This document shows positions 1 to 64,000 of a stretch of DNA of 64,000 bases, piece by piece. A program made the position numbers and the translations under genes. Position 1 is the stretch's first letter. Each line of letters begins with the position of its first letter. The DNA lies in the NCBI GenBank assembly GCA_041661645.1, contig JBAZUA010000002.1:19670-83669 (forward strand), in the 5' to 3' direction. This DNA is from Minisyncoccota bacterium. GTDB lineage: Bacteria > Patescibacteriota > Minisyncoccia > Phycocordibacterales > UBA6065. Below the pieces are notes generated by a model that did no database searches, had not been told where the DNA came from, and saw only the letters and a list, made by a program, of their open reading frames with translations.

Positions 1-177
1 TCTTGTTTATTGGCATTGTGCTTGTCTATAACCCCTAGTCATTAATGTAAAAATGCGACTAGTATGTAGTCTCGTGGGGTTTAGATGAAGCCTTGTAGGA
101 AACAGCCTTAAAACCGGCAGAGAGTTAGTTATGTGGCTATTATATACCTAAATTAGGCTACTGTCAACGTTAATCGC

Positions 178-1209
178 TTAATTGAATATGAGCTCAATCG
201 CGCCCGTCGTGTATGAGGTCAGGTCGGTTGCCGTCTGGGTGAGACCGGTGTATCCGGCGCCCCCTCCGCCCCCTCCGCCTCCGCCTGAAGCGCTTGCCGA
301 TCCTGTAATCGCCGCCACGTTGCCTGAGGCGCCTCCGCCGTACCCCCCGCCTCCCCCCGCGCCGTTCGGCATGTTGCCCAGTCCGGGGAAGTAGAGTGTC
401 CCTCCCGCGCCTCCCGTCCCCCCGCCTCCGCCGTACCCACCTCCGTTGTTTCCGTTGTAAGCAGTGCTTTTCCTGATGCCGCCCACGCCGTCATGCCCCC
501 CAAAGCCCTTGTCGGAGACAGTGCTTCCTCCGTTTGCTCCGGCGATGCCGATACCCCCTCCGCTACCCCCAAAGGTGGCGACGGTCGTGGCGGCGCCACC
601 TCCTCCAACGGTCGCCCACACGTTGGCGACGCTCAGGTTGCTCACGTGGGAGCCCCCTCCTCCGATGCGTTGGGCGAGGGTTGTCACCGTGGTGCCTCCG
701 GATATGAACTTCATCAGTATCTGGTTGCCGGCCGTAACATTGAAGGTTGCCGTAGACATTCCGCCATTTCCTCCATAGCCGACCGACGCTCCTCCGTTGT
801 CACCGCCCTTTCCGCCCTTCAGCTGCACGGTCATCGTGGTTGCGCCCAGGGGGACCAGGATGGTCACCCCTCCGCCACCGGCCGCAACCGATCCGGCCGG
901 GGCTGACTGCCCGTTGACCCAGAGGATGGTCGCTATCGGCCCACAGGGCGCGAGCACGACGTTTGGGGCATTGTTTCTGAATAGGCTCCACTCGTTCGAG
1001 GTCTTGGTCGGCACGAAGATGTCCTTCGAGTTGTTGTTTATGACCTTCTTGCACACGCTGAACTCGTTGACGGTGAGGTTGCCTCCCGTCTTTGTCACCT
1101 GATATGACGTGGCGGCAAGGGCGATGCCCGATAATGCCAGTGCGGACAGGATGAGGACGAGAACGGGCGACGTCCTGACGAAAGCCCTTATCGTTTTTGC
1201 GTAGATCAT
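178..1209 (-). CDS. Glycine-rich secreted/membrane-anchored protein. It has an N-terminal signal-anchor followed by long GGxGG-type Gly-rich low-complexity tracts.
   Basis: ATG-started ORF of 343 aa. The N-terminal hydrophobic segment (VLVLILSALALSGIALA) is followed by a Cys-containing domain and then extended Gly/Ala/Thr/Ser-rich repeats. I recognise no catalytic motif. Confidence 0.5.
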   Translation of the reverse strand: MIYAKTIRAFVRTSPVLVLILSALALSGIALAATSYQVTKTGGNLTVNEFSVCKKVINNNSKDIFVPTKTSNEWSLFRNNAPNVVLAPCGPIATILWVNGQSAPAGSVAAGGGGVTILVPLGATTMTVQLKGGKGGDNGGASVGYGGNGGMSTATFNVTAGNQILMKFISGGTTVTTLAQRIGGGGSHVSNLSVANVWATVGGGGAATTVATFGGSGGGIGIAGANGGSTVSDKGFGGHDGVGGIRKSTAYNGNNGGGYGGGGGTGGAGGTLYFPGLGNMPNGAGGGGGYGGGASGNVAAITGSASASGGGGGGGGGAGYTGLTQTATDLTSYTTGAIELIFN

Positions 1210-1266
1210 AATGATTGTTGTGCTGGGATAATCATATCATCTCGTGGATCAAAACGGTCATGTCAG

Positions 1267-2241
1267 CTACTGGGTCGCGTATTTCACGAGCTCGCCTATT
1301 TGCAGGGCTATGAAGGCGAGATAGAAGACCAGGAGCACTCCGCCCTCGCGCCTTGTCAGCTTTGAGTCCGATCGGGCGAACAGGAAGAAGACGACGAGGC
1401 CGATGACGAGAAGGATGGTGGTCGAGGTGGTCTCGCCGGTGTTGAAGAGGAAGGCCCCGCTCGCGAAGGGCAGCATGCCGAATATGAAGGTGTTCACGGC
1501 CGATGATCCGATATAGTCGCCGAAGGCCACGTCGGAATGATTCTTGATGACGGACCTGATTGCCACCGTGAACTCGGGGATGTTGGTGCCAAGCGACAGG
1601 AGCAGGAGGCCGACCAGGGACGTCGGCGCGCCGAAGAGCAGGGCAAAGAAGACCGCCTGGTCGACGAGGACCTTTGAGGCGAAAAAGATCATCACGCCGC
1701 CGAGGAGTATGCGCCCGATGTCGGTGATGAGGGGGCGTTTGATGTCGAAAGGCCTCTTGACTGCCGCCGTGTCGGGTATGTCCTGCTTCTGGCGATAGAT
1801 CGAATAGACGAGGGTTATGTAGACGAGTATGGAGACGAGCCCGTCGACGCGCGTCACGTTGCCGTCGATGACGAGGAGCGCCGGCAGGGCGACGGTGGTG
1901 AGGGCGAGGAGCAGGTTCCGGCGCGACAGGGTATTTCGCAGCTCTATCTTGCCCGCGAGCACGGCGAGCAGGGGAACGATGAAGAGGAGCACGACGAATG
2001 ACCCGCCGATCAGGTTGCCGACGGACACCTCGGGCACGCCTTTGAGGGTTGCGTTGGTGGCGACCGAGAACTCGCTGATTGATGTGAGGAAGCCGAGAAG
2101 GAAGAACGCGGCGGTAAAGCCTGTTTTTTTAAAGCGTCGGGCGAGGTGGGTGACCGATTCGATGAGGACTCCCGCGAAGTACCAGACTATGCCGATGGAC
2201 GAGACGAAGAGGAATATGTTGACGAGGGTGGTGGAGCTCAT
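1267..2241 (-). CDS. Na+/Ca2+ exchanger (CaCA/YrbG family) membrane protein.
   Basis: Polytopic membrane ORF with two alpha-repeat-like signatures: GNLIGGSFVVLL after the first hairpin, and GTNIPEF...GDYIGSSAVNTF in the second half. These are typical of cation/Ca2+ exchangers. Confidence 0.6.
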   Translation of the reverse strand: MSSTTLVNIFLFVSSIGIVWYFAGVLIESVTHLARRFKKTGFTAAFFLLGFLTSISEFSVATNATLKGVPEVSVGNLIGGSFVVLLFIVPLLAVLAGKIELRNTLSRRNLLLALTTVALPALLVIDGNVTRVDGLVSILVYITLVYSIYRQKQDIPDTAAVKRPFDIKRPLITDIGRILLGGVMIFFASKVLVDQAVFFALLFGAPTSLVGLLLLSLGTNIPEFTVAIRSVIKNHSDVAFGDYIGSSAVNTFIFGMLPFASGAFLFNTGETTSTTILLVIGLVVFFLFARSDSKLTRREGGVLLVFYLAFIALQIGELVKYATQ

Positions 2242-2401
2242 GTGTTTTTTTGTTGGGTCAAGTATATCAAATAGCGTTTGATTAGGGCATATCTAAGCCT
2301 GGTTTGCCGCGTTTGAGTTTTCTCGGTGGGCGAGTTAGGATGTCCGGTAGGGTCCCGTTCTCGGTGCATATGGCATGCTACTGGGGACAGCCTCGTTAAA
2401 A

Positions 2402-2628
2402 ACGTGGTCCAGAGTCTATGAGTCGTGTCGGCGGGCGGCCTTGTCATGGGGCGTTAGGTTCCTTCACCATGTGGGGGATAGGTGCCCTCTGCCAAGGGGG
2501 TGTCAATTATCGGTCAGGGCTTGCATCGCCTCTCGGCGTTCTTGTTCTCTCTGGTCTGTGCAGCACAACCAAGAATCCCTGTACCTCAGCGCAATAGTCT
2601 CGTTGTCGGCATGTCTCTCTGGACCACG
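2402..2628 (+). ncRNA. Candidate retron msr/msd non-coding RNA, delimited by an a1/a2 inverted repeat pair upstream of the RT.
   Basis: acgtggtccagag at 2402-2414 is the exact reverse complement of ctctggaccacg at 2617-2628 on the same strand. This 12-bp a1/a2-like pair encloses about 200 nt of non-coding, structured sequence and ends about 75 nt before the RT start codon. A further hairpin (gcaagcg...cgcttgc) lies at 2640-2664. The whole 2242-2703 intergenic region has no credible ORF. Confidence 0.45.
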
Positions 2629-2703
2629 CTGACTTTCGGCAAGCGATCCCTCGGGACGCTTGCTTTTTCTTTTTCCAGGGCCTAATGTCAGGGAAATTGA
2701 TCT

Positions 2704-3612
2704 ATGAAAACAAATATCTCTGTTCCTGCTTTCAGGATGTTCAGGTTCCGGGATTTGAATCCCGTAAGCAAGCGAGTCAAGGTTCGTGTCATCGGCTCGC
2801 CAAACGAGGCCATGAGGGTCGTGCACAGGCATTTTATCGAGCATCTGCGAGACCTTGAGATAGACATGCCGAGCGCCACGGCCTGTCGTGAGGGGAGTTC
2901 CGCCGTGAAGAGCGTCATGAGGCACCTCAAGAGGGGACGGCGGTCCTTCAATAGGTATGTGGTGCTGCTCGACATCAGCTCGGCGTATCAGTCGGCGCGC
3001 ATCGACAGGATGTTGGACGCCCTCGCGAGCGTCAGTCCAGACATCGCGGCATCCAAGGATGAGACCAGGGAATTTCTTCTCGCCAACTTCTTCGATGAGG
3101 GTGGCGGGCTCGTCACGGGAGGCCCTGCTTCACCTGATCTGTTCAACATCTACTGCGAGGTTCACATTGATCGGACTCTGAGGGCGCTCTGTGCCGGGCA
3201 CGGCATCGTCTATACGAGATACCTCGATGACCTGATGTTCTCGTCTCGGACTCCCATCGGACACAGGAAGCGACAGTCCCTGCGTGCCGTCGTCGAGTCC
3301 GTCGGCTTCCGCATCAGCGACAGGAAGGCCGAGACCATCGACTTGCGCAAGGGTGCGGCCGTGGTGAACGGTGTCGGCCTAACGCTGGAAGGCAGGCTGT
3401 TCCTGCCCGGCCACATGTTGCGGAACATTCGGGGGCTTCTCCATGTTGGCCTTACTAAGGGCACAGTCAAGCCGTCGATTATTCACGGCAAGATGGGCTT
3501 GCTTGGCGGCATCATCCGGTTCAATGCAGGAAAGACGGAATCTGAGAAGCGCGTCATACAGATGTATCGAGAGTATCAGCGTCTGCAACGCGCAAGGCGA
3601 GCCGGCCAGTAG
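2704..3612 (+). CDS. Retron-type reverse transcriptase (RT domain only, 302 aa).
   Basis: RT motifs are read directly. Motif A-like is LLDISSAYQSARIDRM. The QGxxxSP motif appears as LVTGGPASPDLFNIY. The YxDD box appears as YTRYLDDLMFS, compared with retron Ec86 YTRYADDLTLS. A downstream VNGVGL segment corresponds to the retron VTG region. The size and the N-terminal NxxxH region fit retron RTs rather than group II intron or DGR RTs. Confidence 0.75.
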   Translation: MKTNISVPAFRMFRFRDLNPVSKRVKVRVIGSPNEAMRVVHRHFIEHLRDLEIDMPSATACREGSSAVKSVMRHLKRGRRSFNRYVVLLDISSAYQSARIDRMLDALASVSPDIAASKDETREFLLANFFDEGGGLVTGGPASPDLFNIYCEVHIDRTLRALCAGHGIVYTRYLDDLMFSSRTPIGHRKRQSLRAVVESVGFRISDRKAETIDLRKGAAVVNGVGLTLEGRLFLPGHMLRNIRGLLHVGLTKGTVKPSIIHGKMGLLGGIIRFNAGKTESEKRVIQMYREYQRLQRARRAGQ

Positions 3613-3628
3613 TTACTGGCCGGCTTTT
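3601..3628. terminator. Bidirectional intrinsic terminator between the convergent RT and ABC-F genes.
   Basis: GC-rich perfect hairpin gccggccagtagttactggccggc followed by a T-run. Confidence 0.6.
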
Positions 3629-5078
3629 ATTTATCCAAATCCAGGGTCTCGTCGACGCGGATTTTCGCCACGAACTCGGGCACGTGGGAGACGAGTATCA
3701 TTGCCCCCTGATAGTCGTGCAATGCCTGGGCGATGACGGGAAGGTGACGGAAGTTGATGTGGTTGGTCGGCTCGTCGAGTATGAGTAGCCCTGGCTTCTC
3801 GAGGACGAGGCGGGCGAAGGCCACGAGGCCCTTCTGTCCCTCTGACAGGCTACCGATCTTTGTGCCCATCATCTCGGGCGTGATGAGGAATCCCGCGGCC
3901 ACGGCGCGCATTGTCTCCTCGCTTTTCTTTTCAGTCACCTCGATGAGCGAGTCGTGCACGGTGTCGTTGAAGTCGAGGGTGGAGAAGTCTTGCCTGTAAT
4001 ATCCGACGCGGATGCCCGGGGTGATAATCGATCCCTCGGACGTGCCCTTGGCGATGGCCTCGAGCAGGGTGGACTTGCCGATGCCGTTCGGGCCCTTCAG
4101 TATGAGGTGCTTGTTGCGCTTGAGGACGAGATTCGTCTTGCGCTCGGTCGCCTTGTGGTCGCGTATGACCTTGTAGGAGACGATCTTGATGATCTCGCCG
4201 ACGAATTCCGGCTGAGAGGGGATGGTGAAGGCGCGTATGGTCTTATCCTCCTTGCGCACGTCCACCTTCTGTTCCTCGAGCTCCTCGGCCTTCTCTCGCA
4301 TCCTCTTTGCCACGAGTCGCATCTGGCCTCCCTTGTTGGCGAACATGTTGGCCTGGTCCTTGTTGTCCTGAATCTCCTTGGCGAGGCGGGCGTTCTTCAT
4401 GTTCTCGCGCTCGATTCGCTTCGAGATCTCGCCGACCACGTCAAAGTAGTTGCCGGCATATTGCTCGATCTTCTTGGTGAAGACGTCGAGGTAGAGGACG
4501 CCGTCAGTGAAGGAGTTGAGGAACTCGGCGTCGTGGGATATGACGACCACGGTCTTCTTGTAGTTCTTGAGAAAGTGGGTGAGGTGCTCGATGCCGGCAT
4601 GGTCGAGGTTGTTTGTCGGCTCGTCGAGGAGGAGCAGGTCGGGATTCTGTATGAGGGCCGAGGCGAGGAGCAGTCGTGCCTGCTGTCCGCCCGAGAACGA
4701 TCGCACGATGCGATCGTGGGGGGCCTTGAAGTTCACTGCCTCGAGCACGTCGTCGATGCGCGGGTCTATGTCGTATATCTTCTTGTCGAAGCACTTCTCG
4801 AAGAAGGCGCGGACGGTGAGGTCGAGGTCATCGCGGGGGATGACCTGTCGCGCGGTCGCCATGGTCATGCCCTGGGCGCGGTTTATGGTGCCCGACTCCG
4901 GCTTTGACTCGTCGGCGATGAGGCCGAAGAGGGTGGACTTGCCCGCGCCGTTCTGTCCCATGAGGGTCACCTTCATTCCGCGACGTACGGAAAAGCTCGT
5001 CTCGACGAGGATCGGCTTGTTGTGGCCGTATTCGAAGGAGACATTGTCGAAGCTGAGTATCGTGTCGTTTTTCGCCAT
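3627..5078 (-). CDS. ABC-F family ATPase with two ABC cassettes and no transmembrane domain. Probably a translation factor of the EttA/Uup/YbiT type.
   Basis: Two Walker A motifs (GQNGAGKST and GPNGIGKST), two signature motifs (LSGGQQARL and LSEGQKGLV) and two Walker B motifs (LLLLDEPTN and LLILDEPTN), separated by a charged linker. Confidence 0.8.
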   Translation of the reverse strand: MAKNDTILSFDNVSFEYGHNKPILVETSFSVRRGMKVTLMGQNGAGKSTLFGLIADESKPESGTINRAQGMTMATARQVIPRDDLDLTVRAFFEKCFDKKIYDIDPRIDDVLEAVNFKAPHDRIVRSFSGGQQARLLLASALIQNPDLLLLDEPTNNLDHAGIEHLTHFLKNYKKTVVVISHDAEFLNSFTDGVLYLDVFTKKIEQYAGNYFDVVGEISKRIERENMKNARLAKEIQDNKDQANMFANKGGQMRLVAKRMREKAEELEEQKVDVRKEDKTIRAFTIPSQPEFVGEIIKIVSYKVIRDHKATERKTNLVLKRNKHLILKGPNGIGKSTLLEAIAKGTSEGSIITPGIRVGYYRQDFSTLDFNDTVHDSLIEVTEKKSEETMRAVAAGFLITPEMMGTKIGSLSEGQKGLVAFARLVLEKPGLLILDEPTNHINFRHLPVIAQALHDYQGAMILVSHVPEFVAKIRVDETLDLDK

Positions 5079-5139
5079 GTCTAAAGAGATTACCCTAATA
5101 AAGGCATTAGGGCAAAGTTAGATAGGCGAGGGGCGATGA

Positions 5140-5291
5140 TTACGCTATCGGATTCTGCCCGCGGATGATCCTGACGAGGAACATTACGACGGCGATAACG
5201 AGGAGGATGTGGATGAATGATCCGATGGTGTAACCGGTCACTATTCCGAGAAGCCAGAGAACGAGAAGTATTATTGCAATTGTTGTAAGCA
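5140..5291 (-). CDS. Small membrane protein of the lmo0937 family type (about 50 aa).
   Basis: My own translation: MLTTIAIILLVLWLLGIVTGYTIGSFIHILLVIAVVMFLVRIIRGQNPIA. It is below the 60-aa cutoff of the supplied ORF track. It matches the typical lmo0937-family pattern (LLVLWLLG...HILLVIA...RG). Confidence 0.45.
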
Positions 5292-5314
5292 TGCACCCAT
5301 TGTACTCCTGTCGC

Positions 5315-5485
5315 CTACATCATGCGACTGAGCCTGTACCCGAGCCAGATGCCCGCAAAGCCGCCGACGGCCGCAAGGACGGTCGCCCACATCGAGAACG
5401 CACCGTCTCCCCAGATGGAGGGAAGGAATCCGCCGATGGCCGAGCCGATCGCCATGCATATGTATATGAGAGTCTTTCTGCTCAT
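5315..5485 (-). CDS. Small membrane protein, GlsB/YeaQ/YmgE-like (56 aa).
   Basis: My own translation: MSRKTLIYICMAIGSAIGGFLPSIWGDGAFSMWATVLAAVGGFAGIWLGYRLSRMM. The Gly-rich transmembrane helices are typical of the transglycosylase-associated (YeaQ) family. It is in a different frame from the GC-biased track ORFs that overlap it. Confidence 0.35.
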   Translation of the reverse strand: MSRKTLIYICMAIGSAIGGFLPSIWGDGAFSMWATVLAAVGGFAGIWLGYRLSRMM

Positions 5486-5556
5486 TGGCTTTTAGTATAG
5501 CAAATGCCGCGGTCAACATGAAAAAAAGGCGCTTCGCTCGCGCGGGCGCCCTCTGT

Positions 5557-5874
5557 CTATCTCAGTCCGCGGCACTCCCTGATGAGCCTGATGAGGTTGT
5601 GGACGTTCTCCGGAACGATTCGATCCGTGACGATGGTCCTGGGATAGTTGTGCGCTATATCGAGGCGCAGGCCGTCCTCGCTGCCGGGTCGGACGAAGTC
5701 CTTGATGAAATCCATGCCCCCTCGCGGTTTGATGTATCGGTAATAGGGGTCAGGGTACTCCGCCTCTATCACGATGGAATCATCGATTCTCGAGCTGCAA
5801 TACAGGGTCAGGTCCCGAAACGAGGCGAACCACGTCGGCGGGTTGACGAGCTGGTCACGTATGATGAGCGTCAT
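5557..5874 (-). CDS. Hypothetical protein (105 aa).
   Basis: ATG-started ORF with balanced composition. It overlaps the N-terminal part of the long plus-strand ORF 5485-6321, which has an R/A/V-rich composition typical of antisense GC-bias artefacts. Confidence 0.35.
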   Translation of the reverse strand: MTLIIRDQLVNPPTWFASFRDLTLYCSSRIDDSIVIEAEYPDPYYRYIKPRGGMDFIKDFVRPGSEDGLRLDIAHNYPRTIVTDRIVPENVHNLIRLIRECRGLR

Positions 5875-5991
5875 AGGTCCTTTGTTGAGGTTTCTGTTCG
5901 GTTTGAGTTGAATACTAGACCTCTTTCACCCCCAGTCAAGGGCCGTTTTTTGACAAAGCCCGCGAGCTTCTATACATTCAATAGCAGAACC

Positions 5992-6321
5992 ATGAAAACA
6001 TATGCACTGACAGTGATCTTGATTGCGATCTTCGTCGCGGCCATGTTGCCGCTTCTCGTCTCGAATTGGAAAAAGGGATCGGCTGCCCGCGCCCGTCAGA
6101 GACGACTCTCTTTCGTCAGGGACCAGATGTCCGTCATAGACAGGCTTATCTCCGAAGGCCGTCGCCAGCACGGCGACGACTGGATGAGTGGCCCACAGGG
6201 AAAGAACGTCGTCTTGGACAGATTCAGGCTTCATGAAGAGTATTGTGAGCTCGAGGGCCCCGACATCAGGGTTGAGGACCTTCGGATGAAGGAGCTCATG
6301 TCCTCGGCGGCGGGGCAGTGA
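5992..6321 (+). CDS. Hypothetical membrane-anchored protein (109 aa).
   Basis: An internal ATG in frame with track ORF 5485-6321 starts an N-terminal transmembrane helix (TYALTVILIAIFVAAMLPLLV). An intrinsic terminator follows immediately. Confidence 0.4.
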   Translation: MKTYALTVILIAIFVAAMLPLLVSNWKKGSAARARQRRLSFVRDQMSVIDRLISEGRRQHGDDWMSGPQGKNVVLDRFRLHEEYCELEGPDIRVEDLRMKELMSSAAGQ

Positions 6322-6337
6322 CGGCGAAAACACAAAG

Positions 6338-6360
6338 CGGCACGCGAGTGCCGTTTTTTT
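6338..6360 (+). terminator. Rho-independent terminator.
   Basis: Hairpin cggcac-gcga-gtgccg followed by a T7 run. Confidence 0.65.
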
Positions 6361-6386
6361 CTTGCCGCGCCCAATGTCTCATCCCG

Positions 6387-7007
6387 CTATTTTGATTCCC
6401 CCACGTACTTTTTCTCCTTCCTCGACAGGAACCAGACGACTCCGGCGATCGAGGCGATGCCTATTGCTATCATGCTCACGCGCCCGGTCCACTTCTCGAT
6501 CTGCAGGAAGGCGTCGCCGAAGAAGTATCCGACGAACAGGTAAAGCGGTGCCCAGAGGAAGGCGCTCGTCACGTTCCAGAAGAGGAAGGAGCGCAAGGGC
6601 ATCTTTGAAAGCCCTGCAACGAAAGGGGTGATAGGGCGTATGATGCCGACGAACCTGCCGATGAAGACGCTTTTGCTGCCGTACTTGGCGAAAAAGGCCT
6701 TGCCTTTGTCGAGATGGCTTGCCTTCAGGAGCCTGTTCTCGTTTTTGAAGAACCTTTCGCCCTTGGTGCCGAGATAGTAGCTCACGCCGTCGCCCAGTAT
6801 CGCGCCGATGGCCGCGAACCAGATGAGGTCGCCTATGTCGAGATACCCTTGCGACGAGAAGAACCCCGCAGAGACGACGACGAGGGCACCGGGCACGAAT
6901 GCCCCCACCAGGGCGAGGGATTCGAGGAACGATATGAGGAAGACGAACCAATAGCCGAACATGCCGAGATGCTCGAAGGTGGGGAGTAGGTGGGCGAGGC
7001 TGTTCAT
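6387..7007 (-). CDS. DedA/SNARE-associated (TVP38) family membrane protein.
   Basis: LESLALVGAFVPG...GDGVSYYLG and the downstream hydrophobic core match the DedA family. Confidence 0.7.
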   Translation of the reverse strand: MNSLAHLLPTFEHLGMFGYWFVFLISFLESLALVGAFVPGALVVVSAGFFSSQGYLDIGDLIWFAAIGAILGDGVSYYLGTKGERFFKNENRLLKASHLDKGKAFFAKYGSKSVFIGRFVGIIRPITPFVAGLSKMPLRSFLFWNVTSAFLWAPLYLFVGYFFGDAFLQIEKWTGRVSMIAIGIASIAGVVWFLSRKEKKYVGESK

Positions 7008-7071
7008 GAGATTACCAGTATAGCAGAAAGGCCCATCGCTGGGCCTGTGTCCGCCTTCGCGCCGGGAAGCG

Positions 7072-7182
7072 CTACTTCTTCTTTGCCTTTCGCGCGGTGA
7101 TCCGTGCGTGCTTTACAGCGAGGCGCTTTGCGGTCTTGTGAGATCGCGACTTCTTTCCCTTTGAATTTGCTCTTTTTGCCAT
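7072..7182 (-). CDS. Very small, highly basic protein (36 aa) of unknown identity. It is ribosomal-protein-like in composition only.
   Basis: My own translation: MAKRANSKGKKSRSHKTAKRLAVKHARITARKAKKK. It lies between the DedA gene and the CxxC-x17-CxxC gene on the same strand. I recognise no family. Confidence 0.25.
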   Translation of the reverse strand: MAKRANSKGKKSRSHKTAKRLAVKHARITARKAKKK

Positions 7183-7219
7183 GTGTATATCTTATAGCTC
7201 TTTCGCTCAGAAAGCAAAA

Positions 7220-7801
7220 TTATTTCTTCTTTGGAGCGGCCTTTTTTGCGGCAGGCTTCTCGGCTTTGGCGACCTTTTCTACCTTTGGGGCGGTGACGAT
7301 TTTCGTCTCAGCCTTTGTCGCCTCTGCTTTTGGCGCAACAACAGTCTTTGCCTCGGGCTTCGAGCCCTCGAGCATCTTGATGAGCTTCTCGAGCTTGTAG
7401 TTCACGCTGTCCATCTGGACCTTGAGGTCGTCGATGCGCTTGTCGCCGCCCATAGGGGCAGGGGACTTGAAGAAGGGCTTTGGGGTGAACGAGGCGTCTC
7501 GCTGTGGGCGTGACCCTGACTCTGCCGCACCCTCGCTTCGCGCGAAGCATTCCTTGCAGTAGACGGGCTTTCGGCCGTTTGGCTTGAAGGGAACCTCGCA
7601 TGACTTTCCGCAGTCTGCGCAGATCGCCTGATGGAGTTCCATTGGTCGTCCGCCGCCGAATCCGCCGCGATCGCCGCCGCCAAAGCTTGGTCGTCCTCCG
7701 AAGCTCTTGCGAGGGGAGAATCCGCCGCGGTCATTGCCCCTTCCTCCGCCGAAGCTCGGTCGTCCGCCCCCGAATGCGCCCTTGTTTTTGAAATCGTTCA
7801 T
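7220..7801 (-). CDS. CxxC-x17-CxxC zinc-ribbon protein with Gly/Arg-rich N-terminal and Lys/Ala-rich C-terminal tails.
   Basis: The ribbon reads CADCGKSCEVPFKPNGRKPVYCKECF. Low-complexity FGGGR repeats and a C-terminal AKKAAPKKK tail flank it. Confidence 0.6.
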   Translation of the reverse strand: MNDFKNKGAFGGGRPSFGGGRGNDRGGFSPRKSFGGRPSFGGGDRGGFGGGRPMELHQAICADCGKSCEVPFKPNGRKPVYCKECFARSEGAAESGSRPQRDASFTPKPFFKSPAPMGGDKRIDDLKVQMDSVNYKLEKLIKMLEGSKPEAKTVVAPKAEATKAETKIVTAPKVEKVAKAEKPAAKKAAPKKK

Positions 7802-7922
7802 ATGTTAGTTTTTAGTTGAGTCCAATTATATCATTTTCTTAAAATATAGTCAATGTATGGGGGCGGATTATGATGTATAATGGCTGGATAATTTAGAAGA
7901 AGTCATTCAATCAACACATATA

Positions 7923-8414
7923 ATGAAGAAAGTTTTCACGTTCTTGGCGGCGCTGGCGGTGATAGGAGGAGGCGTATGGTTCACGACGAAGGGCAATGAC
8001 GAGAGCTTCGTGGTCCCTGCGGATAGCTCGGCGACCTCAAGCCCTGAGACCTCGACCCCCGCATCGGCAACCTCGACGGTGACGAACGCTCCCGCGGACA
8101 AGCCAAAGGCGACCCTTGCCTATAAGGACGGCGTCTATACCGCCGTCGGCACCTACGGATCCCCTGCGGGCGCCGAGAGCATCTCAATCACCCTCACCAT
8201 CAAGGACGACGTCGTGACCTCAGCTTCCGCCGTCAATCAGGCCCGAGACGACAAGTCCGTTCGATATCAGGACAAGTTCATCTCCGGATTCAAGGCGGCC
8301 GTCATCGGACAGGGCGTTGACTCTCTCAAGCTCACCAAGGTCTCTGGCTCGTCGCTCACCCCCGCCGGCTTCAATGCGGCGCTCGAGGTCATAAAGGTTC
8401 AGGCCAAGGCCTAG
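7923..8414 (+). CDS. Secreted FMN-binding domain protein, a likely flavinylation substrate.
   Basis: Signal peptide, Ser/Thr-rich linker and a C-terminal FMN_bind-like segment (VSGSSLTPAGFNAALEVIK). Confidence 0.6.
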   Translation: MKKVFTFLAALAVIGGGVWFTTKGNDESFVVPADSSATSSPETSTPASATSTVTNAPADKPKATLAYKDGVYTAVGTYGSPAGAESISITLTIKDDVVTSASAVNQARDDKSVRYQDKFISGFKAAVIGQGVDSLKLTKVSGSSLTPAGFNAALEVIKVQAKA

Positions 8415-8418
8415 TCAC

Positions 8419-9309
8419 ATGTCGGCGTCCCTCTCGTTCAAGGCCATCGGGACGGCGTGGACGATAGACATCGTCGACGAACTTTCGGCGGACTCCCTTA
8501 GGGCTCTCGAGACGGCCGTCAGGGCGCGAGTCGAGAAGTTCGAGCAGGCGTATTCGAGATTCAGGAAGGATTCGATAGTGGCAGACATCGCGCGCTCCGC
8601 AGGGACGCGCGATTTGCCTGTCGATGCCGAGCCGATGATGAGACTGTATCGCGAGATGTACGACCTGACGCACGGGCTCATGACCCCTCTCATCGGCGTA
8701 ACCATCTCTGACGCGGGATATGACGCCTCGTACTCGCTCGTGCCGAAAAAGGAGATTCGAAAGCCAAGAGCCTGGGACGAGGTGATGGAATATCGTGCAC
8801 CGACCCTTGTCACCAAGGAGCCCGTCATGCTCGATTTCGGCGCCATAGGCAAGGGATACTGCATCGATATCGTGGCTGGCCTGTTGCGAGCGGCGGGGAT
8901 CAGGTCCTTCATCGTCGAGGCGGGAGGGGACATGGCGCATCAGGGAGGCGAGCCTATGAGGGTCGGCCTCGAGGATCCGACTGACCCCGACAAGATGGTC
9001 GGCATTGTGACCGTGGCGAACGCGAGTGTCTGTGGGTCGGCAGGGAACAGGAGGGCCTGGGACAAGTACCATCACGTGATGAACCCAAACACGGCGACAT
9101 CGCCTCGGCACATTCTCGCGCTGTGGACCGTCGCAGAGACCACGGCCCTTGCAGATGCCTTGGCCACGGCACTTTTCTTTGCCGATCCCGTCGCCCTACG
9201 CACCAAATTCTCGTTTGAATACGCACTACTCTATGCCGACCATACCGCCGAGGTGTCCACGGGATTTCCAGGCAAGTTGTTTGGCGACAAGGCGGGCAAA
9301 AAGGTTTAA
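8419..9309 (+). CDS. apbE: FAD:protein FMN transferase (ApbE family).
   Basis: The ApbE signature AIGKGYCIDIVAGLL and the overall length match the family. It lies immediately downstream of an FMN-binding protein gene. Confidence 0.8.
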   Translation: MSASLSFKAIGTAWTIDIVDELSADSLRALETAVRARVEKFEQAYSRFRKDSIVADIARSAGTRDLPVDAEPMMRLYREMYDLTHGLMTPLIGVTISDAGYDASYSLVPKKEIRKPRAWDEVMEYRAPTLVTKEPVMLDFGAIGKGYCIDIVAGLLRAAGIRSFIVEAGGDMAHQGGEPMRVGLEDPTDPDKMVGIVTVANASVCGSAGNRRAWDKYHHVMNPNTATSPRHILALWTVAETTALADALATALFFADPVALRTKFSFEYALLYADHTAEVSTGFPGKLFGDKAGKKV

Positions 9310-9321
9310 TATTGTACGCAC

Positions 9322-9699
9322 ATGAATACACTTCAAAACTACGCACCCACGATGCTTCGAGTCGGTCTCGGTGCGGTCTTTCTCTGGTTCGGATACGACC
9401 AGTTTGCCCATACCGTGAATTGGGTTGATTTCGTGCCTGACTATGTCATTAGTCTCTCCGGTATGTCGGCCCACACCCTTGTCCTTCTGAACGGCGCGCT
9501 CGAGCTCGTCGGTGGAACGGCCCTCATCCTCGGCTTCTACACCCGATTCTTCGCCTTCATCCTCGCATTGCATCTGGTCGAGATAACCGTGACTGTTGGC
9601 TATGGCGCCCTCGGCGTCCGCGACTTCGGCCTCACCGTCGCGACCTTCGCGTCATGGATGTTCGGCGGCGGCCCGCTCTCTCTCGATAAAAAGGGGTAA
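9322..9699 (+). CDS. DoxX family membrane protein.
   Basis: Four predicted transmembrane helices with a DoxX-like pattern (LRVGLGAVFLWFGYDQF...ALELVGGTALILG). Confidence 0.65.
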   Translation: MNTLQNYAPTMLRVGLGAVFLWFGYDQFAHTVNWVDFVPDYVISLSGMSAHTLVLLNGALELVGGTALILGFYTRFFAFILALHLVEITVTVGYGALGVRDFGLTVATFASWMFGGGPLSLDKKG

Positions 9700-9808
9700 T
9701 AAGGGAATGGCGCAAAGGAGACCGCCCGCAAGGGCGGCCTTTGACTTTTACCTGAAACTCCCTAATATCAAGGCCTGAACAGCAACAATCCAATCGGAGG
9801 AACACAAC

Positions 9809-10225
9809 ATGCTTGGTGGTATACCCGGATGGGATAAGTTTGATCTCGGAAAATATCTGGACCCAAGGGATCAGGACGATACCCTTGAAGGCTACTGGGA
9901 GTCGGGCGCGGTCAAGAACAAGGACGACGAGAGGTCGCTTCATATGTTCTTCAGCCCGAATCGCATACCGAAGGGCCTAACGAACAGCGAAGTGTCGATT
10001 GTCATCGCCCTGTTTCCGATACGCGAGAAGCAGATCGAAAGGGCGTCTGCCCAGCACAGGTCCTCAGAGCTTCCCGCCAGCTTCAGGCCGGCGGCGCTCA
10101 TCATCACTCGGGCGGAGTTCGCCGCAGGCATCGCCGAGTTCCTGGCGGGTTACGTCAGCTCGGAGGGGCCTGCGGTCATCGATATTGACGCGACCGCGCC
10201 GAAGCCGCCGTCGCTGACTGGGTAG
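9809..10225 (+). CDS. Hypothetical protein (138 aa).
   Basis: An ATG with a GGAGG Shine-Dalgarno sequence 6 nt upstream. I recognise no motif. Confidence 0.5.
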   Translation: MLGGIPGWDKFDLGKYLDPRDQDDTLEGYWESGAVKNKDDERSLHMFFSPNRIPKGLTNSEVSIVIALFPIREKQIERASAQHRSSELPASFRPAALIITRAEFAAGIAEFLAGYVSSEGPAVIDIDATAPKPPSLTG

Positions 10226-10235
10226 GCATGAAAGC

Positions 10236-10264
10236 AAAAGCCGCACACGGGTGCGGCTTTTTTA
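10236..10264. terminator. Bidirectional intrinsic terminator.
   Basis: Hairpin gccgcac-acgg-gtgcggc flanked by an A-run and a T-run. It sits between convergent genes. Confidence 0.7.
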
Positions 10265-10543
10265 TTGGTCGTCCATGCAGATGCCTCCCACGTCTCCGAA
10301 GGGAAGACGGGCCCCCGGCGCCGGCTCGCAGCGATATCCCGCGGCGCATTTCATGGCGTCCTTCTTGTTCCCGCCGCAGGCCTCGCCGGCATAGACGCCC
10401 TGATAGGTGATGATTCTCTCGACTAGTTTCGGCACCCAATAGGCCTGGCTGAACAGGAGCCCGATGCCGATGATGATGAGGGCAAACAGGACGAGCCTGA
10501 TGATCCTGATGAGTTTTGGGGCGGTCATGCCGTGCATGTTCAT
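10262..10543 (-). CDS. Membrane-anchored Cys-rich small protein, hypothetical.
   Basis: The track ORF starts at a TTG. The likely start is the internal ATG (MNMHGMTAPK...). One transmembrane helix is followed by a domain with 6 Cys (CGGNKKDAMKCAAGYRCE...GGICMDDQ). Confidence 0.4.
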   Translation of the reverse strand: MNMHGMTAPKLIRIIRLVLFALIIIGIGLLFSQAYWVPKLVERIITYQGVYAGEACGGNKKDAMKCAAGYRCEPAPGARLPFGDVGGICMDDQ

Positions 10544-10618
10544 GCAGACAGTATAGCAAAATAAAGAGGGGTGGAATAAAAAGGGGCGGGACCGCAAGGT
10601 CCCGCCCCTGAATGCCCG

Positions 10619-11425
10619 CTATTTGCTGGCATCGTAATCGTCCGCGAGCTGACTGATGAGCTTGCGCTCCTCGTCGGTGATTTGCCTGCACGTGAGATCG
10701 TTCTCGATCACCGTGCTCCTGATCCTCACGGGCGCGGTCATGCTGTTGAAGGCCCGTCCTGCGGCAAGGAGGTCGAGAAGCACTGTCTTCTCGCCGATCT
10801 TCACCATGTATTTCGGGAAGTCCGTGCGCGCCTTGTAGCCGAACCGCTCATAGACCCGGGCCGAGAGGCCGATATATCTTGCCGCGGCGACTTCCGCCTT
10901 GGCCCGGAGGTTGAAGAGGAACTTGCTCCGATCAAGGCTTCCGGCGTCGATCCATTCGATGACGCTTCCCTCGTCCTCGCGGTCCGTCATGACGATGACG
11001 TTCCCGCCCTTGTTCGCCGAGCGAATCAAGGTCGGGCCGCCGATGTCGGTCTTCTTGATGCATGAGGCGAACGTCGCCTCGGGCCTGGCCAGCTCCTCCT
11101 CCAGGGGATAGAACGTGACATAGAGGAGGTCGATGGTCTTCCATCCGAGTTCCTCGAGCTCCGTATACATCTCGGGAGTCGCCAGAAGCGCTCCGTGAAT
11201 CTGCGGTGCCAGGGTCACCACGCGGTGGTCGAGCACAGGCCCGTAGCCGGTGATCTCGGCGATGTCGGTGACGGCGATGCCGCGTTCGGACAGATACTTT
11301 GCCGTGCCGCCGGACGAGATTATGTCGAATCCGCGCTCGATGAGCTTGGCCGCGAATGTTTCCGATCCTGTCTTGTCGAAGAGGGACAATAAAGCCCGTT
11401 TGTCTGCGCTTTTCTTTGCACTCAT
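10619..11425 (-). CDS. Standalone IMP cyclohydrolase-like protein, homologous to the N-terminal MGS-like domain of PurH.
   Basis: KRALLSLFDKTGSETFAAKLIERGFDIISSGGTAKYL...DHRVVTLAPQIHGALLAT...DIGGPTLIRSANKGG aligns with the PurH IMPCH domain (RALLSVSDK...STGGTA...GRVKTLHPKVHGG...DIGGPTMVRSAAKN). No AICAR transformylase domain is attached. Confidence 0.65.
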   Translation of the reverse strand: MSAKKSADKRALLSLFDKTGSETFAAKLIERGFDIISSGGTAKYLSERGIAVTDIAEITGYGPVLDHRVVTLAPQIHGALLATPEMYTELEELGWKTIDLLYVTFYPLEEELARPEATFASCIKKTDIGGPTLIRSANKGGNVIVMTDREDEGSVIEWIDAGSLDRSKFLFNLRAKAEVAAARYIGLSARVYERFGYKARTDFPKYMVKIGEKTVLLDLLAAGRAFNSMTAPVRIRSTVIENDLTCRQITDEERKLISQLADDYDASK

Positions 11426-11581
11426 GGTTCGAATGATGTGGTTTGAGCGAGTCTCGTCGACGGGGTGTCGAAGATCTGTTGCTTTATCCAGATATTACTC
11501 GGGAGGGTGGTTGTGTCAAATGACATTCTTGCCTTTCTCGCTCGGCTATGTTTCACTGTCGTGGAAAGGAGGACCATAAAC

Positions 11582-11851
11582 ATGGCCTTTAGCGGATTAC
11601 ATTGTCCCCAGTGTAAGGGGAATCTGTTTGATGGCGCGGTGCAGTGTCACCGCTGTGACTTGCCCTTGGGCAAGAAGGAGATGAAGAAGGCTCTCGTCAA
11701 TGAGTTCATGCCCCTGTTTGAAAAGATGGGAACCTGGAGGCTTGTTCGTCTGCGGTTCTGGCTTTTCTTCAGCTTGAAGGGAGCCCTCGTGAGATCCTGG
11801 TGTCGTTCGGTCAGGACCTGTTTCCGTCGGCTGGTCATCGGGTCTATCTGA
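11582..11851 (+). CDS. Small zinc-ribbon protein, hypothetical.
   Basis: An internal ATG of track ORF 11465-11851 gives HCPQCKGN...CHRCD, which is CxxC...CxxC. A terminator-like hairpin and T-run follow at about 11862-11900. Confidence 0.3.
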   Translation: MAFSGLHCPQCKGNLFDGAVQCHRCDLPLGKKEMKKALVNEFMPLFEKMGTWRLVRLRFWLFFSLKGALVRSWCRSVRTCFRRLVIGSI

Positions 11852-11898
11852 CCTCGTCTGTAGGGCCCTTTCGCTTTTCGGAGCGAGGGGGTCCTTTT

Positions 11899-12549
11899 TT
11901 ATTTGACCAACATTTTATTAAACCCAAGCCCGATCAGTTTTCTATACGCCTCCATAACGTGAGAGGGAACCTCGATGGGCACCTGAAAGCCCCTTTCTGG
12001 ATAGACGAATATCTTTTGCACGTCGCTCACCATCGAGTTGATGCAGTCGCTCTTTGATATTCCCCCGGTCGGATATTGGTCGAACGAAAGCTCGATGGAT
12101 GCCGCTATCGACTCCACCTCTGGCCATTGTTTCTTGAGGGTGGCCGAAAGGCGCCTTTCCGTGTAGGGCTTTTGGATGGCGATGATTTTCTTTGCCTCTA
12201 TGCCGCGGTCCCTCAGGAGCTTTTTCGTGAAGATTATGTTGTCTCCCGTGTTCGCCGATTCTTTTTCTACGAGGATCTTTTCCGCCGGGACACCCATGGA
12301 GACGGCGATGTCCGCAAAGGTCTCTGCCTCCGATTTGCTCCATCCTTTTGTCTTGTGCCCGTATCCGCCGGTCATGACCATGAGAGGGGCGAAGCCTCCA
12401 AGGAACAGCTCGGCCCCTCTCTGCGCGGTGCGGATGTCGCGGCCGCCGAACACGACTATGCAGTCGGCTTTTTCCGGAGCCTGACTGAGGCGATGGTAGT
12501 CCCAAAGCGTCTGGGCCAGATCGTCGATGTTTTCGATGCTTGAATTCAT
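11899..12549 (-). CDS. DUF218/YdcF (ElyC/SanA-like) family protein.
   Basis: CIVVFGGRDIRTAQRGAELFLGGFAPLMVMTGGYG is the DUF218 core. The internal ATG (MNSSIENIDD) is preferred over the track start at 12684. That track start would overlap the divergent NUDIX gene. Confidence 0.55.
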   Translation of the reverse strand: MNSSIENIDDLAQTLWDYHRLSQAPEKADCIVVFGGRDIRTAQRGAELFLGGFAPLMVMTGGYGHKTKGWSKSEAETFADIAVSMGVPAEKILVEKESANTGDNIIFTKKLLRDRGIEAKKIIAIQKPYTERRLSATLKKQWPEVESIAASIELSFDQYPTGGISKSDCINSMVSDVQKIFVYPERGFQVPIEVPSHVMEAYRKLIGLGFNKMLVK

Positions 12550-12677
12550 GAATGGTGTAATGCCGTTTTGGCATGTTTTATTGTACCAGACATATCTTCT
12601 GGTTTGCCTGGTATCGTTATATAATCCCAGTATGAAATCGATTACTTCATCGAAAGACTTAGCTAAAAAACCGTAAT

Positions 12678-13145
12678 ATGGCAAAACAATGCGACCATAC
12701 GAGTGTCGGGGTATTTGTGCGGGACGGTGATAAATTGCTGCTCATAGAGCGGGCTCGACCGCCTTACGGCTTTGCCGTGCCGGCCGGCCATGTCGATGGC
12801 GACGCCACGTTCGAGATTGCGGCCGCGAGGGAACTCAAGGAGGAGGTCGGGCTTGATGCCGGTCCCATGAAACTCATCTTTGAGGGCAGGAAAAACAATC
12901 CCTGCAGGAGGGATGGCGGCACGTGGCACGAGTGGAGGCTTTATGACACCACCAGAGTCGGAGAGCTTAGGCGAAGCGAAGACGAGACGAAGCGGGCGAA
13001 TTGGTATGACAAAGACGAGATTAGGCTCTTGGCAGGAAAAACGGAGGCGCGTCTCGGGAGTAAGATATCAGATGAGGAATGGGATAAGAGTCCGGGACTT
13101 GAGCCGGTCATGTATGAATTTTTCAAGGAACTGAAGCTAATCTAA
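12678..13145 (+). CDS. NUDIX hydrolase.
   Basis: The Nudix box GHVDGDATFEIAAARELKEEVGL matches the GX5EX7REUXEEXGU consensus. Confidence 0.75.
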   Translation: MAKQCDHTSVGVFVRDGDKLLLIERARPPYGFAVPAGHVDGDATFEIAAARELKEEVGLDAGPMKLIFEGRKNNPCRRDGGTWHEWRLYDTTRVGELRRSEDETKRANWYDKDEIRLLAGKTEARLGSKISDEEWDKSPGLEPVMYEFFKELKLI

Positions 13146-13149
13146 CTCT

Positions 13150-13614
13150 ATGAAAATAACCCTGTGTGGCAGCATCGGATTTTACAAAGAAATGGAGTCT
13201 GCCCGGGACCAGCTCGCGGGGCTTGGGCACGAGGTGAAGATTCCCGAACTGGCCCTCGAGGTTCCCAGGGAATTCGGGGCAGGAAAGAAGGTGTATTTCG
13301 GCAAGTTCATCGAGGAGAACGGCGGCATTGACGCGTTTCCCGCTGGGCATGCCATATGGAATCTCAAAGAGGGGGCTATCAGGGATCACTATGAGAAGAT
13401 CGACTGGGCCGATGCCATCCTCGTCATCAATAACGAAAAGCGCGGAATCAGCGGGTATGTGGGAGGCAACACCCTCATCGAGATAGGCGTGGCTTTTTAC
13501 CTCAAAAAGAGGATTTTCATCCTGAATCAGGTATCTTCGGAGCTTTCCTACAAGCAGGAGGTCATGGGCATGAAGCCGACGTTTTTGGATGGCGATCTTT
13601 CGCTGATAAAATAG
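13150..13614 (+). CDS. Nucleoside 2-deoxyribosyltransferase-like Rossmann-fold protein.
   Basis: MKITLCGSIGFY...ADAILVINNEKRGISGYVGGNTLIEIGVAFYLKKRIFIL resembles the Nuc_deoxyrib_tr-like pattern (G.....E.G.A). It is paired with the upstream NUDIX gene by a 5-nt gap. Confidence 0.4.
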   Translation: MKITLCGSIGFYKEMESARDQLAGLGHEVKIPELALEVPREFGAGKKVYFGKFIEENGGIDAFPAGHAIWNLKEGAIRDHYEKIDWADAILVINNEKRGISGYVGGNTLIEIGVAFYLKKRIFILNQVSSELSYKQEVMGMKPTFLDGDLSLIK

Positions 13615-13717
13615 GCTGAGAAGGGGTTGAGGCCGATTTTCGGTTTTCTCGGATGGAGGTTCTCGAAAATAGGGATGTGCCTTTGCTTTGCGAGTTGGCG
13701 TTCTCGGGATAGAACCA
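13615..13717 (+). pseudogene. Degenerate 3' remnant of a large-serine-recombinase gene that ends in repeat A (ttggcgttctcgggatagaacca).
   Basis: Positions 13695-13717 are identical to 18717-18739, which are the last codons (LAFSG*) of the recombinase at 17406-18734. The about 80 nt upstream are weakly similar to that gene's 3' end. No intact ORF is present. Confidence 0.45.
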
Positions 13718-13764
13718 AACGGTGCTATAACCAGCAATGCTTCTATGACATTTAAAATCATACC

Positions 13765-13785
13765 AAATCGACCCGTCCTGAGCGA
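13765..13785 (+). repeat. att-like core repeat B, copy 1 (aaatcgacccgtcctgagcga).
   Basis: Identical 21-mer at 18787-18807. Degenerate copies occur at 19625-19643 (accgacctatcctaagcga), 14500-14516 and 36397-36413 (gacgggtcctgagcga). Copy 1 and the 18787 copy both lie about 50 nt downstream of repeat A. Confidence 0.55.
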
Positions 13786-13788
13786 TTG

Positions 13789-14169
13789 CTAGAAACAGAT
13801 CTGTACAAGTATTTCGGCAACACTGCCTAGAATCGCAATAACTAATGAGCTTATGGCAATATATTTTGCCCGATCACTACTTTTCTTAGCTTCTCTAAGT
13901 TCGATGTAGCTCACCAAAGTAGATGCACCTGAGCTTGTTACGAAATAAAGGTACTCACCATTACCAGTGTGATGTGTACCCAGGTGTGCGATTAGTGGCG
14001 GTTCTCCTTGGATTTCTCCCAGCATCATTCTTTTTATCCATATCCACTCATCTTCATTACTAGTGATAGCCTCCTTGAGTTCATTAATTTTGAATCCCAG
14101 GGAACCTCTGTCAAAAGCCCACTGAAGAGCACGAACATGGAGGGGTTCTTTTGAGTTATTTTTTGTCAC
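13789..14169 (-). CDS. Hypothetical protein with a C-terminal transmembrane helix (126 aa).
   Basis: The ORF has a GTG start in the track. It is adjacent to and co-oriented with 14178-14462. I recognise no motif. Confidence 0.35.
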   Translation of the reverse strand: MTKNNSKEPLHVRALQWAFDRGSLGFKINELKEAITSNEDEWIWIKRMMLGEIQGEPPLIAHLGTHHTGNGEYLYFVTSSGASTLVSYIELREAKKSSDRAKYIAISSLVIAILGSVAEILVQICF

Positions 14170-14177
14170 AAAACAAG

Positions 14178-14462
14178 TTATTCAAGAGTCTCTTCACAGA
14201 TGTATGGCTTTCCCTGGGACAAGTCACAGTTTTTGCCACACTCGTAGTCATAATCAGAGTCAGTTGGGTTGTGTTTCGAGACCTGTTCGCCAACCCAGCT
14301 TCTGCAGGCCTCTATTGAATCAAAGGTATATGAACTCTGAATATCATTTGAGAGATTGCTTGCGTCTGGATAATAAAAACCAACATACTCATCGCCCTTC
14401 AGTAAAGAGAATCCCGCCCAACCGACCAAGACTATTAATATCAGGGTTATTAAATCTTTCAT
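14178..14462 (-). CDS. Small secreted/membrane-anchored protein, hypothetical.
   Basis: ATG start with an N-terminal hydrophobic segment (LITLILIVLVGWAGF). It contains 4 Cys. Confidence 0.4.
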   Translation of the reverse strand: MKDLITLILIVLVGWAGFSLLKGDEYVGFYYPDASNLSNDIQSSYTFDSIEACRSWVGEQVSKHNPTDSDYDYECGKNCDLSQGKPYICEETLE

Positions 14463-14499
14463 GTTCCAATTGTATCACTTTCGACAACTCTGCTAAGGG

Positions 14500-14539
14500 G
14501 ACAGGTCCCGAGCGATATAAACTAAACTCAACTTGGTTG
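14500..14539 (+). repeat. 40-bp direct repeat matching the flank of tRNA-Gln. This is the distal boundary of the island.
   Basis: gacaggtcccgagcgatataaactaaactcaacttggttg differs at 2 of 40 positions from 36397-36436. The 36397-36436 copy includes the last 6 nt of the tRNA-Gln gene. The sequences diverge completely outside the 40 bp. Confidence 0.7.
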
Positions 14540-14543
14540 ACCC

Positions 14544-14563
14544 TCTGGGACGATGTTGGAACC
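14544..14563 (+). repeat. Direct repeat C, copy 1 (tctgggacgatgttggaacc).
   Basis: Identical 20-mer at 15666-15685. The pair brackets a 1.1-kb segment holding one gene and two hairpins. Confidence 0.5.
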
Positions 14564-14673
14564 TTTCTGCCTGAAAGCGGTAATTGACATATAGGAATAT
14601 GATGATATTGTACCGCCAGGCTAGAACCCTGAAAAAACTTCACACAAACCACACAAATACGGAGGATCATTCC

Positions 14674-15438
14674 ATGGAATACACTTCAAGTTGCGCTTTT
14701 GTAGCACAGGGCGATATCGTAGTCGGCATCTCGTTTGGATCAGAGCCCTGCAGCGAGCACGAAAATGGGCATGGTGGGCTAAGGGAGGCGTTCGGCATTC
14801 CCCAAGAGTTGACCCGGGAAGTCTGCGGGATCGATGCCCGAACGATTACCAGGAGCCATCCGAAACTTCGGCTGATCGAGGCAGGGAATGTCTCATACCT
14901 CCTGTGTCCGCCCAATGAGACGGTCTACAAGGACATCTCGAATGAGCACATCGACCACATGGTTGGCTTTCTTCCTGGAAAAGGAGTTTCCGGCGCGTGG
15001 GACGACAGCTCTTTCGCGATTCGAATCGCTGGCGAGCATGCCCCATTCCTGAGACGCCTGCACGAGGCTTTTGAGGCAAAGGACATCGTCATCTTCCAGT
15101 CCGGCAAGGGCTTTTGCATGCCAGGCCTCTATTTAATTCTGAGGTCTGCCATGCCGAAGGAAAGCATTGAGGGTTTCGCTTCCGCCGATACCTCGCGCCT
15201 GAACCTGGCCGACGCCGTGGACGCATCGGGAATCAAGGAGCGCCTCAAGGCGGCCGGGAAAAAGTATCTCGCGCTCTCGCCTCGGTGGAGAGATGAAGGG
15301 AATGGTCTCTTCCTTCTCTGGCTCAATCCCTGGCACCAGGATGACGATAACTGCGGCTGGTTCACGGTCAGCGACCTCGATGACTGGATTCTCGGAAAGG
15401 GCCGCATTCCCAAGATGAAAGTCTGCTCAACGAGCTAA
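14674..15438 (+). CDS. Hypothetical protein (254 aa).
   Basis: An internal ATG preceded by a GGAGGA Shine-Dalgarno sequence. The track ORF at 14584 starts further upstream. I recognise no motif. Repeat C flanks it. Confidence 0.5.
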   Translation: MEYTSSCAFVAQGDIVVGISFGSEPCSEHENGHGGLREAFGIPQELTREVCGIDARTITRSHPKLRLIEAGNVSYLLCPPNETVYKDISNEHIDHMVGFLPGKGVSGAWDDSSFAIRIAGEHAPFLRRLHEAFEAKDIVIFQSGKGFCMPGLYLILRSAMPKESIEGFASADTSRLNLADAVDASGIKERLKAAGKKYLALSPRWRDEGNGLFLLWLNPWHQDDDNCGWFTVSDLDDWILGKGRIPKMKVCSTS

Positions 15439-15445
15439 ACGTTCT

Positions 15446-15481
15446 CACACCCACAGGTTTCGACCTGTGGGTGTTTTTTTG
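15446..15481 (+). terminator. Rho-independent terminator.
   Basis: acacccacagg-tttcga-cctgtgggtgt followed by a T7 run. Confidence 0.7.
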
Positions 15482-15609
15482 CCACCCTTTCCATCGACCC
15501 TTACAGGGTCAGTACGGGTTTCCCATTTCTTCGGAATTGGAATTCCTCAGAAATATGGGAGAACCCTTTCGATTCCAAGACGCGGGTCCATTGGACCCGC
15601 TTCCGTGAG

Positions 15610-15659
15610 ACAAACAAAAGAAAGGCCCCGTCATGCGACGGGGCCTTTCTTTTGTTTGT
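15610..15659. repeat. Perfect 23-bp-arm palindrome (acaaacaaaagaaaggccccgtc-atgc-gacggggcctttcttttgtttgt).
   Basis: Read directly. It is unusually long for a terminator and ends 7 nt before repeat C copy 2. Confidence 0.6.
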
Positions 15660-15665
15660 TGGCCG

Positions 15666-15685
15666 TCTGGGACGATGTTGGAACC
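15666..15685 (+). repeat. Direct repeat C, copy 2.
   Basis: Identical to 14544-14563. Confidence 0.5.
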
Positions 15686-15888
15686 CTGATTACCAGATAC
15701 CCTCTAGACGCTAAAAACAGATAAACTATTGACTTATTTAGAATCGTATATCCGTCTGAAAAATCTAAGTTCTAAAATATGCCTTTATAGAGCCATATAA
15801 TGGTAAAGTACATAGACGATCGTAACTTTATCTTGATTTAGACGCTTAAAAGTGCTATTCTGTAGGTACTAATAATCATTTAAACACC

Positions 15889-16428
15889 ATGTCCACAAAG
15901 AAATTCCTCGATCTGTATGAGTTCATAGACCGAGCGGTCAGAAGCAGGAAGTACCCCGAAAGCACAGCGCAGGGGCTTAGGGCGGCCCTTAAACTTTTTG
16001 AAGCCGAGCTGAATGAAGATGAAACGGCTTCTCTGGATGTGTTCAGGCAGAACATTGAACAAATTTATCAGAGCGTTGCCACCAATAACGGTAAACAGTA
16101 TAGCGCAGGATCACTCGCCACCTATAAATCTCGAATAGTAAAGGTGCTCGGCGACTATGAGAAGTATGGCATCGATCCGACCAAGATGGCAAGTTGGTCT
16201 CCAAAACTCATAACTCGAAGCCCGAAGAAGCAGGAGGAAAAAGTTTCTTCGGGAGAGAGCTCTGATCCGCAAGATGATGTGCCGTCTGTATCAGCTCAGG
16301 TGGGTATGCATAAGATTGAACTCGCCCTCCGACCAGATAAGAAGTTCGTTATTATCATCCCTCGAGATATAACTGTCGATGAGGCGAAGATAGTAAAGTC
16401 GGTTCTTGATTCTTTGACGAAAGAGTAA
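15889..16428 (+). CDS. Hypothetical protein (179 aa).
   Basis: ATG start after an AT-rich promoter-like region. A 10-bp-stem hairpin follows at about 16447-16473. I recognise no motif. Confidence 0.45.
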   Translation: MSTKKFLDLYEFIDRAVRSRKYPESTAQGLRAALKLFEAELNEDETASLDVFRQNIEQIYQSVATNNGKQYSAGSLATYKSRIVKVLGDYEKYGIDPTKMASWSPKLITRSPKKQEEKVSSGESSDPQDDVPSVSAQVGMHKIELALRPDKKFVIIIPRDITVDEAKIVKSVLDSLTKE

Positions 16429-16914
16429 GTCTTTGAGCATAAAGAACTGCCGTCTAATTTCTTAGACGGCAGCCCTGGGTGCTCAATACACCCCTGCAGA
16501 TTATTCACGATGGAAAGCGAGTGAAGCCTCAACGTAAGGTCGCCTCGCATCCCATGACCTTTCGGCTAAACCAGTATAGCCAAAAGGCTAATTCAGTCAA
16601 AGTTTAATGTATTCATACACAGTTAGAATTGAAATGCACAGCAACGTATTTCTGAACTTCTCACTTCTTCACATCAAGATGGCGGGTGAGGGTTTCAGCA
16701 GAACGATCGTGGCGGATAATGCTGTTGAGTACCATCTTCCGAGGGCGACTTATGTCATCCGTGGGACCCATCTTTCTTTGTCTCAGGTCCTAGAGGCTGC
16801 AACACGCGCCTTGGCGGGCACAGGACAGACGGGTGAGGTGCTCGTCAGTCAGACAAGTACTTGGAGGTGGAGTGGTCTTGCTCCAGTTAAGCGGTAACTT
16901 AAACGAATAAAAAA

Positions 16915-16953
16915 CTCCGTCGTGGCCCCTGGAAGCCACGACGGAGTTTTTTT
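16915..16953. terminator. Bidirectional intrinsic terminator.
   Basis: ctccgtcgtggc-ccctggaa-gccacgacggag with a 5' A-run and a 3' T7 run. Confidence 0.7.
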
Positions 16954-16964
16954 GCTGCCTTGAT

Positions 16965-17297
16965 TTACTTAATCTGGTTTCTAAGTTTTGCACCATTAAC
17001 TATTTCACTAATTGCTCTGGCGATTTCTTCAACACGTGTCTCGATAAGTTGGTTTGAAAATCTTTTAGTTAAGATATCATCACCATCAGAGTAGTGGTCA
17101 CGTTTTAGATCTGCGAGGATTTGCTTTGAATCGATATAGTGCTGTATTCCATCAATCTCAATAAATAGTTTTGCATCTGGGATGTATAAATCAACATGCT
17201 TATGTCCATCCCAGTACTCTGTCTTGACCTCAACACCTCTTTTCCTTAGCGCCTCCGCCAGTGCAATAGTCTGTTTTGTTGGTACGATAATTGGCAT
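16965..17297 (-). CDS. DUF559-like endonuclease-fold protein (Vsr/MutH-like restriction-endonuclease-like fold).
   Basis: YWDGHKHVDLYIPDAKLFIEIDGIQHY fits the DUF559 core (D...EVDG..H). The gene is AT-rich. Confidence 0.5.
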   Translation of the reverse strand: MPIIVPTKQTIALAEALRKRGVEVKTEYWDGHKHVDLYIPDAKLFIEIDGIQHYIDSKQILADLKRDHYSDGDDILTKRFSNQLIETRVEEIARAISEIVNGAKLRNQIK

Positions 17298-17405
17298 GGG
17301 ATACTAATTTGTATGCTACACTATAGTATGTAGAACCATGGTTAGCAACTGGCTACACTTTCGGTGTGGCTATAAACAAGCAAATACTCGTCCACTTCGG
17401 AAAGC

Positions 17406-18734
17406 GTGTCGGCAAAGGCTGTCGGTAGGCCAGTGTTCAACGAGCTTGTGAAGATGATTGTCTTGGGAAAGGCCGATGCGATTCTCTGTTGGAAGCTCGA
17501 TAGACTTGCGAGGAACTTCATTGACGGAGGACTTGTGATCGATTCTCTACAAAGGTCTGTCATTAAAGAAATAAGAACCTACGAATCAATACATCTTCCA
17601 AGCGATAACGTCCTCATGCTTGCCGTTCAACTTGGAATGGCGAATCAGTACATCAGGGATTTGAGCGTGAACGTGAAGAGAGGGAATCGAGAGAAGCTTT
17701 CCCGTGGCGGTTGGCCGAATCACGCCCCGTTCGGGTACTTGAATAACAAAGCGGACAAAACCATCGTCATCGACCCAATTAGGGCAAAGTACGTCCTGCG
17801 TACCTACGAGCTGTATCTATCGGGTACTCATGGCCTGAGAGATATTGAGAAAATTCTTTACGAAGAAGGGTTGCGGTCTAAGTCAGGAAAGCGAGTGCTC
17901 ATAAACCAGATTCACAGGATTCTATCCAGTCCCTTCTACACGGGCCTCATGGTCAGGGACGGAAAGTATTACGAGGGAAAGCACGAGCCAATTATCTCCA
18001 AGGAGACTTTCGACCGAGCGCAGGACATCCTGAACGACAAGGCCCGCCCAAAATCCAAGACTCTCTTCTTTCCGCTTCGTGGCTTCCTCAGATGCGGGAA
18101 TTGCGGTTGCGCCCTCACGTCCTCGCTCAAGAAGGGTCATCACTATTATTACTGCACCAACGGCAAGAAAATCTGCACCGAGCACAAGACATATCTCAGG
18201 GAGGTTAAGCTTTATTCCGTTCTGTCAGAGATATTCGGACATCTCGATTTTACCGAGCGAAAGATAGAGCTCATGTATCAGTCGGCGAAGGAAAGAACGG
18301 GCATCGATAGCACGTATTCGGAAAGGATAATAGACGGTCTTCAAACGAGCCTAGAATCGCTCAAGCCGAAGGAATCTAGGATACTCGACACTTTCCTCGC
18401 AGAACAGATTTCAAAAGAGCTGTACGACCAGAAAAGCCTCGCAATGCAGAACGAGCGAATCGCCCTGACGAAGCAGTTGAAAGAGGCCCAGTCGAAACAA
18501 ACTGCCGTAGCTTTGGAACCCATCAAGGAAGTCTTTTTAACGGCCAGCAGAGCCAAGAAAGAGTTTTTGGATGGAGATGACGCCAAAAAACACACGATTC
18601 TCAAAAACCTACTTTGGAACCTTTCCATCAAAGACAAAAAGGTGGCTTCGTTGAAGCTTAAAGATGTGTTTGAGGTTATGAGGAAAGCACCGAAAACCGA
18701 CGATATTTCTACTCTGTTGGCGTTCTCGGGATAG
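17406..18734 (+). pseudogene. 5'-truncated large serine recombinase. The catalytic Ser region is missing. The recombinase domain, zinc ribbon and coiled-coil are retained.
   Basis: It aligns with the intact paralog at 32653-33924 from GRPVFNELV / QRPVFKQLL onward. An in-frame TAA lies 11 codons upstream, so the roughly 85 N-terminal residues including the YARxS nucleophile are absent. The track start is a GTG. The C-terminus runs into repeat A and repeat B. Confidence 0.6.
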
Positions 18735-18786
18735 AACCAGACTGTGCCAATCAGGGCAAGGTGGTTCGGTCGTCGGTCACTCCATC

Positions 18787-18807
18787 AAATCGACCCGTCC
18801 TGAGCGA
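18787..18807 (+). repeat. att-like core repeat B, copy 2.
   Basis: Identical to 13765-13785. It lies 52 nt after the recombinase stop codon. Confidence 0.55.
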
Positions 18808-18812
18808 CCTGT

Positions 18813-19205
18813 TTATAGCTTGGAAACTAGTTCTTTAAGTTTCGCCGACGATTCGCGGGCAAGGAACTCCTCCTTAGTAAGCCATTCGAACTGGTCATGT
18901 TCATAGCTTAGGACTACGTTCGTGGAAACTGCATAAGCTTTGTATCCTATGCCGATCCAATATTCCTTCTTCTTGTTATATGAGCCTATTGCGTCAACAA
19001 GCTGTAGATCTTTGACCTCGATACCGACCTCTTCTTGTATTTCTCTCAACATGCTCACTTTTAGGTCTTCGCCTTCCTCAACTTCTCCACCTGGGAGGTC
19101 CCATGTAAGAGGCCTGCTTGGATCAGTCGCCGAGCGGCGTATGGCCAAAATCTTTCCTTCCTTATTCAGGATCGCTGTCTTTTGAGAGGCGTTGATGTTG
19201 GTCAT
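18813..19205 (-). CDS. NUDIX hydrolase.
   Basis: Nudix box GGEVEEGEDLKVSMLREIQEEVGI. Confidence 0.75.
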   Translation of the reverse strand: MTNINASQKTAILNKEGKILAIRRSATDPSRPLTWDLPGGEVEEGEDLKVSMLREIQEEVGIEVKDLQLVDAIGSYNKKKEYWIGIGYKAYAVSTNVVLSYEHDQFEWLTKEEFLARESSAKLKELVSKL

Positions 19206-19218
19206 GCTGGAAATCAGA

Positions 19219-19608
19219 TTAAGCCTTCAAGCTACCATCAAGAAAAGCTTTCAAGCCGATAAGATCCTTTTTCCCGTGATCGTAGAAATAGGTATTGATT
19301 CCCGCAGATCGAGCACTCTCTACCGCCTCTATGCTGTGCTCAAAGTAAACGACATCATTCTTGCTCAACTTGAAATGGCCGAGCATCAGCTCGAAGTACT
19401 TTGGATCGGTCTTCATGGGATTGCGTCTGAGGGTGAAGACTTCAAATGGCACCTTGTTCAATCCGAACTGCTCGAATTTATCATCGGGTGCGTTTGTGAG
19501 GATTATCTTTGTGTTGGGATACGAATCGAGCAGTACGCGCATCTCCTCGAAGATTTTTCCCTGATCTGAAACAAAGCAATCTACCGCGTCTACTAATATG
19601 GTTTTCAT
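19219..19608 (-). CDS. HAD-superfamily hydrolase-like small protein.
   Basis: The C-terminal FEHSIEAVESARSAGI resembles the HAD-IA motif FEDSxxGxxAAxAAG. The N-terminal ILVDAVDCF is a degenerate motif I. Confidence 0.4.
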   Translation of the reverse strand: MKTILVDAVDCFVSDQGKIFEEMRVLLDSYPNTKIILTNAPDDKFEQFGLNKVPFEVFTLRRNPMKTDPKYFELMLGHFKLSKNDVVYFEHSIEAVESARSAGINTYFYDHGKKDLIGLKAFLDGSLKA

Positions 19609-19624
19609 TAATTCAGTATACCAA

Positions 19625-19643
19625 ACCGACCTATCCTAAGCGA
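19625..19643 (+). repeat. att-like core repeat B, degenerate copy (accgacctatcctaagcga).
   Basis: It shares 15 of 19 positions with copy 1 and the upstream ataccaaa context. With the 18787 copy it brackets the NUDIX+HAD pair. Confidence 0.4.
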
Positions 19644-19649
19644 TGATTT

Positions 19650-20006
19650 TTAGTATTCTCGCTTCTCAAAATTTATTTTTAGAGATACTAGAAAGTTTGT
19701 GAACCAAGAGCTGTAAAAGCAAAGATATGTAATCGCTATTAGATCGAATAGGTAGAAAAAGACCTTATGCTTAGCAGGAAAGGAAGTAATCTGAAACACC
19801 GCTGAAATTAAAAGTGTGATTATTGCTCCGGCCCATACCGCGAAAGAATCTCTGCTCTCCTTGCCTCTGGTCACGATGGCCGATTTCCCTCGGGTTAGGT
19901 CTATCCAGCCAGTGAATATCAAAGTTATCAAGATGACTGCCTGTAGGATTGTAAACCAGAGCTGATCACTGGTTAAAAGTCTTGCAATATAATATACGTT
20001 TTCCAT
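19650..20006 (-). CDS. Hypothetical membrane protein.
   Basis: The track ORF starts at a TTG (20057). An internal ATG gives a protein with about 4 transmembrane segments. The gene is AT-rich. Confidence 0.35.
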   Translation of the reverse strand: MENVYYIARLLTSDQLWFTILQAVILITLIFTGWIDLTRGKSAIVTRGKESRDSFAVWAGAIITLLISAVFQITSFPAKHKVFFYLFDLIAITYLCFYSSWFTNFLVSLKINFEKREY

Positions 20007-20075
20007 TTCTTCGGTTGGTTTATAAAAGTGACAATAGTGACACGCAAGCTTCTTCAATATTACACTCGACTGTCA

Positions 20076-20642
20076 CTAATTATAGACGCACAGCCCGTCG
20101 ATAATAGGGTTTATCACTGAATAGACTTGCCAGATGATGAGACTCGCGCCGAGGCCGTAGGTAACGAGGGCGAGCCATGAGTGCCTGCCCTGGTTCGCTT
20201 CCTTGAAGACATTCACGATTCCTTTACGTCTCCACTCCTCTTTGGCGTGCTCGTCGCCAAACAGCTCCCTGAACATTGAGCGCCCGAACTGGGCTATTAC
20301 ATACAGCCAGCCGATGCCTATGAGTGTCGTTACGGAATCATTCACCGTCCGTGCGGCCTCGGGCAGGTCGCAGTAGGATTGGCCGATGTAGATTATCAGG
20401 CTGAGGCCGACGCTGGCGGCGAGGAGGGATCGGAAGACGGCGTAGCCCGCCATGAACCAGAGAATTGAGAAGAACGTCCCGAAGACGATCAGGAACACCG
20501 TGGGCCCGATGGCCGTGAAAAACGGCGTCGCGATCATGAAGGTCGAGACGGCCGCAACACACAGGACGAATACGGAGAACGTCTTCAGATTCTTCTTGTT
20601 CGCCCTTATCTTTTCTGACAGTAGGTTTTTTATGAATTTCAT
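20076..20642 (-). CDS. Hypothetical polytopic membrane protein (188 aa).
   Basis: ATG start and several hydrophobic helices. I recognise no motif. Confidence 0.45.
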   Translation of the reverse strand: MKFIKNLLSEKIRANKKNLKTFSVFVLCVAAVSTFMIATPFFTAIGPTVFLIVFGTFFSILWFMAGYAVFRSLLAASVGLSLIIYIGQSYCDLPEAARTVNDSVTTLIGIGWLYVIAQFGRSMFRELFGDEHAKEEWRRKGIVNVFKEANQGRHSWLALVTYGLGASLIIWQVYSVINPIIDGLCVYN

Positions 20643-20646
20643 GGGT

Positions 20647-21957
20647 TTATCTTTTCTTTAGGCTCTTGCGACTGATCTTCTCCTCGGTTTCTTTCTTCTT
20701 CGCCTCCTCGCGGGCTTTAACCTCCTCTGGAGGCACGACGCGCAGGTGCTCCATTATTCCATATCCCTTAAGGTGCTCGCGCGGATCGACTAGCCTGTAC
20801 CACTTCTCGACGGTCGTCCAGTCCTTGCCGTCCTTCCTCTGCCTCACGGACTTCGATTCGACGAGATCCTTCGGCGGGAGGAAGCCTTTGTTGTCCTCCA
20901 GCAGGAAAAGCTCGACGTGGACGCCCTCGCCGTACTTGCTGACCGTTCTCGCCCTGATGATGCCGTCTCGGAGCCATTTCCTCAGCGTCTGGCCCTTGAC
21001 GTTGAAATAGTATTCCAGATCGAACTTGCTGTACCAGCTGCCCTTGTCGCTCGCGAGGGAGGCGGGTATCTCCCCGCCGTCGACGGCCTTCTGGCAGACG
21101 AGGCACTTGATGCCGTGTTCGTCGTACCAGTTGTCGCCCTCGGGGGTATGGTCGCCGCAGACGAAGCAGGTGTATCCCGCTCCCTCTAGATGGAAACCCT
21201 TCGGGTTCTGCCTGAGCCTCTCCGCGCGGGCATCCTCCTTCTTCTTGAATTCCTCTATGAACGCCGATGCCCGCTCCATGTTCCACTTCTCCTCCTGGAA
21301 CTTCCTGCCCTCCTCGTCGTTCATGCAGAAGCGGTCGCGGTCCCTGGAGAAGTTCTCGTCGATCTCTTCCTCCTTCCTTTGCGACCATTCGATCTCGTCT
21401 TTCTCCGCGTACCCGCACTTCGGGCAGGTGCGCGTCGTGAGAAGCCTCTTACCGTCGTCGTCAGTTTCGCTCTTGAGAGGGGCGTTGCAGTGCAGGCAGA
21501 GGCTCGGCTTTACCCTCCATTCTTCTCCGTCCGAAAAGAACGCTCGGCGTGGCACGCACTCGTTAGCGCAGTCGTACATGAACAGCACTCGGTCTGGCTT
21601 TCCCGACTCGGGCCACAGCTCCTTGAACGTGGGCTTCAGGCGGTTCCTGCACGCGAGGCATCGGATGTCCTCTGGCGCTCGGGCCGATTCGTACAGTTCG
21701 TCTCTCTCCTTGTCGGCGTCCATCCAGTCGCGGATTGTCTTCTCCTTGTTCAGGTACCTTTCTCCCATCTGGATGTGCAGGTACCAATCCAGAGCGACCC
21801 TCCTTATCCGAGCCGCCTCTTTCTTGTCGATTTTATCGTCTACAGGTAAGTCCGTGTCGTCTCTATCGAAAGACTGTTCTGTCTCACGGCACCGCTTGAC
21901 GGTGTGGCGGTCGTAGAGATCTATGTAGTGCTGCTTGGACTTTAAGTGCTTCTCCAT
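20647..21957 (-). CDS. Multi-zinc-ribbon protein, hypothetical (436 aa).
   Basis: At least three CxxC...CxxC pairs: CLACRN...CANEC, CLHCNA...CPKCGY and CFVCGD...CLVCQK. The N- and C-termini are charged. It is 4 nt from the next gene, so it is in an operon. Confidence 0.5.
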   Translation of the reverse strand: MEKHLKSKQHYIDLYDRHTVKRCRETEQSFDRDDTDLPVDDKIDKKEAARIRRVALDWYLHIQMGERYLNKEKTIRDWMDADKERDELYESARAPEDIRCLACRNRLKPTFKELWPESGKPDRVLFMYDCANECVPRRAFFSDGEEWRVKPSLCLHCNAPLKSETDDDGKRLLTTRTCPKCGYAEKDEIEWSQRKEEEIDENFSRDRDRFCMNDEEGRKFQEEKWNMERASAFIEEFKKKEDARAERLRQNPKGFHLEGAGYTCFVCGDHTPEGDNWYDEHGIKCLVCQKAVDGGEIPASLASDKGSWYSKFDLEYYFNVKGQTLRKWLRDGIIRARTVSKYGEGVHVELFLLEDNKGFLPPKDLVESKSVRQRKDGKDWTTVEKWYRLVDPREHLKGYGIMEHLRVVPPEEVKAREEAKKKETEEKISRKSLKKR

Positions 21958-21972
21958 GGTCTCTGAATTAAC

Positions 21973-22848
21973 CTAATCTTCCCATAGTTTGTCGCCATAA
22001 GGATCTACTATTTTACCATCGGGATTTCTGACCTCGAAATGCACGTGAGCAGCCGTTCCTCCCGTCTTCCACATTTCAAAGTTTCCGCTTTGTGCGATAA
22101 GTTGACCTTTTTCTACGCGGCAAGATTTATCCTGACTGTTTACAATCAAAGTTTCCAATTCATCGGTTAGTTTTGTGGAGTGCCTGAACCATGTAACAAA
22201 ACCGTTGTCATGTTTAATGTAAATCGAATGATCCTTTTCCCAGCAGGCGCCATATATCAAATCACTTCCTTGGATCGCTCGGTGCAGCTCTCCATCTGCG
22301 GGTGCAATAATAGGTGTCCCTGGAGAATAAGGAAAATCATATCCCGCGTGACCGTCATACTGCAAAGTGCATTTGCCCCCATCGGATCCCACCCCTACAT
22401 AGTTGATCTCCTTATTTGCAAAGAACTCACTCTGGTTTTCTTTTTGGTAACCACAGGGTTCTACAGGGCACTGTTTACCGAATCCGACCTCTCCATTGAA
22501 AGCTTTTACTCGCTGGTCTTTTGCAGGTTTACCCCAAAACTTCGTACTCTCTGGATCGATCGCCGTTCCTGAATGGTCAACAACAGCACTTATTCTTACT
22601 GTTCGCGAAGTAAGGGGCTTACCGTCAGTATGATTTCCTCTAATTGGGCAAATAAGGAAGCTGGTCTTTATCGGTTGAAGGACGGTTTCCTGTCTAATTT
22701 CTATGGGTACATCGACAATCATTTGCGTCTCCTTTGCTTCAGGATTTTTTGATAGAACAGGTTTGTTGATTACAAACGGCTTCGCACGCAATCCTTGCAG
22801 GAAAGCCATCAGGGAGTTGAGGATTTTTTGTAGATTGTTTGGTTGCAT
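21973..22848 (-). CDS. M23 (LytM-type) metallopeptidase domain protein with no signal peptide.
   Basis: HAGYDF (HxxxD) and GGTAAHVHFEV (HxH) motifs lie in the C-terminal half. An N-terminal domain of about 150 aa is of unknown function. Confidence 0.65.
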   Translation of the reverse strand: MQPNNLQKILNSLMAFLQGLRAKPFVINKPVLSKNPEAKETQMIVDVPIEIRQETVLQPIKTSFLICPIRGNHTDGKPLTSRTVRISAVVDHSGTAIDPESTKFWGKPAKDQRVKAFNGEVGFGKQCPVEPCGYQKENQSEFFANKEINYVGVGSDGGKCTLQYDGHAGYDFPYSPGTPIIAPADGELHRAIQGSDLIYGACWEKDHSIYIKHDNGFVTWFRHSTKLTDELETLIVNSQDKSCRVEKGQLIAQSGNFEMWKTGGTAAHVHFEVRNPDGKIVDPYGDKLWED

Positions 22849-22867
22849 GTGAAGCGGTGAGTTTATT

Positions 22868-24361
22868 TTATAGTGTTATGTCGTAAAGATGTTTCCAGAT
22901 GGCATACATGGCATAGGTATCCAGACCACAATAAGTTTTGAGATCCTTAATGATAGTCTGTTTCGACTCAGGAGAAATTAGGGACGACACCATGGTCCAC
23001 CAAGCATCCGCGGCCTGTCCACCCTCACGGATGTTAATATCACCATAACGCAAATCAGGCACAATCGCAGGAAGTACTTTTTTAATGGATGTCTTTCCAC
23101 GGAAATCCGGATGAATATAGTGCTGAGCGGTAAAAATCTCCTTCAGATCGTAGAGGGAATCATTAATCTTTCCGAACAGTTCTTTGTATTGAGGCAGTCG
23201 TAAGGCGATTTCGTCATTTACGCCCGCTTCGTATGACTTATGCCAGGCGATAAATGTACCGCCGGGAACAAAGTTCTCTTTAAGAATTCGTCCCACATGC
23301 TCCGAAGGGTCACTTAGGTCTTCGTGTAGAAATTCCACGTGCTCTGGTTTGCTCGTTGGACTCTTCAGAATATGCAGGGAAAATTGGAAAGGGATTCTCT
23401 TATAGGGGCTGAATCCATTAAATGCCGGAATCGCTGGACCATATGCTTCATAGTCAAAAAAATAAAGTGGGAAGCTCAACTTGCCTAAAATATCTTTTAT
23501 CGACCCTTTGTCAATTATTGGTTCCTGCCGCTCGTGAGCTAAAATCTGATTTCTCTGATTTTCTGAAAGTGCGAACTCCTCAGGAATATCCTTAAGATCA
23601 AAGATACCGCCTTCAATAAGAAGGTTGAGCTTTTTCTGACTTATATACGATATGTCGTGGACTGAATATTCAGGCACATGCGAATTGGAATACTGAAATG
23701 TCGCACAGTGCTTTTTCCTGCCGCGGTAGACACACTCGCAGCTACCCAAAGGTTCCTCTGCGCGGTTCAAATATTCACGGGCAGCCGCCATCTGCTTTTC
23801 AACACCATCAAGGACGGCTTTTACCTCTTCCGTCTTATCTTCAACAATAAAAAGCTTTGGGATGTCGAGGTCTCCCGAGCGGACGTACTCTTTGTTTAGG
23901 TGGACTATGTAATAGCTTCCGAGCGGAACTCCAACTCGCTTCAATACAGAGACTTGAAAAGCAACATCGTCGATATGGCTATGATCAGCGTCATGCTCCT
24001 TCACGGAGTTTCCTCCCTTAACTTCATACAGATCCCATACGCCAGTCACTTTGTTGAATGAAAGCATGTCGTTTCTCGCAATGAAGCCATCAACAATGAA
24101 GGTCGCCTGGAAAATCGTGGGCATCTTAGAATCCATTAGACGTACGGTTTCATGGCATGCGCCTTCACCGTTTGAAGACACTGCTATGCCACCGGGAAAT
24201 AAGTTGCGGGCACAGGATTCAACCTCGTTACCTTGCTGCATCAGATGTTTTTCAAAATCAGAGAGCTGAAATTTCTCAAGCAGAACGGGCTTGTGGAGCT
24301 TGAGCCACATATTCTTAGGGCAATAGAGATAATCGAGAAATATTGTTTTTGATATGCTCAT
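22868..24361 (-). CDS. DUF2779-like fusion of a RecB/Cas4-like PD-(D/E)xK nuclease and a DEDD 3'-5' exonuclease.
   Basis: The N-terminus FLDYLYCPKNMWLK and a Cys cluster (CECVYRGRKKHC) resemble Cas4/RecB-type nucleases. The C-terminal FFDYEAYG...GLDTYAMYAIWKHL fits DnaQ-like Exo motifs I and III. It lies 10 nt downstream of the SNF2 gene. Confidence 0.5.
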   Translation of the reverse strand: MSISKTIFLDYLYCPKNMWLKLHKPVLLEKFQLSDFEKHLMQQGNEVESCARNLFPGGIAVSSNGEGACHETVRLMDSKMPTIFQATFIVDGFIARNDMLSFNKVTGVWDLYEVKGGNSVKEHDADHSHIDDVAFQVSVLKRVGVPLGSYYIVHLNKEYVRSGDLDIPKLFIVEDKTEEVKAVLDGVEKQMAAAREYLNRAEEPLGSCECVYRGRKKHCATFQYSNSHVPEYSVHDISYISQKKLNLLIEGGIFDLKDIPEEFALSENQRNQILAHERQEPIIDKGSIKDILGKLSFPLYFFDYEAYGPAIPAFNGFSPYKRIPFQFSLHILKSPTSKPEHVEFLHEDLSDPSEHVGRILKENFVPGGTFIAWHKSYEAGVNDEIALRLPQYKELFGKINDSLYDLKEIFTAQHYIHPDFRGKTSIKKVLPAIVPDLRYGDINIREGGQAADAWWTMVSSLISPESKQTIIKDLKTYCGLDTYAMYAIWKHLYDITL

Positions 24362-24370
24362 AGGAGCGGG

Positions 24371-27300
24371 TTAATTTTCAAGCCACCCATTGTTTAGTCG
24401 CTGGCCTTTGGCGATTCGTCCGATAACTACTCCGTCCTTGATTGAATAAATAAATCCTGCGTGTCGAACTACTAGCCTTAGCATGGTCCTGATTTCCATG
24501 CAGATTGCCAAGTTGCTCCCATCGGGAGACATCTCTGCCGCTTCGATCTGACACTTTCCCTTACCCAAGATCTTTGACGCTGCTGTAATTGCAGAAGGCC
24601 ATATTTCGGATTTATCCGCTTTTCGGTTAGTTCCCTCAAGAAGCTTCACGAGTACTTCCAGGCGATTTTGTTCACCAGAGATGACGTATTCAAAATATAC
24701 AGAGACGCCTGTTAGGTGACAGGCCCTAAGATCATTCGGATGACACTTGCGCCCACTCCATGCACACGCCTTCGCTTCGGCAGGGGCGCAGAAATCACCA
24801 GTAACGGACCTCACCCCTTCTTCTTCGAGCATTCTAGCATCGGAAATACTGCTTGAGATAAAGAATTTCTTCAGTGCTTTCTTTCCAGATACGGCACTTT
24901 TCTCAAGGAGGTCAGGGAGCACCATCTTTCCCGATACCGTACAGCTTTCAAGCATTCCAGGCATTACAATCTTGCCAGTCACCTCACACTTTTCCGCCTC
25001 ACCTGGCAATAATGGCTTATTGGTCTCGGAGCAGAATGTAAACTCTTGCTTATGGCCTGATTTGCCCGATACGGCAGAGCGTAACTCCTCGTCAGTACGA
25101 TATTTCTTTCCTGAAACTTGGCTAACCGCCAATTCTGTCTTTAGAACATCCGTCAATGTAAACTGGCAACGTCCGAAGAATTCGGGTTCTGCCTGTTTGC
25201 CGCTCATGTCCGATTCTTTAAGAAGGGTGCTTACGATCATGTGTCCTGTGATGGCGGATTTTTTGACCTCATCTTCAAGCACTCGCTTACCACTTAAGTC
25301 GCAAGTAACCATATGATTAGAGAGAGCCAGTCTTCCACTGGTGTCTGACTTCGCAAGCAGGTGGTGTAATGCCTTGAGGCCGCTTATTTCGCACTTAGCC
25401 AGACAATCTTCAGGGACTGTTCTGCCGGTCTGGGAGCACTTTCCCATGATAGGCCCATCGACGATCTCATTTGCAGAAGGGATAATCGTAAGATTGCTTG
25501 TCTGGTTAGTATCAGAATCGATGCTGTATGAGACAGATACCTTCAACTTTCTTCGAGCCGCCCCTTCTAAGCCAACAAGGGAAAACTCAAGAGTGGGGGT
25601 AAAATCGCTCTCTATCTTTTTAATCTTTCGCTGATCATAGCCGGCGGAATTAATCTCGTCAGCCAATCTCTCCCTGTAGAATCTACAAAATTCCATTACT
25701 CCAGAATCAGAATTTGCCCTTTCAAGCAGATTCTTCACATTCACGCCGATCGACGAGGGTTCTTTTAACGGATTATTTATTGAATCAAAACCAAATCTCG
25801 TCTCGTCGCTAAAATGCTCGTTTGGAGAGCAGATCACCTCGATCAATCTTTCGTAGCTATCATGCGCAACAGTCACGCGCGCCCTCACGAGTGCGGAACC
25901 GCTAAAACAGCACGACGTGCTCTTCGTATCAAAACCTTTAAGCTGACCGCCAAATTTTTCAACCCAACTTTTAATCAATATGTCGGCCTGTTTGGACGAA
26001 TTCGTATCCGCATCCTTAACAAGGTGCAGTCCTTTGCCTGTTATTTTTCGTACCAGCCTTTCAAAAGAGGGCGTGCCAGGACCGTACAGTGTGCTAGTAA
26101 ATAGAGTTCCCGCACCTCCTGCATCCGTTTTATTTTCAAAACGGATCAACTCTCGCTTTCCGTCTAATTCCGATATATGAAGGTCAGAGGCTTTTTCGTG
26201 AGACAGCTTAGCACCTATGCTTTCGAGAGCCTTCAACGTGAAATCACGGGCCTCCATGGATTTAACGGAAGGTGGCAATTGCGGAACCTCGGGTCCCACA
26301 TCTCCTCTCATATCTCCGAGCAGTGAGTTTATATTTTTCTCTTCTTTCTCAAGCTGTACCTTGGCGTCTGATATGCTTTTAGCTGCCTTTCGAGTAGCTT
26401 CTTCGATGTCTTTACCGGCAAGAGAAGCCACCACAAGCTTTCTGATTTTTTCTTCGAAGCCATTCGTTCCGTCTTCCTCTTCATCGATTCCCGATGCTTC
26501 GAGCAACGCTTCAACATCACCAATAGCATGAGAGGCCATTTGTAGCTTCTCCATAAGGCGTCCAACGATATATTCCTCGAATGTCCCCTTGAGAACAATA
26601 TTAAAGATACAAACCTTTTCATGTTCTGAGGCAAGGCGTTGTATACGACCGATTCGCTGCTCTACGATCATTGGATTCCAAGGGAGATCGTAGTTTACAA
26701 GCACGTTCGCAGCCTGAAGGTTAACACCTTCGGAACCAGCTTCGGTAGAGATGATCGCGTGAATCTTTGGCGGTTTCGTTTTGAACTTGCTGATCGTATC
26801 CTGATTGCGGCCCGCTGAATCGCCGTTAATGACATCGCAGGTAACGCCTCGCTCTTCAAGAAAGGCTTGAATTGTCGTCTGGGTTTCTCGTCGGCAGGTA
26901 AAGATCACCATTCGCCAATCTTTTGGCTGTTCTGATTTGAGTTTGTCGACCAGTGCGCCCAAACCCTCTAGCTTTGACGTCACGAAACCGCGATCAACTA
27001 TCGCTTTAACCTGCTCGGCGAGTTCCTTAGGAACCGTTTCTTTTTTTGCCATAGCCTTTAGCTGTGCGGAAACGGCATGAGGGCTGCTTATGAGAGCCTG
27101 AAGTATAGAAATCTGGGCGAGACGGTTCAGTTTTTGAATTGACGCGCCAATGATCTTAATAAGCTCCTTTTCATGTTTGGTAGGTTCGACGGTATGGAGT
27201 TGAACCACTCGCTCTGGAAAGTGCAGATTGGCATCTGCACGTCTAACTCGAGACATATATCCGTAGACAATGGATCGGAACTCATCCTTCATCTCTGGGT

Positions 27301-28081
27301 TCAATTTGCGAGCCTGAGTGCGATCGTCATCGATAAACTTTCGACTGAATGCGCCTGCGTTTCCGAACGGATTTTCATGACCACGCGCCACGGTCAAAAG
27401 ATCTACCAATGAATAAAGATCCCACAGTCGATTTTGAATAGGGGTGGCCGTGAGCATGAGAACGTATTTGAAAACACGATCAGATAGAACTTTACGGAAT
27501 TTCTGGGCGACCTGGGGTGGTGGATCAACCCCGTAGAGGTTTCTGAGTTTATGAGCTTCGTCCAATATGAGCATGTCGAATCCGGCTTTCGAAAGATGGT
27601 CGAGATAGAGGCGTGCAGACTGGTATGTGGTGATCACGGCCCCGACTTCACCGGGCGGTTTTGCGTCCGCAAGGTCTTTTCCTGTCAGGATTACCGATGG
27701 AATCCCGAATTTAGTCTCTAGTTCCTCTTGCCACTGCTTGCCGAGGATCTTGGGACAAACTATCAGAATCTTTTCTAGGCGGCCGCGTGCGATCAATTCG
27801 CTTGCCACCAGACCTGCACTAATCGTCTTTCCAAGACCAACGTCGTCAGCCAAAAGGGTTACGGGAAGACGACGACAGAACGTGATGAGATTAGACACCT
27901 GATGGTTGTAGGGTTCAATTTTGTCCTTCCACCTGCTTGTTGATTTTAGATCCTCTCGTTTCTCAATAACAATAGGATCGATAAGATCCCATTCTAATGC
28001 GGCTCGATATAAATTGTATTGCTCTGGACTAGTAGAGTTCTCTAAGGGCTTGATTTGAATTGATGAAGTTGTTTTGTCCAT
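24371..28081 (-). CDS. SNF2-family (DEAH-box) helicase/translocase with a C-terminal array of short SGK-type repeats of about 650 aa (1236 aa in total).
   Basis: Walker A LADDVGLGKT, DEAHKLRN, TATPIQN, and helicase-C QRIGRIQR. The C-terminal half carries at least 12 tandem repeats of about 15 aa, of the type C/S-x-V/I-S/T-G-K-x-V/A-L/M-x3-L-x-K/E-S. Confidence 0.8.
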   Translation of the reverse strand: MDKTTSSIQIKPLENSTSPEQYNLYRAALEWDLIDPIVIEKREDLKSTSRWKDKIEPYNHQVSNLITFCRRLPVTLLADDVGLGKTISAGLVASELIARGRLEKILIVCPKILGKQWQEELETKFGIPSVILTGKDLADAKPPGEVGAVITTYQSARLYLDHLSKAGFDMLILDEAHKLRNLYGVDPPPQVAQKFRKVLSDRVFKYVLMLTATPIQNRLWDLYSLVDLLTVARGHENPFGNAGAFSRKFIDDDRTQARKLNPEMKDEFRSIVYGYMSRVRRADANLHFPERVVQLHTVEPTKHEKELIKIIGASIQKLNRLAQISILQALISSPHAVSAQLKAMAKKETVPKELAEQVKAIVDRGFVTSKLEGLGALVDKLKSEQPKDWRMVIFTCRRETQTTIQAFLEERGVTCDVINGDSAGRNQDTISKFKTKPPKIHAIISTEAGSEGVNLQAANVLVNYDLPWNPMIVEQRIGRIQRLASEHEKVCIFNIVLKGTFEEYIVGRLMEKLQMASHAIGDVEALLEASGIDEEEDGTNGFEEKIRKLVVASLAGKDIEEATRKAAKSISDAKVQLEKEEKNINSLLGDMRGDVGPEVPQLPPSVKSMEARDFTLKALESIGAKLSHEKASDLHISELDGKRELIRFENKTDAGGAGTLFTSTLYGPGTPSFERLVRKITGKGLHLVKDADTNSSKQADILIKSWVEKFGGQLKGFDTKSTSCCFSGSALVRARVTVAHDSYERLIEVICSPNEHFSDETRFGFDSINNPLKEPSSIGVNVKNLLERANSDSGVMEFCRFYRERLADEINSAGYDQRKIKKIESDFTPTLEFSLVGLEGAARRKLKVSVSYSIDSDTNQTSNLTIIPSANEIVDGPIMGKCSQTGRTVPEDCLAKCEISGLKALHHLLAKSDTSGRLALSNHMVTCDLSGKRVLEDEVKKSAITGHMIVSTLLKESDMSGKQAEPEFFGRCQFTLTDVLKTELAVSQVSGKKYRTDEELRSAVSGKSGHKQEFTFCSETNKPLLPGEAEKCEVTGKIVMPGMLESCTVSGKMVLPDLLEKSAVSGKKALKKFFISSSISDARMLEEEGVRSVTGDFCAPAEAKACAWSGRKCHPNDLRACHLTGVSVYFEYVISGEQNRLEVLVKLLEGTNRKADKSEIWPSAITAASKILGKGKCQIEAAEMSPDGSNLAICMEIRTMLRLVVRHAGFIYSIKDGVVIGRIAKGQRLNNGWLEN

Positions 28082-28397
28082 TTTCCGAGCAAGAATTCGT
28101 CAGAGGGGCTATTGGGGTACTTAAAATATAGCACTATATTCATTCTTTTTCTTCTGACGAAATTGCTGTATAATATTGTTAACACTAATTCCCTCGGCAG
28201 TACCAGGGGACCGAAAACCAGACAGGGCCGAGCACCCGACTTGGAGAAGCTGTTCAGAGACAGAAACATGCCGAGCGACAACCTCGCTAGGCGAAAGCTG
28301 ATCAGCGGAAAGCAGTACTTGAGCTGATGCGTCAAAATCTAGAAACCATTTCTGGATTTTTTGCCTGCCAGTTTATACAAGGTAACCACCTAAAAAT

Positions 28398-29711
28398 ATG
28401 AAGAAAAAAACAATGCTACATGCGGGTCTTTTCGAGCGCGACATAAAAATCGAGCTGGTGCCCGCGCGCCTCTTGAAGCCCGCCGCATACAACCCGCGAA
28501 AGTGGGATGATGCGGCCGCTACCCAGCTGACCAGGAGCATCAGGGAGTTCGGTCTCGTGGACCCCATCCTCGCGAACGGCTCTCCCGAAAGGAGGAACGT
28601 CGTCATCGGAGGGCATTTCCGCCTGAAGATCGCCAAGGATCTCGGGTACACGGAAGTTCCCGTGGTCTATCTGAATATTCCAGACGAGCGAAAGGAGAAA
28701 GAGCTGAACATCAGGCTAAACAAGAACACTGGCGATTGGGATTTCGACAAGCTCAAATCCTTCGACTTTGATTTTCTGGCAGATATCGGGTTCGATAAAA
28801 TTGAGCTATCGGATCTCTGGGACAAGGATTTGGAAACAGCGGATGACGAGTTCGATGTCGAAGGCGAGCTCAAGAAGATAAAAAAGCCCAAGACAAAGCT
28901 CGGCGACCTGATCATTCTCGGCAATCATAAGCTTGCGTGTGGCGATGCGACAGACCCCTCGGTTCTTATAAGGCTTTTCGGCAAGGAAAGGGCCTCGATG
29001 ATCTATTCCGACCCCGTATATAACATCAAGATCAATTACGGTGGCGGCATCAGTGGCAGGCAGAATTACGGCGGAAACGTAAACGATGACCGTTCGGAAT
29101 CAGAGTATAAGGAGTTTTTGAAGAAGAGCATGGTGAACGCCTTGTCGGTTACGAAGGAAAACGCCCATGTCTTTTACTGGTCGGACCAGAAGTATATCGG
29201 CCTCATTCAGGAACTCTACCGAGAGTTGAAGATCGAGAACAAGCGCGTCTGCCTGTGGATCAAGAACGCGCAAAACCCGACTCCGGGCGTCGCGTTCAAC
29301 AAGTGCTACGAACCGTGCACTTATGGCGTGAGGGGCAAACCGTACATATCGAAGAGCGTTCAAAATTTGAACGAGGTGATGAACAAGGAAATCACCACGG
29401 GAAACAATCTGCTCGCCGAGGCCTTGGATCATCTGGATCTGTGGATGGTGAAGCGACTGTCTGGAAAGGAATACGAGCACGCCACGTCGAAGCCTCCCGT
29501 GCTTCACCAGAAGGCCATTCGGCGTTGCACGAAATCGGGCGACATCATACTCGACAGCTTCTCCGGCTCGGCGAGCACGATGATCGCGGCAGAGCAGTTG
29601 AAAAGGAGGGTGTACGCGGTCGAGCTCGAACCAGCCTTCTGCGACCTCGCCATAAGGCGATACGAAAAGCTTACTGGCGTTAAGGCGAAGATCATCCATG
29701 AAGAAGCATAA
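28398..29711 (+). CDS. ParB-like nuclease domain fused to a beta-class N6A/N4C DNA methyltransferase.
   Basis: N-terminal ParB/Srx motif (VIGGHFRLKIAKDLG). Motif IV DPVYNI precedes motif I ILDSFSGSAST, which is the beta-class order. It lies immediately upstream of terminase genes, which is the usual phage arrangement. Confidence 0.75.
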   Translation: MKKKTMLHAGLFERDIKIELVPARLLKPAAYNPRKWDDAAATQLTRSIREFGLVDPILANGSPERRNVVIGGHFRLKIAKDLGYTEVPVVYLNIPDERKEKELNIRLNKNTGDWDFDKLKSFDFDFLADIGFDKIELSDLWDKDLETADDEFDVEGELKKIKKPKTKLGDLIILGNHKLACGDATDPSVLIRLFGKERASMIYSDPVYNIKINYGGGISGRQNYGGNVNDDRSESEYKEFLKKSMVNALSVTKENAHVFYWSDQKYIGLIQELYRELKIENKRVCLWIKNAQNPTPGVAFNKCYEPCTYGVRGKPYISKSVQNLNEVMNKEITTGNNLLAEALDHLDLWMVKRLSGKEYEHATSKPPVLHQKAIRRCTKSGDIILDSFSGSASTMIAAEQLKRRVYAVELEPAFCDLAIRRYEKLTGVKAKIIHEEA

Positions 29712-30090
29712 AATCAAAAACGGGTTCTTGGCGGAACTGAGGAGAATTCCCATTGTTCAGGTCGCCTGTGAAAGATCTGGAATATCGAGGAATAGCGTAT
29801 ATCGATGGAGGAACGAAGATGCCGTGTTCCAAAAGGAAATGGACAAGGCCTTGGAGGAGGGCGAGGCTCTGGTGAACGACATGAGCGAAAGCCAGTTGCT
29901 GACGATGATAAGAGAAAAGAACTGGTCTGCTGTCAGCTTTTGGTTGCGTCATCGAAACCCGAAGTTCCGTGAGCGCATAGAGATAGCGGGATCCGTAAAG
30001 ACGATTCAGGAGCTACCGCCCGATCAGAAAGAGATGGTCACCAATGCCCTTAAATTAGCAGATTTAGCCTTGAGAAAAAATGAACAATAA
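29698..30090 (+). CDS. Terminase small subunit-like HTH protein.
   Basis: N-terminal HTH (GISRNSVYRWRNEDAVFQKEM). It overlaps the start of the large terminase gene by 11 nt. Confidence 0.5.
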   Translation: MKKHKIKNGFLAELRRIPIVQVACERSGISRNSVYRWRNEDAVFQKEMDKALEEGEALVNDMSESQLLTMIREKNWSAVSFWLRHRNPKFRERIEIAGSVKTIQELPPDQKEMVTNALKLADLALRKNEQ

Positions 30091-31582
30091 CCTACTCGAC
30101 AAAGAAGCACTGAATTTAATCCTGACCAACCGAGGCGTCCGCCAGCAGGTGACATATCAGAGCCACCTGCTGTTCTTCCACGTTTTCTTTTCGCACTACG
30201 TGAAATACCCCATAGCGGAGTTCCAGAAGGAGATCTTCCGCATCACAGAGGACGCATCGAACACTTTGGCCTGTATTGTCTCGTTCAGGGGATCGAGCAA
30301 GTCCACCCTCGTCACCTTCTCCTACTCGCTCTGGGCGGTCCTCGGCGTGCAGCAGAAGAAGTTCGTGCTCATCGTATGCCAGACGCAGTCCCAGGCCCGT
30401 CAGCACATGGCAAACCTGAAACACGAGCTTGAGCAGAATGAGACGCTGAAGAGCGACCTCGGGCCGTTTCGAGAAGATATCGGTGTCGGCGAGTGGGCGA
30501 TGTCATCCTTGGTATTCAAGAACACGGGCGCGCGTATCATGGTGGCGTCGATGGACCAGAGCATCCGAGGGGCGAGGCACCGACAGTACCGCCCGGACCT
30601 CATAATCCTCGACGACATCGAGGACGTGAACTCGGTGAAGACGCACGAGGGGCGCTCCAGGGTGTCGGACTGGTTCTCGCGCGAGATCGTCCCGCTGGGA
30701 GACATCGGGACCAGGATCGTAATCGTCGGAAACCTCCTGCACGAGGACTCATTCGTGATGCAGTTGAAGCGCAAGATAGAGCGCAAGGAATTGTCAGGCG
30801 TCTACCGTTCGTTTCCCCTCATCGACAGCGACGGCGGATGCCTGTGGCCCGGGAAGTTCGATTGCGAGGAGAAGATCGAGCAGTTGCGCCAGAGCGTAGC
30901 GAACGAGAGCGCATGGCTCATGGAGTATCTGCTCCTGCCCGTGTCCGACGCATCGCGTGTCATACACCCCGAGTGGATCGCGTTCTACGATGAGATGCCC
31001 GAGAGGTGCGAGGAAAACGAGTATCGAGGGGCCTCCGTCGGGATAGACCTCGCGATATCGGAAAGGGATCGGGCGGACTGCACCGCCATGGTGACGGCCC
31101 ACGTCTTCGGCTACGGCAAGGACATGAGGATCTACATAGAGCCGAATCCCGTGAACGACCGCATGGACTTCTCTATATCCATCGACACGGCGAAGATGCT
31201 TTCCAAGGGGCACGCGCATAACAATCGCAACGCCCAGATATACGTCGAGAACAATGGGTACCTGGAGGTGTTCCCCGAGACGCTCCGTAGGGAGCCTGGA
31301 ATCCCCGTGGAGGGAATCCCGTCCCGTGGCGACAAGCGGACGAGGCTCGTCGTGACTGGCGTGCCCGTTAAGGCGGGACACGTGCTGTTCCCAAGAAGTG
31401 GGGCCGAGGAGCTTCTCATGCAACTGACGGGGTTCGGCTCCGAGAGGCACGATGACCTCGTGGACGCGTTCTCCATCGTCGTGGGAGAGGTCGTCAAACG
31501 GAATCGCCCTAGGCCCAATTTCGACATCACCTTCAGCGGCGTGATGCCGATTACCGCTGGTCTGAGGAATAAGATCTTCTAG
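30080..31582 (+). CDS. Phage terminase large subunit.
   Basis: ATPase motifs (FRGSSKST Walker A-like and DLIILDDIED Walker B). The C-terminal RNase-H-like nuclease carries acidic residues (GIDLAIS...DCTAMV...DDLVDAF). Confidence 0.75.
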   Translation: MNNNLLDKEALNLILTNRGVRQQVTYQSHLLFFHVFFSHYVKYPIAEFQKEIFRITEDASNTLACIVSFRGSSKSTLVTFSYSLWAVLGVQQKKFVLIVCQTQSQARQHMANLKHELEQNETLKSDLGPFREDIGVGEWAMSSLVFKNTGARIMVASMDQSIRGARHRQYRPDLIILDDIEDVNSVKTHEGRSRVSDWFSREIVPLGDIGTRIVIVGNLLHEDSFVMQLKRKIERKELSGVYRSFPLIDSDGGCLWPGKFDCEEKIEQLRQSVANESAWLMEYLLLPVSDASRVIHPEWIAFYDEMPERCEENEYRGASVGIDLAISERDRADCTAMVTAHVFGYGKDMRIYIEPNPVNDRMDFSISIDTAKMLSKGHAHNNRNAQIYVENNGYLEVFPETLRREPGIPVEGIPSRGDKRTRLVVTGVPVKAGHVLFPRSGAEELLMQLTGFGSERHDDLVDAFSIVVGEVVKRNRPRPNFDITFSGVMPITAGLRNKIF

Positions 31583-31584
31583 GC

Positions 31585-32289
31585 CTAGCTTAGTTGTATG
31601 TTTAGTTTAGCGTCTCCCAAATCCAACGGATTGGGAACTGACTTTACTATGTTCATGACAATGCCCCATATGTAAGGGTTGGATACGGGAAACTGCACGG
31701 CCTTGCTTCTGCCGTCCACGGTAATTTCGATGGCATCGGATAGAGTCTCAATGCCAAGGACCTTCTTGAGGGGGATGGTCCTGTTCTCCTTACTACCCAT
31801 GAAGACAATTTTCTTGTTGGTGACAAATACCTCGCCTCTATCAAGCGACGCCCATTCGAGAGAGCTCTTCGATGATCCGGCGTATCGCCCGACGCTCACG
31901 CCCTTCATAATTCTGACGCTTCCAAAGCCACCAGATGATTTTCTCACCGATCTGGTTTCCCTTAGCTCAACATTTTCCCTTAAAAACAGATGCTCGTCCT
32001 GATCAAGAAATATCGCGCCCTTTGTCTCGATGACGGGTAGTGAATTCGAGCTTCTGACCAGTTCCACGTATTTGTCGGCCTCTGCAACGAGAGATGACTT
32101 TCTCTCGGAGGCTTTTTTCTGCGAGCGTATGAGTGCGGCGAGAAGGAGCAGTGCGAAAGAAATGAAGAGGCTGTACTTGCCGATAATTATAAAAAGGACG
32201 ATGCTCACTCCGATCCACCACAGGAAGGGGTGTTTCTCCAGGCTTTTGCTTGCCCCATCTAATTTCTTCGAGTTTGTATTTGTGCTCAC
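31585..32289 (-). CDS. Membrane protein with a bacterial PH (bPH_2/YdbT-like) domain.
   Basis: N-terminal transmembrane hairpin. The C-terminal EVFVTNKKIVFMGSKENRTIPLKKVLGIE matches the bPH_2 pattern. Confidence 0.45.
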   Translation of the reverse strand: MSTNTNSKKLDGASKSLEKHPFLWWIGVSIVLFIIIGKYSLFISFALLLLAALIRSQKKASERKSSLVAEADKYVELVRSSNSLPVIETKGAIFLDQDEHLFLRENVELRETRSVRKSSGGFGSVRIMKGVSVGRYAGSSKSSLEWASLDRGEVFVTNKKIVFMGSKENRTIPLKKVLGIETLSDAIEITVDGRSKAVQFPVSNPYIWGIVMNIVKSVPNPLDLGDAKLNIQLS

Positions 32290-32386
32290 GTTATATATCT
32301 AAAGCTATTAATATCGTGGCGGGTAAATACAAAAAGCCCACCACTAGGTAGAGCCGAGGCTCATATCTCAAGTTTCCCTGAAATAG

Positions 32387-32429
32387 CACAAGACGTGACC
32401 CCTAATGATGGGTTCTTTATCGTCTTGTG
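32387..32429. repeat. Imperfect palindrome upstream of the intact serine recombinase, a candidate recombination site.
   Basis: cacaagacg...cgtcttgtg are 9-bp arms. They enclose gacccc...gggttc within a 260-bp AT-rich non-coding stretch. Confidence 0.25.
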
Positions 32430-32652
32430 ACTAACTGTATTCGTACCGTGCCGACACGTTGCCGTGTGGGGTTAGGTAACTATGTTGTATTTACTGAATA
32501 TTGATTCAGTGTGTTCATACTATCGCTAAAATAAGGCTTTGTTAAGGTAGTTGCCAACAAGCGGAGGCTTAGCAAAGCTATCTGTCTCTGGCATTAATGG
32601 ATGTATGGAAATACAAGCCACCGCCCTCATGGGCAAATCGACCTTGGCCCCG

Positions 32653-33924
32653 ATGGCGAAAGTAAGGTATTGCCTCTACGCCCGCAAGTCCACCGAGCAG
32701 GAGGAGAAGCAGATCCTGTCGATTGACTCGCAGATCAAGGAGATGCTCTCGCTCGCGCAACGTGAGGGTCTCGAAATTGTCGATACTCGAAAGGAGTCAC
32801 ATTCCGCCAAGGCCTCGGGACAACGGCCTGTATTCAAGCAGTTGTTGGAGGACGTTAGATCAGGGAAGTTCGACGGCATACTCGTCTGGCACCCAGACAG
32901 GCTCTCCAGAAACGCGGGAGACCTCGGCTCGGTCGTCGATCTCATGGACGAGAAGCTCCTCGTCGAGATCCGTACCTACGGGCAGAAGTTCTCGAACAAC
33001 CCGAACGACAAGTTCCTCCTGATGATCCTCTGTTCGCAGGCGAAGCTCGAGAACGACAACAAGAGCGTCAACGTGAAGCGGGGCCTCAGGGCGAGGTGCG
33101 AGATGGGTCTGTGGCCCGCGCAGGCACCAACGGGATACGTCAACAGCTCGAACGTCAGCGAAATCTGCGTGGTCCACGTCGACCCCGTAAAGGCACCGAT
33201 CATCAAGCAGGTGTTCGAGAGGGTCGCCTACGAGGGCTGGGGAGGCAAGAGGGCCTATCTCTGGCTCAGGGACGAGCTGAGGTTCACCGCGAAGAGCGGA
33301 AAGCCCCTGACGCTGAGCAACGTGTTCATGATCCTCCACAACCACTTCTACTACGGCATATTCGAGTACCCTAAGAACAGCGGGAAATGGTATCAGGGAA
33401 AGCACACGCCCATCATCTCGAAAGACCTCTTCGATCAGGTACAGAAGCAACTCCACTGCCAGAGGAAGGTGAGGGACACGAACAAGGAGTTCGCGTTCAC
33501 AAAACTGATGTCATGCGGGCTGTGCGGATCAGGCATAACCGCACAGGATAAGTACAAAAACCTCGCGGACGGCACGGTGAAGAAGTACATCTACTACGGG
33601 TGCACGAAGATTCGGGACAAGGACTGCGGGAACGGATATCTGGAGGAGGCCGAGCTTATAAGGCAATTACTCGAACTGATGGACGACGTAGACTTAGATC
33701 AGTCTGGTCTGAGGAAAAAGCTTCAATCTGAAATCGAGAGGCACAAGAAGTTCAGCGTCGGGATTCTCGGTGGGAAGAAGGAGGATTATTCAGCAAAGGA
33801 TATGGATATCAGAAATTATGCAAAGTATCTTTTGAGGGAGGGCAATCTTTTTGAGAAAAGAGATCTGTTGGTTTGCTTGAAAAGCAAGATAGTTCTTAAA
33901 GAAAAGAAAGTTGCCTTGGGATGA
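32653..33924 (+). CDS. Large serine recombinase (integrase/resolvase family), intact.
   Basis: Catalytic region VRYCLYARKSTEQEEKQ, the recombinase domain, a Cys4 zinc ribbon (CGLCGSG...YYGCTKIRDKDCG) and a coiled-coil. The track ORF begins at a TTG at 32551. The first ATG directly preceding the catalytic domain is about 32653. Confidence 0.8.
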   Translation: MAKVRYCLYARKSTEQEEKQILSIDSQIKEMLSLAQREGLEIVDTRKESHSAKASGQRPVFKQLLEDVRSGKFDGILVWHPDRLSRNAGDLGSVVDLMDEKLLVEIRTYGQKFSNNPNDKFLLMILCSQAKLENDNKSVNVKRGLRARCEMGLWPAQAPTGYVNSSNVSEICVVHVDPVKAPIIKQVFERVAYEGWGGKRAYLWLRDELRFTAKSGKPLTLSNVFMILHNHFYYGIFEYPKNSGKWYQGKHTPIISKDLFDQVQKQLHCQRKVRDTNKEFAFTKLMSCGLCGSGITAQDKYKNLADGTVKKYIYYGCTKIRDKDCGNGYLEEAELIRQLLELMDDVDLDQSGLRKKLQSEIERHKKFSVGILGGKKEDYSAKDMDIRNYAKYLLREGNLFEKRDLLVCLKSKIVLKEKKVALG

Positions 33925-33947
33925 TATAAGTTTATGGCCATTGCCGA

Positions 33948-34988
33948 TTATTTACGGCCAGATGATTCATAAAATGGATTATATAGAACCATGGTCATAG
34001 TACGCATCATTGCCCGTTGTGTAGCCTGTATGTAGGCAACAGCTTTACTAAATTCACCGTCTTTTATCATCGTCCGGATCTCTTTTCTAATATTCGCAAA
34101 CTCTTCAGACTCGAGAGTTCTCTCTAAACTCTGCAGTACTTCTCGTTCGGTTAAATCAGGCATACTCATTATGCCCTCTGTTAATGAATTGGCGTGGCTG
34201 TTCGCTAAACATATGGTTGAAAGTACTTCATAAGTATTGTTTGTAAAAATATCTTTAATTCTGTCAACCTGATCCTTCTCGAGAAACCCTCCGGCAGGAA
34301 AGCCGAATGCAAATTTATCAAATAAAGGGAGGGGGTGAAACGACATTGGGAAATTAACTACAAAGCCCATTGCTGTTAATCGCAGGGCTTTAAGTAGAAA
34401 ATCTAGCCCTACTTTTAAGCCAACCTCACTGAATTCGGTCACGTTGCTATTTCTTAATGCCGTATGAGTGTGCGTTGCTCCCTGGGTATGCATGAATCCC
34501 GATAACTCCTTGTATAGAGATTGAATTTCGATGTTCCATTGCAATTTATCATTGAGAGTTTTGAATTCAATATTTTTTGCAGGCAGTGCTTTTAACATTT
34601 CGCTAATTGTGGGCGTGTTGGCCTTTCCATCTAGCCAGTTTTTAAAATTATCCCTGTCCTCATTTACAAAATGATACAAAGCAAAAACCTGTAATTCTAT
34701 AAAACTCCTTATTGATCGGAAACTGTCCTTATAGAATCCTGTTAGAAGCAACAATATGCCTGAATTTATATCTTGCTCGGCCTCAAAGAATACATGGTGC
34801 CATGGATGGATTGTGGTAAATTCTTCACCTGTACCGCCAAATATTGGAATGGCGAATAGAAGTTCGTGAGACCCGTTTAGAGCTCTGCGTATGTCATCCG
34901 ATATTTCTTTATGTGCTTCGAGCCACGCAGCACTTCGATCAGCTGTTTTGCCGAGTGAGGCTGCCTGTTTGAAATAATTATCTAGCAT
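33948..34988 (-). CDS. Hypothetical protein (about 346 aa), AT-rich.
   Basis: The track start at 35057 is a TTG. The internal ATG (MLDNYFKQ) leaves a 28-nt gap to the upstream gene. I recognise no motif. Confidence 0.45.
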   Translation of the reverse strand: MLDNYFKQAASLGKTADRSAAWLEAHKEISDDIRRALNGSHELLFAIPIFGGTGEEFTTIHPWHHVFFEAEQDINSGILLLLTGFYKDSFRSIRSFIELQVFALYHFVNEDRDNFKNWLDGKANTPTISEMLKALPAKNIEFKTLNDKLQWNIEIQSLYKELSGFMHTQGATHTHTALRNSNVTEFSEVGLKVGLDFLLKALRLTAMGFVVNFPMSFHPLPLFDKFAFGFPAGGFLEKDQVDRIKDIFTNNTYEVLSTICLANSHANSLTEGIMSMPDLTEREVLQSLERTLESEEFANIRKEIRTMIKDGEFSKAVAYIQATQRAMMRTMTMVLYNPFYESSGRK

Positions 34989-35016
34989 TTCATTTATTGT
35001 CTTATTTGAAATAACC

Positions 35017-36207
35017 CTAAACTTTGATGTTGGGAAGGATTGATTCCGTAATATCAAAGGTCATGTCAATTTTTGATGAACCTGCGAGCGAAATTGATTC
35101 AGAGGCTAGTCTTAATAAGAACTTCAATGAAGCAATATCTGCCAAGACCTTAGCTTTGCTTGCTTCCCATATTGGATTTTGTGAGTTTGCGCCGCCGCTA
35201 TGCCGACCTGCTAAGGATAATGAATATTGAACCGTACGGGAAATAAAATCTTCTCTCGCTATATCTTCTTGAGATTTAATACTATTGCCAAACTGTGAAG
35301 CGGTATAGCCATCTGGAACTTGTAGTGACGAATAAGTGTTCTTCAGGGTTATTTTTTTACTAGAGTGATTTTTTATCAAAAAATGGACCGTGATTGTGAA
35401 GTTATCCATTACGCCATCATTAGTTCTTGAGCCGGGATTTAGTTCGAGTTTTTCAAATTCAATCGCAAGGCCCACAGAATCATCATTCTTGGTCGGTGTC
35501 TCTTTTAAAATTCCTCTCGTTGAGAGCACCTTTCTTCCATCTGCAAAAGTAATAGTAGTTTCAATTAGAGGAACTATTTCTGTAGGTTCCTGCCGACCAT
35601 CTTCTAATCTTATTGACCCGTTCTCTCTATCGACAATCACATGCGCTTTCTGGGTGTCGCCGTTTCTTCTACCCAAAATAAAGTGATGGTCATCGCCTTG
35701 TGTTCTTGATTCCAAAAACACATCATCTGTTTTAAATCTATTTTTAATTGTTTTACCGCGCTCGGTAGTATTCTGGTCACTTTTAAGTAACAGCCTCAGG
35801 CTCCTTTTTTCACGTAGTTCTAATTCTAACAGAGCTCGATTGTGGAGACTGGTTTTTATATCAGGATTGTCATTCCTGCGTACGATTTCCTCCAACTCTT
35901 CAAAAGTTCTTTTTGTTAAGTCAGTAAAGTCTTGTTGTTTATCTTTGGATAAAAATTTATCTATTCTATCTGGTGTTGATGAAAAGCCTTCGTGGTAAAT
36001 ATCACCACCTTCATTTTCAATTAAAAGAAATCCCTCGGATTTTAATTGATGTAAAAAACCTTTAATATGCTGAATTTCTTCTGGCTGAATATTGTTATGA
36101 TCGTGTGCGATCATAAGTTCGCAGACTCGGATTGTTTTTATGTACCCACCACTATGCGTCTTAAAGAAAGACATTATTTCGTTTTTTGATGGATATATGA
36201 GATTCAT
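35017..36207 (-). CDS. Hypothetical protein (396 aa), AT-rich, co-operonic with 33948-34988.
   Basis: ATG start. I recognise no motif. It is the first gene inside the island next to the tRNA-proximal att repeat. Confidence 0.5.
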   Translation of the reverse strand: MNLIYPSKNEIMSFFKTHSGGYIKTIRVCELMIAHDHNNIQPEEIQHIKGFLHQLKSEGFLLIENEGGDIYHEGFSSTPDRIDKFLSKDKQQDFTDLTKRTFEELEEIVRRNDNPDIKTSLHNRALLELELREKRSLRLLLKSDQNTTERGKTIKNRFKTDDVFLESRTQGDDHHFILGRRNGDTQKAHVIVDRENGSIRLEDGRQEPTEIVPLIETTITFADGRKVLSTRGILKETPTKNDDSVGLAIEFEKLELNPGSRTNDGVMDNFTITVHFLIKNHSSKKITLKNTYSSLQVPDGYTASQFGNSIKSQEDIAREDFISRTVQYSLSLAGRHSGGANSQNPIWEASKAKVLADIASLKFLLRLASESISLAGSSKIDMTFDITESILPNIKV

Positions 36208-36351
36208 AAATAGCGTCTAAAATTTGTTACCTACTTAAAATTCAAACGAATAAATGCTTGTCCTGAATCGCTGATTTTGAATGATGAGATGCAGGTATTG
36301 CGTACGGATAAACTAATCCTGAAAGGATTTAGTCAGCTTATCACTTTATAA

Positions 36352-36380
36352 GTAAAAGGCACCCTGATGGTGCCTTTTAC
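36352..36380. terminator. Hairpin between tRNA-Gln and the island, a terminator candidate.
   Basis: gtaaaaggcacc-ctga-tggtgccttttac. Confidence 0.4.
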
Positions 36381-36396
36381 TTATCTCTCAAAAGAC

Positions 36397-36436
36397 GACG
36401 GGTCCTGAGCGATATAAACTAAACTCAACTTGGTTG
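36397..36436 (+). repeat. 40-bp direct repeat, tRNA-proximal copy. It covers the tRNA-Gln 3' end (6 nt) plus 34 nt of downstream flank.
   Basis: gacgggtcctgagcgatataaactaaactcaacttggttg matches 14500-14539 at 38 of 40 positions. Confidence 0.7.
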
Positions 36437-36504
36437 CCAGACTTGGAATCGAACCAAAATTTTCGCTTTCAGAGAGCGACGTCCTACCGTTAGACGATCT
36501 GGCA
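36431..36504 (-). tRNA. tRNA-Gln (anticodon CUG), 74 nt with encoded CCA.
   Basis: Folded by hand from the reverse complement. The acceptor stem TGCCAGA/TCTGGCA gives U1:A72, as in bacterial tRNA-Gln. The D-arm is GTCT...GGAC. The anticodon stem is TCGCT/AGCGA with loop CTCTGAA, so the anticodon is CTG. The T-arm is TTTGG-TTCGATT-CCAAG. The discriminator is A and CCA follows. Confidence 0.8.
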
Positions 36505-36602
36505 ATATGTGACGTGCGAAGCGGCGATCCTGGGCCTCGCCGCTTGTCCAAAGAAAATAGCATAATCTGCCCAAAAAATAAAGGCTGGGTTAGAATGGTG
36601 GC

Positions 36603-37235
36603 ATGAGCAAAGAGAAGCTTGCCCTCGCCATAGAGATTGCCGTCGCGGTCATTTTCGTCGTCTGCGCATATCTCGTGTTCGGGAGGTCGCCAGACATCCG
36701 CAACTATCCTCCCAAGGCCGGGCCGATGGTGTTTCTCGGCGACAGCCTGGTTCGGGGAGTCGGGGCGAGTCCGGGCAATGACCTGCCGGTGCTTCTCTCG
36801 AGGGTCGTAGGGGAGAGTGTCGAGAACTTCGGCGTGTCGGGCGACACCTCCGCGATGGGGCTCGCGCGCCTTGATTCGGTCATTGCGCGCGAGCCGGCGG
36901 TCGCCCTCATCCTCCTCGGCGGGAATGACTATCTCCAGAAGGTGCCCGTCGATGAGACTTTCTCTAACCTGAAGTCCATCATCACCCGCCTGCAGGGGAG
37001 CGGCGCCGTGGTCATCGTCATCGGCATCCGCGGCGGGGCGCTTCGGGACAATTTCGAGGATCGCTTCGAGGCTCTCGTGGCAGAGACCGGTTCGGCATAC
37101 GTGCCCGATGCCCTGGGTGGGATCATCGGTGACGGCAGATACATGTCTGACGCCGTCCATCCCAACGACGCGGGATACTCGCGAATCGCGGAACGTATCG
37201 CGAGGGTTCTGAAGTCAGTCACTAAACGGCCATGA
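36603..37235 (+). CDS. SGNH/GDSL-family lipase/acylhydrolase, membrane-anchored.
   Basis: GDSL block FLGDSLVRG, GGNDY, and the catalytic DAVHPN (DxxH). Confidence 0.7.
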   Translation: MSKEKLALAIEIAVAVIFVVCAYLVFGRSPDIRNYPPKAGPMVFLGDSLVRGVGASPGNDLPVLLSRVVGESVENFGVSGDTSAMGLARLDSVIAREPAVALILLGGNDYLQKVPVDETFSNLKSIITRLQGSGAVVIVIGIRGGALRDNFEDRFEALVAETGSAYVPDALGGIIGDGRYMSDAVHPNDAGYSRIAERIARVLKSVTKRP

Positions 37236-37633
37236 ATAAAGCCAATCCCATAAGCAGGGAAGATTTCGAGAATCTGGTGGCCCAGGCCTTTGACCGTCTG
37301 CCCGAATGGGTGCGCCAGAAGGTACAGAACGTCGCCGTCATCGCCGAGGACGTGGTGGACGAGGAGACGATGCTCGATATGGGCCTGGAATCGAACATGG
37401 ACCTGCTCGGCCTCTATCGCGGCGTGCCCCTGACCGAGCGAAACTACGAGGCGGGCCTGGTTTTTCCCGACGTCATCTTTCTATACAAGCTTCCCATAGA
37501 GGAAGAGGCTGTCGAAAGCGACCTGTCGGTGCGTGACGTCGTCTACGAGACTCTTTGGCACGAGATCGCCCATCACTTCGGCCTCGACGAGGACGCGGTG
37601 CAGAAAAGGGAAGGGGAGGAGTTCAGGGTATAG
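37232..37633 (+). CDS. Zincin-like metallopeptidase family protein (DUF1025-like).
   Basis: C-terminal HExxH in LWHEIAHHFGL. The size and acidic N-terminus fit DUF1025. It overlaps the previous gene by 4 nt. Confidence 0.5.
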   Translation: MNKANPISREDFENLVAQAFDRLPEWVRQKVQNVAVIAEDVVDEETMLDMGLESNMDLLGLYRGVPLTERNYEAGLVFPDVIFLYKLPIEEEAVESDLSVRDVVYETLWHEIAHHFGLDEDAVQKREGEEFRV

Positions 37634-37634
37634 G

Positions 37635-37892
37635 CTATTCGTAGAGCTCGCTGTGCGTGCCTATCGCGACGAAAATGGTGATTCCACCATCGGTTCTGTA
37701 GATGGCTCGAATGTCTCCAGTCACGTTGATGCTCCTGTGATGTGACCACTCCGCGTGAAGTTCATGATTCTCGAGCGTCGGGTCAAAGGGATTCTTCGAG
37801 AACGCGTCGAATCTCTTTATGAAAGCCATCTGGACCTTTTTGTCCATCCTCGAATACCGCTTGATGAAGCTTTTGTGCAGTATGGACGGCAT
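37635..37892 (-). CDS. Type II toxin, RelE/ParE (YafQ-like) family.
   Basis: The 85-aa protein ends with GDIRAIYRTDGGITIFVAIGTHSELY, which is the RelE/ParE C-terminal signature. Confidence 0.6.
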   Translation of the reverse strand: MPSILHKSFIKRYSRMDKKVQMAFIKRFDAFSKNPFDPTLENHELHAEWSHHRSINVTGDIRAIYRTDGGITIFVAIGTHSELYE

Positions 37893-37901
37893 GTGCTGTT
37901 T

Positions 37902-38180
37902 CTAGGCTATTTTCCTCAAGTACGCGTCCATATCCTTCGCGTTCGCGAAGACGGGTGATAGGTTTTTGCCTGCCTTTATGTCCTTCTCTGCGCGGCGCAG
38001 GAGGGCGGCGGTCTTCTTGTTAGGGACGAGAGGCTCTCGGAAGGTTATCTGACGTTCGTCGATGAACTGACGCAGGTAGTTGTTCACCACGGTGCTCATG
38101 GAGAGTCCGAGATTCGTCGCCACGTCACGCGCGGTGTCCTTGAGCGTCTTCTCGATCTTTATGTTCAAAACGGTTTTCAT
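37902..38180 (-). CDS. Antitoxin, RelB/DinJ-like ribbon-helix-helix protein.
   Basis: It lies directly upstream of the RelE-like toxin on the same strand. LNIKIEKTLKDTARDVATNLGLSMSTVVNNYLRQ fits a DinJ N-terminus. The internal ATG is preferred over the track start. Confidence 0.5.
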   Translation of the reverse strand: MKTVLNIKIEKTLKDTARDVATNLGLSMSTVVNNYLRQFIDERQITFREPLVPNKKTAALLRRAEKDIKAGKNLSPVFANAKDMDAYLRKIA

Positions 38181-38390
38181 ATAACCAAAGTATATACAAC
38201 GGTTAATGTTTGTCAAACATATCCTTTCCTTGTTTTTTATCTATAAACATGGTGATATATGGAGCAGAAAAGTCCGCCTCAACTTTGCTCGTATTCATCC
38301 AGCATCGACCCCACGCCAGAACCGCGGGGCCTTGCGGGGCACAGACGCCCTATGAATACGCCATTGAGGCATTGAAAGGAAACCAGATAG

Positions 38391-39134
38391 ATGAAAAGAA
38401 ACAAAAGTGATCCGTGGCGGGATTCGTTCAAACCTAAAAATCGCCTTGCCGACGTGCGCCAGGTCATGGGCCCTCGGGCCGAAGAGCTGATCGCATTGTA
38501 TAATCAGACGCACAAAAGCGTCGACTCCGCCCTCGAGGATATGGATCGGGCCGAGACCTTCCTCCATTCGCGGGGCATCCGCCTGTATCGTCTCTTTGAC
38601 GATCTGAGTCCCGCGCTCGTGATGCTCATGATGGCTATTCTCATCGCCGACCTGTTTGGCGATGGCTCGGAGGGCTGGGCTGTTCTCTGGACGGGGTATC
38701 CGTTCGTATTAATGTTCTGTGGCTTTGCCTGGCTTTTATACAGGCTCCACATCAGCGTCAACAAGCGCATTGAAGATGCCGACTACACGTTCAATTGCTG
38801 CGACCTAACCATCCGGCGGTTGGTCAACGCTTTGTGGATCATGAGCGGATGCGAGCATTTCGCCGGCAACGATTCGATTCGGGACGATTTCGCCTCGAAC
38901 ATGAGGAAGATCTGCCTGGACATCGTCGAGATTCAGAACGTGACTCCTATCACGTGGCTGAACGGCAAGAGGGTTCGCCCGAAGGCCGAGATGGATCTGC
39001 GGGGCACGATGAACACCCTCGTCTCTGGTGGTGAATTCTTCGGTCTGACGGACGGAAATCTGAGGCCATACTTCAAACAGGCCCAGAGGGATTGGAGGAA
39101 CCTCGCGCACATTAACGCCGTGAGGACCGAGTAG
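38391..39134 (+). CDS. Hypothetical membrane protein (247 aa).
   Basis: ATG start and two central transmembrane helices. I recognise no motif. Confidence 0.45.
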   Translation: MKRNKSDPWRDSFKPKNRLADVRQVMGPRAEELIALYNQTHKSVDSALEDMDRAETFLHSRGIRLYRLFDDLSPALVMLMMAILIADLFGDGSEGWAVLWTGYPFVLMFCGFAWLLYRLHISVNKRIEDADYTFNCCDLTIRRLVNALWIMSGCEHFAGNDSIRDDFASNMRKICLDIVEIQNVTPITWLNGKRVRPKAEMDLRGTMNTLVSGGEFFGLTDGNLRPYFKQAQRDWRNLAHINAVRTE

Positions 39135-39261
39135 GAAATCTGACCTCAAATTGTTCGTTCTTTAAGATTGCGAGCCCGCCGATTCCATCGGCGGGCTTTT
39201 TGTTTCCTTGTATGGGCTTTATGCCGCGTTCCAAACATGCCCATGATACAATCACCCTTAC

Positions 39262-40971
39262 ATGACCCAGGCCCAGGCACTCGAAATACTCAAGACGGGG
39301 AGGAACGTCTTCGTCACCGGCCCGGCCGGATCGGGAAAGACGCATCTCCTCAACTCGTACATAAAATACCTGCGCGACAACCTGATCGACACGGGCATCA
39401 CCGCCTCGACGGGAATCGCGGCCACCCACATGGGCGGCATGACCATACACTCGTGGGCGGGCATCGGCATCGCCGCGTCGCTCACCCAGCACGACCTCGA
39501 GGGCATGTTCGAGAAGTCCTATCTCTCCAGGCGCTTCGAGAAGGTGAAGGTGCTCATCATCGACGAGGTGTCCATGCTTCATCACTTCCGCTTTGACCTG
39601 GTGAACAAGGTCCTCCAGAACATGAAGGGGAACGTGAGGCCCTTTGGCGGGGTGCAGGTCGTCTTGTGCGGCGACTTCTTCCAGCTGCCGCCCGTGTCGC
39701 GTCCCGGCGAGCCCGAATCGCTCTTCATATACAAGTCAGACTCGTGGGCCGAGGCCAAGTTCACGGTCTGCTATCTCTCCGAGCAGTTCCGCCAGAAGGA
39801 CGATGACGACGTGCTTTCCATATTGAACGAGATACGTCGTGGCGACGTCACCGACACCGCCCGTGAGTATCTGCAATCGCGCTTCAACGCCAAGATTGAT
39901 TTGGCCGTCGAGCCGACGCGCCTCTTTACCCATAATGCCGACGTGGACACGCTCAATCAGAAGGAACTCGAGAAGCTCAAGAGCGATGAGGAGGTGGAGT
40001 ATTTCATGGAGACCCATGGGCGCGAGGCGCTCGCCGAAACTCTGAAAAAGTCGTGCCTCGCGCCCGAGATGCTCCGTCTCAAGGTCGGTGCCCGCGTCAT
40101 GTGCGTCAAGAACAACTTCGAGGAGGGCTATGTGAACGGGACTTTGGGCATCGTCATATCGTGCAAGGAGAATCAGGATCCCTCCATTCGCACGGCCACG
40201 GGGAAGGTCATAAAGATAGAGAGGGCGAGCTGGAAGATCGAGGAGGACGGCAAGGTGAAGGCCGAAATTCTTCAGTACCCCCTGCGTCTCGCCTGGGCCA
40301 TCACCGTGCACAAGAGTCAGGGCATGTCCCTCGACGCCGTCGAGGTGGATCTCTCAAAATCCTTTGCCCCTGGCATGGGATATGTGGCGCTCTCCCGCGT
40401 TCGTTCGCTCGACGGCCTCACCATACTCGGCATGAACGAGACGGCTTTGCAGGTGCACGGCGAGGTGCTCGAGTTCGACGCCGACCTGCAGCAGCTTTCT
40501 GACGAGGCGCAGTCTGATCTGGAAGAGATGACGGCGGCGGCACTCAAGGACGCGCACGATTTATTTCTAAAGGGAGCGCGTCCCGCCCCAAAGGAGCACA
40601 AGCCTTCGACCTTCGAGGAAACCCTCGCTCTGATCGAGGAGAAGAAGGGCCTTGGCGAAATGTCCGCTGAGCGCGGCGTTACAGGCGAGACCATAGTCGC
40701 CCATATCGAGAAGCTCATCGAGGAGGGCATCTGTCCCGACATCAAATATCTCAAAAAGGAAATAAGCCTAGCCCATTGGAAGAAGATAGAAAAGGCCTTC
40801 GAGGAGGAGCTTGCCAAGATGGAGTCCGCGGGGCAGGTGAGCGAGGACGGTTTACCTCTTTCGCCGATACTCTTGTCTCCAATAAAGAGCCGGGCGGGGG
40901 CAAGCGTCTCGTTCCTCAGCATAAGGCTGGCCCGCGTTATCTTGGGATACTATTTGGCTCCCAAGGCCTAG
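39262..40971 (+). CDS. PIF1/RecD-like SF1 DNA helicase with a C-terminal HTH domain.
   Basis: Walker A GPAGSGKTHLL, Walker B LIIDEVSM, CGDFFQLPPV, and the SF1B motifs VHKSQGMSLD and ALSRVRSLDGL. Confidence 0.8.
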   Translation: MTQAQALEILKTGRNVFVTGPAGSGKTHLLNSYIKYLRDNLIDTGITASTGIAATHMGGMTIHSWAGIGIAASLTQHDLEGMFEKSYLSRRFEKVKVLIIDEVSMLHHFRFDLVNKVLQNMKGNVRPFGGVQVVLCGDFFQLPPVSRPGEPESLFIYKSDSWAEAKFTVCYLSEQFRQKDDDDVLSILNEIRRGDVTDTAREYLQSRFNAKIDLAVEPTRLFTHNADVDTLNQKELEKLKSDEEVEYFMETHGREALAETLKKSCLAPEMLRLKVGARVMCVKNNFEEGYVNGTLGIVISCKENQDPSIRTATGKVIKIERASWKIEEDGKVKAEILQYPLRLAWAITVHKSQGMSLDAVEVDLSKSFAPGMGYVALSRVRSLDGLTILGMNETALQVHGEVLEFDADLQQLSDEAQSDLEEMTAAALKDAHDLFLKGARPAPKEHKPSTFEETLALIEEKKGLGEMSAERGVTGETIVAHIEKLIEEGICPDIKYLKKEISLAHWKKIEKAFEEELAKMESAGQVSEDGLPLSPILLSPIKSRAGASVSFLSIRLARVILGYYLAPKA

Positions 40972-40996
40972 CATTGACTTTCAGGTGAGGGGGAGT

Positions 40997-41512
40997 ATGG
41001 TGACGACAGTGTCCTTCGCCATTCCGGTGCAGGACAACGTTCATCACATGGTCTCACAAAAGGTAAGGGATGAGTTTGGGTTGATAAAGACTGAGTTTTA
41101 TATGTTTCTTTCCGGCAAATACCCCCGCTCCGTCACGCTCTCAGACAAAAGGTTTCCCGAGAGGCAGCCTTCCGAAGAGCTAATTGGGCCCGCGACCGAT
41201 CACCTCAGAATTCTCGCGGATCTCGTCAATCGCACCATGCTCCTTCGTAAGCAGATGCCTCTCAGAAAGATGGAGTTGCCGATCGGTTATGAGTATGAAT
41301 ACAGGATGACCTCTCACATGCTCGACGTCCTGCATCCTCTCGCTCAGCTCCTGATGCGTAACTGTTCAGTGGGGGTTCACGTACCCGAGTCAGGCATTTT
41401 CGAGGCCCGCTTCGCCCTGCGGAGGGGTTGGCAGATTGTCTTTGCTCGGGGCATTAACAGCGATGCGGCGGTCTTTGATATGTTGGGCAGGAAGGATAGG
41501 TTTTCACGCTGA
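40997..41512 (+). CDS. Hypothetical protein, paralogous to 41654-42157.
   Basis: It shares a RRGWQIVFARG / RRGWQVVYSNRG block with the next gene. A hairpin with a T-run terminator follows at about 41524-41552. The track start is a GTG and the internal ATG is used here. Confidence 0.4.
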   Translation: MVTTVSFAIPVQDNVHHMVSQKVRDEFGLIKTEFYMFLSGKYPRSVTLSDKRFPERQPSEELIGPATDHLRILADLVNRTMLLRKQMPLRKMELPIGYEYEYRMTSHMLDVLHPLAQLLMRNCSVGVHVPESGIFEARFALRRGWQIVFARGINSDAAVFDMLGRKDRFSR

Positions 41513-41653
41513 TAGGTTTGGAGGGGGGCCACGAGACCCCTCTTTTTCTTGCCTGAAATGCCGCGTTGACTTTCACACAAGATTACGTAGAGTGTCTTCA
41601 GAGTTTAGGCCATTCCGGCTTGGACAAGGCAAACCCCGTTCTTACTCACTTAT

Positions 41654-42157
41654 ATGGCCACAAGTTTTTGGTCAGAAATCGGCTTCATCCTCGCGACGCG
41701 GAATCCCCGTGACGCATCGGATTGCATGCTCGAGATACTCGATCCCTCCAAGGATCATTTCGTCGGCATCTGCGGTCCCCGGATCAGGGTGCTCTGCGGT
41801 CAGGTCAGTGCGCTCAATCAGGAGCTGAAGGATTGCTTCGATGCGATCCCGAGCGGCGAGGTCGACATGGAGTCTCTCCCTTGGCGCAAGGCGTGCGGGC
41901 ACGCCTTCATCACCCAGAAGAAGATCGAGGCCATCAAGGCAATCATCCACATCGCCCTTCACGAGGATTTTCCCGAGCTTCTCGCCATGAACTTCGTCGG
42001 TGTCCGTCGAGGGTGGCAGGTCGTCTACTCCAACAGGGGGAAGGACATCCTGCGGGGTCCTGATCATACCGACATTGCGAGCTGTCTCTTCTACAAGGAG
42101 CTCGTCGCGGCGGACAAGTCCGCCCAGCGTCACCAGCAACAGCTCTCGGGCCGATGA
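41654..42157 (+). CDS. Hypothetical protein, paralog of 40997-41512.
   Basis: ATG start. It shares C-terminal motifs with the preceding gene. Confidence 0.4.
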   Translation: MATSFWSEIGFILATRNPRDASDCMLEILDPSKDHFVGICGPRIRVLCGQVSALNQELKDCFDAIPSGEVDMESLPWRKACGHAFITQKKIEAIKAIIHIALHEDFPELLAMNFVGVRRGWQVVYSNRGKDILRGPDHTDIASCLFYKELVAADKSAQRHQQQLSGR

Positions 42158-42217
42158 TGGGCGCATTCAAGGCCGCACTACGGGGTGCGGCTTTTTTCTT
42201 GCCCATGTTCGTCGTGC

Positions 42218-42631
42218 CTAGAGCTTGGTCTTGGTGATCCGATGCGAGTCCTTGCTGTGGAATCGACCATAGGGGGTCTTAAAGAAGTATCCGTAGGTGT
42301 CCGAGTCGTCCAGGTGAAGGTCTATGGAATGCTCCTTGCAGTATTCGGCCTTGGTCTTGTCCCAGAGATAGGGGTCGAGATGGGGGTCGCCCTTCTCGTC
42401 CCACCTGAGCGCCGTACCTGCCTTGATGTGATGGTCGGTTATGGAGAAGAGGTGGGTGAAAGATATGCCAAGCTCCCGTATCCGCGCCATCTCTGCCTCA
42501 GACTTCGCTCCCGTTATGATGTGTACTTCATGTCCGTTGTCCACGAGGAGCTTGGTGAGGGTCTTGAAGAAATCGGGCCTGGTGTCCACGACCCCGTGAA
42601 GGTCGAGGCCTATTTTGATGCGCTGATTCAT
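42218..42631 (-). CDS. HAD-superfamily hydrolase-like protein, a possible nucleotidase.
   Basis: The N-terminal IGLDLHGVVD is HAD-motif-I-like. A small alpha/beta protein of 137 aa. Confidence 0.35.
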   Translation of the reverse strand: MNQRIKIGLDLHGVVDTRPDFFKTLTKLLVDNGHEVHIITGAKSEAEMARIRELGISFTHLFSITDHHIKAGTALRWDEKGDPHLDPYLWDKTKAEYCKEHSIDLHLDDSDTYGYFFKTPYGRFHSKDSHRITKTKL

Positions 42632-42730
42632 TGATGTTTGCTTTGTTGTGTGTATTTCAAAAGCATACCATGCTCTTGACTTTTTGTGTATTTATTGTAG
42701 CTTTTATTACGAAACACCATCTATAAAACC

Positions 42731-43894
42731 ATGATCATTGTATACGCATTGCAAGAAGCACCAAAAAGTTACGGCAAGTCCATATTTCTTGCCGGTCCGA
42801 CGCCGCGGGACAAGGATGTTCCTTCGTGGCGCCCTGAAGCCATCAGGCTCCTCGAGGAGCTTGGTTTTGACGGCGTGGTCTTTGTTCCCGAGGCTGGAGA
42901 CAGCACGTGGAAGCGGGATTATACCGATCAGGTCGAATGGGAAGAGAAGTATCTCAACTCTGCTGACATCACCCTGTTCTGGGTCCCTCGCGAGATGCAG
43001 ACGATGCCCGCCCTCACCACTAACGTGGAATGGGGGATGTGGTATGACAGCGGAAAGGCGGTTCTCGGTCATCCTGAGGGCGCCCAACATGTCCGGTATC
43101 TCTCGTATTACGGTCAAAAGGAGGCGGCCCCTTGTGAGACCGACCTCAGGGAGGCTCTTCGTCGGGCGGTTGAAATTATCGGCGACGGCGCCGTGCGCAC
43201 GGGTAGCGAGACCTTGGTCCCGCTCATTCTGTGGAAGACGGCCTCGTTTCAGGGTTGGTATCGTCGGACTGTTTCCGATGCCGGCAATCGACTCGACGGC
43301 TTTCGCGTCAAGGTCATTTGTCGGGCGGGTCCCCAGAAGAAGTTTGTCTTTCTCTGGGTGGCGCACGTCAACATCTGGGTCGAGGCAGAGGGTCGGAACA
43401 AGTCGAACGAGATCATACTCGCCCGTCCCGACATCTGCTCACTTGTCCTCTTTCGGCGGGGCGTCACGCTCCTTGATACCGAGGTTGTCTTGGTTCGCGA
43501 GTTCCGCAGCACCGTCAACAATTCAAAGGGATTCGTTCTCGAGTTGCCCGGAGGCTCATCGTGGAAGTCGGGCCAAGAGCCGAGCGTCGTCATGTGCGAC
43601 GAGTGCAGGGAGGAGACGGGCATCGAGATTTCACCCGAGCGCGCCCATATCGTCGGGGACCGCCAGCTTCTCGCCACGTTCTCGGTTCACCGGGCGCTTG
43701 TCGGGGCCGTCGAGCTCACCGAGGCCGAGATGAGAGATGCTCGGTTGAGGGTCGGAAGCGTTCGTGCCGAAAGTCATGAGACTGGCGAGCGGGTCTACCT
43801 TGAGGTTAAGACCATCAGGGACCTTCTCGGCATCAGCGGGCAGCAGATGGACTGGTCGAATCTCGGGATGATTATGGCGGCCATTCAGGGTTGA
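42731..43894 (+). CDS. Fusion protein of an N-terminal nucleoside 2-deoxyribosyltransferase-like domain and a C-terminal NUDIX hydrolase.
   Basis: N-terminal SIFLAGPTPRD...ADITLFWVP...NVEWGMW is an Ndt-like Rossmann pattern. The C-terminal Nudix box is GGSSWKSGQEPSVVMCDECREETGIEI. Confidence 0.55.
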   Translation: MIIVYALQEAPKSYGKSIFLAGPTPRDKDVPSWRPEAIRLLEELGFDGVVFVPEAGDSTWKRDYTDQVEWEEKYLNSADITLFWVPREMQTMPALTTNVEWGMWYDSGKAVLGHPEGAQHVRYLSYYGQKEAAPCETDLREALRRAVEIIGDGAVRTGSETLVPLILWKTASFQGWYRRTVSDAGNRLDGFRVKVICRAGPQKKFVFLWVAHVNIWVEAEGRNKSNEIILARPDICSLVLFRRGVTLLDTEVVLVREFRSTVNNSKGFVLELPGGSSWKSGQEPSVVMCDECREETGIEISPERAHIVGDRQLLATFSVHRALVGAVELTEAEMRDARLRVGSVRAESHETGERVYLEVKTIRDLLGISGQQMDWSNLGMIMAAIQG

Positions 43895-43912
43895 GTTGTC
43901 TAGTGGGTTAGG

Positions 43913-43942
43913 TCGGCGCGCAGCTTGCTGCGCGCCTTTTTT
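43913..43942 (+). terminator. Rho-independent terminator.
   Basis: ggcgcgcagc-ttgc-tgcgcgcc followed by a T6 run. Confidence 0.65.
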
Positions 43943-43961
43943 ATTCCCGAAACACAAAAGA

Positions 43962-43990
43962 AAAGGCGGGCACCGTAGTGCCCGCCGATG
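43962..43990 (-). terminator. Rho-independent terminator for the minus-strand NAD operon.
   Basis: On the minus strand, ggcgggcac-tacg-gtgcccgcc followed by a T-run. Confidence 0.6.
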
Positions 43991-44012
43991 ACGCGAATCC
44001 GATTCGCATCAA

Positions 44013-45266
44013 TCAATATACCGTCTTCACCCGCGACTTGTTCTCGTATCCGAAGACCTGCTTATATCGGCGAATTTCCTCCTCCGGCCCCATGGCCTTG
44101 GCGAGGTTGTTCGACAATTTCACGAGTCCGCGACCGTTCGCGATCACAGCCTTGGTCACCATCGAGACCGGGTCGACACCTAGGTCGTTGGTCAGGTTGG
44201 TTCCCCAGCCATGGCTCATGATGAGCCTTTCCCGATTCATGTCGGTGAGCTCGAGCATCTTGCGCAGGTCCAGGCCGTCGCTCGGGATTCCGAGCTTAGA
44301 CCGCGGGTCTATGCCGTGATTCTCGTAGAGGGCGATCCACTGCTCGCATTCCTTGCGAGGATCGCCCGAGTCCTGCCTGAAGCCCTTGTAGCGCTTCAGG
44401 TTCTTCTCGGAGATGGTCTTCATCATGAAGGGCGACCCGAAGGTGTCCGGCAGGATGATGGCCAACGCCTCGCCGTAATCGTCCCACCACATGTCCAAGA
44501 ACCTGTGGGGCGATTCGCGGAGCTCCTCGTCGCCGTTCGTAAGCCCGGCCATGACCATCTGGATCTCGTGGGCATTGGTGCCCATGGGGAGAAGCCCGTA
44601 TTTCATGGCGAGGAGAGTGTTCGACGTCCCGCGGAACTGTCCCGAGGGAAGCTCTTCCGCCAGCACGCCGACCACATAGTCGTGCCATGCCACGCTGAAG
44701 GCCCGTCGCGTCCCGAAGTCGGAGAAGCTGATCTCGCTGTTTTGACGCAGGATCTCAATCTTCCGTTCGAGGCGTTTCTGGCCCTCGGCATAGAGCGCAT
44801 CGCGCTGGAACCTCGTGAGATTTTCCAGATGCGCCCGATAGAGGAGCTCGTTCATGATCTTGAGGGAGGGAATCTCCCAATACGTGCTTGCCCTCCACGG
44901 ACCCGGAAACCGAAGCGATATGTTATCGCCGCGATATTTGAGCTCGTAGGGCGGCAGGGAGACACCCTTGAGGAACTGCAGATACGGCTCGCCAAACATG
45001 CGCTCGCCGTATTCGTTGGTCCCTCGCAGGTAATGGAGCTCGCTGTTGTTGAAGCGGAGCGCCATCGCATGATCAAGCTCCCGTCGCAGGTCGCTTTCGG
45101 AGATGTGTCGTGCCAAGGGAGTGCCTGTCCTGTTCATGAACTCGAACGTTACCTCGGTGTCGGGGTAATGGTTGAAGATAAACTGGCCCATCGGGAACTT
45201 GTAGAAGTCCGTGTCGAGGAGCGAGTCTACGATGAAGCTGCCTTCGCTTGCAAGCGGAGTTTTCAT
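44013..45266 (-). CDS. pncB: Nicotinate phosphoribosyltransferase.
   Basis: The N-terminal SLLDTDFYKFPMGQ is the NAPRTase signature and the length is about 418 aa. The internal ATG (MKTPLAS) is chosen as the start. Confidence 0.8.
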   Translation of the reverse strand: MKTPLASEGSFIVDSLLDTDFYKFPMGQFIFNHYPDTEVTFEFMNRTGTPLARHISESDLRRELDHAMALRFNNSELHYLRGTNEYGERMFGEPYLQFLKGVSLPPYELKYRGDNISLRFPGPWRASTYWEIPSLKIMNELLYRAHLENLTRFQRDALYAEGQKRLERKIEILRQNSEISFSDFGTRRAFSVAWHDYVVGVLAEELPSGQFRGTSNTLLAMKYGLLPMGTNAHEIQMVMAGLTNGDEELRESPHRFLDMWWDDYGEALAIILPDTFGSPFMMKTISEKNLKRYKGFRQDSGDPRKECEQWIALYENHGIDPRSKLGIPSDGLDLRKMLELTDMNRERLIMSHGWGTNLTNDLGVDPVSMVTKAVIANGRGLVKLSNNLAKAMGPEEEIRRYKQVFGYENKSRVKTVY

Positions 45267-45375
45267 GTGGATATTTGATGTGTGTAGGTGCTGGAGTGTG
45301 ATGACGCTGATGGCGTCGTCGTTAGAGGGGATTCGTTCCCTATTTAACACTTTATTCTAGGAAAGTCAATTAGTT

Positions 45376-45972
45376 CTATCGATACAGCTTCTTGTCGAGG
45401 ATGAACCTCGCCACGGAAGGAAAAACGTGTTTGGAAAGTTCGTCCCCGTCATGGGCGATCTTGCGCACCATGGTGCTTGAAAGGCTTATGTCGCCGGCCA
45501 TCGGCAGGATGAGGTGATTCTTGGGAAGGAGGCATTCGGAGAGGGGTTTCGAACCAGGCCTTTCGATGAAGATGAATCGGGCGGAGTCAAACAGTTCCTG
45601 TCCGCGCACCCATTTGGAGGCTATGTCGGGTATGACGTCCGAACCGCAGACAAAATGAAAGTCGCAGTCGGGATAGAGCGCCTCGAGCTCCTGCCTCGTC
45701 TCAAAGGTGCTCGACAGGCCCTGCTTGCGGGCCTCGTGATCGAATGCCCGCATGGGTTTATGCATTGCGGCGCGATCATCCTCGATCATGAGCCTCACCA
45801 TCTCCAGACGGTCATCGCCGGACACCGACATGGCCTTGTCCCAGCGATTGGCCGACGGCATCACCCACACCTCGTCTATGCCATCGAGCCGGCTGAGCGC
45901 ACGCGCGACCTCGCCGTGCCCGCGATGGGGAGGGTTGAATGCGCCGCCGAATATGGCTATCTGCTTTCTCAC
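45376..45972 (-). CDS. nadD: Nicotinate-nucleotide adenylyltransferase.
   Basis: IAIFGGAFNPPHRGH is the (H/T)xGH nucleotidyltransferase motif of NadD. GTG start. Confidence 0.8.
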   Translation of the reverse strand: MRKQIAIFGGAFNPPHRGHGEVARALSRLDGIDEVWVMPSANRWDKAMSVSGDDRLEMVRLMIEDDRAAMHKPMRAFDHEARKQGLSSTFETRQELEALYPDCDFHFVCGSDVIPDIASKWVRGQELFDSARFIFIERPGSKPLSECLLPKNHLILPMAGDISLSSTMVRKIAHDGDELSKHVFPSVARFILDKKLYR

Positions 45973-45983
45973 GTTCGTGCCGA

Positions 45984-47954
45984 TTATTCGAGCTCCTTGA
46001 TCCAGAGATTGACCTCGGCGTCAGACGGCATTCTCCAGTCTCCGCGAGGGGAGAGTGCCACTGATCCGACTTTCGGTCCATCGGGCATGACTGACCTCTT
46101 CCACTGATTCCTGAAGAAGCGGTTGATGAATGTCCTGAGCCATTTCTTTATCTCGTTCTCGCTATAGTCCTTTCCGAAGGCCTGCGCGGCGAGGAAGGCT
46201 ATCTTTCGGGGATTGGTCGCCCAGCGCACGAAGTGATAGAGGAAGAAGTCATGGAGCTCGTAGGGGCCGATGATGTCCTCGGTCTTCTGCGATATCTTCG
46301 AGCCGGTTTTCTTGAGCTCGGGGGAAACAGGCGTGTCGAGCACGTCGCGAAGGGTGTCGGCGAAGGCCTTGTTCTTCTCGCTCTCGACTACGTGTTCCAC
46401 GACGTGGCGCACGAGGGTCTTGGGGACGCCCGCGTTCACGTTGTAATGGGAGAGATGGTCTCCGCTGAAGGTGCACCAACCAAGGGCAATCTCCGACAGG
46501 TCTCCGGTGCCGAGCACCATGCCGCCGAGCTGATTGGCCTTGTTCATGAGTATCATGGTTCGATAGCGGGCCTGCACGTTCTCGTAGGTGATGTCCTGGG
46601 TCTCGCCGTCATGGGCGATGTCCTTGAACTGCTGGGTCGAGCCTGGCGCGATCGAGATTTCCTCGAGCGATATTCCCGCCGCCTCGGCCAGCTTGTACGC
46701 GTTCGATTTGGTTCGGTCGGTGGTTCCGAATCCTGGCATGGTGAAGGCTCGGATGTCCTTGAGGGGAAGCCCGAGCTTCTCGAAGGTTCTCATGGCGACG
46801 AGTAGGGCGAGGGTGGAGTCGAGCCCTCCTGACAGGCCGAGTACGATCTTGTCGATGCCCGAATACTCGATGCGCTTTGCCAGTCCGGCGACCTGTATGC
46901 TGAAGATCTCTTCGGTCACCCGTCGCTTGGTTTCGGCGCTTGATGACAGGAAAGGCGACCTCGACATGTTCCTTCTCAGATTGCCGTCCTTGAGGCCCAT
47001 GGTGATGTTGGTCTCTATGGTGCGATACTCGCGGCATCCGAGCTCCTGATTGCTCTCGCCGAAGCTCGTGGTCTTGATGCGGTCGAGGACGCAGTTCTCG
47101 ATGTCTATCTCTGACACGATGATCTCGCTCTCCCTGTTGAATCTCTTGGTCTCGGAGAGCATCATGCCGTTCTCGGCTATCATCGCATGTCCGCCGAACA
47201 CGACGTCGGTTGTCGACTCGTGCACGCCCGAAGAAGCATAGACGTACCCCGACACGGTGCGTGCCGACTGGTTTGCCACGAGGCTCCTGCGATATTCGGC
47301 CTTGCCGACGAGCTCGTTCGAGGCCGAGAGGTTGGCGACAATGGTCGCTCCCGCCACGGTGTGGAACGAGCTTGGGGGAAGCGGGGTCCAGAGATCCTCG
47401 CAGATCTCGAGGGCCAGGACGCACTGGGCGTTTTCCCTTGAGCGGAAGAGGAGGTCGGTTCCCACGGGCACGGTCTCGCCGAAGAGCTCGATCTCGCGCG
47501 AGGTGAGGTCCCTCGACGAAGAGAACCATCGCTCCTCGTAGAATTCCTTGTAGCCGGGAATGCTTGTTTTTGGCACGAGGCCGAGAATCTTGCCGCCGCT
47601 TATGACCGCGCCGACATTGAATATCATGGTGTCGATGATGAGGGGCAGGCCGACCACTATCGTCGCAGGAATCTGCGCGGAGCCGTCTCGTATAGACTTG
47701 AGGGCGACGAGTGCCTTGTCGAGGAGCAGGCGCTGATGGAAAAGGTCACCGATGCTGTATCCGGTTATGCAGAGCTCGGGGAATACGATGATCGCCGAGC
47801 CTTCCCGGGCAGCCTTTTTGGAGAGGGCGAGTATCTCCCTGGCGTTCCACTCGGTGTCGGCCACCTTGAGCTTGGGCACGACCGCCGCCACGCGGACGAA
47901 TCCGTGCCTGTCTGCTGTCTGTGCGGTCTTTGTTCTCTGTGCTGGCTTTTTCAT
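45984..47954 (-). CDS. nadE: Glutamine-dependent NAD+ synthetase (CN-hydrolase domain plus NAD synthetase domain).
   Basis: N-terminal nitrilase-like domain. The C-terminal PP-loop is VLGLSGGLDSTLALLVA. Confidence 0.85.
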   Translation of the reverse strand: MKKPAQRTKTAQTADRHGFVRVAAVVPKLKVADTEWNAREILALSKKAAREGSAIIVFPELCITGYSIGDLFHQRLLLDKALVALKSIRDGSAQIPATIVVGLPLIIDTMIFNVGAVISGGKILGLVPKTSIPGYKEFYEERWFSSSRDLTSREIELFGETVPVGTDLLFRSRENAQCVLALEICEDLWTPLPPSSFHTVAGATIVANLSASNELVGKAEYRRSLVANQSARTVSGYVYASSGVHESTTDVVFGGHAMIAENGMMLSETKRFNRESEIIVSEIDIENCVLDRIKTTSFGESNQELGCREYRTIETNITMGLKDGNLRRNMSRSPFLSSSAETKRRVTEEIFSIQVAGLAKRIEYSGIDKIVLGLSGGLDSTLALLVAMRTFEKLGLPLKDIRAFTMPGFGTTDRTKSNAYKLAEAAGISLEEISIAPGSTQQFKDIAHDGETQDITYENVQARYRTMILMNKANQLGGMVLGTGDLSEIALGWCTFSGDHLSHYNVNAGVPKTLVRHVVEHVVESEKNKAFADTLRDVLDTPVSPELKKTGSKISQKTEDIIGPYELHDFFLYHFVRWATNPRKIAFLAAQAFGKDYSENEIKKWLRTFINRFFRNQWKRSVMPDGPKVGSVALSPRGDWRMPSDAEVNLWIKELE

Positions 47955-47960
47955 ATTGGT

Positions 47961-48623
47961 TTAGAAGAATTTTTTTAATTGGGACGGCTTTCGGGAGGTG
48001 AACCTGTGCAGTCTCGCGGGCCTCTGCCGTCCGCCCTTCGAGAATGAGTCTGTCTCCTCGACGAGCCCGAGCTCCATGAACTTCTTCCTGAAATTTCTCT
48101 TGTCGAGCGTCCTGCCGAGTATGCTCTCGTAGGTCTTTTGGAGTTCGGTGAGAGTGAAGAGCTTGGGGAGGAGGGAATAGGTGACGTTGGTGTACTCGAC
48201 TTTCGACTGGAGCCTCTCGATGGCATAGCTGACTATCTTGTTATGGTCGAAGGCGAGCTTGGGGAGGGAGAAGGCGGACATCAGCCGGGGCCTCTGGGTG
48301 TGCTCGGTTTCCCTGATGGTCATCTCTCCCGGGGGAACGAGGGCGAAATAGGTCACCGAGAATATGGGCCCTCGCGGGTCCCTTGATGGGTCGTCGAAGG
48401 TATAGAGCTGTTCGAGGTAGGCGCCATCGACGCCTGCCTTGTCCCGCAGTATGCGCAGGGCGGCGTCCTTGCTTGTCTCGCCCGCGAGGAGGAAGCCTCC
48501 CGGCAGGGCGGGGGAGTTGGCGAACGGCTCTCGGGCGCGCTGTATGATGAGCGTCTTGAGCGTACCGTCCTCGATGGTGAAGATCACCACGTCGACTGTT
48601 ATTGTTGGGTCCAGGAATTTCAT
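47961..48623 (-). CDS. nrtR: NrtR-type Nudix-related transcriptional regulator (Nudix domain plus C-terminal winged helix).
   Basis: Nudix-like N-terminus (PGGFLLAGETSKDAALRILRDKAG) and a C-terminal wHTH. It lies directly upstream of pncB-nadD-nadE on the same strand. Confidence 0.7.
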   Translation of the reverse strand: MKFLDPTITVDVVIFTIEDGTLKTLIIQRAREPFANSPALPGGFLLAGETSKDAALRILRDKAGVDGAYLEQLYTFDDPSRDPRGPIFSVTYFALVPPGEMTIRETEHTQRPRLMSAFSLPKLAFDHNKIVSYAIERLQSKVEYTNVTYSLLPKLFTLTELQKTYESILGRTLDKRNFRKKFMELGLVEETDSFSKGGRQRPARLHRFTSRKPSQLKKFF

Positions 48624-48686
48624 GTTCTTATATATTGTAAACTTGACACTAAATATGCCTTCCTGTAGTATCTGGGGCAGGAGTCT

Positions 48687-48707
48687 TTAGTGTTTTTAGT
48701 ACACTAA
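48687..48707. promoter_or_regulatory. Candidate operator palindrome upstream of nrtR (ttagtgt-N7-acactaa).
   Basis: 7-bp inverted arms read directly. It lies about 65 nt upstream of the nrtR start. Confidence 0.25.
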
Positions 48708-48895
48708 GGATAGTACCAGAGACCCCAGGGTGAATGCAAGCGGCATACCTTGACTTTTTGAGAAAAAATGTTAGTTTCTGGAACGAAAGTTCCTTGACAA
48801 ATAGCTAGTGTAATTTGTTTGTCAAAGAGAGTTTTCTGCCTTAGAGAAACAGACAACCAACAGAACAACAATATAACGAAAGGATAGACCAACTT

Positions 48896-49792
48896 ATGAG
48901 CCCATTCACACTGGCTCGGGGCACTGTCATTGGCAGGGCCCACCTTCAGCCCCTTGGCTGGAGGAACAATCAGGACGCGCTCTGCGTCATCAACCTGCTG
49001 GAGCCGAGCGGTATCGCAATCGCGGTCATCGCCGACGGCTGCAGCAGCGGCGCGGAGAAGGGCAAGGTCTCTCACAACGAGGTGGGCGCCAAAATCGCCT
49101 CATCCATCGTCGCGCAGAGCATCCTTCGCCACCTTCCTCGATACCTTCAACGGGTCGATCAGGGCGGCGATTCGCTGACGTTTCCCTACTGGGAGGACGT
49201 CAGACAGGATGCGCTTTCGCACATTCGGGTGATCGCATCGGCCATGGACGCGAGTCTGCCGAGGGTGGTCATGGATTACTTCCTCTTCACCCTCATCGGA
49301 TTCGTGGTCACGCCTCATGGCGCGTTCGTGTTCTCGATCGGCGACGGCGTCTACTGCCTCAACGGGCAGGTGACAAGGCTGGAGCCGGCCGAGGGAAACA
49401 AGCCCGCATACGTGGGGTATGGACTCCTGCGCTCTGATCAGCACGACTCTGACCCTGAAGCCTGCAAGTTCAAGGTCCCTGTCGCCGTCCTGACCGAGAG
49501 CGTCGAATCGATCCTGGTGGGCACCGACGGTCTGGGCGATTTCGTCCATGCCGCCGAGGCCCGTCTGCCGGGAAAGAAAGACATCGTGGGGCCCTTGTCC
49601 CAATTCTGGGAACAGGACCACTACTTCACCAATCCCGATCAGGTTCGCCGGACTCTGGCGTTGGTAAACAACGCCAGTTCCGTGCCCGATTGGGGTCAGC
49701 GCGTCATGCAACACGAACCGGGACTCCTGTCCGACGACGTGACCCTCGCGGTCATTCGTCGGTCGAAGCCTAAAACCAAAGGAATCACATGA
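48896..49792 (+). CDS. PP2C-family protein Ser/Thr phosphatase-like protein.
   Basis: GRAHLQPLGWRNNQDALCV and AVIADGCSSGAEKG are PP2C motifs 1 and 2 (aspartate-containing). Confidence 0.6.
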   Translation: MSPFTLARGTVIGRAHLQPLGWRNNQDALCVINLLEPSGIAIAVIADGCSSGAEKGKVSHNEVGAKIASSIVAQSILRHLPRYLQRVDQGGDSLTFPYWEDVRQDALSHIRVIASAMDASLPRVVMDYFLFTLIGFVVTPHGAFVFSIGDGVYCLNGQVTRLEPAEGNKPAYVGYGLLRSDQHDSDPEACKFKVPVAVLTESVESILVGTDGLGDFVHAAEARLPGKKDIVGPLSQFWEQDHYFTNPDQVRRTLALVNNASSVPDWGQRVMQHEPGLLSDDVTLAVIRRSKPKTKGIT

Positions 49793-51681
49793 AAGAGGTA
49801 TTTATGGACGGCGGCCGCATCCTGCTCTCCGGGCTCAAGTCCGTGGGCAAGGGCGGCGAGGCCGAGATCTATCTCCATCAGGGCATGGCTCTCAAGGTCT
49901 TCAAGGAGTCGGACCATCCCGACTATGACGGGCTCCCGCACGAGCAGCACGGTGCTGTGGCGCGGATCAGGGTCCATCAGAAAAAGCTCCCGATGTTTCC
50001 GAAAGGGCTGCCGCCTCAGGTGGTGGTTCCGAGGAAGCTCCTCACCGACAGGTCGGGGAACAACATCGTGGGCTATGCCATGGACATGGTGGGCGGTGCC
50101 GATCGCTTGGTTCAGCTGAGCGAACCCGGCTTCCACAATGCCGGCCTGAGCAACGGGACGGTGAGCGAGTTGTTCTCCAAGATGCACGACGTCGTAAGCG
50201 GTATCCATTCCGCCAAGGTCGTCATCGGGGACTTCAACGACCTCAACGTGATGGTTCGCGGCGGCGAGATCTTCATGATCGACGCCGACTCGTTCCAGTT
50301 CGGGAGTTTCCTCACGGGAACCTTCACCGTCAGATTCGTCGACCCAACCCTCTGCGATCCGCAGGGGAAGTCGCCGATGCTCATCAAGCCTCACGGCGAG
50401 GCATCGGACTGGTTTGCCTTCTCGGTGCTCCTGATGCAATCGCTCCTCTGTGTGGGTCCCTACGGCGGTATCTACCGCCCCAAGGACGCCACCAAGCGGG
50501 TGCCACATGAGACGCGGTCGCTTCGCCGAATCTCGGTCTTCCGGGATGAGGTGAAGTATCCGCTGCCGGCGATTCCCTACGGGGTCTTGTCGGACGATTT
50601 GCTGCACCACTTCCACAGGGTGTTCGAGCGAGACGAGCGAGGGGCTTTCCCTCCGAAGCTCATTCGGGCGCTCAGTTGGAGAAGATGCGGCAAGTGTTCG
50701 ATCGAGCATGCGCGTCACGCCTGCCCGATCTGCGAGCCAAACGTTCCCGCGCCTGCGTCGGTAAAGGAGTCAACCATGATCAAGGGCAAGTTAAGCATCA
50801 CTCAGATGTTCCGTCGGCCTGGCGCCATCATCGTGTGCGCCGCGGCCCAAAACGGGACGCTTCAGTGGGTCTATCACGAGAACGGGGAATACCTTCGGGA
50901 GGACGGCTCGGTCATCATCAGATCGAGCCTTGACCCCCATCTCCGCTTTCGCATTCAGGGGAAGGTCACTCTTGTGGCCCAGGGACAGAAGGTGACGGCG
51001 TTCGAGGCGGGGAAACCCGTCGAGTCTGCCGTCGTCGACACGTTCCTGAATCTTCCCGTCATGGACGCCAACGAGCTTCATCGCTTCTGGCTTTCGGGCG
51101 GAAGGCTCCTTCGCGGCGGCGGCGTCGCTCCCGAGCATATCGGGGAGGTGCTTGCCGACCAGTCGTTCTTCTGGGTCGGGCCCAAGTTCGGGTTCGGCTT
51201 CTACCGGGCGGGTCGCCTGGTGATTGGCTTCGTCTTTGACTGCGCGGGTCGCGCCCTAAACGACTCGGTCAAGCTTCCCCCGATGAGGGGTCAGCTGATC
51301 GACTCGACCTGCTTCTTCTCGAAGGACCTTTGCTGGTTCCTCTGGAGTGAGCAGGAGGCGGGCAAACGCATCAATCACTGCGCGGTCATAGGTGCCCAGG
51401 GCACGATGATGGCGCACGAGTCCGCCCCGGAAGGAGCGGACGACGAGAAAGCGTGGCTCGCCACGCTGCGCAGCAAGTGCGCGGCCGGAATGTTCCTCCT
51501 GTCAGCCACCGAAGACGGACTTGTCCGCATCGGCGTCGAGCAGGGGACCATACGGGTCATCGAAAAGTTTCCCGACACGGAACCCTTCATCTCCCCCGGA
51601 CATCATCTGTTCGCGGGGAAGGAGGGACTGTTTGTCGTTCAAGGTCAGAAAATCACTCTCATGAAGCTTAACCGCTCGTGA
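49789..51681 (+). CDS. Protein-kinase-like protein (atypical Ser/Thr kinase fold) with a large C-terminal domain.
   Basis: A VAIK-like lysine (ALKVF). A catalytic-loop-like IGDFNDLNVMV and a DFG-like IDADSF. It overlaps the PP2C gene by 4 nt. Confidence 0.55.
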   Translation: MKEVFMDGGRILLSGLKSVGKGGEAEIYLHQGMALKVFKESDHPDYDGLPHEQHGAVARIRVHQKKLPMFPKGLPPQVVVPRKLLTDRSGNNIVGYAMDMVGGADRLVQLSEPGFHNAGLSNGTVSELFSKMHDVVSGIHSAKVVIGDFNDLNVMVRGGEIFMIDADSFQFGSFLTGTFTVRFVDPTLCDPQGKSPMLIKPHGEASDWFAFSVLLMQSLLCVGPYGGIYRPKDATKRVPHETRSLRRISVFRDEVKYPLPAIPYGVLSDDLLHHFHRVFERDERGAFPPKLIRALSWRRCGKCSIEHARHACPICEPNVPAPASVKESTMIKGKLSITQMFRRPGAIIVCAAAQNGTLQWVYHENGEYLREDGSVIIRSSLDPHLRFRIQGKVTLVAQGQKVTAFEAGKPVESAVVDTFLNLPVMDANELHRFWLSGGRLLRGGGVAPEHIGEVLADQSFFWVGPKFGFGFYRAGRLVIGFVFDCAGRALNDSVKLPPMRGQLIDSTCFFSKDLCWFLWSEQEAGKRINHCAVIGAQGTMMAHESAPEGADDEKAWLATLRSKCAAGMFLLSATEDGLVRIGVEQGTIRVIEKFPDTEPFISPGHHLFAGKEGLFVVQGQKITLMKLNRS

Positions 51682-51712
51682 ACAAACAAAAACAGCACGG
51701 AGAAATCAACAC

Positions 51713-52774
51713 ATGCAAGCTACAATCAGCAATCCTGCCAAGCAACTGCCCGTTCCCGGGCACTTCGATCCCAAAAAGGTCGGTCAAGATCCCTGGCGCG
51801 TCGACTATAACAGTCTCGCGCCGGCCGCTCGTGACTGGGCCAAGAAACACGGCATCAAGCCGTCCGCAACCGACAAGACCCGCATCGCGCTCATGATCAT
51901 CGACGCGCAGAACACGTTCTGCCTGCAGGGCTTCGAGCTCTTTGTGGGCGGTCGTTCCGGAACCGGCGCAATTGACGACAATCGTCGTTTCTGCGAGTTC
52001 GTCTATCACAACCTCGGCGTCATCAGCACCATCGCCTGCACGCTTGATACCCATCAGGCGCAGCAGATCTTCCACGAGACGTTTTGGATCAACGCCAAGG
52101 GCGAGCATCCCAATGCCGCCCTCTGCCCGACCATCTCGCTCGAGGATATCAAGAACGGCGTCTGGAAGGTGAACCCTTCCATCGCGCCCGCCATCGGCAA
52201 CAGCTATCCCGCACTGCAGGCTCACGCGCTTCATTACGCGGGCGAGCTCAGCAAGGCGGGGAAGTTCGCGCTGACGGTCTGGCCCTATCACGCCATGATC
52301 GGCGGCATCGGCCATGCGCTGGTGTCCTCGGTGGAAGAGGCCGTCTTCTTCCATAGCGTCGCGAGAACCTCGAAGACCATATTCGAGATCAAGGGTGGCA
52401 ATGCCGTGACGGAGAACTTCTCGATCCTGCGCCCCGAGGTCCTCACCGGCCCCGGCGGAGTTCCGATCGCCCAGAAGAACTCGCGCTTCCTCAAGGTCCT
52501 CCTGGACCACGACATCGTGATCATTGCCGGCCAGGCCAAGAGCCATTGCGTGGCTTGGACGATCGAAGACCTCCTCACCGAGATCAACGCCGTCGACCCC
52601 ACGCTCGCCAGGAAGGTGTATCTCCTCGAGGACTGCACCTCCCCCGTCGTCATTCCCGGCGTCGTGGACTTCACCGATTCGGCCAACGCCGCCTTCGACA
52701 AGTTCCGCGCTGCCGGCATGCACGTCGTTCGTTCGACTGATCCCATCGAGAGCTGGCCGGACGTCAGCCTCTAA
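51713..52774 (+). CDS. Isochorismatase/nicotinamidase-family cysteine hydrolase (large 353-aa form).
   Basis: ALMIIDAQNTFC (D...N.F) and the catalytic Cys in AGQAKSHCVAWT. Confidence 0.6.
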   Translation: MQATISNPAKQLPVPGHFDPKKVGQDPWRVDYNSLAPAARDWAKKHGIKPSATDKTRIALMIIDAQNTFCLQGFELFVGGRSGTGAIDDNRRFCEFVYHNLGVISTIACTLDTHQAQQIFHETFWINAKGEHPNAALCPTISLEDIKNGVWKVNPSIAPAIGNSYPALQAHALHYAGELSKAGKFALTVWPYHAMIGGIGHALVSSVEEAVFFHSVARTSKTIFEIKGGNAVTENFSILRPEVLTGPGGVPIAQKNSRFLKVLLDHDIVIIAGQAKSHCVAWTIEDLLTEINAVDPTLARKVYLLEDCTSPVVIPGVVDFTDSANAAFDKFRAAGMHVVRSTDPIESWPDVSL

Positions 52775-52816
52775 ACAACACAACACCACCTCAGAAAACA
52801 CAGGAAACCATCCATC

Positions 52817-53611
52817 ATGGCATCACCATCAAGTCAGAGCGCGGACGCCAAGAGCCTTCTCTTGGCGTCTCAGAACGAGGGAAACCTCTCGAAAACCTCC
52901 GCACACATCCTGGTTGTCGATGACATCGCCAACCGGATCAATGCGGGTTTGGGCAATCCGGCAATCAACGTGGCTGCGAGCGAGGTCACCCTCGTCAACA
53001 CCCTCATCGACGACTCGGGTTCCATTCGCATGGTCGCCGGCAACTGCGAGGCGGTTCGAACGGGTCATAACCTGATCCTCGAATCGCTTGGCGGCGCCAA
53101 GGCCAACGAAGGGATGCAGGCCATGTGCATGTATCTCAACGGAACCCAGCTCTATGATTACCGCCCGCTGTCGGGCGCGATCAAGATGGAGCCGTCTAAC
53201 TACGACCCCGACGGCGGCACGCCCCTCTATGACCAGTCGGTCGTATTCTTGGGCACCGTGCTCGCCAAGCTCCAGGAGTTCACGAACATCGGCGTCCCGG
53301 CCAAGTCGATCAGCCTGATCGTCACGGACGGCGCGGACCAGCACTCGCGCAAGCACAGTGCCTCTGACGTCGCTTCGCTCGTGGACGACCTGCTCCGTCA
53401 GGAAAACCACATCGTTGCCTTCATGGGTATCAGTGACGGCAGGACGGACTTCCGTGGCATCGCCCGCGACATGGGCATCCGCGACGAGTGGATTCTCACC
53501 CCGGGCAACACCCAGAGCGAGATCCGCAAGGCGTTCGGCCTGTTCAGCCAGTCGGCGGTCAAGGCGAGCCAGGCCGGCAACTTCAGCGGCGTGGGCGGCT
53601 TTGGCGGCTGA
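52817..53611 (+). CDS. von Willebrand factor A (TerY-like) domain protein.
   Basis: MIDAS motif LIDDSGSIR, with T and D positions downstream (LIVTDGADQ). Confidence 0.6.
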   Translation: MASPSSQSADAKSLLLASQNEGNLSKTSAHILVVDDIANRINAGLGNPAINVAASEVTLVNTLIDDSGSIRMVAGNCEAVRTGHNLILESLGGAKANEGMQAMCMYLNGTQLYDYRPLSGAIKMEPSNYDPDGGTPLYDQSVVFLGTVLAKLQEFTNIGVPAKSISLIVTDGADQHSRKHSASDVASLVDDLLRQENHIVAFMGISDGRTDFRGIARDMGIRDEWILTPGNTQSEIRKAFGLFSQSAVKASQAGNFSGVGGFGG

Positions 53612-53765
53612 TTCATTAGCTATATTGTCAGCATGTAGAGGTCAGATTGTTCTTTAGTCAGTCGTAGCGAGGGGCGGGTCCACAGGACCCGCCCCTTTTT
53701 CTTACCCAAAACTCTCGACCGGGACCTCCTTGTGCCTGGATTGCGCTCGGTGCTAAAATGGTGGC

Positions 53766-54146
53766 ATGGACATGGAACTCTCAAAAAAGAACATCGGAAC
53801 AGGCGTGGCGCTTTTCTCCCTCGTCATCGCCTTCATCGACCCTCTGCTCGGACTGTTCTTCCTCCTGCTTGCCGCGTTCGTCTTCCTCTACTGGCATCGA
53901 CACGAGGAGCGCGGCAATCTCGGCCACTTCGCCGAGGTGCATTCGGCACAGAAGCTCGAGAATCTCGGTCGCGTCCTCGAATACGCCCGCTCGGCAAAGG
54001 GCGAGGTCGCTAATGACGACGTCGAGAGGCTTCTCGGTGTCTCAAACTCAACCGCCGAGCGATATCTGAACGATCTCGAGAAGCGCGGGCACTTGGTCCA
54101 GGTCGGTACGACGGGCAGGGGAGTGACGTACCGATTGGCGGAATAG
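53766..54146 (+). CDS. Membrane protein with a C-terminal winged-helix DNA-binding domain.
   Basis: An N-terminal transmembrane pair. The C-terminal ERYLNDLEKRGHLVQVGTTGRGVTYRL is wHTH-like. Confidence 0.4.
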   Translation: MDMELSKKNIGTGVALFSLVIAFIDPLLGLFFLLLAAFVFLYWHRHEERGNLGHFAEVHSAQKLENLGRVLEYARSAKGEVANDDVERLLGVSNSTAERYLNDLEKRGHLVQVGTTGRGVTYRLAE

Positions 54147-54161
54147 CCCCTATTTCAATAC

Positions 54162-54986
54162 ATGGAAAAGATACATGAGGGCTCAATCGAGGCGATCGCC
54201 AACTACCAGGGCAATGATTCGCTTCTTTTATTCGAGCGCGTGAGCAATCCGGTCATACGGGAGCAGATAATAGGCCTCTTGATCGAGGGCGAGCGATCGA
54301 GAGACGGCTCACCTGTCGAGGTATTGGAGGAAGAAAGCCCCGGCGTTTTCAAGAAAGACGAAGCCGGCGAGATCGTCGTGAAGACGATCCCGTACAGAGC
54401 CCGCTCTCGGGAGGAGATTGAGTCGGATTTGGATGAGGCCATTCAGAGGGAGGTTTCCGTCACCAACATATCTTTTAACGATGACCCGAATATGCAATCC
54501 TCGAGTTCCGAGATTGAGATGAGGGCGCTCGCCCCATGGAACGGCAAGCCGTTCAACGAGAAGCAGATGAGCAACATCGAAGCCCATGAAAAGGGTCACA
54601 ATCTGAGGCCGTATCGCGCGGATTTCTTCAAGACGCATTTCCAGGGTGCGTTTTCATTTGATGACAAGGTGATCACCGATCGGGACATCGAGATGTATCG
54701 AAAGGTGCTGAATGAGGACGAGAGGAACGAGCCTGACGAGAAGATAAGGGAGATCATCCTCGACTATCTCTTTTATCCCATGGAGATTGCCGAGAGGATG
54801 TCCCAGCTCAAGAATTATTTCGGCATGTCTGCTGACGACACCTTCACTCGGGAGCATTTGCACTATGCCGTAGAGCATTATGTGGCCGACACGGGCGTTG
54901 ATAACGGTATGGGCATGTTCTTTCGGGCGATAAAGCCCGAGACGGAGGACGAGTTCATAAGGCTCATCAATTGTTCGGGCATATAG
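54162..54986 (+). CDS. Hypothetical protein (274 aa).
   Basis: ATG start. It contains an HEKGH (HExxH-like) pentapeptide. I cannot assign a family. Confidence 0.4.
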   Translation: MEKIHEGSIEAIANYQGNDSLLLFERVSNPVIREQIIGLLIEGERSRDGSPVEVLEEESPGVFKKDEAGEIVVKTIPYRARSREEIESDLDEAIQREVSVTNISFNDDPNMQSSSSEIEMRALAPWNGKPFNEKQMSNIEAHEKGHNLRPYRADFFKTHFQGAFSFDDKVITDRDIEMYRKVLNEDERNEPDEKIREIILDYLFYPMEIAERMSQLKNYFGMSADDTFTREHLHYAVEHYVADTGVDNGMGMFFRAIKPETEDEFIRLINCSGI

Positions 54987-55042
54987 GGCGGACGGTCTTC
55001 TTTTGACATTCAATCAAAAATTTGTTATAGTTATGTGCATAC

Positions 55043-56764
55043 ATGACTAATGAAAACTCTCAGTCGGCCGGCGCCGCGCCTCTCTCTTTCGATACTCTCG
55101 GCATAAGCCCGCGCATACTGGACGTCCTCCATCGCAACAAGTTCACCGTCCCGACGCCCATTCAGCACAAGGTGATTCCTTTCGGCGTGCAGGGCAAGGA
55201 CATCATCGGCATCGCCCAGACGGGAACCGGCAAGACCTTGGCCTTCGGCATCCCCATGATCGAGCGATTGCTCGCCAATCGAAATGCCCGCGGCCTCGTC
55301 GTCCTGCCGACTCGCGAGCTTGCCATTCAGGTCGAGGAGACCATACACCGCATCGGCTCGACCCTGGGCATCAGCTCGGTTGTCCTCATCGGCGGCGAGT
55401 CCGTCACCAAACAGATGCGCCTCCTCAAGCTTAATCCGACCGTCATGATCGCCACCCCGGGGCGACTGCTCGACCACGTCAAGCAGGGCAATGCCCGCCT
55501 CGACAATGTGTCCATCGTCGTTCTCGACGAGGCTGACCATATGTTCGATATCGGCTTTGCCCCTCAGGTACGCGACATCATGAGGCGCGTCTCCAAGGTT
55601 CGCCAGACCCTTCTGTTCTCGGCCACCATGCCCGCCGAGATCGCGACCCTCGCCATGGAGCACATGAAGCTGCCCTTGCGCATCGAGACCGCCGTTCAGG
55701 GAACCTCGGCCACCAATGTCGAGCAGGAGATCATCGTCGTCAACCGACATGCCAAGTTCCCGCTGCTCTCGAGCCTTCTCGCCAAAGAGGACCGAACCCT
55801 TCCCGTCATCGTCTTCTCCCGCACCAAGCACGGAGCCAAGGATATCGCCCTCGGCCTCAGGAACCTCGGCATAACGGCCGTCGAGATTCACGGAAACAGG
55901 TCCCTGGGCCAGCGCAAGGAAGCCCTCGAGGGATTCAAGCAGCACAGGTATCAGGTGCTCGTGGCGACCGACATCGCGGCCCGCGGCATCGACGTTAAAG
56001 ATATTGGGCTCGTCGTGAACTACGACCTTCCCGAGCAGACCGAGGATTACGTCCACCGCATTGGACGAACTGGTCGCGCGGGCAAGTCGGGTAGGGCGGT
56101 GTCGTTCGCCACTCCCGATCAGAAGTTTGATATCGTCGCCATCGAGCGACTCATTAAGAGGCCTATTGCCACGACTCATCACAAGGGCGCGGCTTTGCCC
56201 GCGACTGCGGTTGGCGCGCCGATAGGTGGCGGACGTCAGGGTGGCGCCGTCGGCGGTTACGGCCCTCGCAAGTTCGACAGGCGAGCACCTGTGGGTGCTT
56301 TCAAGGTTCACACCAATCAGCCCTTCAAGGGCGGCGCTCCCAAGGGATATGTTCCACGGTCTGCCGCGGCACGACCAGTGGGCGCACATGCATGGCAGAG
56401 GCCTGCGGCAACGGGTGGACGACCTTCATACGGTCCTTCTCGCGGCGCGTCTACATCATACGGCCCAAAGCGCGCCTTCAATTCGGGACGACCTTCGTTC
56501 GGCTCAAGGCCGACTTCGGGTGGAGCTCGTCCGGCTTTCGGCGTGGCACGACCTGTATCGGCTCCAAAGCCTTTCCGTACCGACCCTTCCTTCGTCGCCG
56601 GCTTCAAGGGCGGATATCAGGGAAGCAATCCTCGCCCGGCGGGCAGCGATTTCAAGGCGGCACGAACGGGCGGGGCATCTCGCCCAAGCGGCCCATACAA
56701 GGGAAATGGCCCACGAACCGGCGGCGCGCCTCGCCCGGGTGGATCTTTCAGGAAGAGTCGATAG
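55043..56764 (+). CDS. DEAD-box RNA helicase with a Gly/Arg/Pro-rich C-terminal tail.
   Basis: Q-motif, AQTGTGKT, DEAD, SAT, and HRIGRTGRAG. The C-terminal tail of about 190 aa is low-complexity. Confidence 0.85.
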   Translation: MTNENSQSAGAAPLSFDTLGISPRILDVLHRNKFTVPTPIQHKVIPFGVQGKDIIGIAQTGTGKTLAFGIPMIERLLANRNARGLVVLPTRELAIQVEETIHRIGSTLGISSVVLIGGESVTKQMRLLKLNPTVMIATPGRLLDHVKQGNARLDNVSIVVLDEADHMFDIGFAPQVRDIMRRVSKVRQTLLFSATMPAEIATLAMEHMKLPLRIETAVQGTSATNVEQEIIVVNRHAKFPLLSSLLAKEDRTLPVIVFSRTKHGAKDIALGLRNLGITAVEIHGNRSLGQRKEALEGFKQHRYQVLVATDIAARGIDVKDIGLVVNYDLPEQTEDYVHRIGRTGRAGKSGRAVSFATPDQKFDIVAIERLIKRPIATTHHKGAALPATAVGAPIGGGRQGGAVGGYGPRKFDRRAPVGAFKVHTNQPFKGGAPKGYVPRSAAARPVGAHAWQRPAATGGRPSYGPSRGASTSYGPKRAFNSGRPSFGSRPTSGGARPAFGVARPVSAPKPFRTDPSFVAGFKGGYQGSNPRPAGSDFKAARTGGASRPSGPYKGNGPRTGGAPRPGGSFRKSR

Positions 56765-56785
56765 TTTTATATTCAAAGACAAAAC

Positions 56786-56817
56786 GAAAAACACCTCAAT
56801 CGATTGAGGTGTTTTTC
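56786..56817 (+). terminator. Rho-independent terminator.
   Basis: acacctcaat-cg-attgaggtgt followed by a T-run. The same 10-bp stem occurs at 63833. Confidence 0.65.
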
Positions 56818-56933
56818 GTGGCTCACCATAAGGCTATTTTTGTATGTCTTGGACTAAATAAAATAAAGATAAAGAAAAAATAAAATTTTGTGCTAGAGTT
56901 TGCCATAGAAGATTCTCAAGGAATTCTAAAGAA

Positions 56934-57380
56934 ATGATAAGGAAACGCATAAAAACCCCTGTCGCCACTTCGGTCGCCGTATCAAACGTGATGAAGGCGA
57001 ACAAGTCTACGAATACTAAGCCCGAGCTTCTTATGCGTAGGCATCTATCATTGATCTCGGTTCGGGGGTATCGACTGCATTGGAAGAAGGCTCCGGGTAA
57101 GCCAGACATTGCGTTTCCAGGGCGAAAAATAGCTGTTGTCGTAAATGGTTGTTTCTGGCATGGATGCAGAAAATGTGGGGCGAAGATGCCCAAGACAAAT
57201 AAGGCATTCTGGTCTCAAAAAATTCTAGGCAATCGTAGGAGGGACGAAAGGAATCTGAAAACTTTGAGAGGACTAGGTTGGAAGGTCTTCGTTGTCTGGG
57301 AGCATGATTTAAAGAAGGGCAAAGGGGTTGCGGTCGCTAATCAAATCAGGGTGTTTGTTGATAAATTTGCAGCAAAATGA
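56934..57380 (+). CDS. vsr: Very-short-patch-repair (Vsr) endonuclease.
   Basis: TKPELLMRRHL...GYRLHWKKAPGKPDIAFPGRKIAVVVNGCFWHGC...NKAFWSQKILGNRRRDE...GWKVFVVWEHDL matches Vsr along its whole length. Confidence 0.8.
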   Translation: MIRKRIKTPVATSVAVSNVMKANKSTNTKPELLMRRHLSLISVRGYRLHWKKAPGKPDIAFPGRKIAVVVNGCFWHGCRKCGAKMPKTNKAFWSQKILGNRRRDERNLKTLRGLGWKVFVVWEHDLKKGKGVAVANQIRVFVDKFAAK

Positions 57381-58333
57381 AAAAGATAAACAGAAATGCT
57401 TTCAATGAAAAATTGATCCATAGGTACCTCTTTGAGCGATATTATTTTGCTCCGAAAGATATACGTAACAAACTTCTCCCTGCTGAATATCATAAGGATT
57501 CAATCAATTTGATTGCCCCGGAAGATTCTGGGGAAAAGGAGGGTTATCGTGCAGATCTAACGATCTTTTTCAAAGATAAAGAACAAGGTGTCCCTGTCGA
57601 AGTTAAATGGTTTGGAAAGGGTCTCACTAAACAAAATCAGATAGACTATCTTTTAAAGCATAATGGCTTCATTGTTTCTTTTGGGGATGTCGAGGAGGGT
57701 TTGCCTGTTAAACATATCGTCATAGACCCGAACGATTTTTTGGAGTGGACTCAGTTTAATATTTCGAAATTAACTAGGGAGTCACTGATCTATCAAGCCG
57801 GGATAAAAACTCTTGGTTCTAGTCAGCACTGGGTTGTATTTTTAAGGGGGACGTCTCATGAAAATTTCTTTAAAATGTTGAGACATTCAAAGAGGTCACC
57901 TTTTTGGGCATATAAACAAAATGAGCACGCGCTTAGAAACATATTGAATATTCAGCAGGGAGATAGTGTCTTGTTTATCTTGGGCTATGCCAGCGAGGGG
58001 ATGGGTATGAGTAATAATCCAAATCTCAAGTTACAGATTCGAGCCTGGTATGAGGTTATAGTTAAAGATCCCTATTACATGATATTGAAAGGGGATAAAG
58101 GTACTTTCTTTGAATCGGGTGATATTCCTGTAAATAAGAGGAGGTGGCCTCATTTTGTCGATTTTGAGATCAGGGACTCATTTGAGTGGCCTTCACGGGT
58201 TGAATTTGGGAAGCGTGGCGAATACGCAAGTGCTTTTGCTGAGTCCGTTAATTATGGTTCGGGAGCTCCCGCACCACTTTTGCGAGCTCAGTACGAACAT
58301 CTGGCTGATTCTCTCAGGAAAATTTCTAAATAA
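57377..58333 (+). CDS. Putative modification-dependent nuclease: an N-terminal PD-(D/E)xK-like core plus a C-terminal EVE/PUA-like domain.
   Basis: YRADLTIFFKDKEQGVPVEVKW is the D...E-x-K arrangement. The C-terminal HWVVFLRG...FWAYKQNEHALRNI...GDSVLFILG resembles an EVE/ASCH PUA-like fold. The gene is AT-rich and overlaps vsr by 4 nt. Confidence 0.35.
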   Translation: MKKINRNAFNEKLIHRYLFERYYFAPKDIRNKLLPAEYHKDSINLIAPEDSGEKEGYRADLTIFFKDKEQGVPVEVKWFGKGLTKQNQIDYLLKHNGFIVSFGDVEEGLPVKHIVIDPNDFLEWTQFNISKLTRESLIYQAGIKTLGSSQHWVVFLRGTSHENFFKMLRHSKRSPFWAYKQNEHALRNILNIQQGDSVLFILGYASEGMGMSNNPNLKLQIRAWYEVIVKDPYYMILKGDKGTFFESGDIPVNKRRWPHFVDFEIRDSFEWPSRVEFGKRGEYASAFAESVNYGSGAPAPLLRAQYEHLADSLRKISK

Positions 58334-58337
58334 AAAT

Positions 58338-59033
58338 ATGAAAGAAATTTTTTCACATGCAGAGATGTCGGTGAGAGAAGGTTTCCCGATTCAAAAGGGT
58401 ATGAATTTTCGTCCCAGAGAAAAGGGATACTCGATTTTCTTGATGTCCGTGAGGGAGGATAGTCCCTATAACGATAATTTTGATGAGGACCTACAGGTAT
58501 TGATTTATGAAGGTGAAGATATAACCCGGGCAGAACAAGACCATCCAAAGGAATTTGATCAGCCCTTATTTACCAAGTTAGGGGGGCTCACAAGTAACGG
58601 TAAGTTTTTTCAGGCTGCGGAGGCTTATAAATTTAAGAGAAAAAATGTCCCGGAAATTATAAAGGTCTACGAAAAGATAAACACCAATATTTGGGCAGAC
58701 AAGGGCTTGTTTAGTCTTGTTGATGCTCGTTTCGAATACAGTGAGGATGAAAAAAGGAAGGTCTTTAAATTTGTTCTTAAGCTGCAATCTGTAGAAGATG
58801 CAAAAACTCTTCAAGAAAAAGAACAGTTTGAATTTTCTCGTCGTATTCCAACGGATGTAAAGAGATTGGTGTGGAAACGTGATGGGGGTAAATGTGTTAC
58901 CTGCGGTGCCAATTCAGATCTCCATTTCGATCACGTCATACCCTTTTCGAAAGGTGGCAGTAGCAATGACTCTAAAAATGTTCAGATTTTGTGTTCTCGA
59001 CACAACTTAGAAAAATCAGCTCGTATTCAGTAG
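58338..59033 (+). CDS. HNH endonuclease with an N-terminal domain of about 170 aa that may be SRA-like (not confirmed).
   Basis: C-terminal HNH: GGKCVTCGANSDLHFDHVIPFSKGGSSNDSKNVQILCSRHNLEKS. In the N-terminus, GFPIQKGMNFRPREKGY...SPYNDNFDEDLQVLIYEGED is loosely SRA-like. This architecture is known in SRA-HNH type IV enzymes. Confidence 0.55.
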   Translation: MKEIFSHAEMSVREGFPIQKGMNFRPREKGYSIFLMSVREDSPYNDNFDEDLQVLIYEGEDITRAEQDHPKEFDQPLFTKLGGLTSNGKFFQAAEAYKFKRKNVPEIIKVYEKINTNIWADKGLFSLVDARFEYSEDEKRKVFKFVLKLQSVEDAKTLQEKEQFEFSRRIPTDVKRLVWKRDGGKCVTCGANSDLHFDHVIPFSKGGSSNDSKNVQILCSRHNLEKSARIQ

Positions 59034-59049
59034 GCCCTTCTCATTTTAA

Positions 59050-59289
59050 ATGTACCACCTCTACATCCTCCTCTGTTCCGACGACACCCTCTACACCGGC
59101 ATCACGACCGATCTCGCGCGTCGCGTGGAGGAGCATAACTCGTCCTCCCTCGGGGCCAAGTACACACGGGGAAGGCGGCCGGTGAGGCTCGTCTATTCGA
59201 AGGTCTTTCCCGACAGGTCATCCGCCTCGGTCGAGGAGGCGCGGGTCAAGAGGCTCTCTAGGGATGAAAAGCGTGCCCTGGTCCTTTAG
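59050..59289 (+). CDS. GIY-YIG nuclease-superfamily small protein (YhbQ/UPF0213-like).
   Basis: YHLYILLCSDDTLYTGITTDLARRVEEHN is the GIY-YIG core. Confidence 0.7.
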   Translation: MYHLYILLCSDDTLYTGITTDLARRVEEHNSSSLGAKYTRGRRPVRLVYSKVFPDRSSASVEEARVKRLSRDEKRALVL

Positions 59290-59677
59290 GATCGTGCGCA
59301 GGAGGGTGCGCCGCGCTCTGAGGCGTTCATCGCGCGCGGCGCATGCAAAGTACCTCGAGCACAAGGAGGCCGCCCGAGCCCTCGTCCACGCCCGCCTCGC
59401 TCACTTCAATCAGTTCTACGGATTCACCTATGGATCGGTCGCCATCCGCGACCAGAGAAGCCGCTGGGGAAGCTGCTCGTCCGCGGGCAATCTCAACTTC
59501 AACTATCGCATCGCCCTGTTGCCGCCGCATCTCTCCGACTACGTCATCGTCCACGAGCTCTGCCACAGGGGAGAGTTCAACCACTCGCAGAGGTTCTGGG
59601 ACCTGGTGGCGAGGGTGATGCCGGACTATCTGGCTTTACGTGCCGAATTGAAGGCCATCCGGCTTTCCTCAATCTGA
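59264..59677 (+). CDS. YgjP/DUF45 (SprT-like) zinc metallohydrolase family protein.
   Basis: WGSCSSAGNLNFNYRIALLPPHLSDYVIVHELCH, with HExxH in VHELCH. The track start overlaps the GIY-YIG gene by 26 nt and the true start is uncertain. Confidence 0.55.
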   Translation: MKSVPWSFRIVRRRVRRALRRSSRAAHAKYLEHKEAARALVHARLAHFNQFYGFTYGSVAIRDQRSRWGSCSSAGNLNFNYRIALLPPHLSDYVIVHELCHRGEFNHSQRFWDLVARVMPDYLALRAELKAIRLSSI

Positions 59678-59794
59678 TTGGTCCCCCTTCGATCGCTTCC
59701 TGTCTTTAGATTGCCTTTTTTCGGAATCTGCCTAGTATTGAAACCAGCACAGATCATCGTCAGACAACAATCAATATTCAAGGAGACACTCGAT

Positions 59795-60661
59795 ATGGAA
59801 GCGTACACATTCGGCCGGTTAAACGGCCATTCGACAGGCATCATCATGAAGGAGCTGGTCCGCAGGGCCATCACCATCATCAGGAATCAGCGTCAGTCGT
59901 TCGAAGCTACCGTCAAGCAGGGGTATGACGGGAACATGAACGACGTGTTCACCTCGGCTGACAATGCCGCTCAGGAGATATACATCAAGTCCCTCAGGGA
60001 GTGCTTTCCTGACATCGGCATCATCGCCGAGGAGGAATCTCTCTCGATTACCGCCACGGAGGGCGTCTCGGCATACTTCACCGTCGATCCGCTCGACGGC
60101 ACCAAGGCCTTCATCAGGCGTCAGTCGAGCGGCGTCGGCAGCATGATTGCCCTCGTTTTTGAGGGGAAGGTCATCGCGGCCTTCATCGGAGACACCAACA
60201 CGCAGGAGATCTATGGGTTTCGCCCTGGGTCGAAGAGCGTGCGGCGCATCACCGAGTTCAACAACTCGGAACGGCTCACCTCGGGAAAGCGGGCGCCGCT
60301 TATCGAGCAATACGTCATCCTTCGGGACCGCGAAAGCGCCTACTCGGCACAGTCGCGCAAGTTAATCGACAGCTGTTTCAAGAACGTTGCCATCGACGGT
60401 GGCAGCATCGGCACTTGGTTCGCCAGGCTCTGGAAGAGGGAGGTCGCGGCCGCCCTCTTGCCCCCGTCATGGGAGACGCCGTGGGATTCGGCGCCGACCG
60501 TCGGCATATCGCTCACCCTCGGCTATGTCTTCCTGAGGCCGTCCCCGGATGGCTGGGAGGAATACGACCCCATCGTCAGTCCCGAGAAATACAAAAGGAC
60601 TCACGAGACCCTTGTCATTCATCGCGATGACCTGGCCGGGTTCCACATGCGGGCTGCTTGA
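59795..60661 (+). CDS. Inositol monophosphatase/CysQ family (FIG-superfamily) phosphatase.
   Basis: The internal ATG has an AGGAGA Shine-Dalgarno sequence. Motifs IAEEES and FTVDPLDGTKAF (DPxDGT). Confidence 0.7.
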   Translation: MEAYTFGRLNGHSTGIIMKELVRRAITIIRNQRQSFEATVKQGYDGNMNDVFTSADNAAQEIYIKSLRECFPDIGIIAEEESLSITATEGVSAYFTVDPLDGTKAFIRRQSSGVGSMIALVFEGKVIAAFIGDTNTQEIYGFRPGSKSVRRITEFNNSERLTSGKRAPLIEQYVILRDRESAYSAQSRKLIDSCFKNVAIDGGSIGTWFARLWKREVAAALLPPSWETPWDSAPTVGISLTLGYVFLRPSPDGWEEYDPIVSPEKYKRTHETLVIHRDDLAGFHMRAA

Positions 60662-60761
60662 TCGTTCAAGATTGCAGGGGATTATGCGGGCCGCTGTACC
60701 TTCAAGGTGCGGCGGCCTTTTGTTTTCCTCCACATGCGGCGCGCTGGTGTATACTGGACAT

Positions 60762-61166
60762 ATGAAAAAAGGATACATTTCAAACATCGAGAATCTGACG
60801 GTCGGGAACGGTGATTTCAGGCGCGTGCTGTACACGGGACAGTTCTCCCAGCTCGTGCTCATGAGCCTCCTGCCCAGCGAGGAGATCGGCAACGAGATGC
60901 ACACCGTCGACCAATTCTTCCGCTTCGAGAGGGGGCAGGGAAAGGTGATCCTGAACAACAGCGAGGAGCATCTCGTCGCCGACGGCTCGGCCGTGATCGT
61001 GCCCGCGGGAACCTGGCATAACATCATCAACACCTCGACGACGGACAGCCTCAAGCTCTACACTTTATATTGCCCTCCGCATCATCGCGATGGCGTCGTC
61101 CACGTGACCAAGGCAGAGGGCGAAACGGACAAGACCGACGAGTTTCAGGGGGTGACGACGGAGTAG
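60762..61166 (+). CDS. Cupin-domain protein.
   Basis: The internal ATG gives a 134-aa protein. GQGKVILNN...AVIVPAGTWHNIIN is a cupin two-motif pattern. Confidence 0.55.
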   Translation: MKKGYISNIENLTVGNGDFRRVLYTGQFSQLVLMSLLPSEEIGNEMHTVDQFFRFERGQGKVILNNSEEHLVADGSAVIVPAGTWHNIINTSTTDSLKLYTLYCPPHHRDGVVHVTKAEGETDKTDEFQGVTTE

Positions 61167-61350
61167 CTTGCACGAGTCTTTTCTTCTGTGTATTATACGA
61201 ATGTGCCTGTGGGCGAAAGCCCCGTTCAGCCAACAAATTCTGTAAGCTGAAGGCAGGCATAATAAAAAACATCACCGAAAGGTGGTGTTTTTCGTTCCTA
61301 AAATACGTTTTTTATAATTCCTTTAGCACCTCTGTGATATATTTCCCGGC

Positions 61351-61950
61351 ATGAAAAATAATGAGATCAAAAAACTCAAGGCGGGAATATTCATAGATGG
61401 CTCTAATTTGCTCTGGTCCATGAAGTCAAAGAACTTTAAGGGCGAAAAGACCAATTACGACATCTGTTTCGAGAAGTTGTTCGCGTTTCTGCACGAGACG
61501 TATTCGCCTGTCTTTTGTAATTACTATGTGTGCGAGGATAAGGGTGCTGTTTCGGAGCCTTATCTGACGAGAGCCCGCTCCCAAGGGAAATTCTTCGATA
61601 AGTTGGGTACTTTCGGATATAGCGTCATAAGGAAAAATCTTAAACATGTAGGCGATGTAACAAAGTGTGATACAGATGTGGAAATCGTGATGGACATGCA
61701 TCGTCGAGAAAAAGATATTGATTTAATTGTGCTGTTTTCGGGAGATTCTGATTTCAGATCGGCGCTCCAACATTTTCATTCCCAAGGGAAGTTTATTCAC
61801 GTGTATAGCTTTGCGAATTTTTTGTCATGGGAGCTCAGAGAGTTTACAAGCAATAGCCTGAATTGCGGATACACTCTTTTGGGTGAAATGAGGGGTAGAA
61901 TTGAGAGGGTGAGGGTAATTCCCGGAACCGTTGACATCGGAAAAGTCTGA
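61351..61950 (+). CDS. NYN/LabA-like PIN-fold nuclease domain protein.
   Basis: GIFIDGSNL at the N-terminus and a later acidic cluster (DTDVEIVMD...LFSGDSDF). Confidence 0.6.
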   Translation: MKNNEIKKLKAGIFIDGSNLLWSMKSKNFKGEKTNYDICFEKLFAFLHETYSPVFCNYYVCEDKGAVSEPYLTRARSQGKFFDKLGTFGYSVIRKNLKHVGDVTKCDTDVEIVMDMHRREKDIDLIVLFSGDSDFRSALQHFHSQGKFIHVYSFANFLSWELREFTSNSLNCGYTLLGEMRGRIERVRVIPGTVDIGKV

Positions 61951-62122
61951 GTCTATACTTGAGGTATTAGATTTAACCGCCCTCCAGAAATGGAGGGCGG
62001 TCTGCTTTTATAGAGTTATCCCCAACAGGGAATCCCTCACCCCTTGCAGGTGAACACTAGTTCACCTATACTATCTACATACAGATTTCGACCGAAATTT
62101 AAACGATATAAACGCAAAACAT

Positions 62123-62332
62123 ATGAGCAAAACGACTTTGGCCAAGACGATAAAAAAGGAGCTGGTGGCACTCAACTGGAACATCGACATGAAGATCATC
62201 AGGGGTGTTTCATACAAGCAGGACGCCCGACGACACAAGTTCCTCATCGCTCAGCTCCAGTATCTCACCCGCGCCAACAGCACGAGCTGGCTCCAGAGGA
62301 CCGCGGGCATGGTAACTTCCTTCATGCTCTAG
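62123..62332 (+). CDS. Small hypothetical protein (69 aa).
   Basis: An ATG ORF in the intergenic region before lexA. It has no motif and low support. Confidence 0.2.
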   Translation: MSKTTLAKTIKKELVALNWNIDMKIIRGVSYKQDARRHKFLIAQLQYLTRANSTSWLQRTAGMVTSFML

Positions 62333-62360
62333 GATATAATGGGCAGGACGCTTTATATCC
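62332..62360. promoter_or_regulatory. Palindrome overlapping a TATAAT box upstream of lexA, a candidate operator.
   Basis: ggatataa-N14-ttatatcc has 8-bp inverted arms. A TATAAT lies within the left arm. Confidence 0.25.
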
Positions 62361-62365
62361 ACTCA

Positions 62366-62932
62366 ATGTTCACGGAATACAAAAACAAGATCACGGGGTT
62401 CTATGCCAAGAACAAGCGCATGCCCGGTTACAAGGAGATCATGGATCTCACGGGCTTCAAGTCCAAGAACGCCGTCTACAAACTCATCAACAAGCTCGTC
62501 GAAACGGGCGTTGTGACCAAGGACGAGCAGGGAAGGCTCTCACCGACCCGCCTCATGGACGAGGTGCCGCTCCTTGGTCTCGTCGAGGCGGGTTTCCCGA
62601 CCCTCACCGAACAGCACGAGCTCGATACCCTCAACATAAACACCTATCTCGTCGAGGACAAGGAGAACTCGTATGTGCTCGAGGTGAAGGGTGATTCCAT
62701 GATCGAAGAGGGCATCAGGGAGGGTGATCTCGTCGTCGCCGAGAAGAACAATAATGCCAAGGTCGGTGACATCGTCATTGCCGAGGTGGATGGGGGCTGG
62801 ACCATGAAGTTCTTCCGCAAGAAGGGCAATCAGGTCTACCTCGAGCCGGCCAATAAAAACTACAAGCCAATCTACCCCGAATACGACCTCAAGATCGTCG
62901 CCGTGGTTAAGGGCGTTATCCGTAAATACTAA
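62366..62932 (+). CDS. lexA: LexA repressor.
   Basis: N-terminal wHTH (GYKEIMDLTGFKSKNAVYKLINKLVETGVV). The C-terminal S24 peptidase carries the GDSM Ser and a Lys dyad (EVKGDSMIEEGI...AVVKG). The internal ATG is preferred over the track start. Confidence 0.75.
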   Translation: MFTEYKNKITGFYAKNKRMPGYKEIMDLTGFKSKNAVYKLINKLVETGVVTKDEQGRLSPTRLMDEVPLLGLVEAGFPTLTEQHELDTLNINTYLVEDKENSYVLEVKGDSMIEEGIREGDLVVAEKNNNAKVGDIVIAEVDGGWTMKFFRKKGNQVYLEPANKNYKPIYPEYDLKIVAVVKGVIRKY

Positions 62933-62933
62933 T

Positions 62934-63272
62934 ATGCAGAAATTCATTAAAAGCTTCATCTGGGCGGCAAAGGGCCTCAAGTCAGTATGGGTTGAGGAGT
63001 TCAACTTCAGGATCGAGATACTGATTGGCACTCTCGCCGTCATCGCTGCCTTCATGCGCGACTTCAGTCCGGGACAATGGGTCTTTTTGGTACTCACCAT
63101 CGCCCTTGTTCTCATGGGCGAGATAGTCAACACCGTCATCGAAGACATCTGTAACAAGATTCAGCCCGAGCATGATGCTGTCATTGGCAGAATCAAGGAC
63201 ATGATGGCCGGATATGTGCTCGTCTCGTCCGTCGCCGCTGTCATCGTCGGCCTCTTCCTTTTCCTCGCCTAA
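62934..63272 (+). CDS. dgkA: Diacylglycerol kinase / undecaprenol kinase (DgkA family).
   Basis: Three transmembrane helices and the EIVNTVIED signature. Confidence 0.75.
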   Translation: MQKFIKSFIWAAKGLKSVWVEEFNFRIEILIGTLAVIAAFMRDFSPGQWVFLVLTIALVLMGEIVNTVIEDICNKIQPEHDAVIGRIKDMMAGYVLVSSVAAVIVGLFLFLA

Positions 63273-63281
63273 TTTTCATAT

Positions 63282-63797
63282 ATGTCAGGAGCATCAAAAA
63301 TTGTGCGTGTGAACGACTTGATGCAGAAAGGCTATTCATATGAATTGTCCGCGCCCCCGGGCGCGGATTTCGATCCCGACTTCAGGCCGGACCTCACTCC
63401 CGCCGAATGCCTCGAGCTTGGCGTCTTTGGCGGCAGGTACATGACTGATTGCGTGGGTGAGTTTCCTGCGAGCTGGTTTGCCAAGGCAAAGCTATCGCAC
63501 ATAAAACATGACCCGAAGCTAAACTTTTTCGGCGTGAATGCCTCACAGTCCCTGGGCGAGTGGCTGCGCAAGGGCTGGATATACAGGGACGACCCACGCG
63601 GCTGGTTTCAGTGGTATTGCAGGTATTATATGGGCCGCAGGATTCAGGGCGAGGATAAGCGGCAGATAAAAAGGTGGAAGGCCATGCGAAGGCATGTGGC
63701 ACAGGTCGCCCACAGTTGCCGCCCGGGGGATTTCTTCTGCCACAGGAAACAGCGCCAGGCCCTCCTCCATTGGGCGTATGACAGCAGGAAGCTATAA
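63282..63797 (+). CDS. Hypothetical Cys/Trp-rich protein (171 aa).
   Basis: ATG start with a terminator after it. I recognise no family. Confidence 0.45.
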   Translation: MSGASKIVRVNDLMQKGYSYELSAPPGADFDPDFRPDLTPAECLELGVFGGRYMTDCVGEFPASWFAKAKLSHIKHDPKLNFFGVNASQSLGEWLRKGWIYRDDPRGWFQWYCRYYMGRRIQGEDKRQIKRWKAMRRHVAQVAHSCRPGDFFCHRKQRQALLHWAYDSRKL

Positions 63798-63828
63798 ATA
63801 GACAAATATAAGTAAATAGAGGGCCATG

Positions 63829-63860
63829 AAAAACACCTCAATGAATTGAGGTGTTTTTTG
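63829..63860. terminator. Bidirectional intrinsic terminator.
   Basis: acacctcaat-gaa-ttgaggtgt flanked by an A-run and a T-run. Confidence 0.65.
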
Positions 63861-63861
63861 T

Positions 63862-64000
63862 TTATTTTGAGGAGGGCTTTTTCGTCGGCTTAGCTGACTT
63901 CGCCGCCTTGGCAATCTTGGCACCGGCTGCCTTGGCCGCATCGGTTCCCGCGACCCATCCCGTGGTCCAGCAGAGCTGGAGGCTGTATCCGCCCGATGGC
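63862..64000 (-). CDS. C-terminal fragment of a gene continuing beyond the window. It has a Lys/Ala-rich tail.
   Basis: The reverse-strand frame ends ...AKIAKAAKSAKPTKKPSSK*. It is partial. Confidence 0.3.
   Translation of the reverse strand, partial: PSGGYSLQLCWTTGWVAGTDAAKAAGAKIAKAAKSAKPTKKPSSK

Follow-up and report, generated by a model that had tools for sequence, protein, structure and literature searches.

Independent accessory genes beside a large serine recombinase in a tRNA-Gln integrative element of Candidatus Paceibacterota

Two adjacent, AT-rich genes, designated A and B, are found next to a large serine recombinase gene in a 64,000 nt stretch of DNA (hereafter, the window) from a Candidatus Paceibacterota MAG. 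The original prediction proposed that they form an undescribed two-component system, but the two were found together in 0/33 related loci by tblastn; A and B are independent modules, and the main result for the pair claim is negative, the supposed system being a chance juxtaposition. The favored explanation, held to be fairly probable, is that the two are accessory genes of an integrative element at tRNA-Gln, independent of each other and acquired by horizontal transfer, with A as swappable cargo and B flanking the slot. Of greater interest is the element family itself, with its B-flanked cargo slot, in CPR bacteria. These bacteria (Patescibacteria) mostly lack CRISPR and are hard to manipulate, and phage resistance among them is little understood.

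The gene pair and its host island

The predicted coordinates and starts, giving ORFs of 346 and 396 aa with a gap of 28 nt, were borne out by the alignment of homologues. Gene B appears in the ORF list as 35057..33948 (369 aa from a TTG), and the ATG at 34988 gives 346 aa. All B homologues begin at this ATG, with the sequence M(L/F/I)DNYxKQ, so B is taken to be 346 aa long and to be separated from A by 28 nt. The N-terminus of A, MNLIYPSKNEIM.FF, is kept in homologues, indicating that its 396 aa start is right, and the 365 aa version annotated by NCBI, which starts at an internal methionine, is probably too short. That both are real genes follows from their strong homologues, the best having E-values of about 1e-150 to 8e-150 for B and about 1e-127 to 1e-126 for A. 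The features of the window are as follows:

13764-13785, 18786-18807 and 19622-19643: further att-core-like copies
14488..14550: distal copy of the att repeat
28398..31582, plus strand: backbone common to related loci
28398-29711, plus strand: ParB-N6/N4 methylase (Pfam)
29698-30090, plus strand: terminase small-subunit-like gene (TerS-like)
30080-31582, plus strand: terminase large-subunit-like gene (TerL-like)
32551..33924, plus strand: large serine recombinase, intact, with Resolvase, Recombinase and Zn_ribbon_recom domains
34988..33948, minus strand: gene B, 346 aa, ATG start
34989..35016, minus strand: spacer between A and B, 28 nt, AT-rich
36207..35017, minus strand: gene A, 396 aa, ATG start
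36348..36384, minus strand: perfect 16 bp hairpin between att/tRNA and gene A
36385..36447: tRNA-proximal att repeat, exact 30 nt core at about 36407-36436
36431..36504, minus strand: tRNA-Gln(CTG), the integration target

The GC content is 0.373 for A, 0.399 for B and 0.383 for the pair, which places the pair within the lowest 0.5% of 2.26 kb windows and agrees with the low GC noted at the outset; both flanks have a GC of 0.57 and the remainder of the island about 0.49. Since B genes are low in GC in every genome sampled (0.31–0.39), a B of 0.40 inside a genome of 0.57 points to recent import.

The pair was also correctly located between an intact serine recombinase and the tRNA-proximal att, as seen from the recombinase domains and from a 63 nt repeat at tRNA-Gln. 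The two copies of this direct repeat (36385-36447 and 14488-14550) are 81% identical, have an exact core of 30 nt, and overlap the 3' end of the tRNA gene. An intact large serine recombinase together with direct repeats that include a tRNA 3' end identifies a tRNA-targeting integrative element. The recombinase gene is convergent with B, their stop codons being 23 nt apart, and the same layout occurs in locus L020. The terminase match in PHROGs was to phrog_38 (E 2e-64), and the other island genes include those for a 1236 aa SNF2 helicase (BrxH/DrmD-like), a DUF2779/Cas4-like protein and an M23 peptidase, with no capsid or portal gene recognized in the island. The carrier, inserted at tRNA-Gln, would be an element that combines a large serine recombinase with a ParB-methylase and TerS/TerL-like genes.

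The hairpin upstream of A (fold of -24.3 kcal/mol, z -5.5) is probably a terminator that shields A from tRNA read-through. Co-transcription of A and B would begin at a promoter probably lying between this hairpin and A. A consensus scan for promoters and terminators returned fewer promoter-like sites than in shuffled controls and brought up nothing of use in the A-B spacer, where no terminator-like site was found.

Genes A and B are independent modules

The 33 related loci were assembled by exact-protein look-ups and pattern scans, and A and B were compared with all of them by tblastn. Conservation of the pair in other islands, the lack of which the original prediction had named as refuting it, was not observed: A was upstream of B in 0/12 B loci with at least 2 kb of upstream sequence, and B was downstream of A in 0/7 other full-length A loci with downstream sequence. 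About 19 loci are informative for co-occurrence, many homologues being on contigs too short to judge. By profile comparison, the 338 aa gene downstream of the A homologue in L006 is neither a hidden B homologue nor a paralogue of A, and in L008 the DUF8370/8371 gene that precedes B is not a hidden A homologue. Elements of this kind in L033, L032 and L004 carry A without B.

Wherever B has a co-directional upstream neighbor, B closes the operon, and the neighbor ends 3–50 nt ahead of it (10/12 loci). Seven different upstream partners were counted; otherwise, B stands alone next to the recombinase. B lies within or directly behind an R-M operon in L001 (HsdM-HsdS-HsdR), in L021 (HsdS-HsdR, then an AAA_13 ATPase gene matching PADLOC PDC-S06), and in L017 and L020 (HsdR, HsdM/S, then an AAA_13/PDC-S06 gene), while in the window the upstream gene is A. 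The genes preceding B in L018 and L025 are a HerA-like gene and then a DUF2779 gene; in L025, genes for methylases and for an AlwI-type endonuclease head the operon, and in L018 a Type III-restriction-like gene is also present upstream. L008 and L022 carry a DUF8370/8371 gene matching PDC-M36A, and L026 a gene for an uncharacterized 241 aa protein. B is solitary in L027 and L028 and divergent from the recombinase, with Shedu, an OLD-family protein or Hachiman across the recombinase from B. Backbone genes (recombinase, ParB-methylase, TerS, TerL and genes C5 and C10) are near B in most B loci.

Four loci (L017, L018, L020 and L025) share a 36 nt leader ahead of the ATG of B despite their differing upstream genes, which indicates that cargo is swapped upstream of a fixed B flank. 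The suggestion that the pair occupies a defense-cargo position stands in so far as related elements have defense systems near the slot (Type I R-M, Hachiman, Shedu, OLD/Gabija-like, and the PADLOC candidates PDC-S06 and PDC-M36A), but the term cargo suits B less well than a description as a semi-constant gene that belongs to the element family and flanks a variable defense slot. Under the favored explanation, A and B would be adjacent here, and probably co-transcribed, only because A fills the variable cargo slot directly upstream of B.

A lineage-specific two-component system, with A as sensor and B as effector, would also account for two genes of similar AT-richness on one strand, 28 nt apart and with no terminator-like site between them, and the placement of B close behind an upstream gene in most loci is compatible with coupling to variable partners, that is, with B as a universal effector for any upstream sensor or defense protein. 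Both variants are considered quite unlikely. Co-occurrence in 0/19 informative loci, the elements that carry A without B, and the solitary B genes of L027 and L028, which have their own upstream region beside the recombinase, all argue against a true pair, and the upstream partners of B have no domain in common.

The association of B with the recombinase raises the alternative of a life-cycle or maintenance gene, either a factor that regulates the serine recombinase or governs its directionality, or an addiction toxin stabilizing the island. The recombinase adjoins B in the window, L020, L027 and L028, and is within 7 kb in L001, L008, L022, L024 and L026, and the identities to the window copies are alike for B (58–63%, with an outlier at 36%) and for the recombinase (52–59%, with outliers at 30–35%). 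DUF5677, a family to which B is weakly similar (see below), was reported to be enriched beside the serine recombinases of Bacillota, and the single DUF5677 gene tested was not among the 5/9 candidates that were protective against six phages (preprint PMC12632615). Nevertheless, a life-cycle role is judged unlikely: the related elements of L033, L032 and L004 have an intact recombinase and backbone without B, so that integration does not require B; a HEPN fold is characteristic of Abi proteins and of toxins that are RNases, and not of known directionality factors; and no conserved antitoxin-like partner adjoins B.

Gene A is found in varied genomic contexts. It adjoins a serine recombinase in L004 and L009/10, is near one in L032, lies in L033 between the C5-like and C10-like genes of the backbone, which are direct neighbors in the window, and is chromosomal, near KwaB, in L006. 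On the strength of these varied contexts, A has the behavior of a mobile cargo gene, which in a phage would be called a moron.

Folds, modules and probable functions

The B protein is all-helical with a HEPN-like fold, comprising a four-helix up-and-down core with N- and C-terminal helical extensions, and its fold matches include HEPN toxin 5yep (8.4), AbiA (7.9) and LsoA (7.7). The only sequence family to recur was DUF5677 (PF18928), with E <0.01 in 23/33 members (best E 1.7e-5) and matches spanning only about 50–100 residues; the window protein scored 14.9 bits (E 0.028) and the best relatives 24.1–25.4 bits, against a gathering cut-off of 27.1. The original description of both proteins as having no recognizable domains holds at the curated thresholds of Pfam, PADLOC, PHROGs and NCBIfam, above which nothing was found for A or B, but has to be qualified by the sub-threshold DUF5677 similarity and HEPN-like fold of B. 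No family of PADLOC-DB 2.0 was matched by A or B at E up to 1, and PDB sequences, searched with a profile of the B family, gave nothing meaningful.

The conserved Rx4-6H motif is absent from the B family, the sole match (R34/R35..H41) not being kept in homologues; for this reason, identity as a canonical HEPN RNase was rejected and RNase activity is not assured. Residues invariant in the extended family (115 clusters, including a subfamily of about 300 aa and one Methanobacterium protein) are P62, E69, Y86, R94, E98, W118, H167, G170, F186, P214, K225 and L236, the polar ones being E69, R94, E98, H167 and K225, while R179-N180 is kept only in the subfamily of about 346 aa. Variants of the AF0298/AbiV type that lack the motif histidine use a conserved histidine further upstream (PMC3710099), and by analogy an alternative site of this kind is possible in B, formed by H167 upstream of R179-N180. 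Identity among B proteins is about 60% across Saccharibacteria, Falkowbacteria, Wolfebacteria and Paceibacterota.

Protein A is a mosaic with a winged-helix head. Its modules are the winged-helix (residues ~1-90), where the N-terminus was found to have the features of this fold, a helical linker (~94-145), a beta-rich middle (~146-240) and a C-terminal Ig-like beta-sandwich (~240-390); no transmembrane segment and no recognizable enzymatic domain were found in it. When 1.84 billion representatives were searched exhaustively with the A profile, 217 proteins matched, in which the four modules (profile 1-90, 94-145, 146-240 and 240-390) were each found separately with other partners. Beyond the query set, A was matched from end to end by just one representative cluster (P0065). 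The N-terminal module is 50–60% identical across proteins with unrelated C-termini. This head is joined to one predicted TM segment in 21/33 scanned relatives of other architecture, and its further partners are an MIT_C/PLD-like domain and, in 2/22 proteins, a weak CAP12-type TIR match. The majority of head-module relatives resemble single-pass membrane proteins, an observation that fits signaling or exclusion as well as defense.

With TerS- and TerL-like genes in the island, and a C-terminal beta-sandwich in A that is weakly like phage DUF4352/Ig-like proteins, A and B could be thought of as structural genes of a prophage, or else as housekeeping genes. The beta-sandwich likeness comes from a Foldseek search of A against BFVD, in which the matches were weak and uninformative (E 5e-5, TM-score 0.2–0.27). 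Relatives of A or B were not found in IMG/VR contigs, in the 50,697 phage genomes of INPHARED or in PHROGs, and a search of PLSDB plasmids was also negative. The cytoplasmic winged-helix head of A, the HEPN-like fold of B, and the patchy, island-restricted distribution and foreign GC of both genes likewise speak against such roles, which the original prediction had itself named as contrary to its proposal; they are rejected here as highly improbable.

The functions of A and B are probably in abortive infection or defense, and the idea of defense-type cargo is plausible for A and, in another sense, for B. By analogy, B may act like restriction-linked HEPN proteins, that is, as a second-line, abortive-infection-type protein that would target RNA or bind nucleic acid and back up whichever defense operon is upstream. 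The winged-helix head of A probably binds nucleic acid, and A itself would be stand-alone cargo of an exclusion or defense type. A more far-reaching proposal, offered tentatively and with considerable doubt, is that B marks an undescribed defense-cargo hotspot in widespread serine-recombinase/terminase elements that pass between distant CPR lineages and may be phage satellites; B would then be the second line common to any inserted system, a non-canonical HEPN effector working as an abortive-infection module, and A a new type of cargo with a shuffled winged-helix sensor head. If the favored reading holds, a family of mobile elements would be ferrying interchangeable defense operons between distant CPR lineages, and B could be a practical marker for finding new CPR defense cargo, with A as one such candidate.

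Comparison with known systems

The families of A and B are uncharacterized but of known kinds (R-M-linked HEPN-like genes; hotspot cargo), and a search of the literature gave no relevant description of a CPR serine-recombinase defense element. At least 16 HEPN clades were linked to R-M operons in an earlier survey (PMC3710099). B differs from such restriction-linked HEPNs (PrrC/RloC-type logic; AF0298/AbiV-type) in lacking the conserved motif, in not being fused to an ATPase, in having extra N- and C-terminal helical regions within its 346 aa, and in being found also behind non-R-M operons or none, as in the window, where it is behind A. With DUF5677, itself an uncharacterized family, B shares weak recurrent matches and the association with large serine recombinases, but all scores of the B family are under the gathering cut-off (maximum of 25.4 versus 27.1 bits).

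Modular defense proteins, such as the effectors of CBASS, Pycsar and Thoeris, resemble A in architecture, a constant head being combined with a swapped tail that is a TM anchor, PLD-like, TIR-like or a beta-sandwich. A differs from them in that its C-terminus has no recognizable effector chemistry, no signaling enzyme is linked to it, and its relatives mostly resemble single-pass membrane proteins with ectodomains.

A parallel at the level of the whole element may be found in the defense hotspots of P2/P4 prophages and satellites (PMC9122126). The present hotspot is inferred from about a dozen loci and not from a census, and it differs in its CPR hosts, in a backbone of serine recombinase and ParB-methylase, and in having the uncharacterized B as a flank. 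Common to both is a variable slot, bounded by conserved genes (here B and either the recombinase or att) and holding a range of anti-phage systems, in a family of related integrative elements that carry terminase genes.

Gene A as mobile cargo

The public annotation of gene A at 35017-36207 (WC763_01925), the variable cargo gene of the island, gives a protein of 365 aa that begins at an internal methionine. The 31 residues upstream of this start are conserved in homologues, and so a 396-aa start is more likely than the annotated one. In a related element (L033:5050-7777), gene A is inserted between homologues of two backbone genes of the element family, C5 and C10, which are neighbors in the window:

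20647-21957, C5, homologue on one side of gene A in L033
20076-20642, C10, homologue on the other side of gene A in L033

Gene A thus moves as a single-gene moron. Its winged-helix head shares 50–60% identity among many CPR proteins (relatives P0076-P0112), most of which cross the membrane once and have ectodomains that are unrelated to one another. TIR-like domains occur in two relatives of this N-terminal module and PLD-like domains in a few. The head represents an uncharacterised module family that is heavily shuffled.

Flanks of genes A and B

Immediately 5' of the ATG of gene B, the semi-constant gene flanking the cargo slot, four related loci share a conserved leader (AGATCGnCAAnTATATGAnnCTnGGACTATAAAAAT), about 36 nt long:

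L017:5931-6000, L018:5931-6000, L020:5931-6000 and L025:7931-8000, regions with the conserved leader of gene B

The genes upstream of the leader differ among the four, and in L017 and L020 the ORF upstream of gene B reads through it. The leader marks a recombination boundary where cargo is exchanged, and may also hold a promoter very near the ATG of gene B. Beside gene A, just within the island and with the att/tRNA-Gln on its other side, lies a hairpin that is probably a terminator:

36348-36384, minus strand, perfect 16-bp hairpin (-24.3 kcal/mol, z -5.5)

Extent and gene content of the element

Five copies of the att-core motif (approximately GACC.GTCCTGAGCGA) are present in the window, two of them adjoined by tRNA-3'-like fragments:

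13694-13785, 14488-14550, 18716-18807, 19622-19643 and 36385-36464, regions with the att-core copies
17406-18734, second serine recombinase, N-terminally truncated

The five copies and the second recombinase suggest that tRNA-Gln is a site of tandem accretion of several elements or remnants, and the element carrying genes A and B may be just 19644-36390, about 16.7 kb.

Just beyond the island, a 104-aa ORF and then an 85-aa ORF form a small overlapping operon (37635-38216, minus strand) that, judged by eye, looks like an antitoxin-toxin (RelE/ParE-type) pair. A second low-GC patch (56934-59033, GC 0.39–0.42) could represent a further small islet of R-M or defence genes:

Within 56934-59033, Vsr-like ORF, 148 aa (sequence motif)
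Within 56934-59033, 318-aa ORF
Within 56934-59033, ORF with a C-terminal HNH motif

Inside the island are:

Within 22868-28081, minus strand, SNF2 helicase, 1236 aa (PADLOC BrxH/DrmD-like, E 1e-56)
Within 22868-28081, minus strand, next after the helicase, DUF2779/Cas4-like protein, 497 aa
28398-31582, ParB-methylase, TerS-like and TerL-like genes, also in L001, L021 and L033

The first two may constitute a further candidate defence module. In both L018 and L025, the gene immediately upstream of gene B, itself preceded by a HerA-like ATPase, encodes a homologue (41% identity) of this DUF2779 protein. The last three genes are kept across the element family, and no portal, capsid or tail genes are recognisable inside the island. 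The element itself could be either a phage satellite or a CPR prophage that has degraded.

Follow-up and report, generated by a model that had tools for sequence, protein, structure and literature searches.

Two predicted type IV restriction enzymes beside a conserved vsr gene in a probable defence hot spot of a Paceibacterota (CPR) genome

Results

Organisation and base composition of the locus

The locus lies in a 64-kb stretch of DNA, here called the window, in which the ORF listing gives four consecutive plus-strand open reading frames between positions 56934 and 59289, as the preliminary description had stated. The genes, their domains and the adjoining features are as follows.

55043..56764, plus strand: DEAD-box helicase gene, a conserved core gene of the left flank, outside the islet
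56784..56819, no strand: hairpin, a perfect 36-nt palindrome after the helicase stop at 56764, terminator-like in both directions
56934..57380, plus strand: vsr (ORF1), 148 aa, T:G mismatch endonuclease of very short patch repair
57377..58333, plus strand: ORF2, 318 aa
57377..57796, plus strand: N-terminal PD-(D/E)xK nuclease domain of ORF2, residues ~1-140
57809..58333, plus strand: C-terminal EVE/YTH-like (PUA-superfamily) domain of ORF2, residues ~145-318, predicted modified-base reader
58338..59033, plus strand: ORF3, 231 aa, with an ATG start within a longer TTG ORF
58338..58790, plus strand: N-terminal SRA domain of ORF3, residues ~1-150, predicted reader of flipped 5mC/5hmC
58845..59033, plus strand: C-terminal HNH nuclease of ORF3, residues ~170-231
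59050..59289, plus strand: GIY-YIG protein, 79 aa, a right-flank gene of host-like composition, outside the islet

The vsr gene and ORF2 share the four nucleotides ATGA, the overlap noted before, and the spacer between ORF2 and ORF3 is 4 nt. The terminator previously placed at 56786 corresponds to the hairpin, whose 18-nt arms show 100% complementarity (a separate hairpin search returned a 16-bp stem); since the intergenic DNA around it is 74-81% identical to the related genome L086, the hairpin belongs to the conserved flank.

The GC content falls sharply from about 0.60 to about 0.40 over approximately 56800 to 59040. ORF2 (GC 0.40, GC3 0.39) and ORF3 (GC 0.40, GC3 0.38) carry this drop, with vsr in between (GC 0.46, GC3 0.48), while the flanks reach a GC3 of 0.72-0.83, namely the DEAD-box helicase gene (GC 0.62, GC3 0.72), the GIY-YIG gene (GC 0.61, GC3 0.83) and the YgjP-like gene beside it (GC 0.61, GC3 0.80). 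The GIY-YIG assignment itself was confirmed (Pfam 2.2e-16), but of the four genes described as AT-rich only ORF2, ORF3 and, to an intermediate degree, vsr are so. As the GIY-YIG gene is GC-rich like the flanking genes, the compositional island comprises three genes at most, and comparison with related genomes identifies ORF2 and ORF3 as the exchanged cargo. No integrase, tRNA gene or convincing flanking direct repeats were found around the islet, and cargo may be exchanged by homologous recombination in the flanks.

The same slot in related genomes

The gene order HTH, DEAD-box helicase, vsr is kept in related genomes and the genes after vsr vary. The helicase shares 80-87% amino acid identity with the gene at the same position in L086, L087, L088 and L089, where it is followed by Vsr orthologues of 70-76% identity; in L090 the Vsr orthologue is preceded by HTH and NYN genes instead of the helicase. 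Nucleotide homology to L086 spans the hairpin and vsr and ends at about 57310. The cargo after vsr is composed of a McrB_N+NucS_C nuclease (PADLOC PDC-S02, 1.6e-47) and a type I HsdM in L086 and L087, a DUF2075 helicase in L088 and a NERD+DUF2075 helicase (PDC-S41, 1e-171) in L090, and this alternative cargo is AT-rich. The 160-aa gene found after vsr in L086 and L087 had no match in Pfam, PADLOC or PDB, nor by hhalign against A1 and A2.

With the preceding order constant and the following genes variable, vsr would be the resident gene that borders a probable defence hot spot on its left. We consider it probable that this Paceibacterota (CPR) lineage has a variable defence slot downstream of the HTH, DEAD-box helicase and vsr genes, and that ORF2 and ORF3 (57377-59033) are a foreign, horizontally acquired two-gene cargo within it. 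Defence hot spots or immigration control regions such as mcrBC-hsd-mrr of E. coli likewise combine a conserved flank with alternative AT-rich defence cargo; in distinction to that type, which has conserved flanks on both sides, only the left flank is seen conserved here. In the relatives' loci that were retrieved, neither the GIY-YIG/YgjP genes of the right flank nor an empty site turned up.

Vsr

By its sequence ORF1 is a bona fide Vsr, as first proposed, with 113.9 bits against TIGR00632 (cut-off 97.85), 1.1e-19 and 70.4 bits against Pfam PF03852 (cut-off 27) and 2.4e-17 against the PADLOC Vsr model. It retains the motifs PGKPDIAF and GCFWHGCRKC with residues D58, C73, H76, C78 and C81 (PGKPD58IAF, GC73FWH76GC78RKC81); in E. 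coli Vsr the catalytic and zinc residues are D51, H69 and C66/H71/C73, and enzymes of this type nick 5' of the T in T:G mismatches. The catalytic Asp is substituted in two orthologues, by Ala in L088 and by Glu in L090. The orthologues of L086 and L089 have a host-like GC3 (0.76), unlike the cargo.

The absence of a neighbouring m5C methyltransferase, already remarked upon, extends to the whole 64-kb window, where tblastn with M.HhaI gave a best E value of 1.6 and no C5 motif pattern was present, and to the loci L086-L093. Candidate N6/N4 methyltransferases suggested by DPPY motifs in the window were dropped, the matches falling in non-coding frames. The window vsr resembles Dcm-Vsr modules (E. 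coli dcm-vsr) in passing the TIGR00632 cut-off and in its catalytic and zinc motifs, and is unlike them in bordering a slot of variable defence genes, overlapping a predicted type IV gene, with no C5-methyltransferase in 64 kb. In being unlinked to a methyltransferase gene it is like Caulobacter vsrA, the VsrA/ScmA pair being one whose vsr gene is unlinked to its methyltransferase (PMC12907096). The Vsr of the window probably serves a C5-methyltransferase encoded elsewhere, tied to the cargo by position only.

ORF3, an SRA-HNH enzyme

Both domains previously proposed for ORF3, a C-terminal HNH nuclease and an SRA-like N-terminus, are upheld. The nuclease matches Pfam HNH (6e-7) and HNH_5 (9e-7), and its residues C186, C189, H196, D198, H199, N214, C219 and N223 are invariant among homologues. 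The N-terminal domain has the SRA (PUA-superfamily) fold, and in the sequence alignment of 28 homologues Y44, D46, Y57 and G59 are invariant within the motifs SPYxD...YEG; Y44, D46 and Y57 are candidates for a base-flipping pocket of two Tyr stacking the base and an Asp, as with Y466/D469/Y478 of UHRF1.

The profile searches for base readers suggested earlier were successful in part: half of the ORF3 family reaches Pfam SAD_SRA, while ORF3 of the window stays below its threshold and ORF2 of the window is not matched by the EVE model PF01878. By its domains ORF3 belongs with the SRA-HNH enzymes TagI and ScoA3IV. Compared with these known endonucleases (ScoA3IV/Sco5333 and TagI, PDB 6ghs) it is shorter, 231 aa against the 285-residue TagI chain, and it shares only 14% sequence identity with TagI. 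SRA-HNH enzymes cut 5mC/5hmC DNA (PMC6765204).

ORF2, a PD-(D/E)xK nuclease with an EVE/YTH-like domain

ORF2 had been described as a PD-(D/E)xK core joined to an EVE/PUA-like reader, a domain call which holds at the level of predicted fold. The nuclease core is present, with a predicted site formed by D60, E75 and K77, and the C-terminal domain adopts an EVE/YTH-like PUA fold in prediction, with W152, W177, D196 and Y233 as candidate reader residues; the resemblance of the reader to EVE domains is confined to this predicted fold. Members of this fold that bind DNA reach similar scores (VcaM4I 10.1, THYN1 with 5mC DNA 8.8, McrB-N with m5C DNA 8.6).

No sequence match to ORF2 was obtained in Pfam, NCBIfam, PADLOC, PDB by phmmer or PDB by profile search, and among its relatives PF01878 gave a single weak match (E=0.032) in 35 close homologues and no match in 42 distant ones. 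The family is rare and unannotated, with 162 hits among 1.84 billion representatives, mostly from Patescibacteria and a few from marine Gammaproteobacteria. Phage and plasmid collections gave no tblastn match, and Foldseek against BFVD gave single-domain matches only.

PvuRts1I and AbaSI have an N-terminal PD-(D/E)xK/Vsr-like nuclease and a C-terminal SRA-like 5hmC reader. ORF2 is likewise a single chain that begins with the nuclease and ends with a predicted PUA-superfamily reader, whose fold is different. Type IV enzymes of the EVE-PD(D/E)XK and EVE-HNH classes have been predicted (Bell et al. 2020; PMC7641849), and against these, including the EVE-HNH enzymes VcaM4I/TspA15I (PDB 6yex), ORF2 is set apart by its N-terminal PD-(D/E)xK nuclease, by a reader which the Pfam EVE model does not recognise and by belonging to a rare, unannotated family.

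Genomic neighbourhoods of the homologues

The neighbourhood census of ORF2 covered about 49 distinct loci besides the window (~50 in all). In most of them the ORF2 homologue is solitary, and after clustering of all neighbour ORFs no recurrent partner was found, the largest non-trivial cluster being a Cas4-like PD-(D/E)xK protein in 4 loci. An SRA-HNH gene adjoins the ORF2 homologue in two of the ~49 other loci, in reversed order with respect to the window, which gives three independent adjacencies (the window, the L001 group and L008). In one of the ~49 a vsr gene lies no more than 2 kb from the ORF2 homologue, none adjoins the SRA-HNH loci examined, and no GIY-YIG homologue was found beside ORF2 or SRA-HNH homologues.

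Methyltransferases are scarce: a C5-methyltransferase adjoins the ORF2 homologue in one of the ~49 loci (L009) and an SPPY methyltransferase in L070, with none in the others; PUA-nuclease ORFs are known to adjoin methyltransferases seldom (PMC6765204). In L009 the neighbour is a module of C5-methyltransferase, methyl-directed REase and Vsr, in this order, and in L070 an SPPY-methyltransferase/HNH restriction-modification pair; these loci, and a Shewanella prophage carrying another homologue, are defence-island contexts.

The trio was also sought near the closest homologues and not recovered: P0004 (78% identity) is surrounded by housekeeping genes, P0002 (84%) by unrelated genes without assigned function, and ORF2 is missing beside the closest SRA-HNH homologues, P0124 and P0125 (73-76%). 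In L085 and L091 the neighbours of 226 aa proved unrelated.

Discussion

The locus probably encodes two type IV restriction enzymes, each a single chain that works independently of the other and has its own kind of reader, which would have entered a defence hot spot as cargo. ORF3 would flip a modified cytosine (5mC/5hmC) into its SRA pocket (Y44/D46/Y57) and then cut nearby DNA with a zinc-stabilised HNH site (H199, N214, N223), like TagI and ScoA3IV. ORF2 would read a modified base through its C-terminal domain (W152, W177, D196, Y233) and cut through its N-terminal site (D60, E75, K77). Jointly they would broaden the range of restricted modified foreign DNA, from phage or methylase-bearing elements, and neither would require a cognate methyltransferase, while Vsr would be the resident repair nickase of the lineage. 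The basis of this explanation is the folds, motifs, composition, synteny and gene turnover described above, and it is from these that we infer modification dependence and the identity of the base read. The arrangement in L009 is compatible with it only if ORF2 spares the sites methylated by the adjacent C5-methyltransferase.

The preliminary description treated these genes as a single operon or cluster in which Vsr was the deamination-repair partner. This claim found no support: the GIY-YIG gene is flank-like, Vsr precedes varied cargo in relatives and ORF2 pairs with SRA-HNH in only two of ~49 loci. The corresponding model, a co-evolved set of Vsr, ORF2 and ORF3 that may or may not include the GIY-YIG protein, in which Vsr repairs deaminated modified cytosine or acts as an extra nickase alongside the two readers, is unlikely, although it would agree with the ATGA overlap and the 4-nt spacer, with the relatives in which Vsr is followed within 3 nt by cargo including the modified-cytosine-type nuclease McrB_N+NucS_C, with the company of ORF2 homologue, C5-methyltransferase, methyl-directed REase and Vsr in L009, and with reports of proteins in which a PUA-superfamily reader is fused to a Vsr-type nuclease domain (PMC6765204). 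Against it, Vsr hardly ever accompanies homologues of either enzyme in the loci examined, it precedes helicase-type cargo without a reader in L088 and L090, its L086 and L089 orthologues are host-like in composition where the cargo is not, the L088 orthologue with Ala at the catalytic Asp still occupies the slot, the GIY-YIG gene has the composition of the GC-rich flanks, and unlinked vsr genes have the Caulobacter precedent. For the preferred explanation of two independent enzymes, the tight packing and the three ORF2/SRA-HNH adjacencies nevertheless leave room for functional coupling, and there may be co-transcription from vsr.

We give little weight to a related reading, in which vsr of this CPR lineage is the fixed element of a module whose interchangeable modified-cytosine-dependent nucleases (PD-(D/E)xK-EVE-like, SRA-HNH, McrB_N-NucS_C and methyl-directed type IIM) depend on vsr for their expression and cooperate with the nickase it encodes. 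ORF2 would in addition found a type IV family of its own, defined by an EVE/YTH-like reader. Vsr could then give a second-strand or mismatch-directed nick, or curb self-damage at deaminated 5mC, and the module, if true, would be a split counterpart to the fusions of reader and Vsr noted by Lutz et al.

It is similarly improbable that Vsr is a relic, now without a role, of a Dcm-REase-Vsr module whose methylase and nuclease were replaced by type IV genes, leaving a decaying mosaic. The orthologues are under purifying selection, as omega is 0.10-0.19 in three orthologue pairs, an estimate which excludes the window vsr, for which saturated dS precludes a dN/dS; the catalytic and zinc motifs of the window Vsr are intact, and the position of vsr is constant in at least four related genomes despite different cargo. 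What speaks for decay is that the window vsr is AT-shifted with saturated synonymous divergence, against a dS of 0.49 for the adjacent helicase, that the L088 orthologue lacks the catalytic Asp, that L009 has a methyltransferase-REase-Vsr module adjoining an ORF2 homologue, and that 64 kb contain no C5-methyltransferase, although this search covered only that part of the genome.

As EVE/YTH folds also bind modified RNA, the target of ORF2 could be RNA. EVE domains classically bind RNA, with fast-evolving ones in toxin-antitoxin contexts (PMC7641849), and in L009 the homologue and a C5 DNA methylase are neighbours without obvious conflict; yet a toxin-like, RNA-directed ORF2, binding a modified base of tRNA, rRNA or phage RNA and acting by its PD-(D/E)xK domain in abortive infection, is unlikely, given the similar scores of DNA-binding members of the fold, the fact that PD-(D/E)xK nucleases are mostly DNases, the lack of a recurring antitoxin-like partner beside ORF2 homologues and their occurrence in restriction-modification and type IV neighbourhoods.

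Taken as a whole, this is a fairly ordinary defence islet, whose members are new and whose kinds of system are already known, and the current understanding of type IV restriction is unaffected. Through ORF2, a rare family that counts some 160 representative sequences and is recognised by no profile library gains a name and a testable function; if active, ORF2 would be a compact nuclease-reader enzyme with a possibly useful specificity for epigenetic mapping, comparable to MspJI, AbaSI and TagI. For the organism, the comparison indicates that CPR bacteria, for all their tiny genomes, retain a probable defence hot spot whose cargo turns over rapidly next to the conserved vsr gene, and this hints at 5mC methylation in the lineage.

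Organisation and composition of the islet

The window derives from a Candidatus Paceibacterota (CPR/Patescibacteria) MAG, in a contig of 172,953 bp, and the ORF2 product is identical to the NCBI entry 'MAG: hypothetical protein WC763_02045 [Candidatus Paceibacterota bacterium]'. The four consecutive plus-strand ORFs of the preliminary description are all present as described, including the 4-nt overlap (ATGA) between vsr and ORF2; a gap of 4 nt separates ORF2 from ORF3. Its domain calls (Vsr, ORF2, ORF3, GIY-YIG) were likewise accurate.

56784-56819: perfect 36-nt palindrome, 3' of the stop codon of the DEAD-box helicase gene (GC3 0.72)
56934-57380, + strand: ORF1 (vsr), 148 aa, GC3 0.48
57377-58333, + strand: ORF2, 318 aa, GC3 0.39
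58338-59033, + strand: ORF3, 231 aa, from the ATG matching the family N-terminus MK[DE]I, GC3 0.38
59050-59289, + strand: ORF4, small GIY-YIG protein (2.2e-16), 79 aa, GC3 0.83
59264-59677: YgjP-like metallopeptidase gene, GC3 0.80

GC drops from ~0.60 to ~0.40 across ~56.8-59.04 kb. The AT-richness attributed to all four genes holds for ORF2 and ORF3, while vsr is intermediate and the GIY-YIG gene, with a GC3 as in the GC-rich flanks, lies outside the island. The slot has neither a tRNA gene nor an integrase gene, and it is not bordered by direct repeats.

Base composition along the contig is mosaic far outside this region too, as shown by broad stretches of lower GC at 13000-29000 (0.43-0.50, versus ~0.58-0.61 elsewhere). 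At 32551-33924 on the plus strand lies a large serine recombinase gene (Resolvase, Recombinase and Zn_ribbon domains), beside a very AT-rich stretch (GC 0.38-0.40 at 34-36 kb) with two unknown minus-strand ORFs (33948-35057 and 35017-36207); the whole of 32551-36207 is probably another mobile islet.

Vsr and the variable slot

By its matches to PF03852 (1.1e-19), TIGR00632 (113.9 bits, cut-off 97.85) and the PADLOC 'Vsr' profile, ORF1 is a standard Vsr; both the motif with the catalytic Asp (PGKPDIAF) and the cluster of Cys and His residues (GCFWHGCRKC) are intact. Its nearest homologues (70-76% identity) are positional orthologues. In L086/L087, L088 and L089, loci retrieved from other genomes and each numbered in its own coordinates, the order is that of the window, namely HTH protein (53-71% identical to that of window 53766-54146), DEAD-box helicase (80-87%) and Vsr; in locus L090 Vsr is preceded by HTH and NYN genes, with no helicase within the locus. 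The genes 3' of vsr vary between loci:

Window: ORF2 and ORF3
L086/L087: a 160-aa unknown, a McrB_N + NucS_C nuclease (Pfam 4e-10 / 5e-13; PADLOC PDC-S02 1.6e-47), unknown genes and a type I HsdM
L088: a convergent DUF2075-type helicase
L090: a NERD + DUF2075 helicase (PDC-S41 1e-171)

In L086/L087 GC likewise falls, to ~0.41, directly after Vsr, and the window is homologous to L086 at the nucleotide level over the 3' end of the helicase gene, the region of the hairpin and vsr, as far as ~57310. Since the Vsr orthologues in L086/L089 have a host-like GC3 (0.76) and omega is 0.10-0.19 for orthologue pairs with estimable dS, vsr is a resident gene that has been kept in function, and it forms the left border of a probable defence slot of variable content. 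The window allele is AT-shifted and its synonymous sites are saturated against the orthologues, versus a dS of 0.49 for the adjacent helicase, which suggests that the recombination tracts delivering the cargo (ORF2 and ORF3) extended into vsr. The catalytic Asp is replaced by Ala in L088 (6001-6468, PGRPAIAF) and by Glu in L090 (6001-6465, PGKPEIDF); these sequences suggest that Vsr activity was lost or changed in some lineages, and from the Ala in L088 it follows that vsr is not indispensable everywhere.

No C5-methyltransferase gene is encoded anywhere within the 64-kb window, which agrees with the earlier observation. The likeliest partner of Vsr is an unlinked C5-methyltransferase, some 64 kb of the genome having been searched; unlinked pairs such as VsrA/ScmA of Caulobacter are on record (PMC12907096). 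The type IV enzymes would then need to spare the host's own methylated motif. That Vsr is left over from a Dcm module since lost appears improbable, when the missing methylase and the substituted orthologues are weighed against the intact motifs and the low omega.

Several other genes of these loci are without assignment. The 160-aa gene of L086 (6388-6870, with an equivalent in L087) starts 3 nt 3' of vsr, and 805-aa and 188-aa genes lie on the minus strand of the same AT-rich cargo (L086 8345-11332, and L087 equivalents); none of the three has a detectable relative in Pfam or PADLOC, and for the 160-aa gene PDB sequences and hhalign yielded no match either. Between the HTH and helicase genes of the window, a 274-aa ORF (54162-54986) of slightly lower GC (0.52) has no family match and no counterpart in L086 and L089, whose HTH and helicase genes directly follow one another. 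About 2 kb downstream of the islet, a second AT-rich patch (GC 0.42) carries an NYN-domain gene (61351-61950, Pfam 1.8e-17); in L090 the Vsr orthologue is immediately preceded by an NYN gene 32% identical to it.

ORF2, a predicted reader-nuclease

ORF2 has no match in Pfam, NCBIfam, PADLOC or PDB sequences. Its family is well conserved (126 homologues, 38-84% identity, every one annotated 'hypothetical') and rare (162 hits among 1.84 billion representatives), and is found mostly in Patescibacteria with a few members in Shewanella, Photobacterium and Pseudoalteromonas. The AlphaFold2 model, built with 35 homologues, is confident (pLDDT 88.8, pTM 0.85), and one of its domains is a PD-(D/E)xK nuclease core matching SfsA (6.9), NucS (6.6), VRR-NUC, AgeI and Cfr10I. 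The invariant D60...E75-V-K77 maps to the second and third strands of the N-terminal domain, which places the nuclease N-terminally and the reader C-terminally, an order analogous to that of PvuRts1I/AbaSI. In the C-terminal domain, the conserved aromatic and acidic positions W152, W177, D196 and Y233 are kept even in relatives of ~20% identity. The fold of this domain is common to 5mC/5hmC readers and m6A readers, and so fits more than one target base for ORF2. With a nuclease core of this kind, an RNA-directed or abortive-infection nuclease is an unlikely reading of ORF2, for all the breadth of its fold.

ORF3, an SRA-HNH protein

The C-terminal domain of ORF3 is an HNH nuclease (Pfam 6e-7; invariant C186, C189, H196, D198, H199, N214, C219, N223), and the N-terminal 150 residues are predicted to form an SRA domain (pLDDT 82.8). 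At a lenient threshold (E<=1), Pfam SAD_SRA is matched by 14 of 28 sampled family members, the best at 8.5e-6. SPY44xD46 and Y57-E-G59 are invariant and the pair D74-Q75 is conserved; these would correspond to the UHRF1 residues that stack on either side of the flipped 5-methylcytosine and form hydrogen bonds with it. The family is about ten times larger than that of ORF2 (1579 versus 126 hits).

Neighbourhoods of the homologues

Clustering of all neighbours in the ORF2-homologue loci (~60 full-length, ~49 distinct) gave no recurrent partner. An SRA-HNH gene adjoins the ORF2 homologue in two other lineages only (L001/L002/L028 and L008), in the order opposite to the window, HNH then ORF2. The closest ORF2 homologues are without it, the 78% relative lying amid housekeeping genes and the 84% relative amid unrelated unknowns, and no ORF2 homologue adjoins the SRA-HNH genes most similar to ORF3 (73-76%). 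Three tight adjacencies in ~50 loci exceed random expectation. They fit genes that share defence islands, or that sometimes gain from being paired, and not a system in which each gene depends on the other.

A solitary homologue (42% identity) resides in a lambda-like prophage of Shewanella polaris (L003 8001-9023, CP041036.1), between a pRha gene and lysis/terminase genes, a position typical of prophage-borne defence morons. In L070 (128-1568) what is probably a type II R-M pair, comprising a 275-aa DNA methyltransferase with an SPPY motif and a 201-aa nuclease of wHTH-HNH type, immediately precedes the homologue. In L009 (5980-9008), from a Liptonbacteria MAG, the homologue is followed by a C5-methyltransferase (PF00145 2e-73), a methyl-directed type IIM nuclease (175 aa, PADLOC mREase_II 1e-60) and Vsr; this 'm5C island', with a methylase side by side with two presumed methyl-dependent nucleases, shows that ORF2-type genes can coexist beside a C5-methyltransferase.

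The YgjP-like gene of the window is short (137 aa, Pfam positions 108-206 of 207) and shares 26 nt with the GIY-YIG gene. The HNH-ORF2 homologue pair of L001/L002 is directly upstream of a YgjP-like gene (L001 9028-9567, 179 aa, 45% identity). Its presence near both pairs could reflect coincidence, a common insertion site or a COG1451 link; COG1451 proteins are associated with R-M loci.

Proposed function

The four-gene 'system' with a repair partner proposed earlier is not supported as stated, there being no recurrent ORF2 partner and a host-like GC3 in the GIY-YIG gene. An integrated Vsr-reader system would find some encouragement in the tight gene packing, in L086, where reader-type cargo lies 3' of Vsr, in the module of L009 and in reported fusions of PUA to Vsr (PMC6765204, section 32), and yet we give it little credence. 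ORF2 and ORF3 are better read as two independent single-chain type IV enzymes, probably acquired as cargo. ORF3 would act like TagI/ScoA3IV, SRA-HNH enzymes that bind and cleave 5mC/5hmC DNA, those of this type poisoning Dcm+ hosts and restricting T4gt (PMC6765204). ORF2 would be a single-chain reader-nuclease, as in the 'EVE-PD(D/E)XK' class of Bell et al., predicted type IV with EVE in either position (PMC7641849, section 9). Two readers and two nuclease chemistries would widen coverage and make phage escape through a single inhibitor or modification harder.

The SRA-HNH family is already established, EVE-nuclease fusions are an established predicted class, and loci that group several PUA-nuclease genes are familiar, as are defence hot spots, so that the islet holds new members of kinds already known and is of modest interest. 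What is new is the ORF2 family, rare and not recognised by profile libraries, and a CPR lineage that keeps vsr at the edge of a defence slot of fast turnover.
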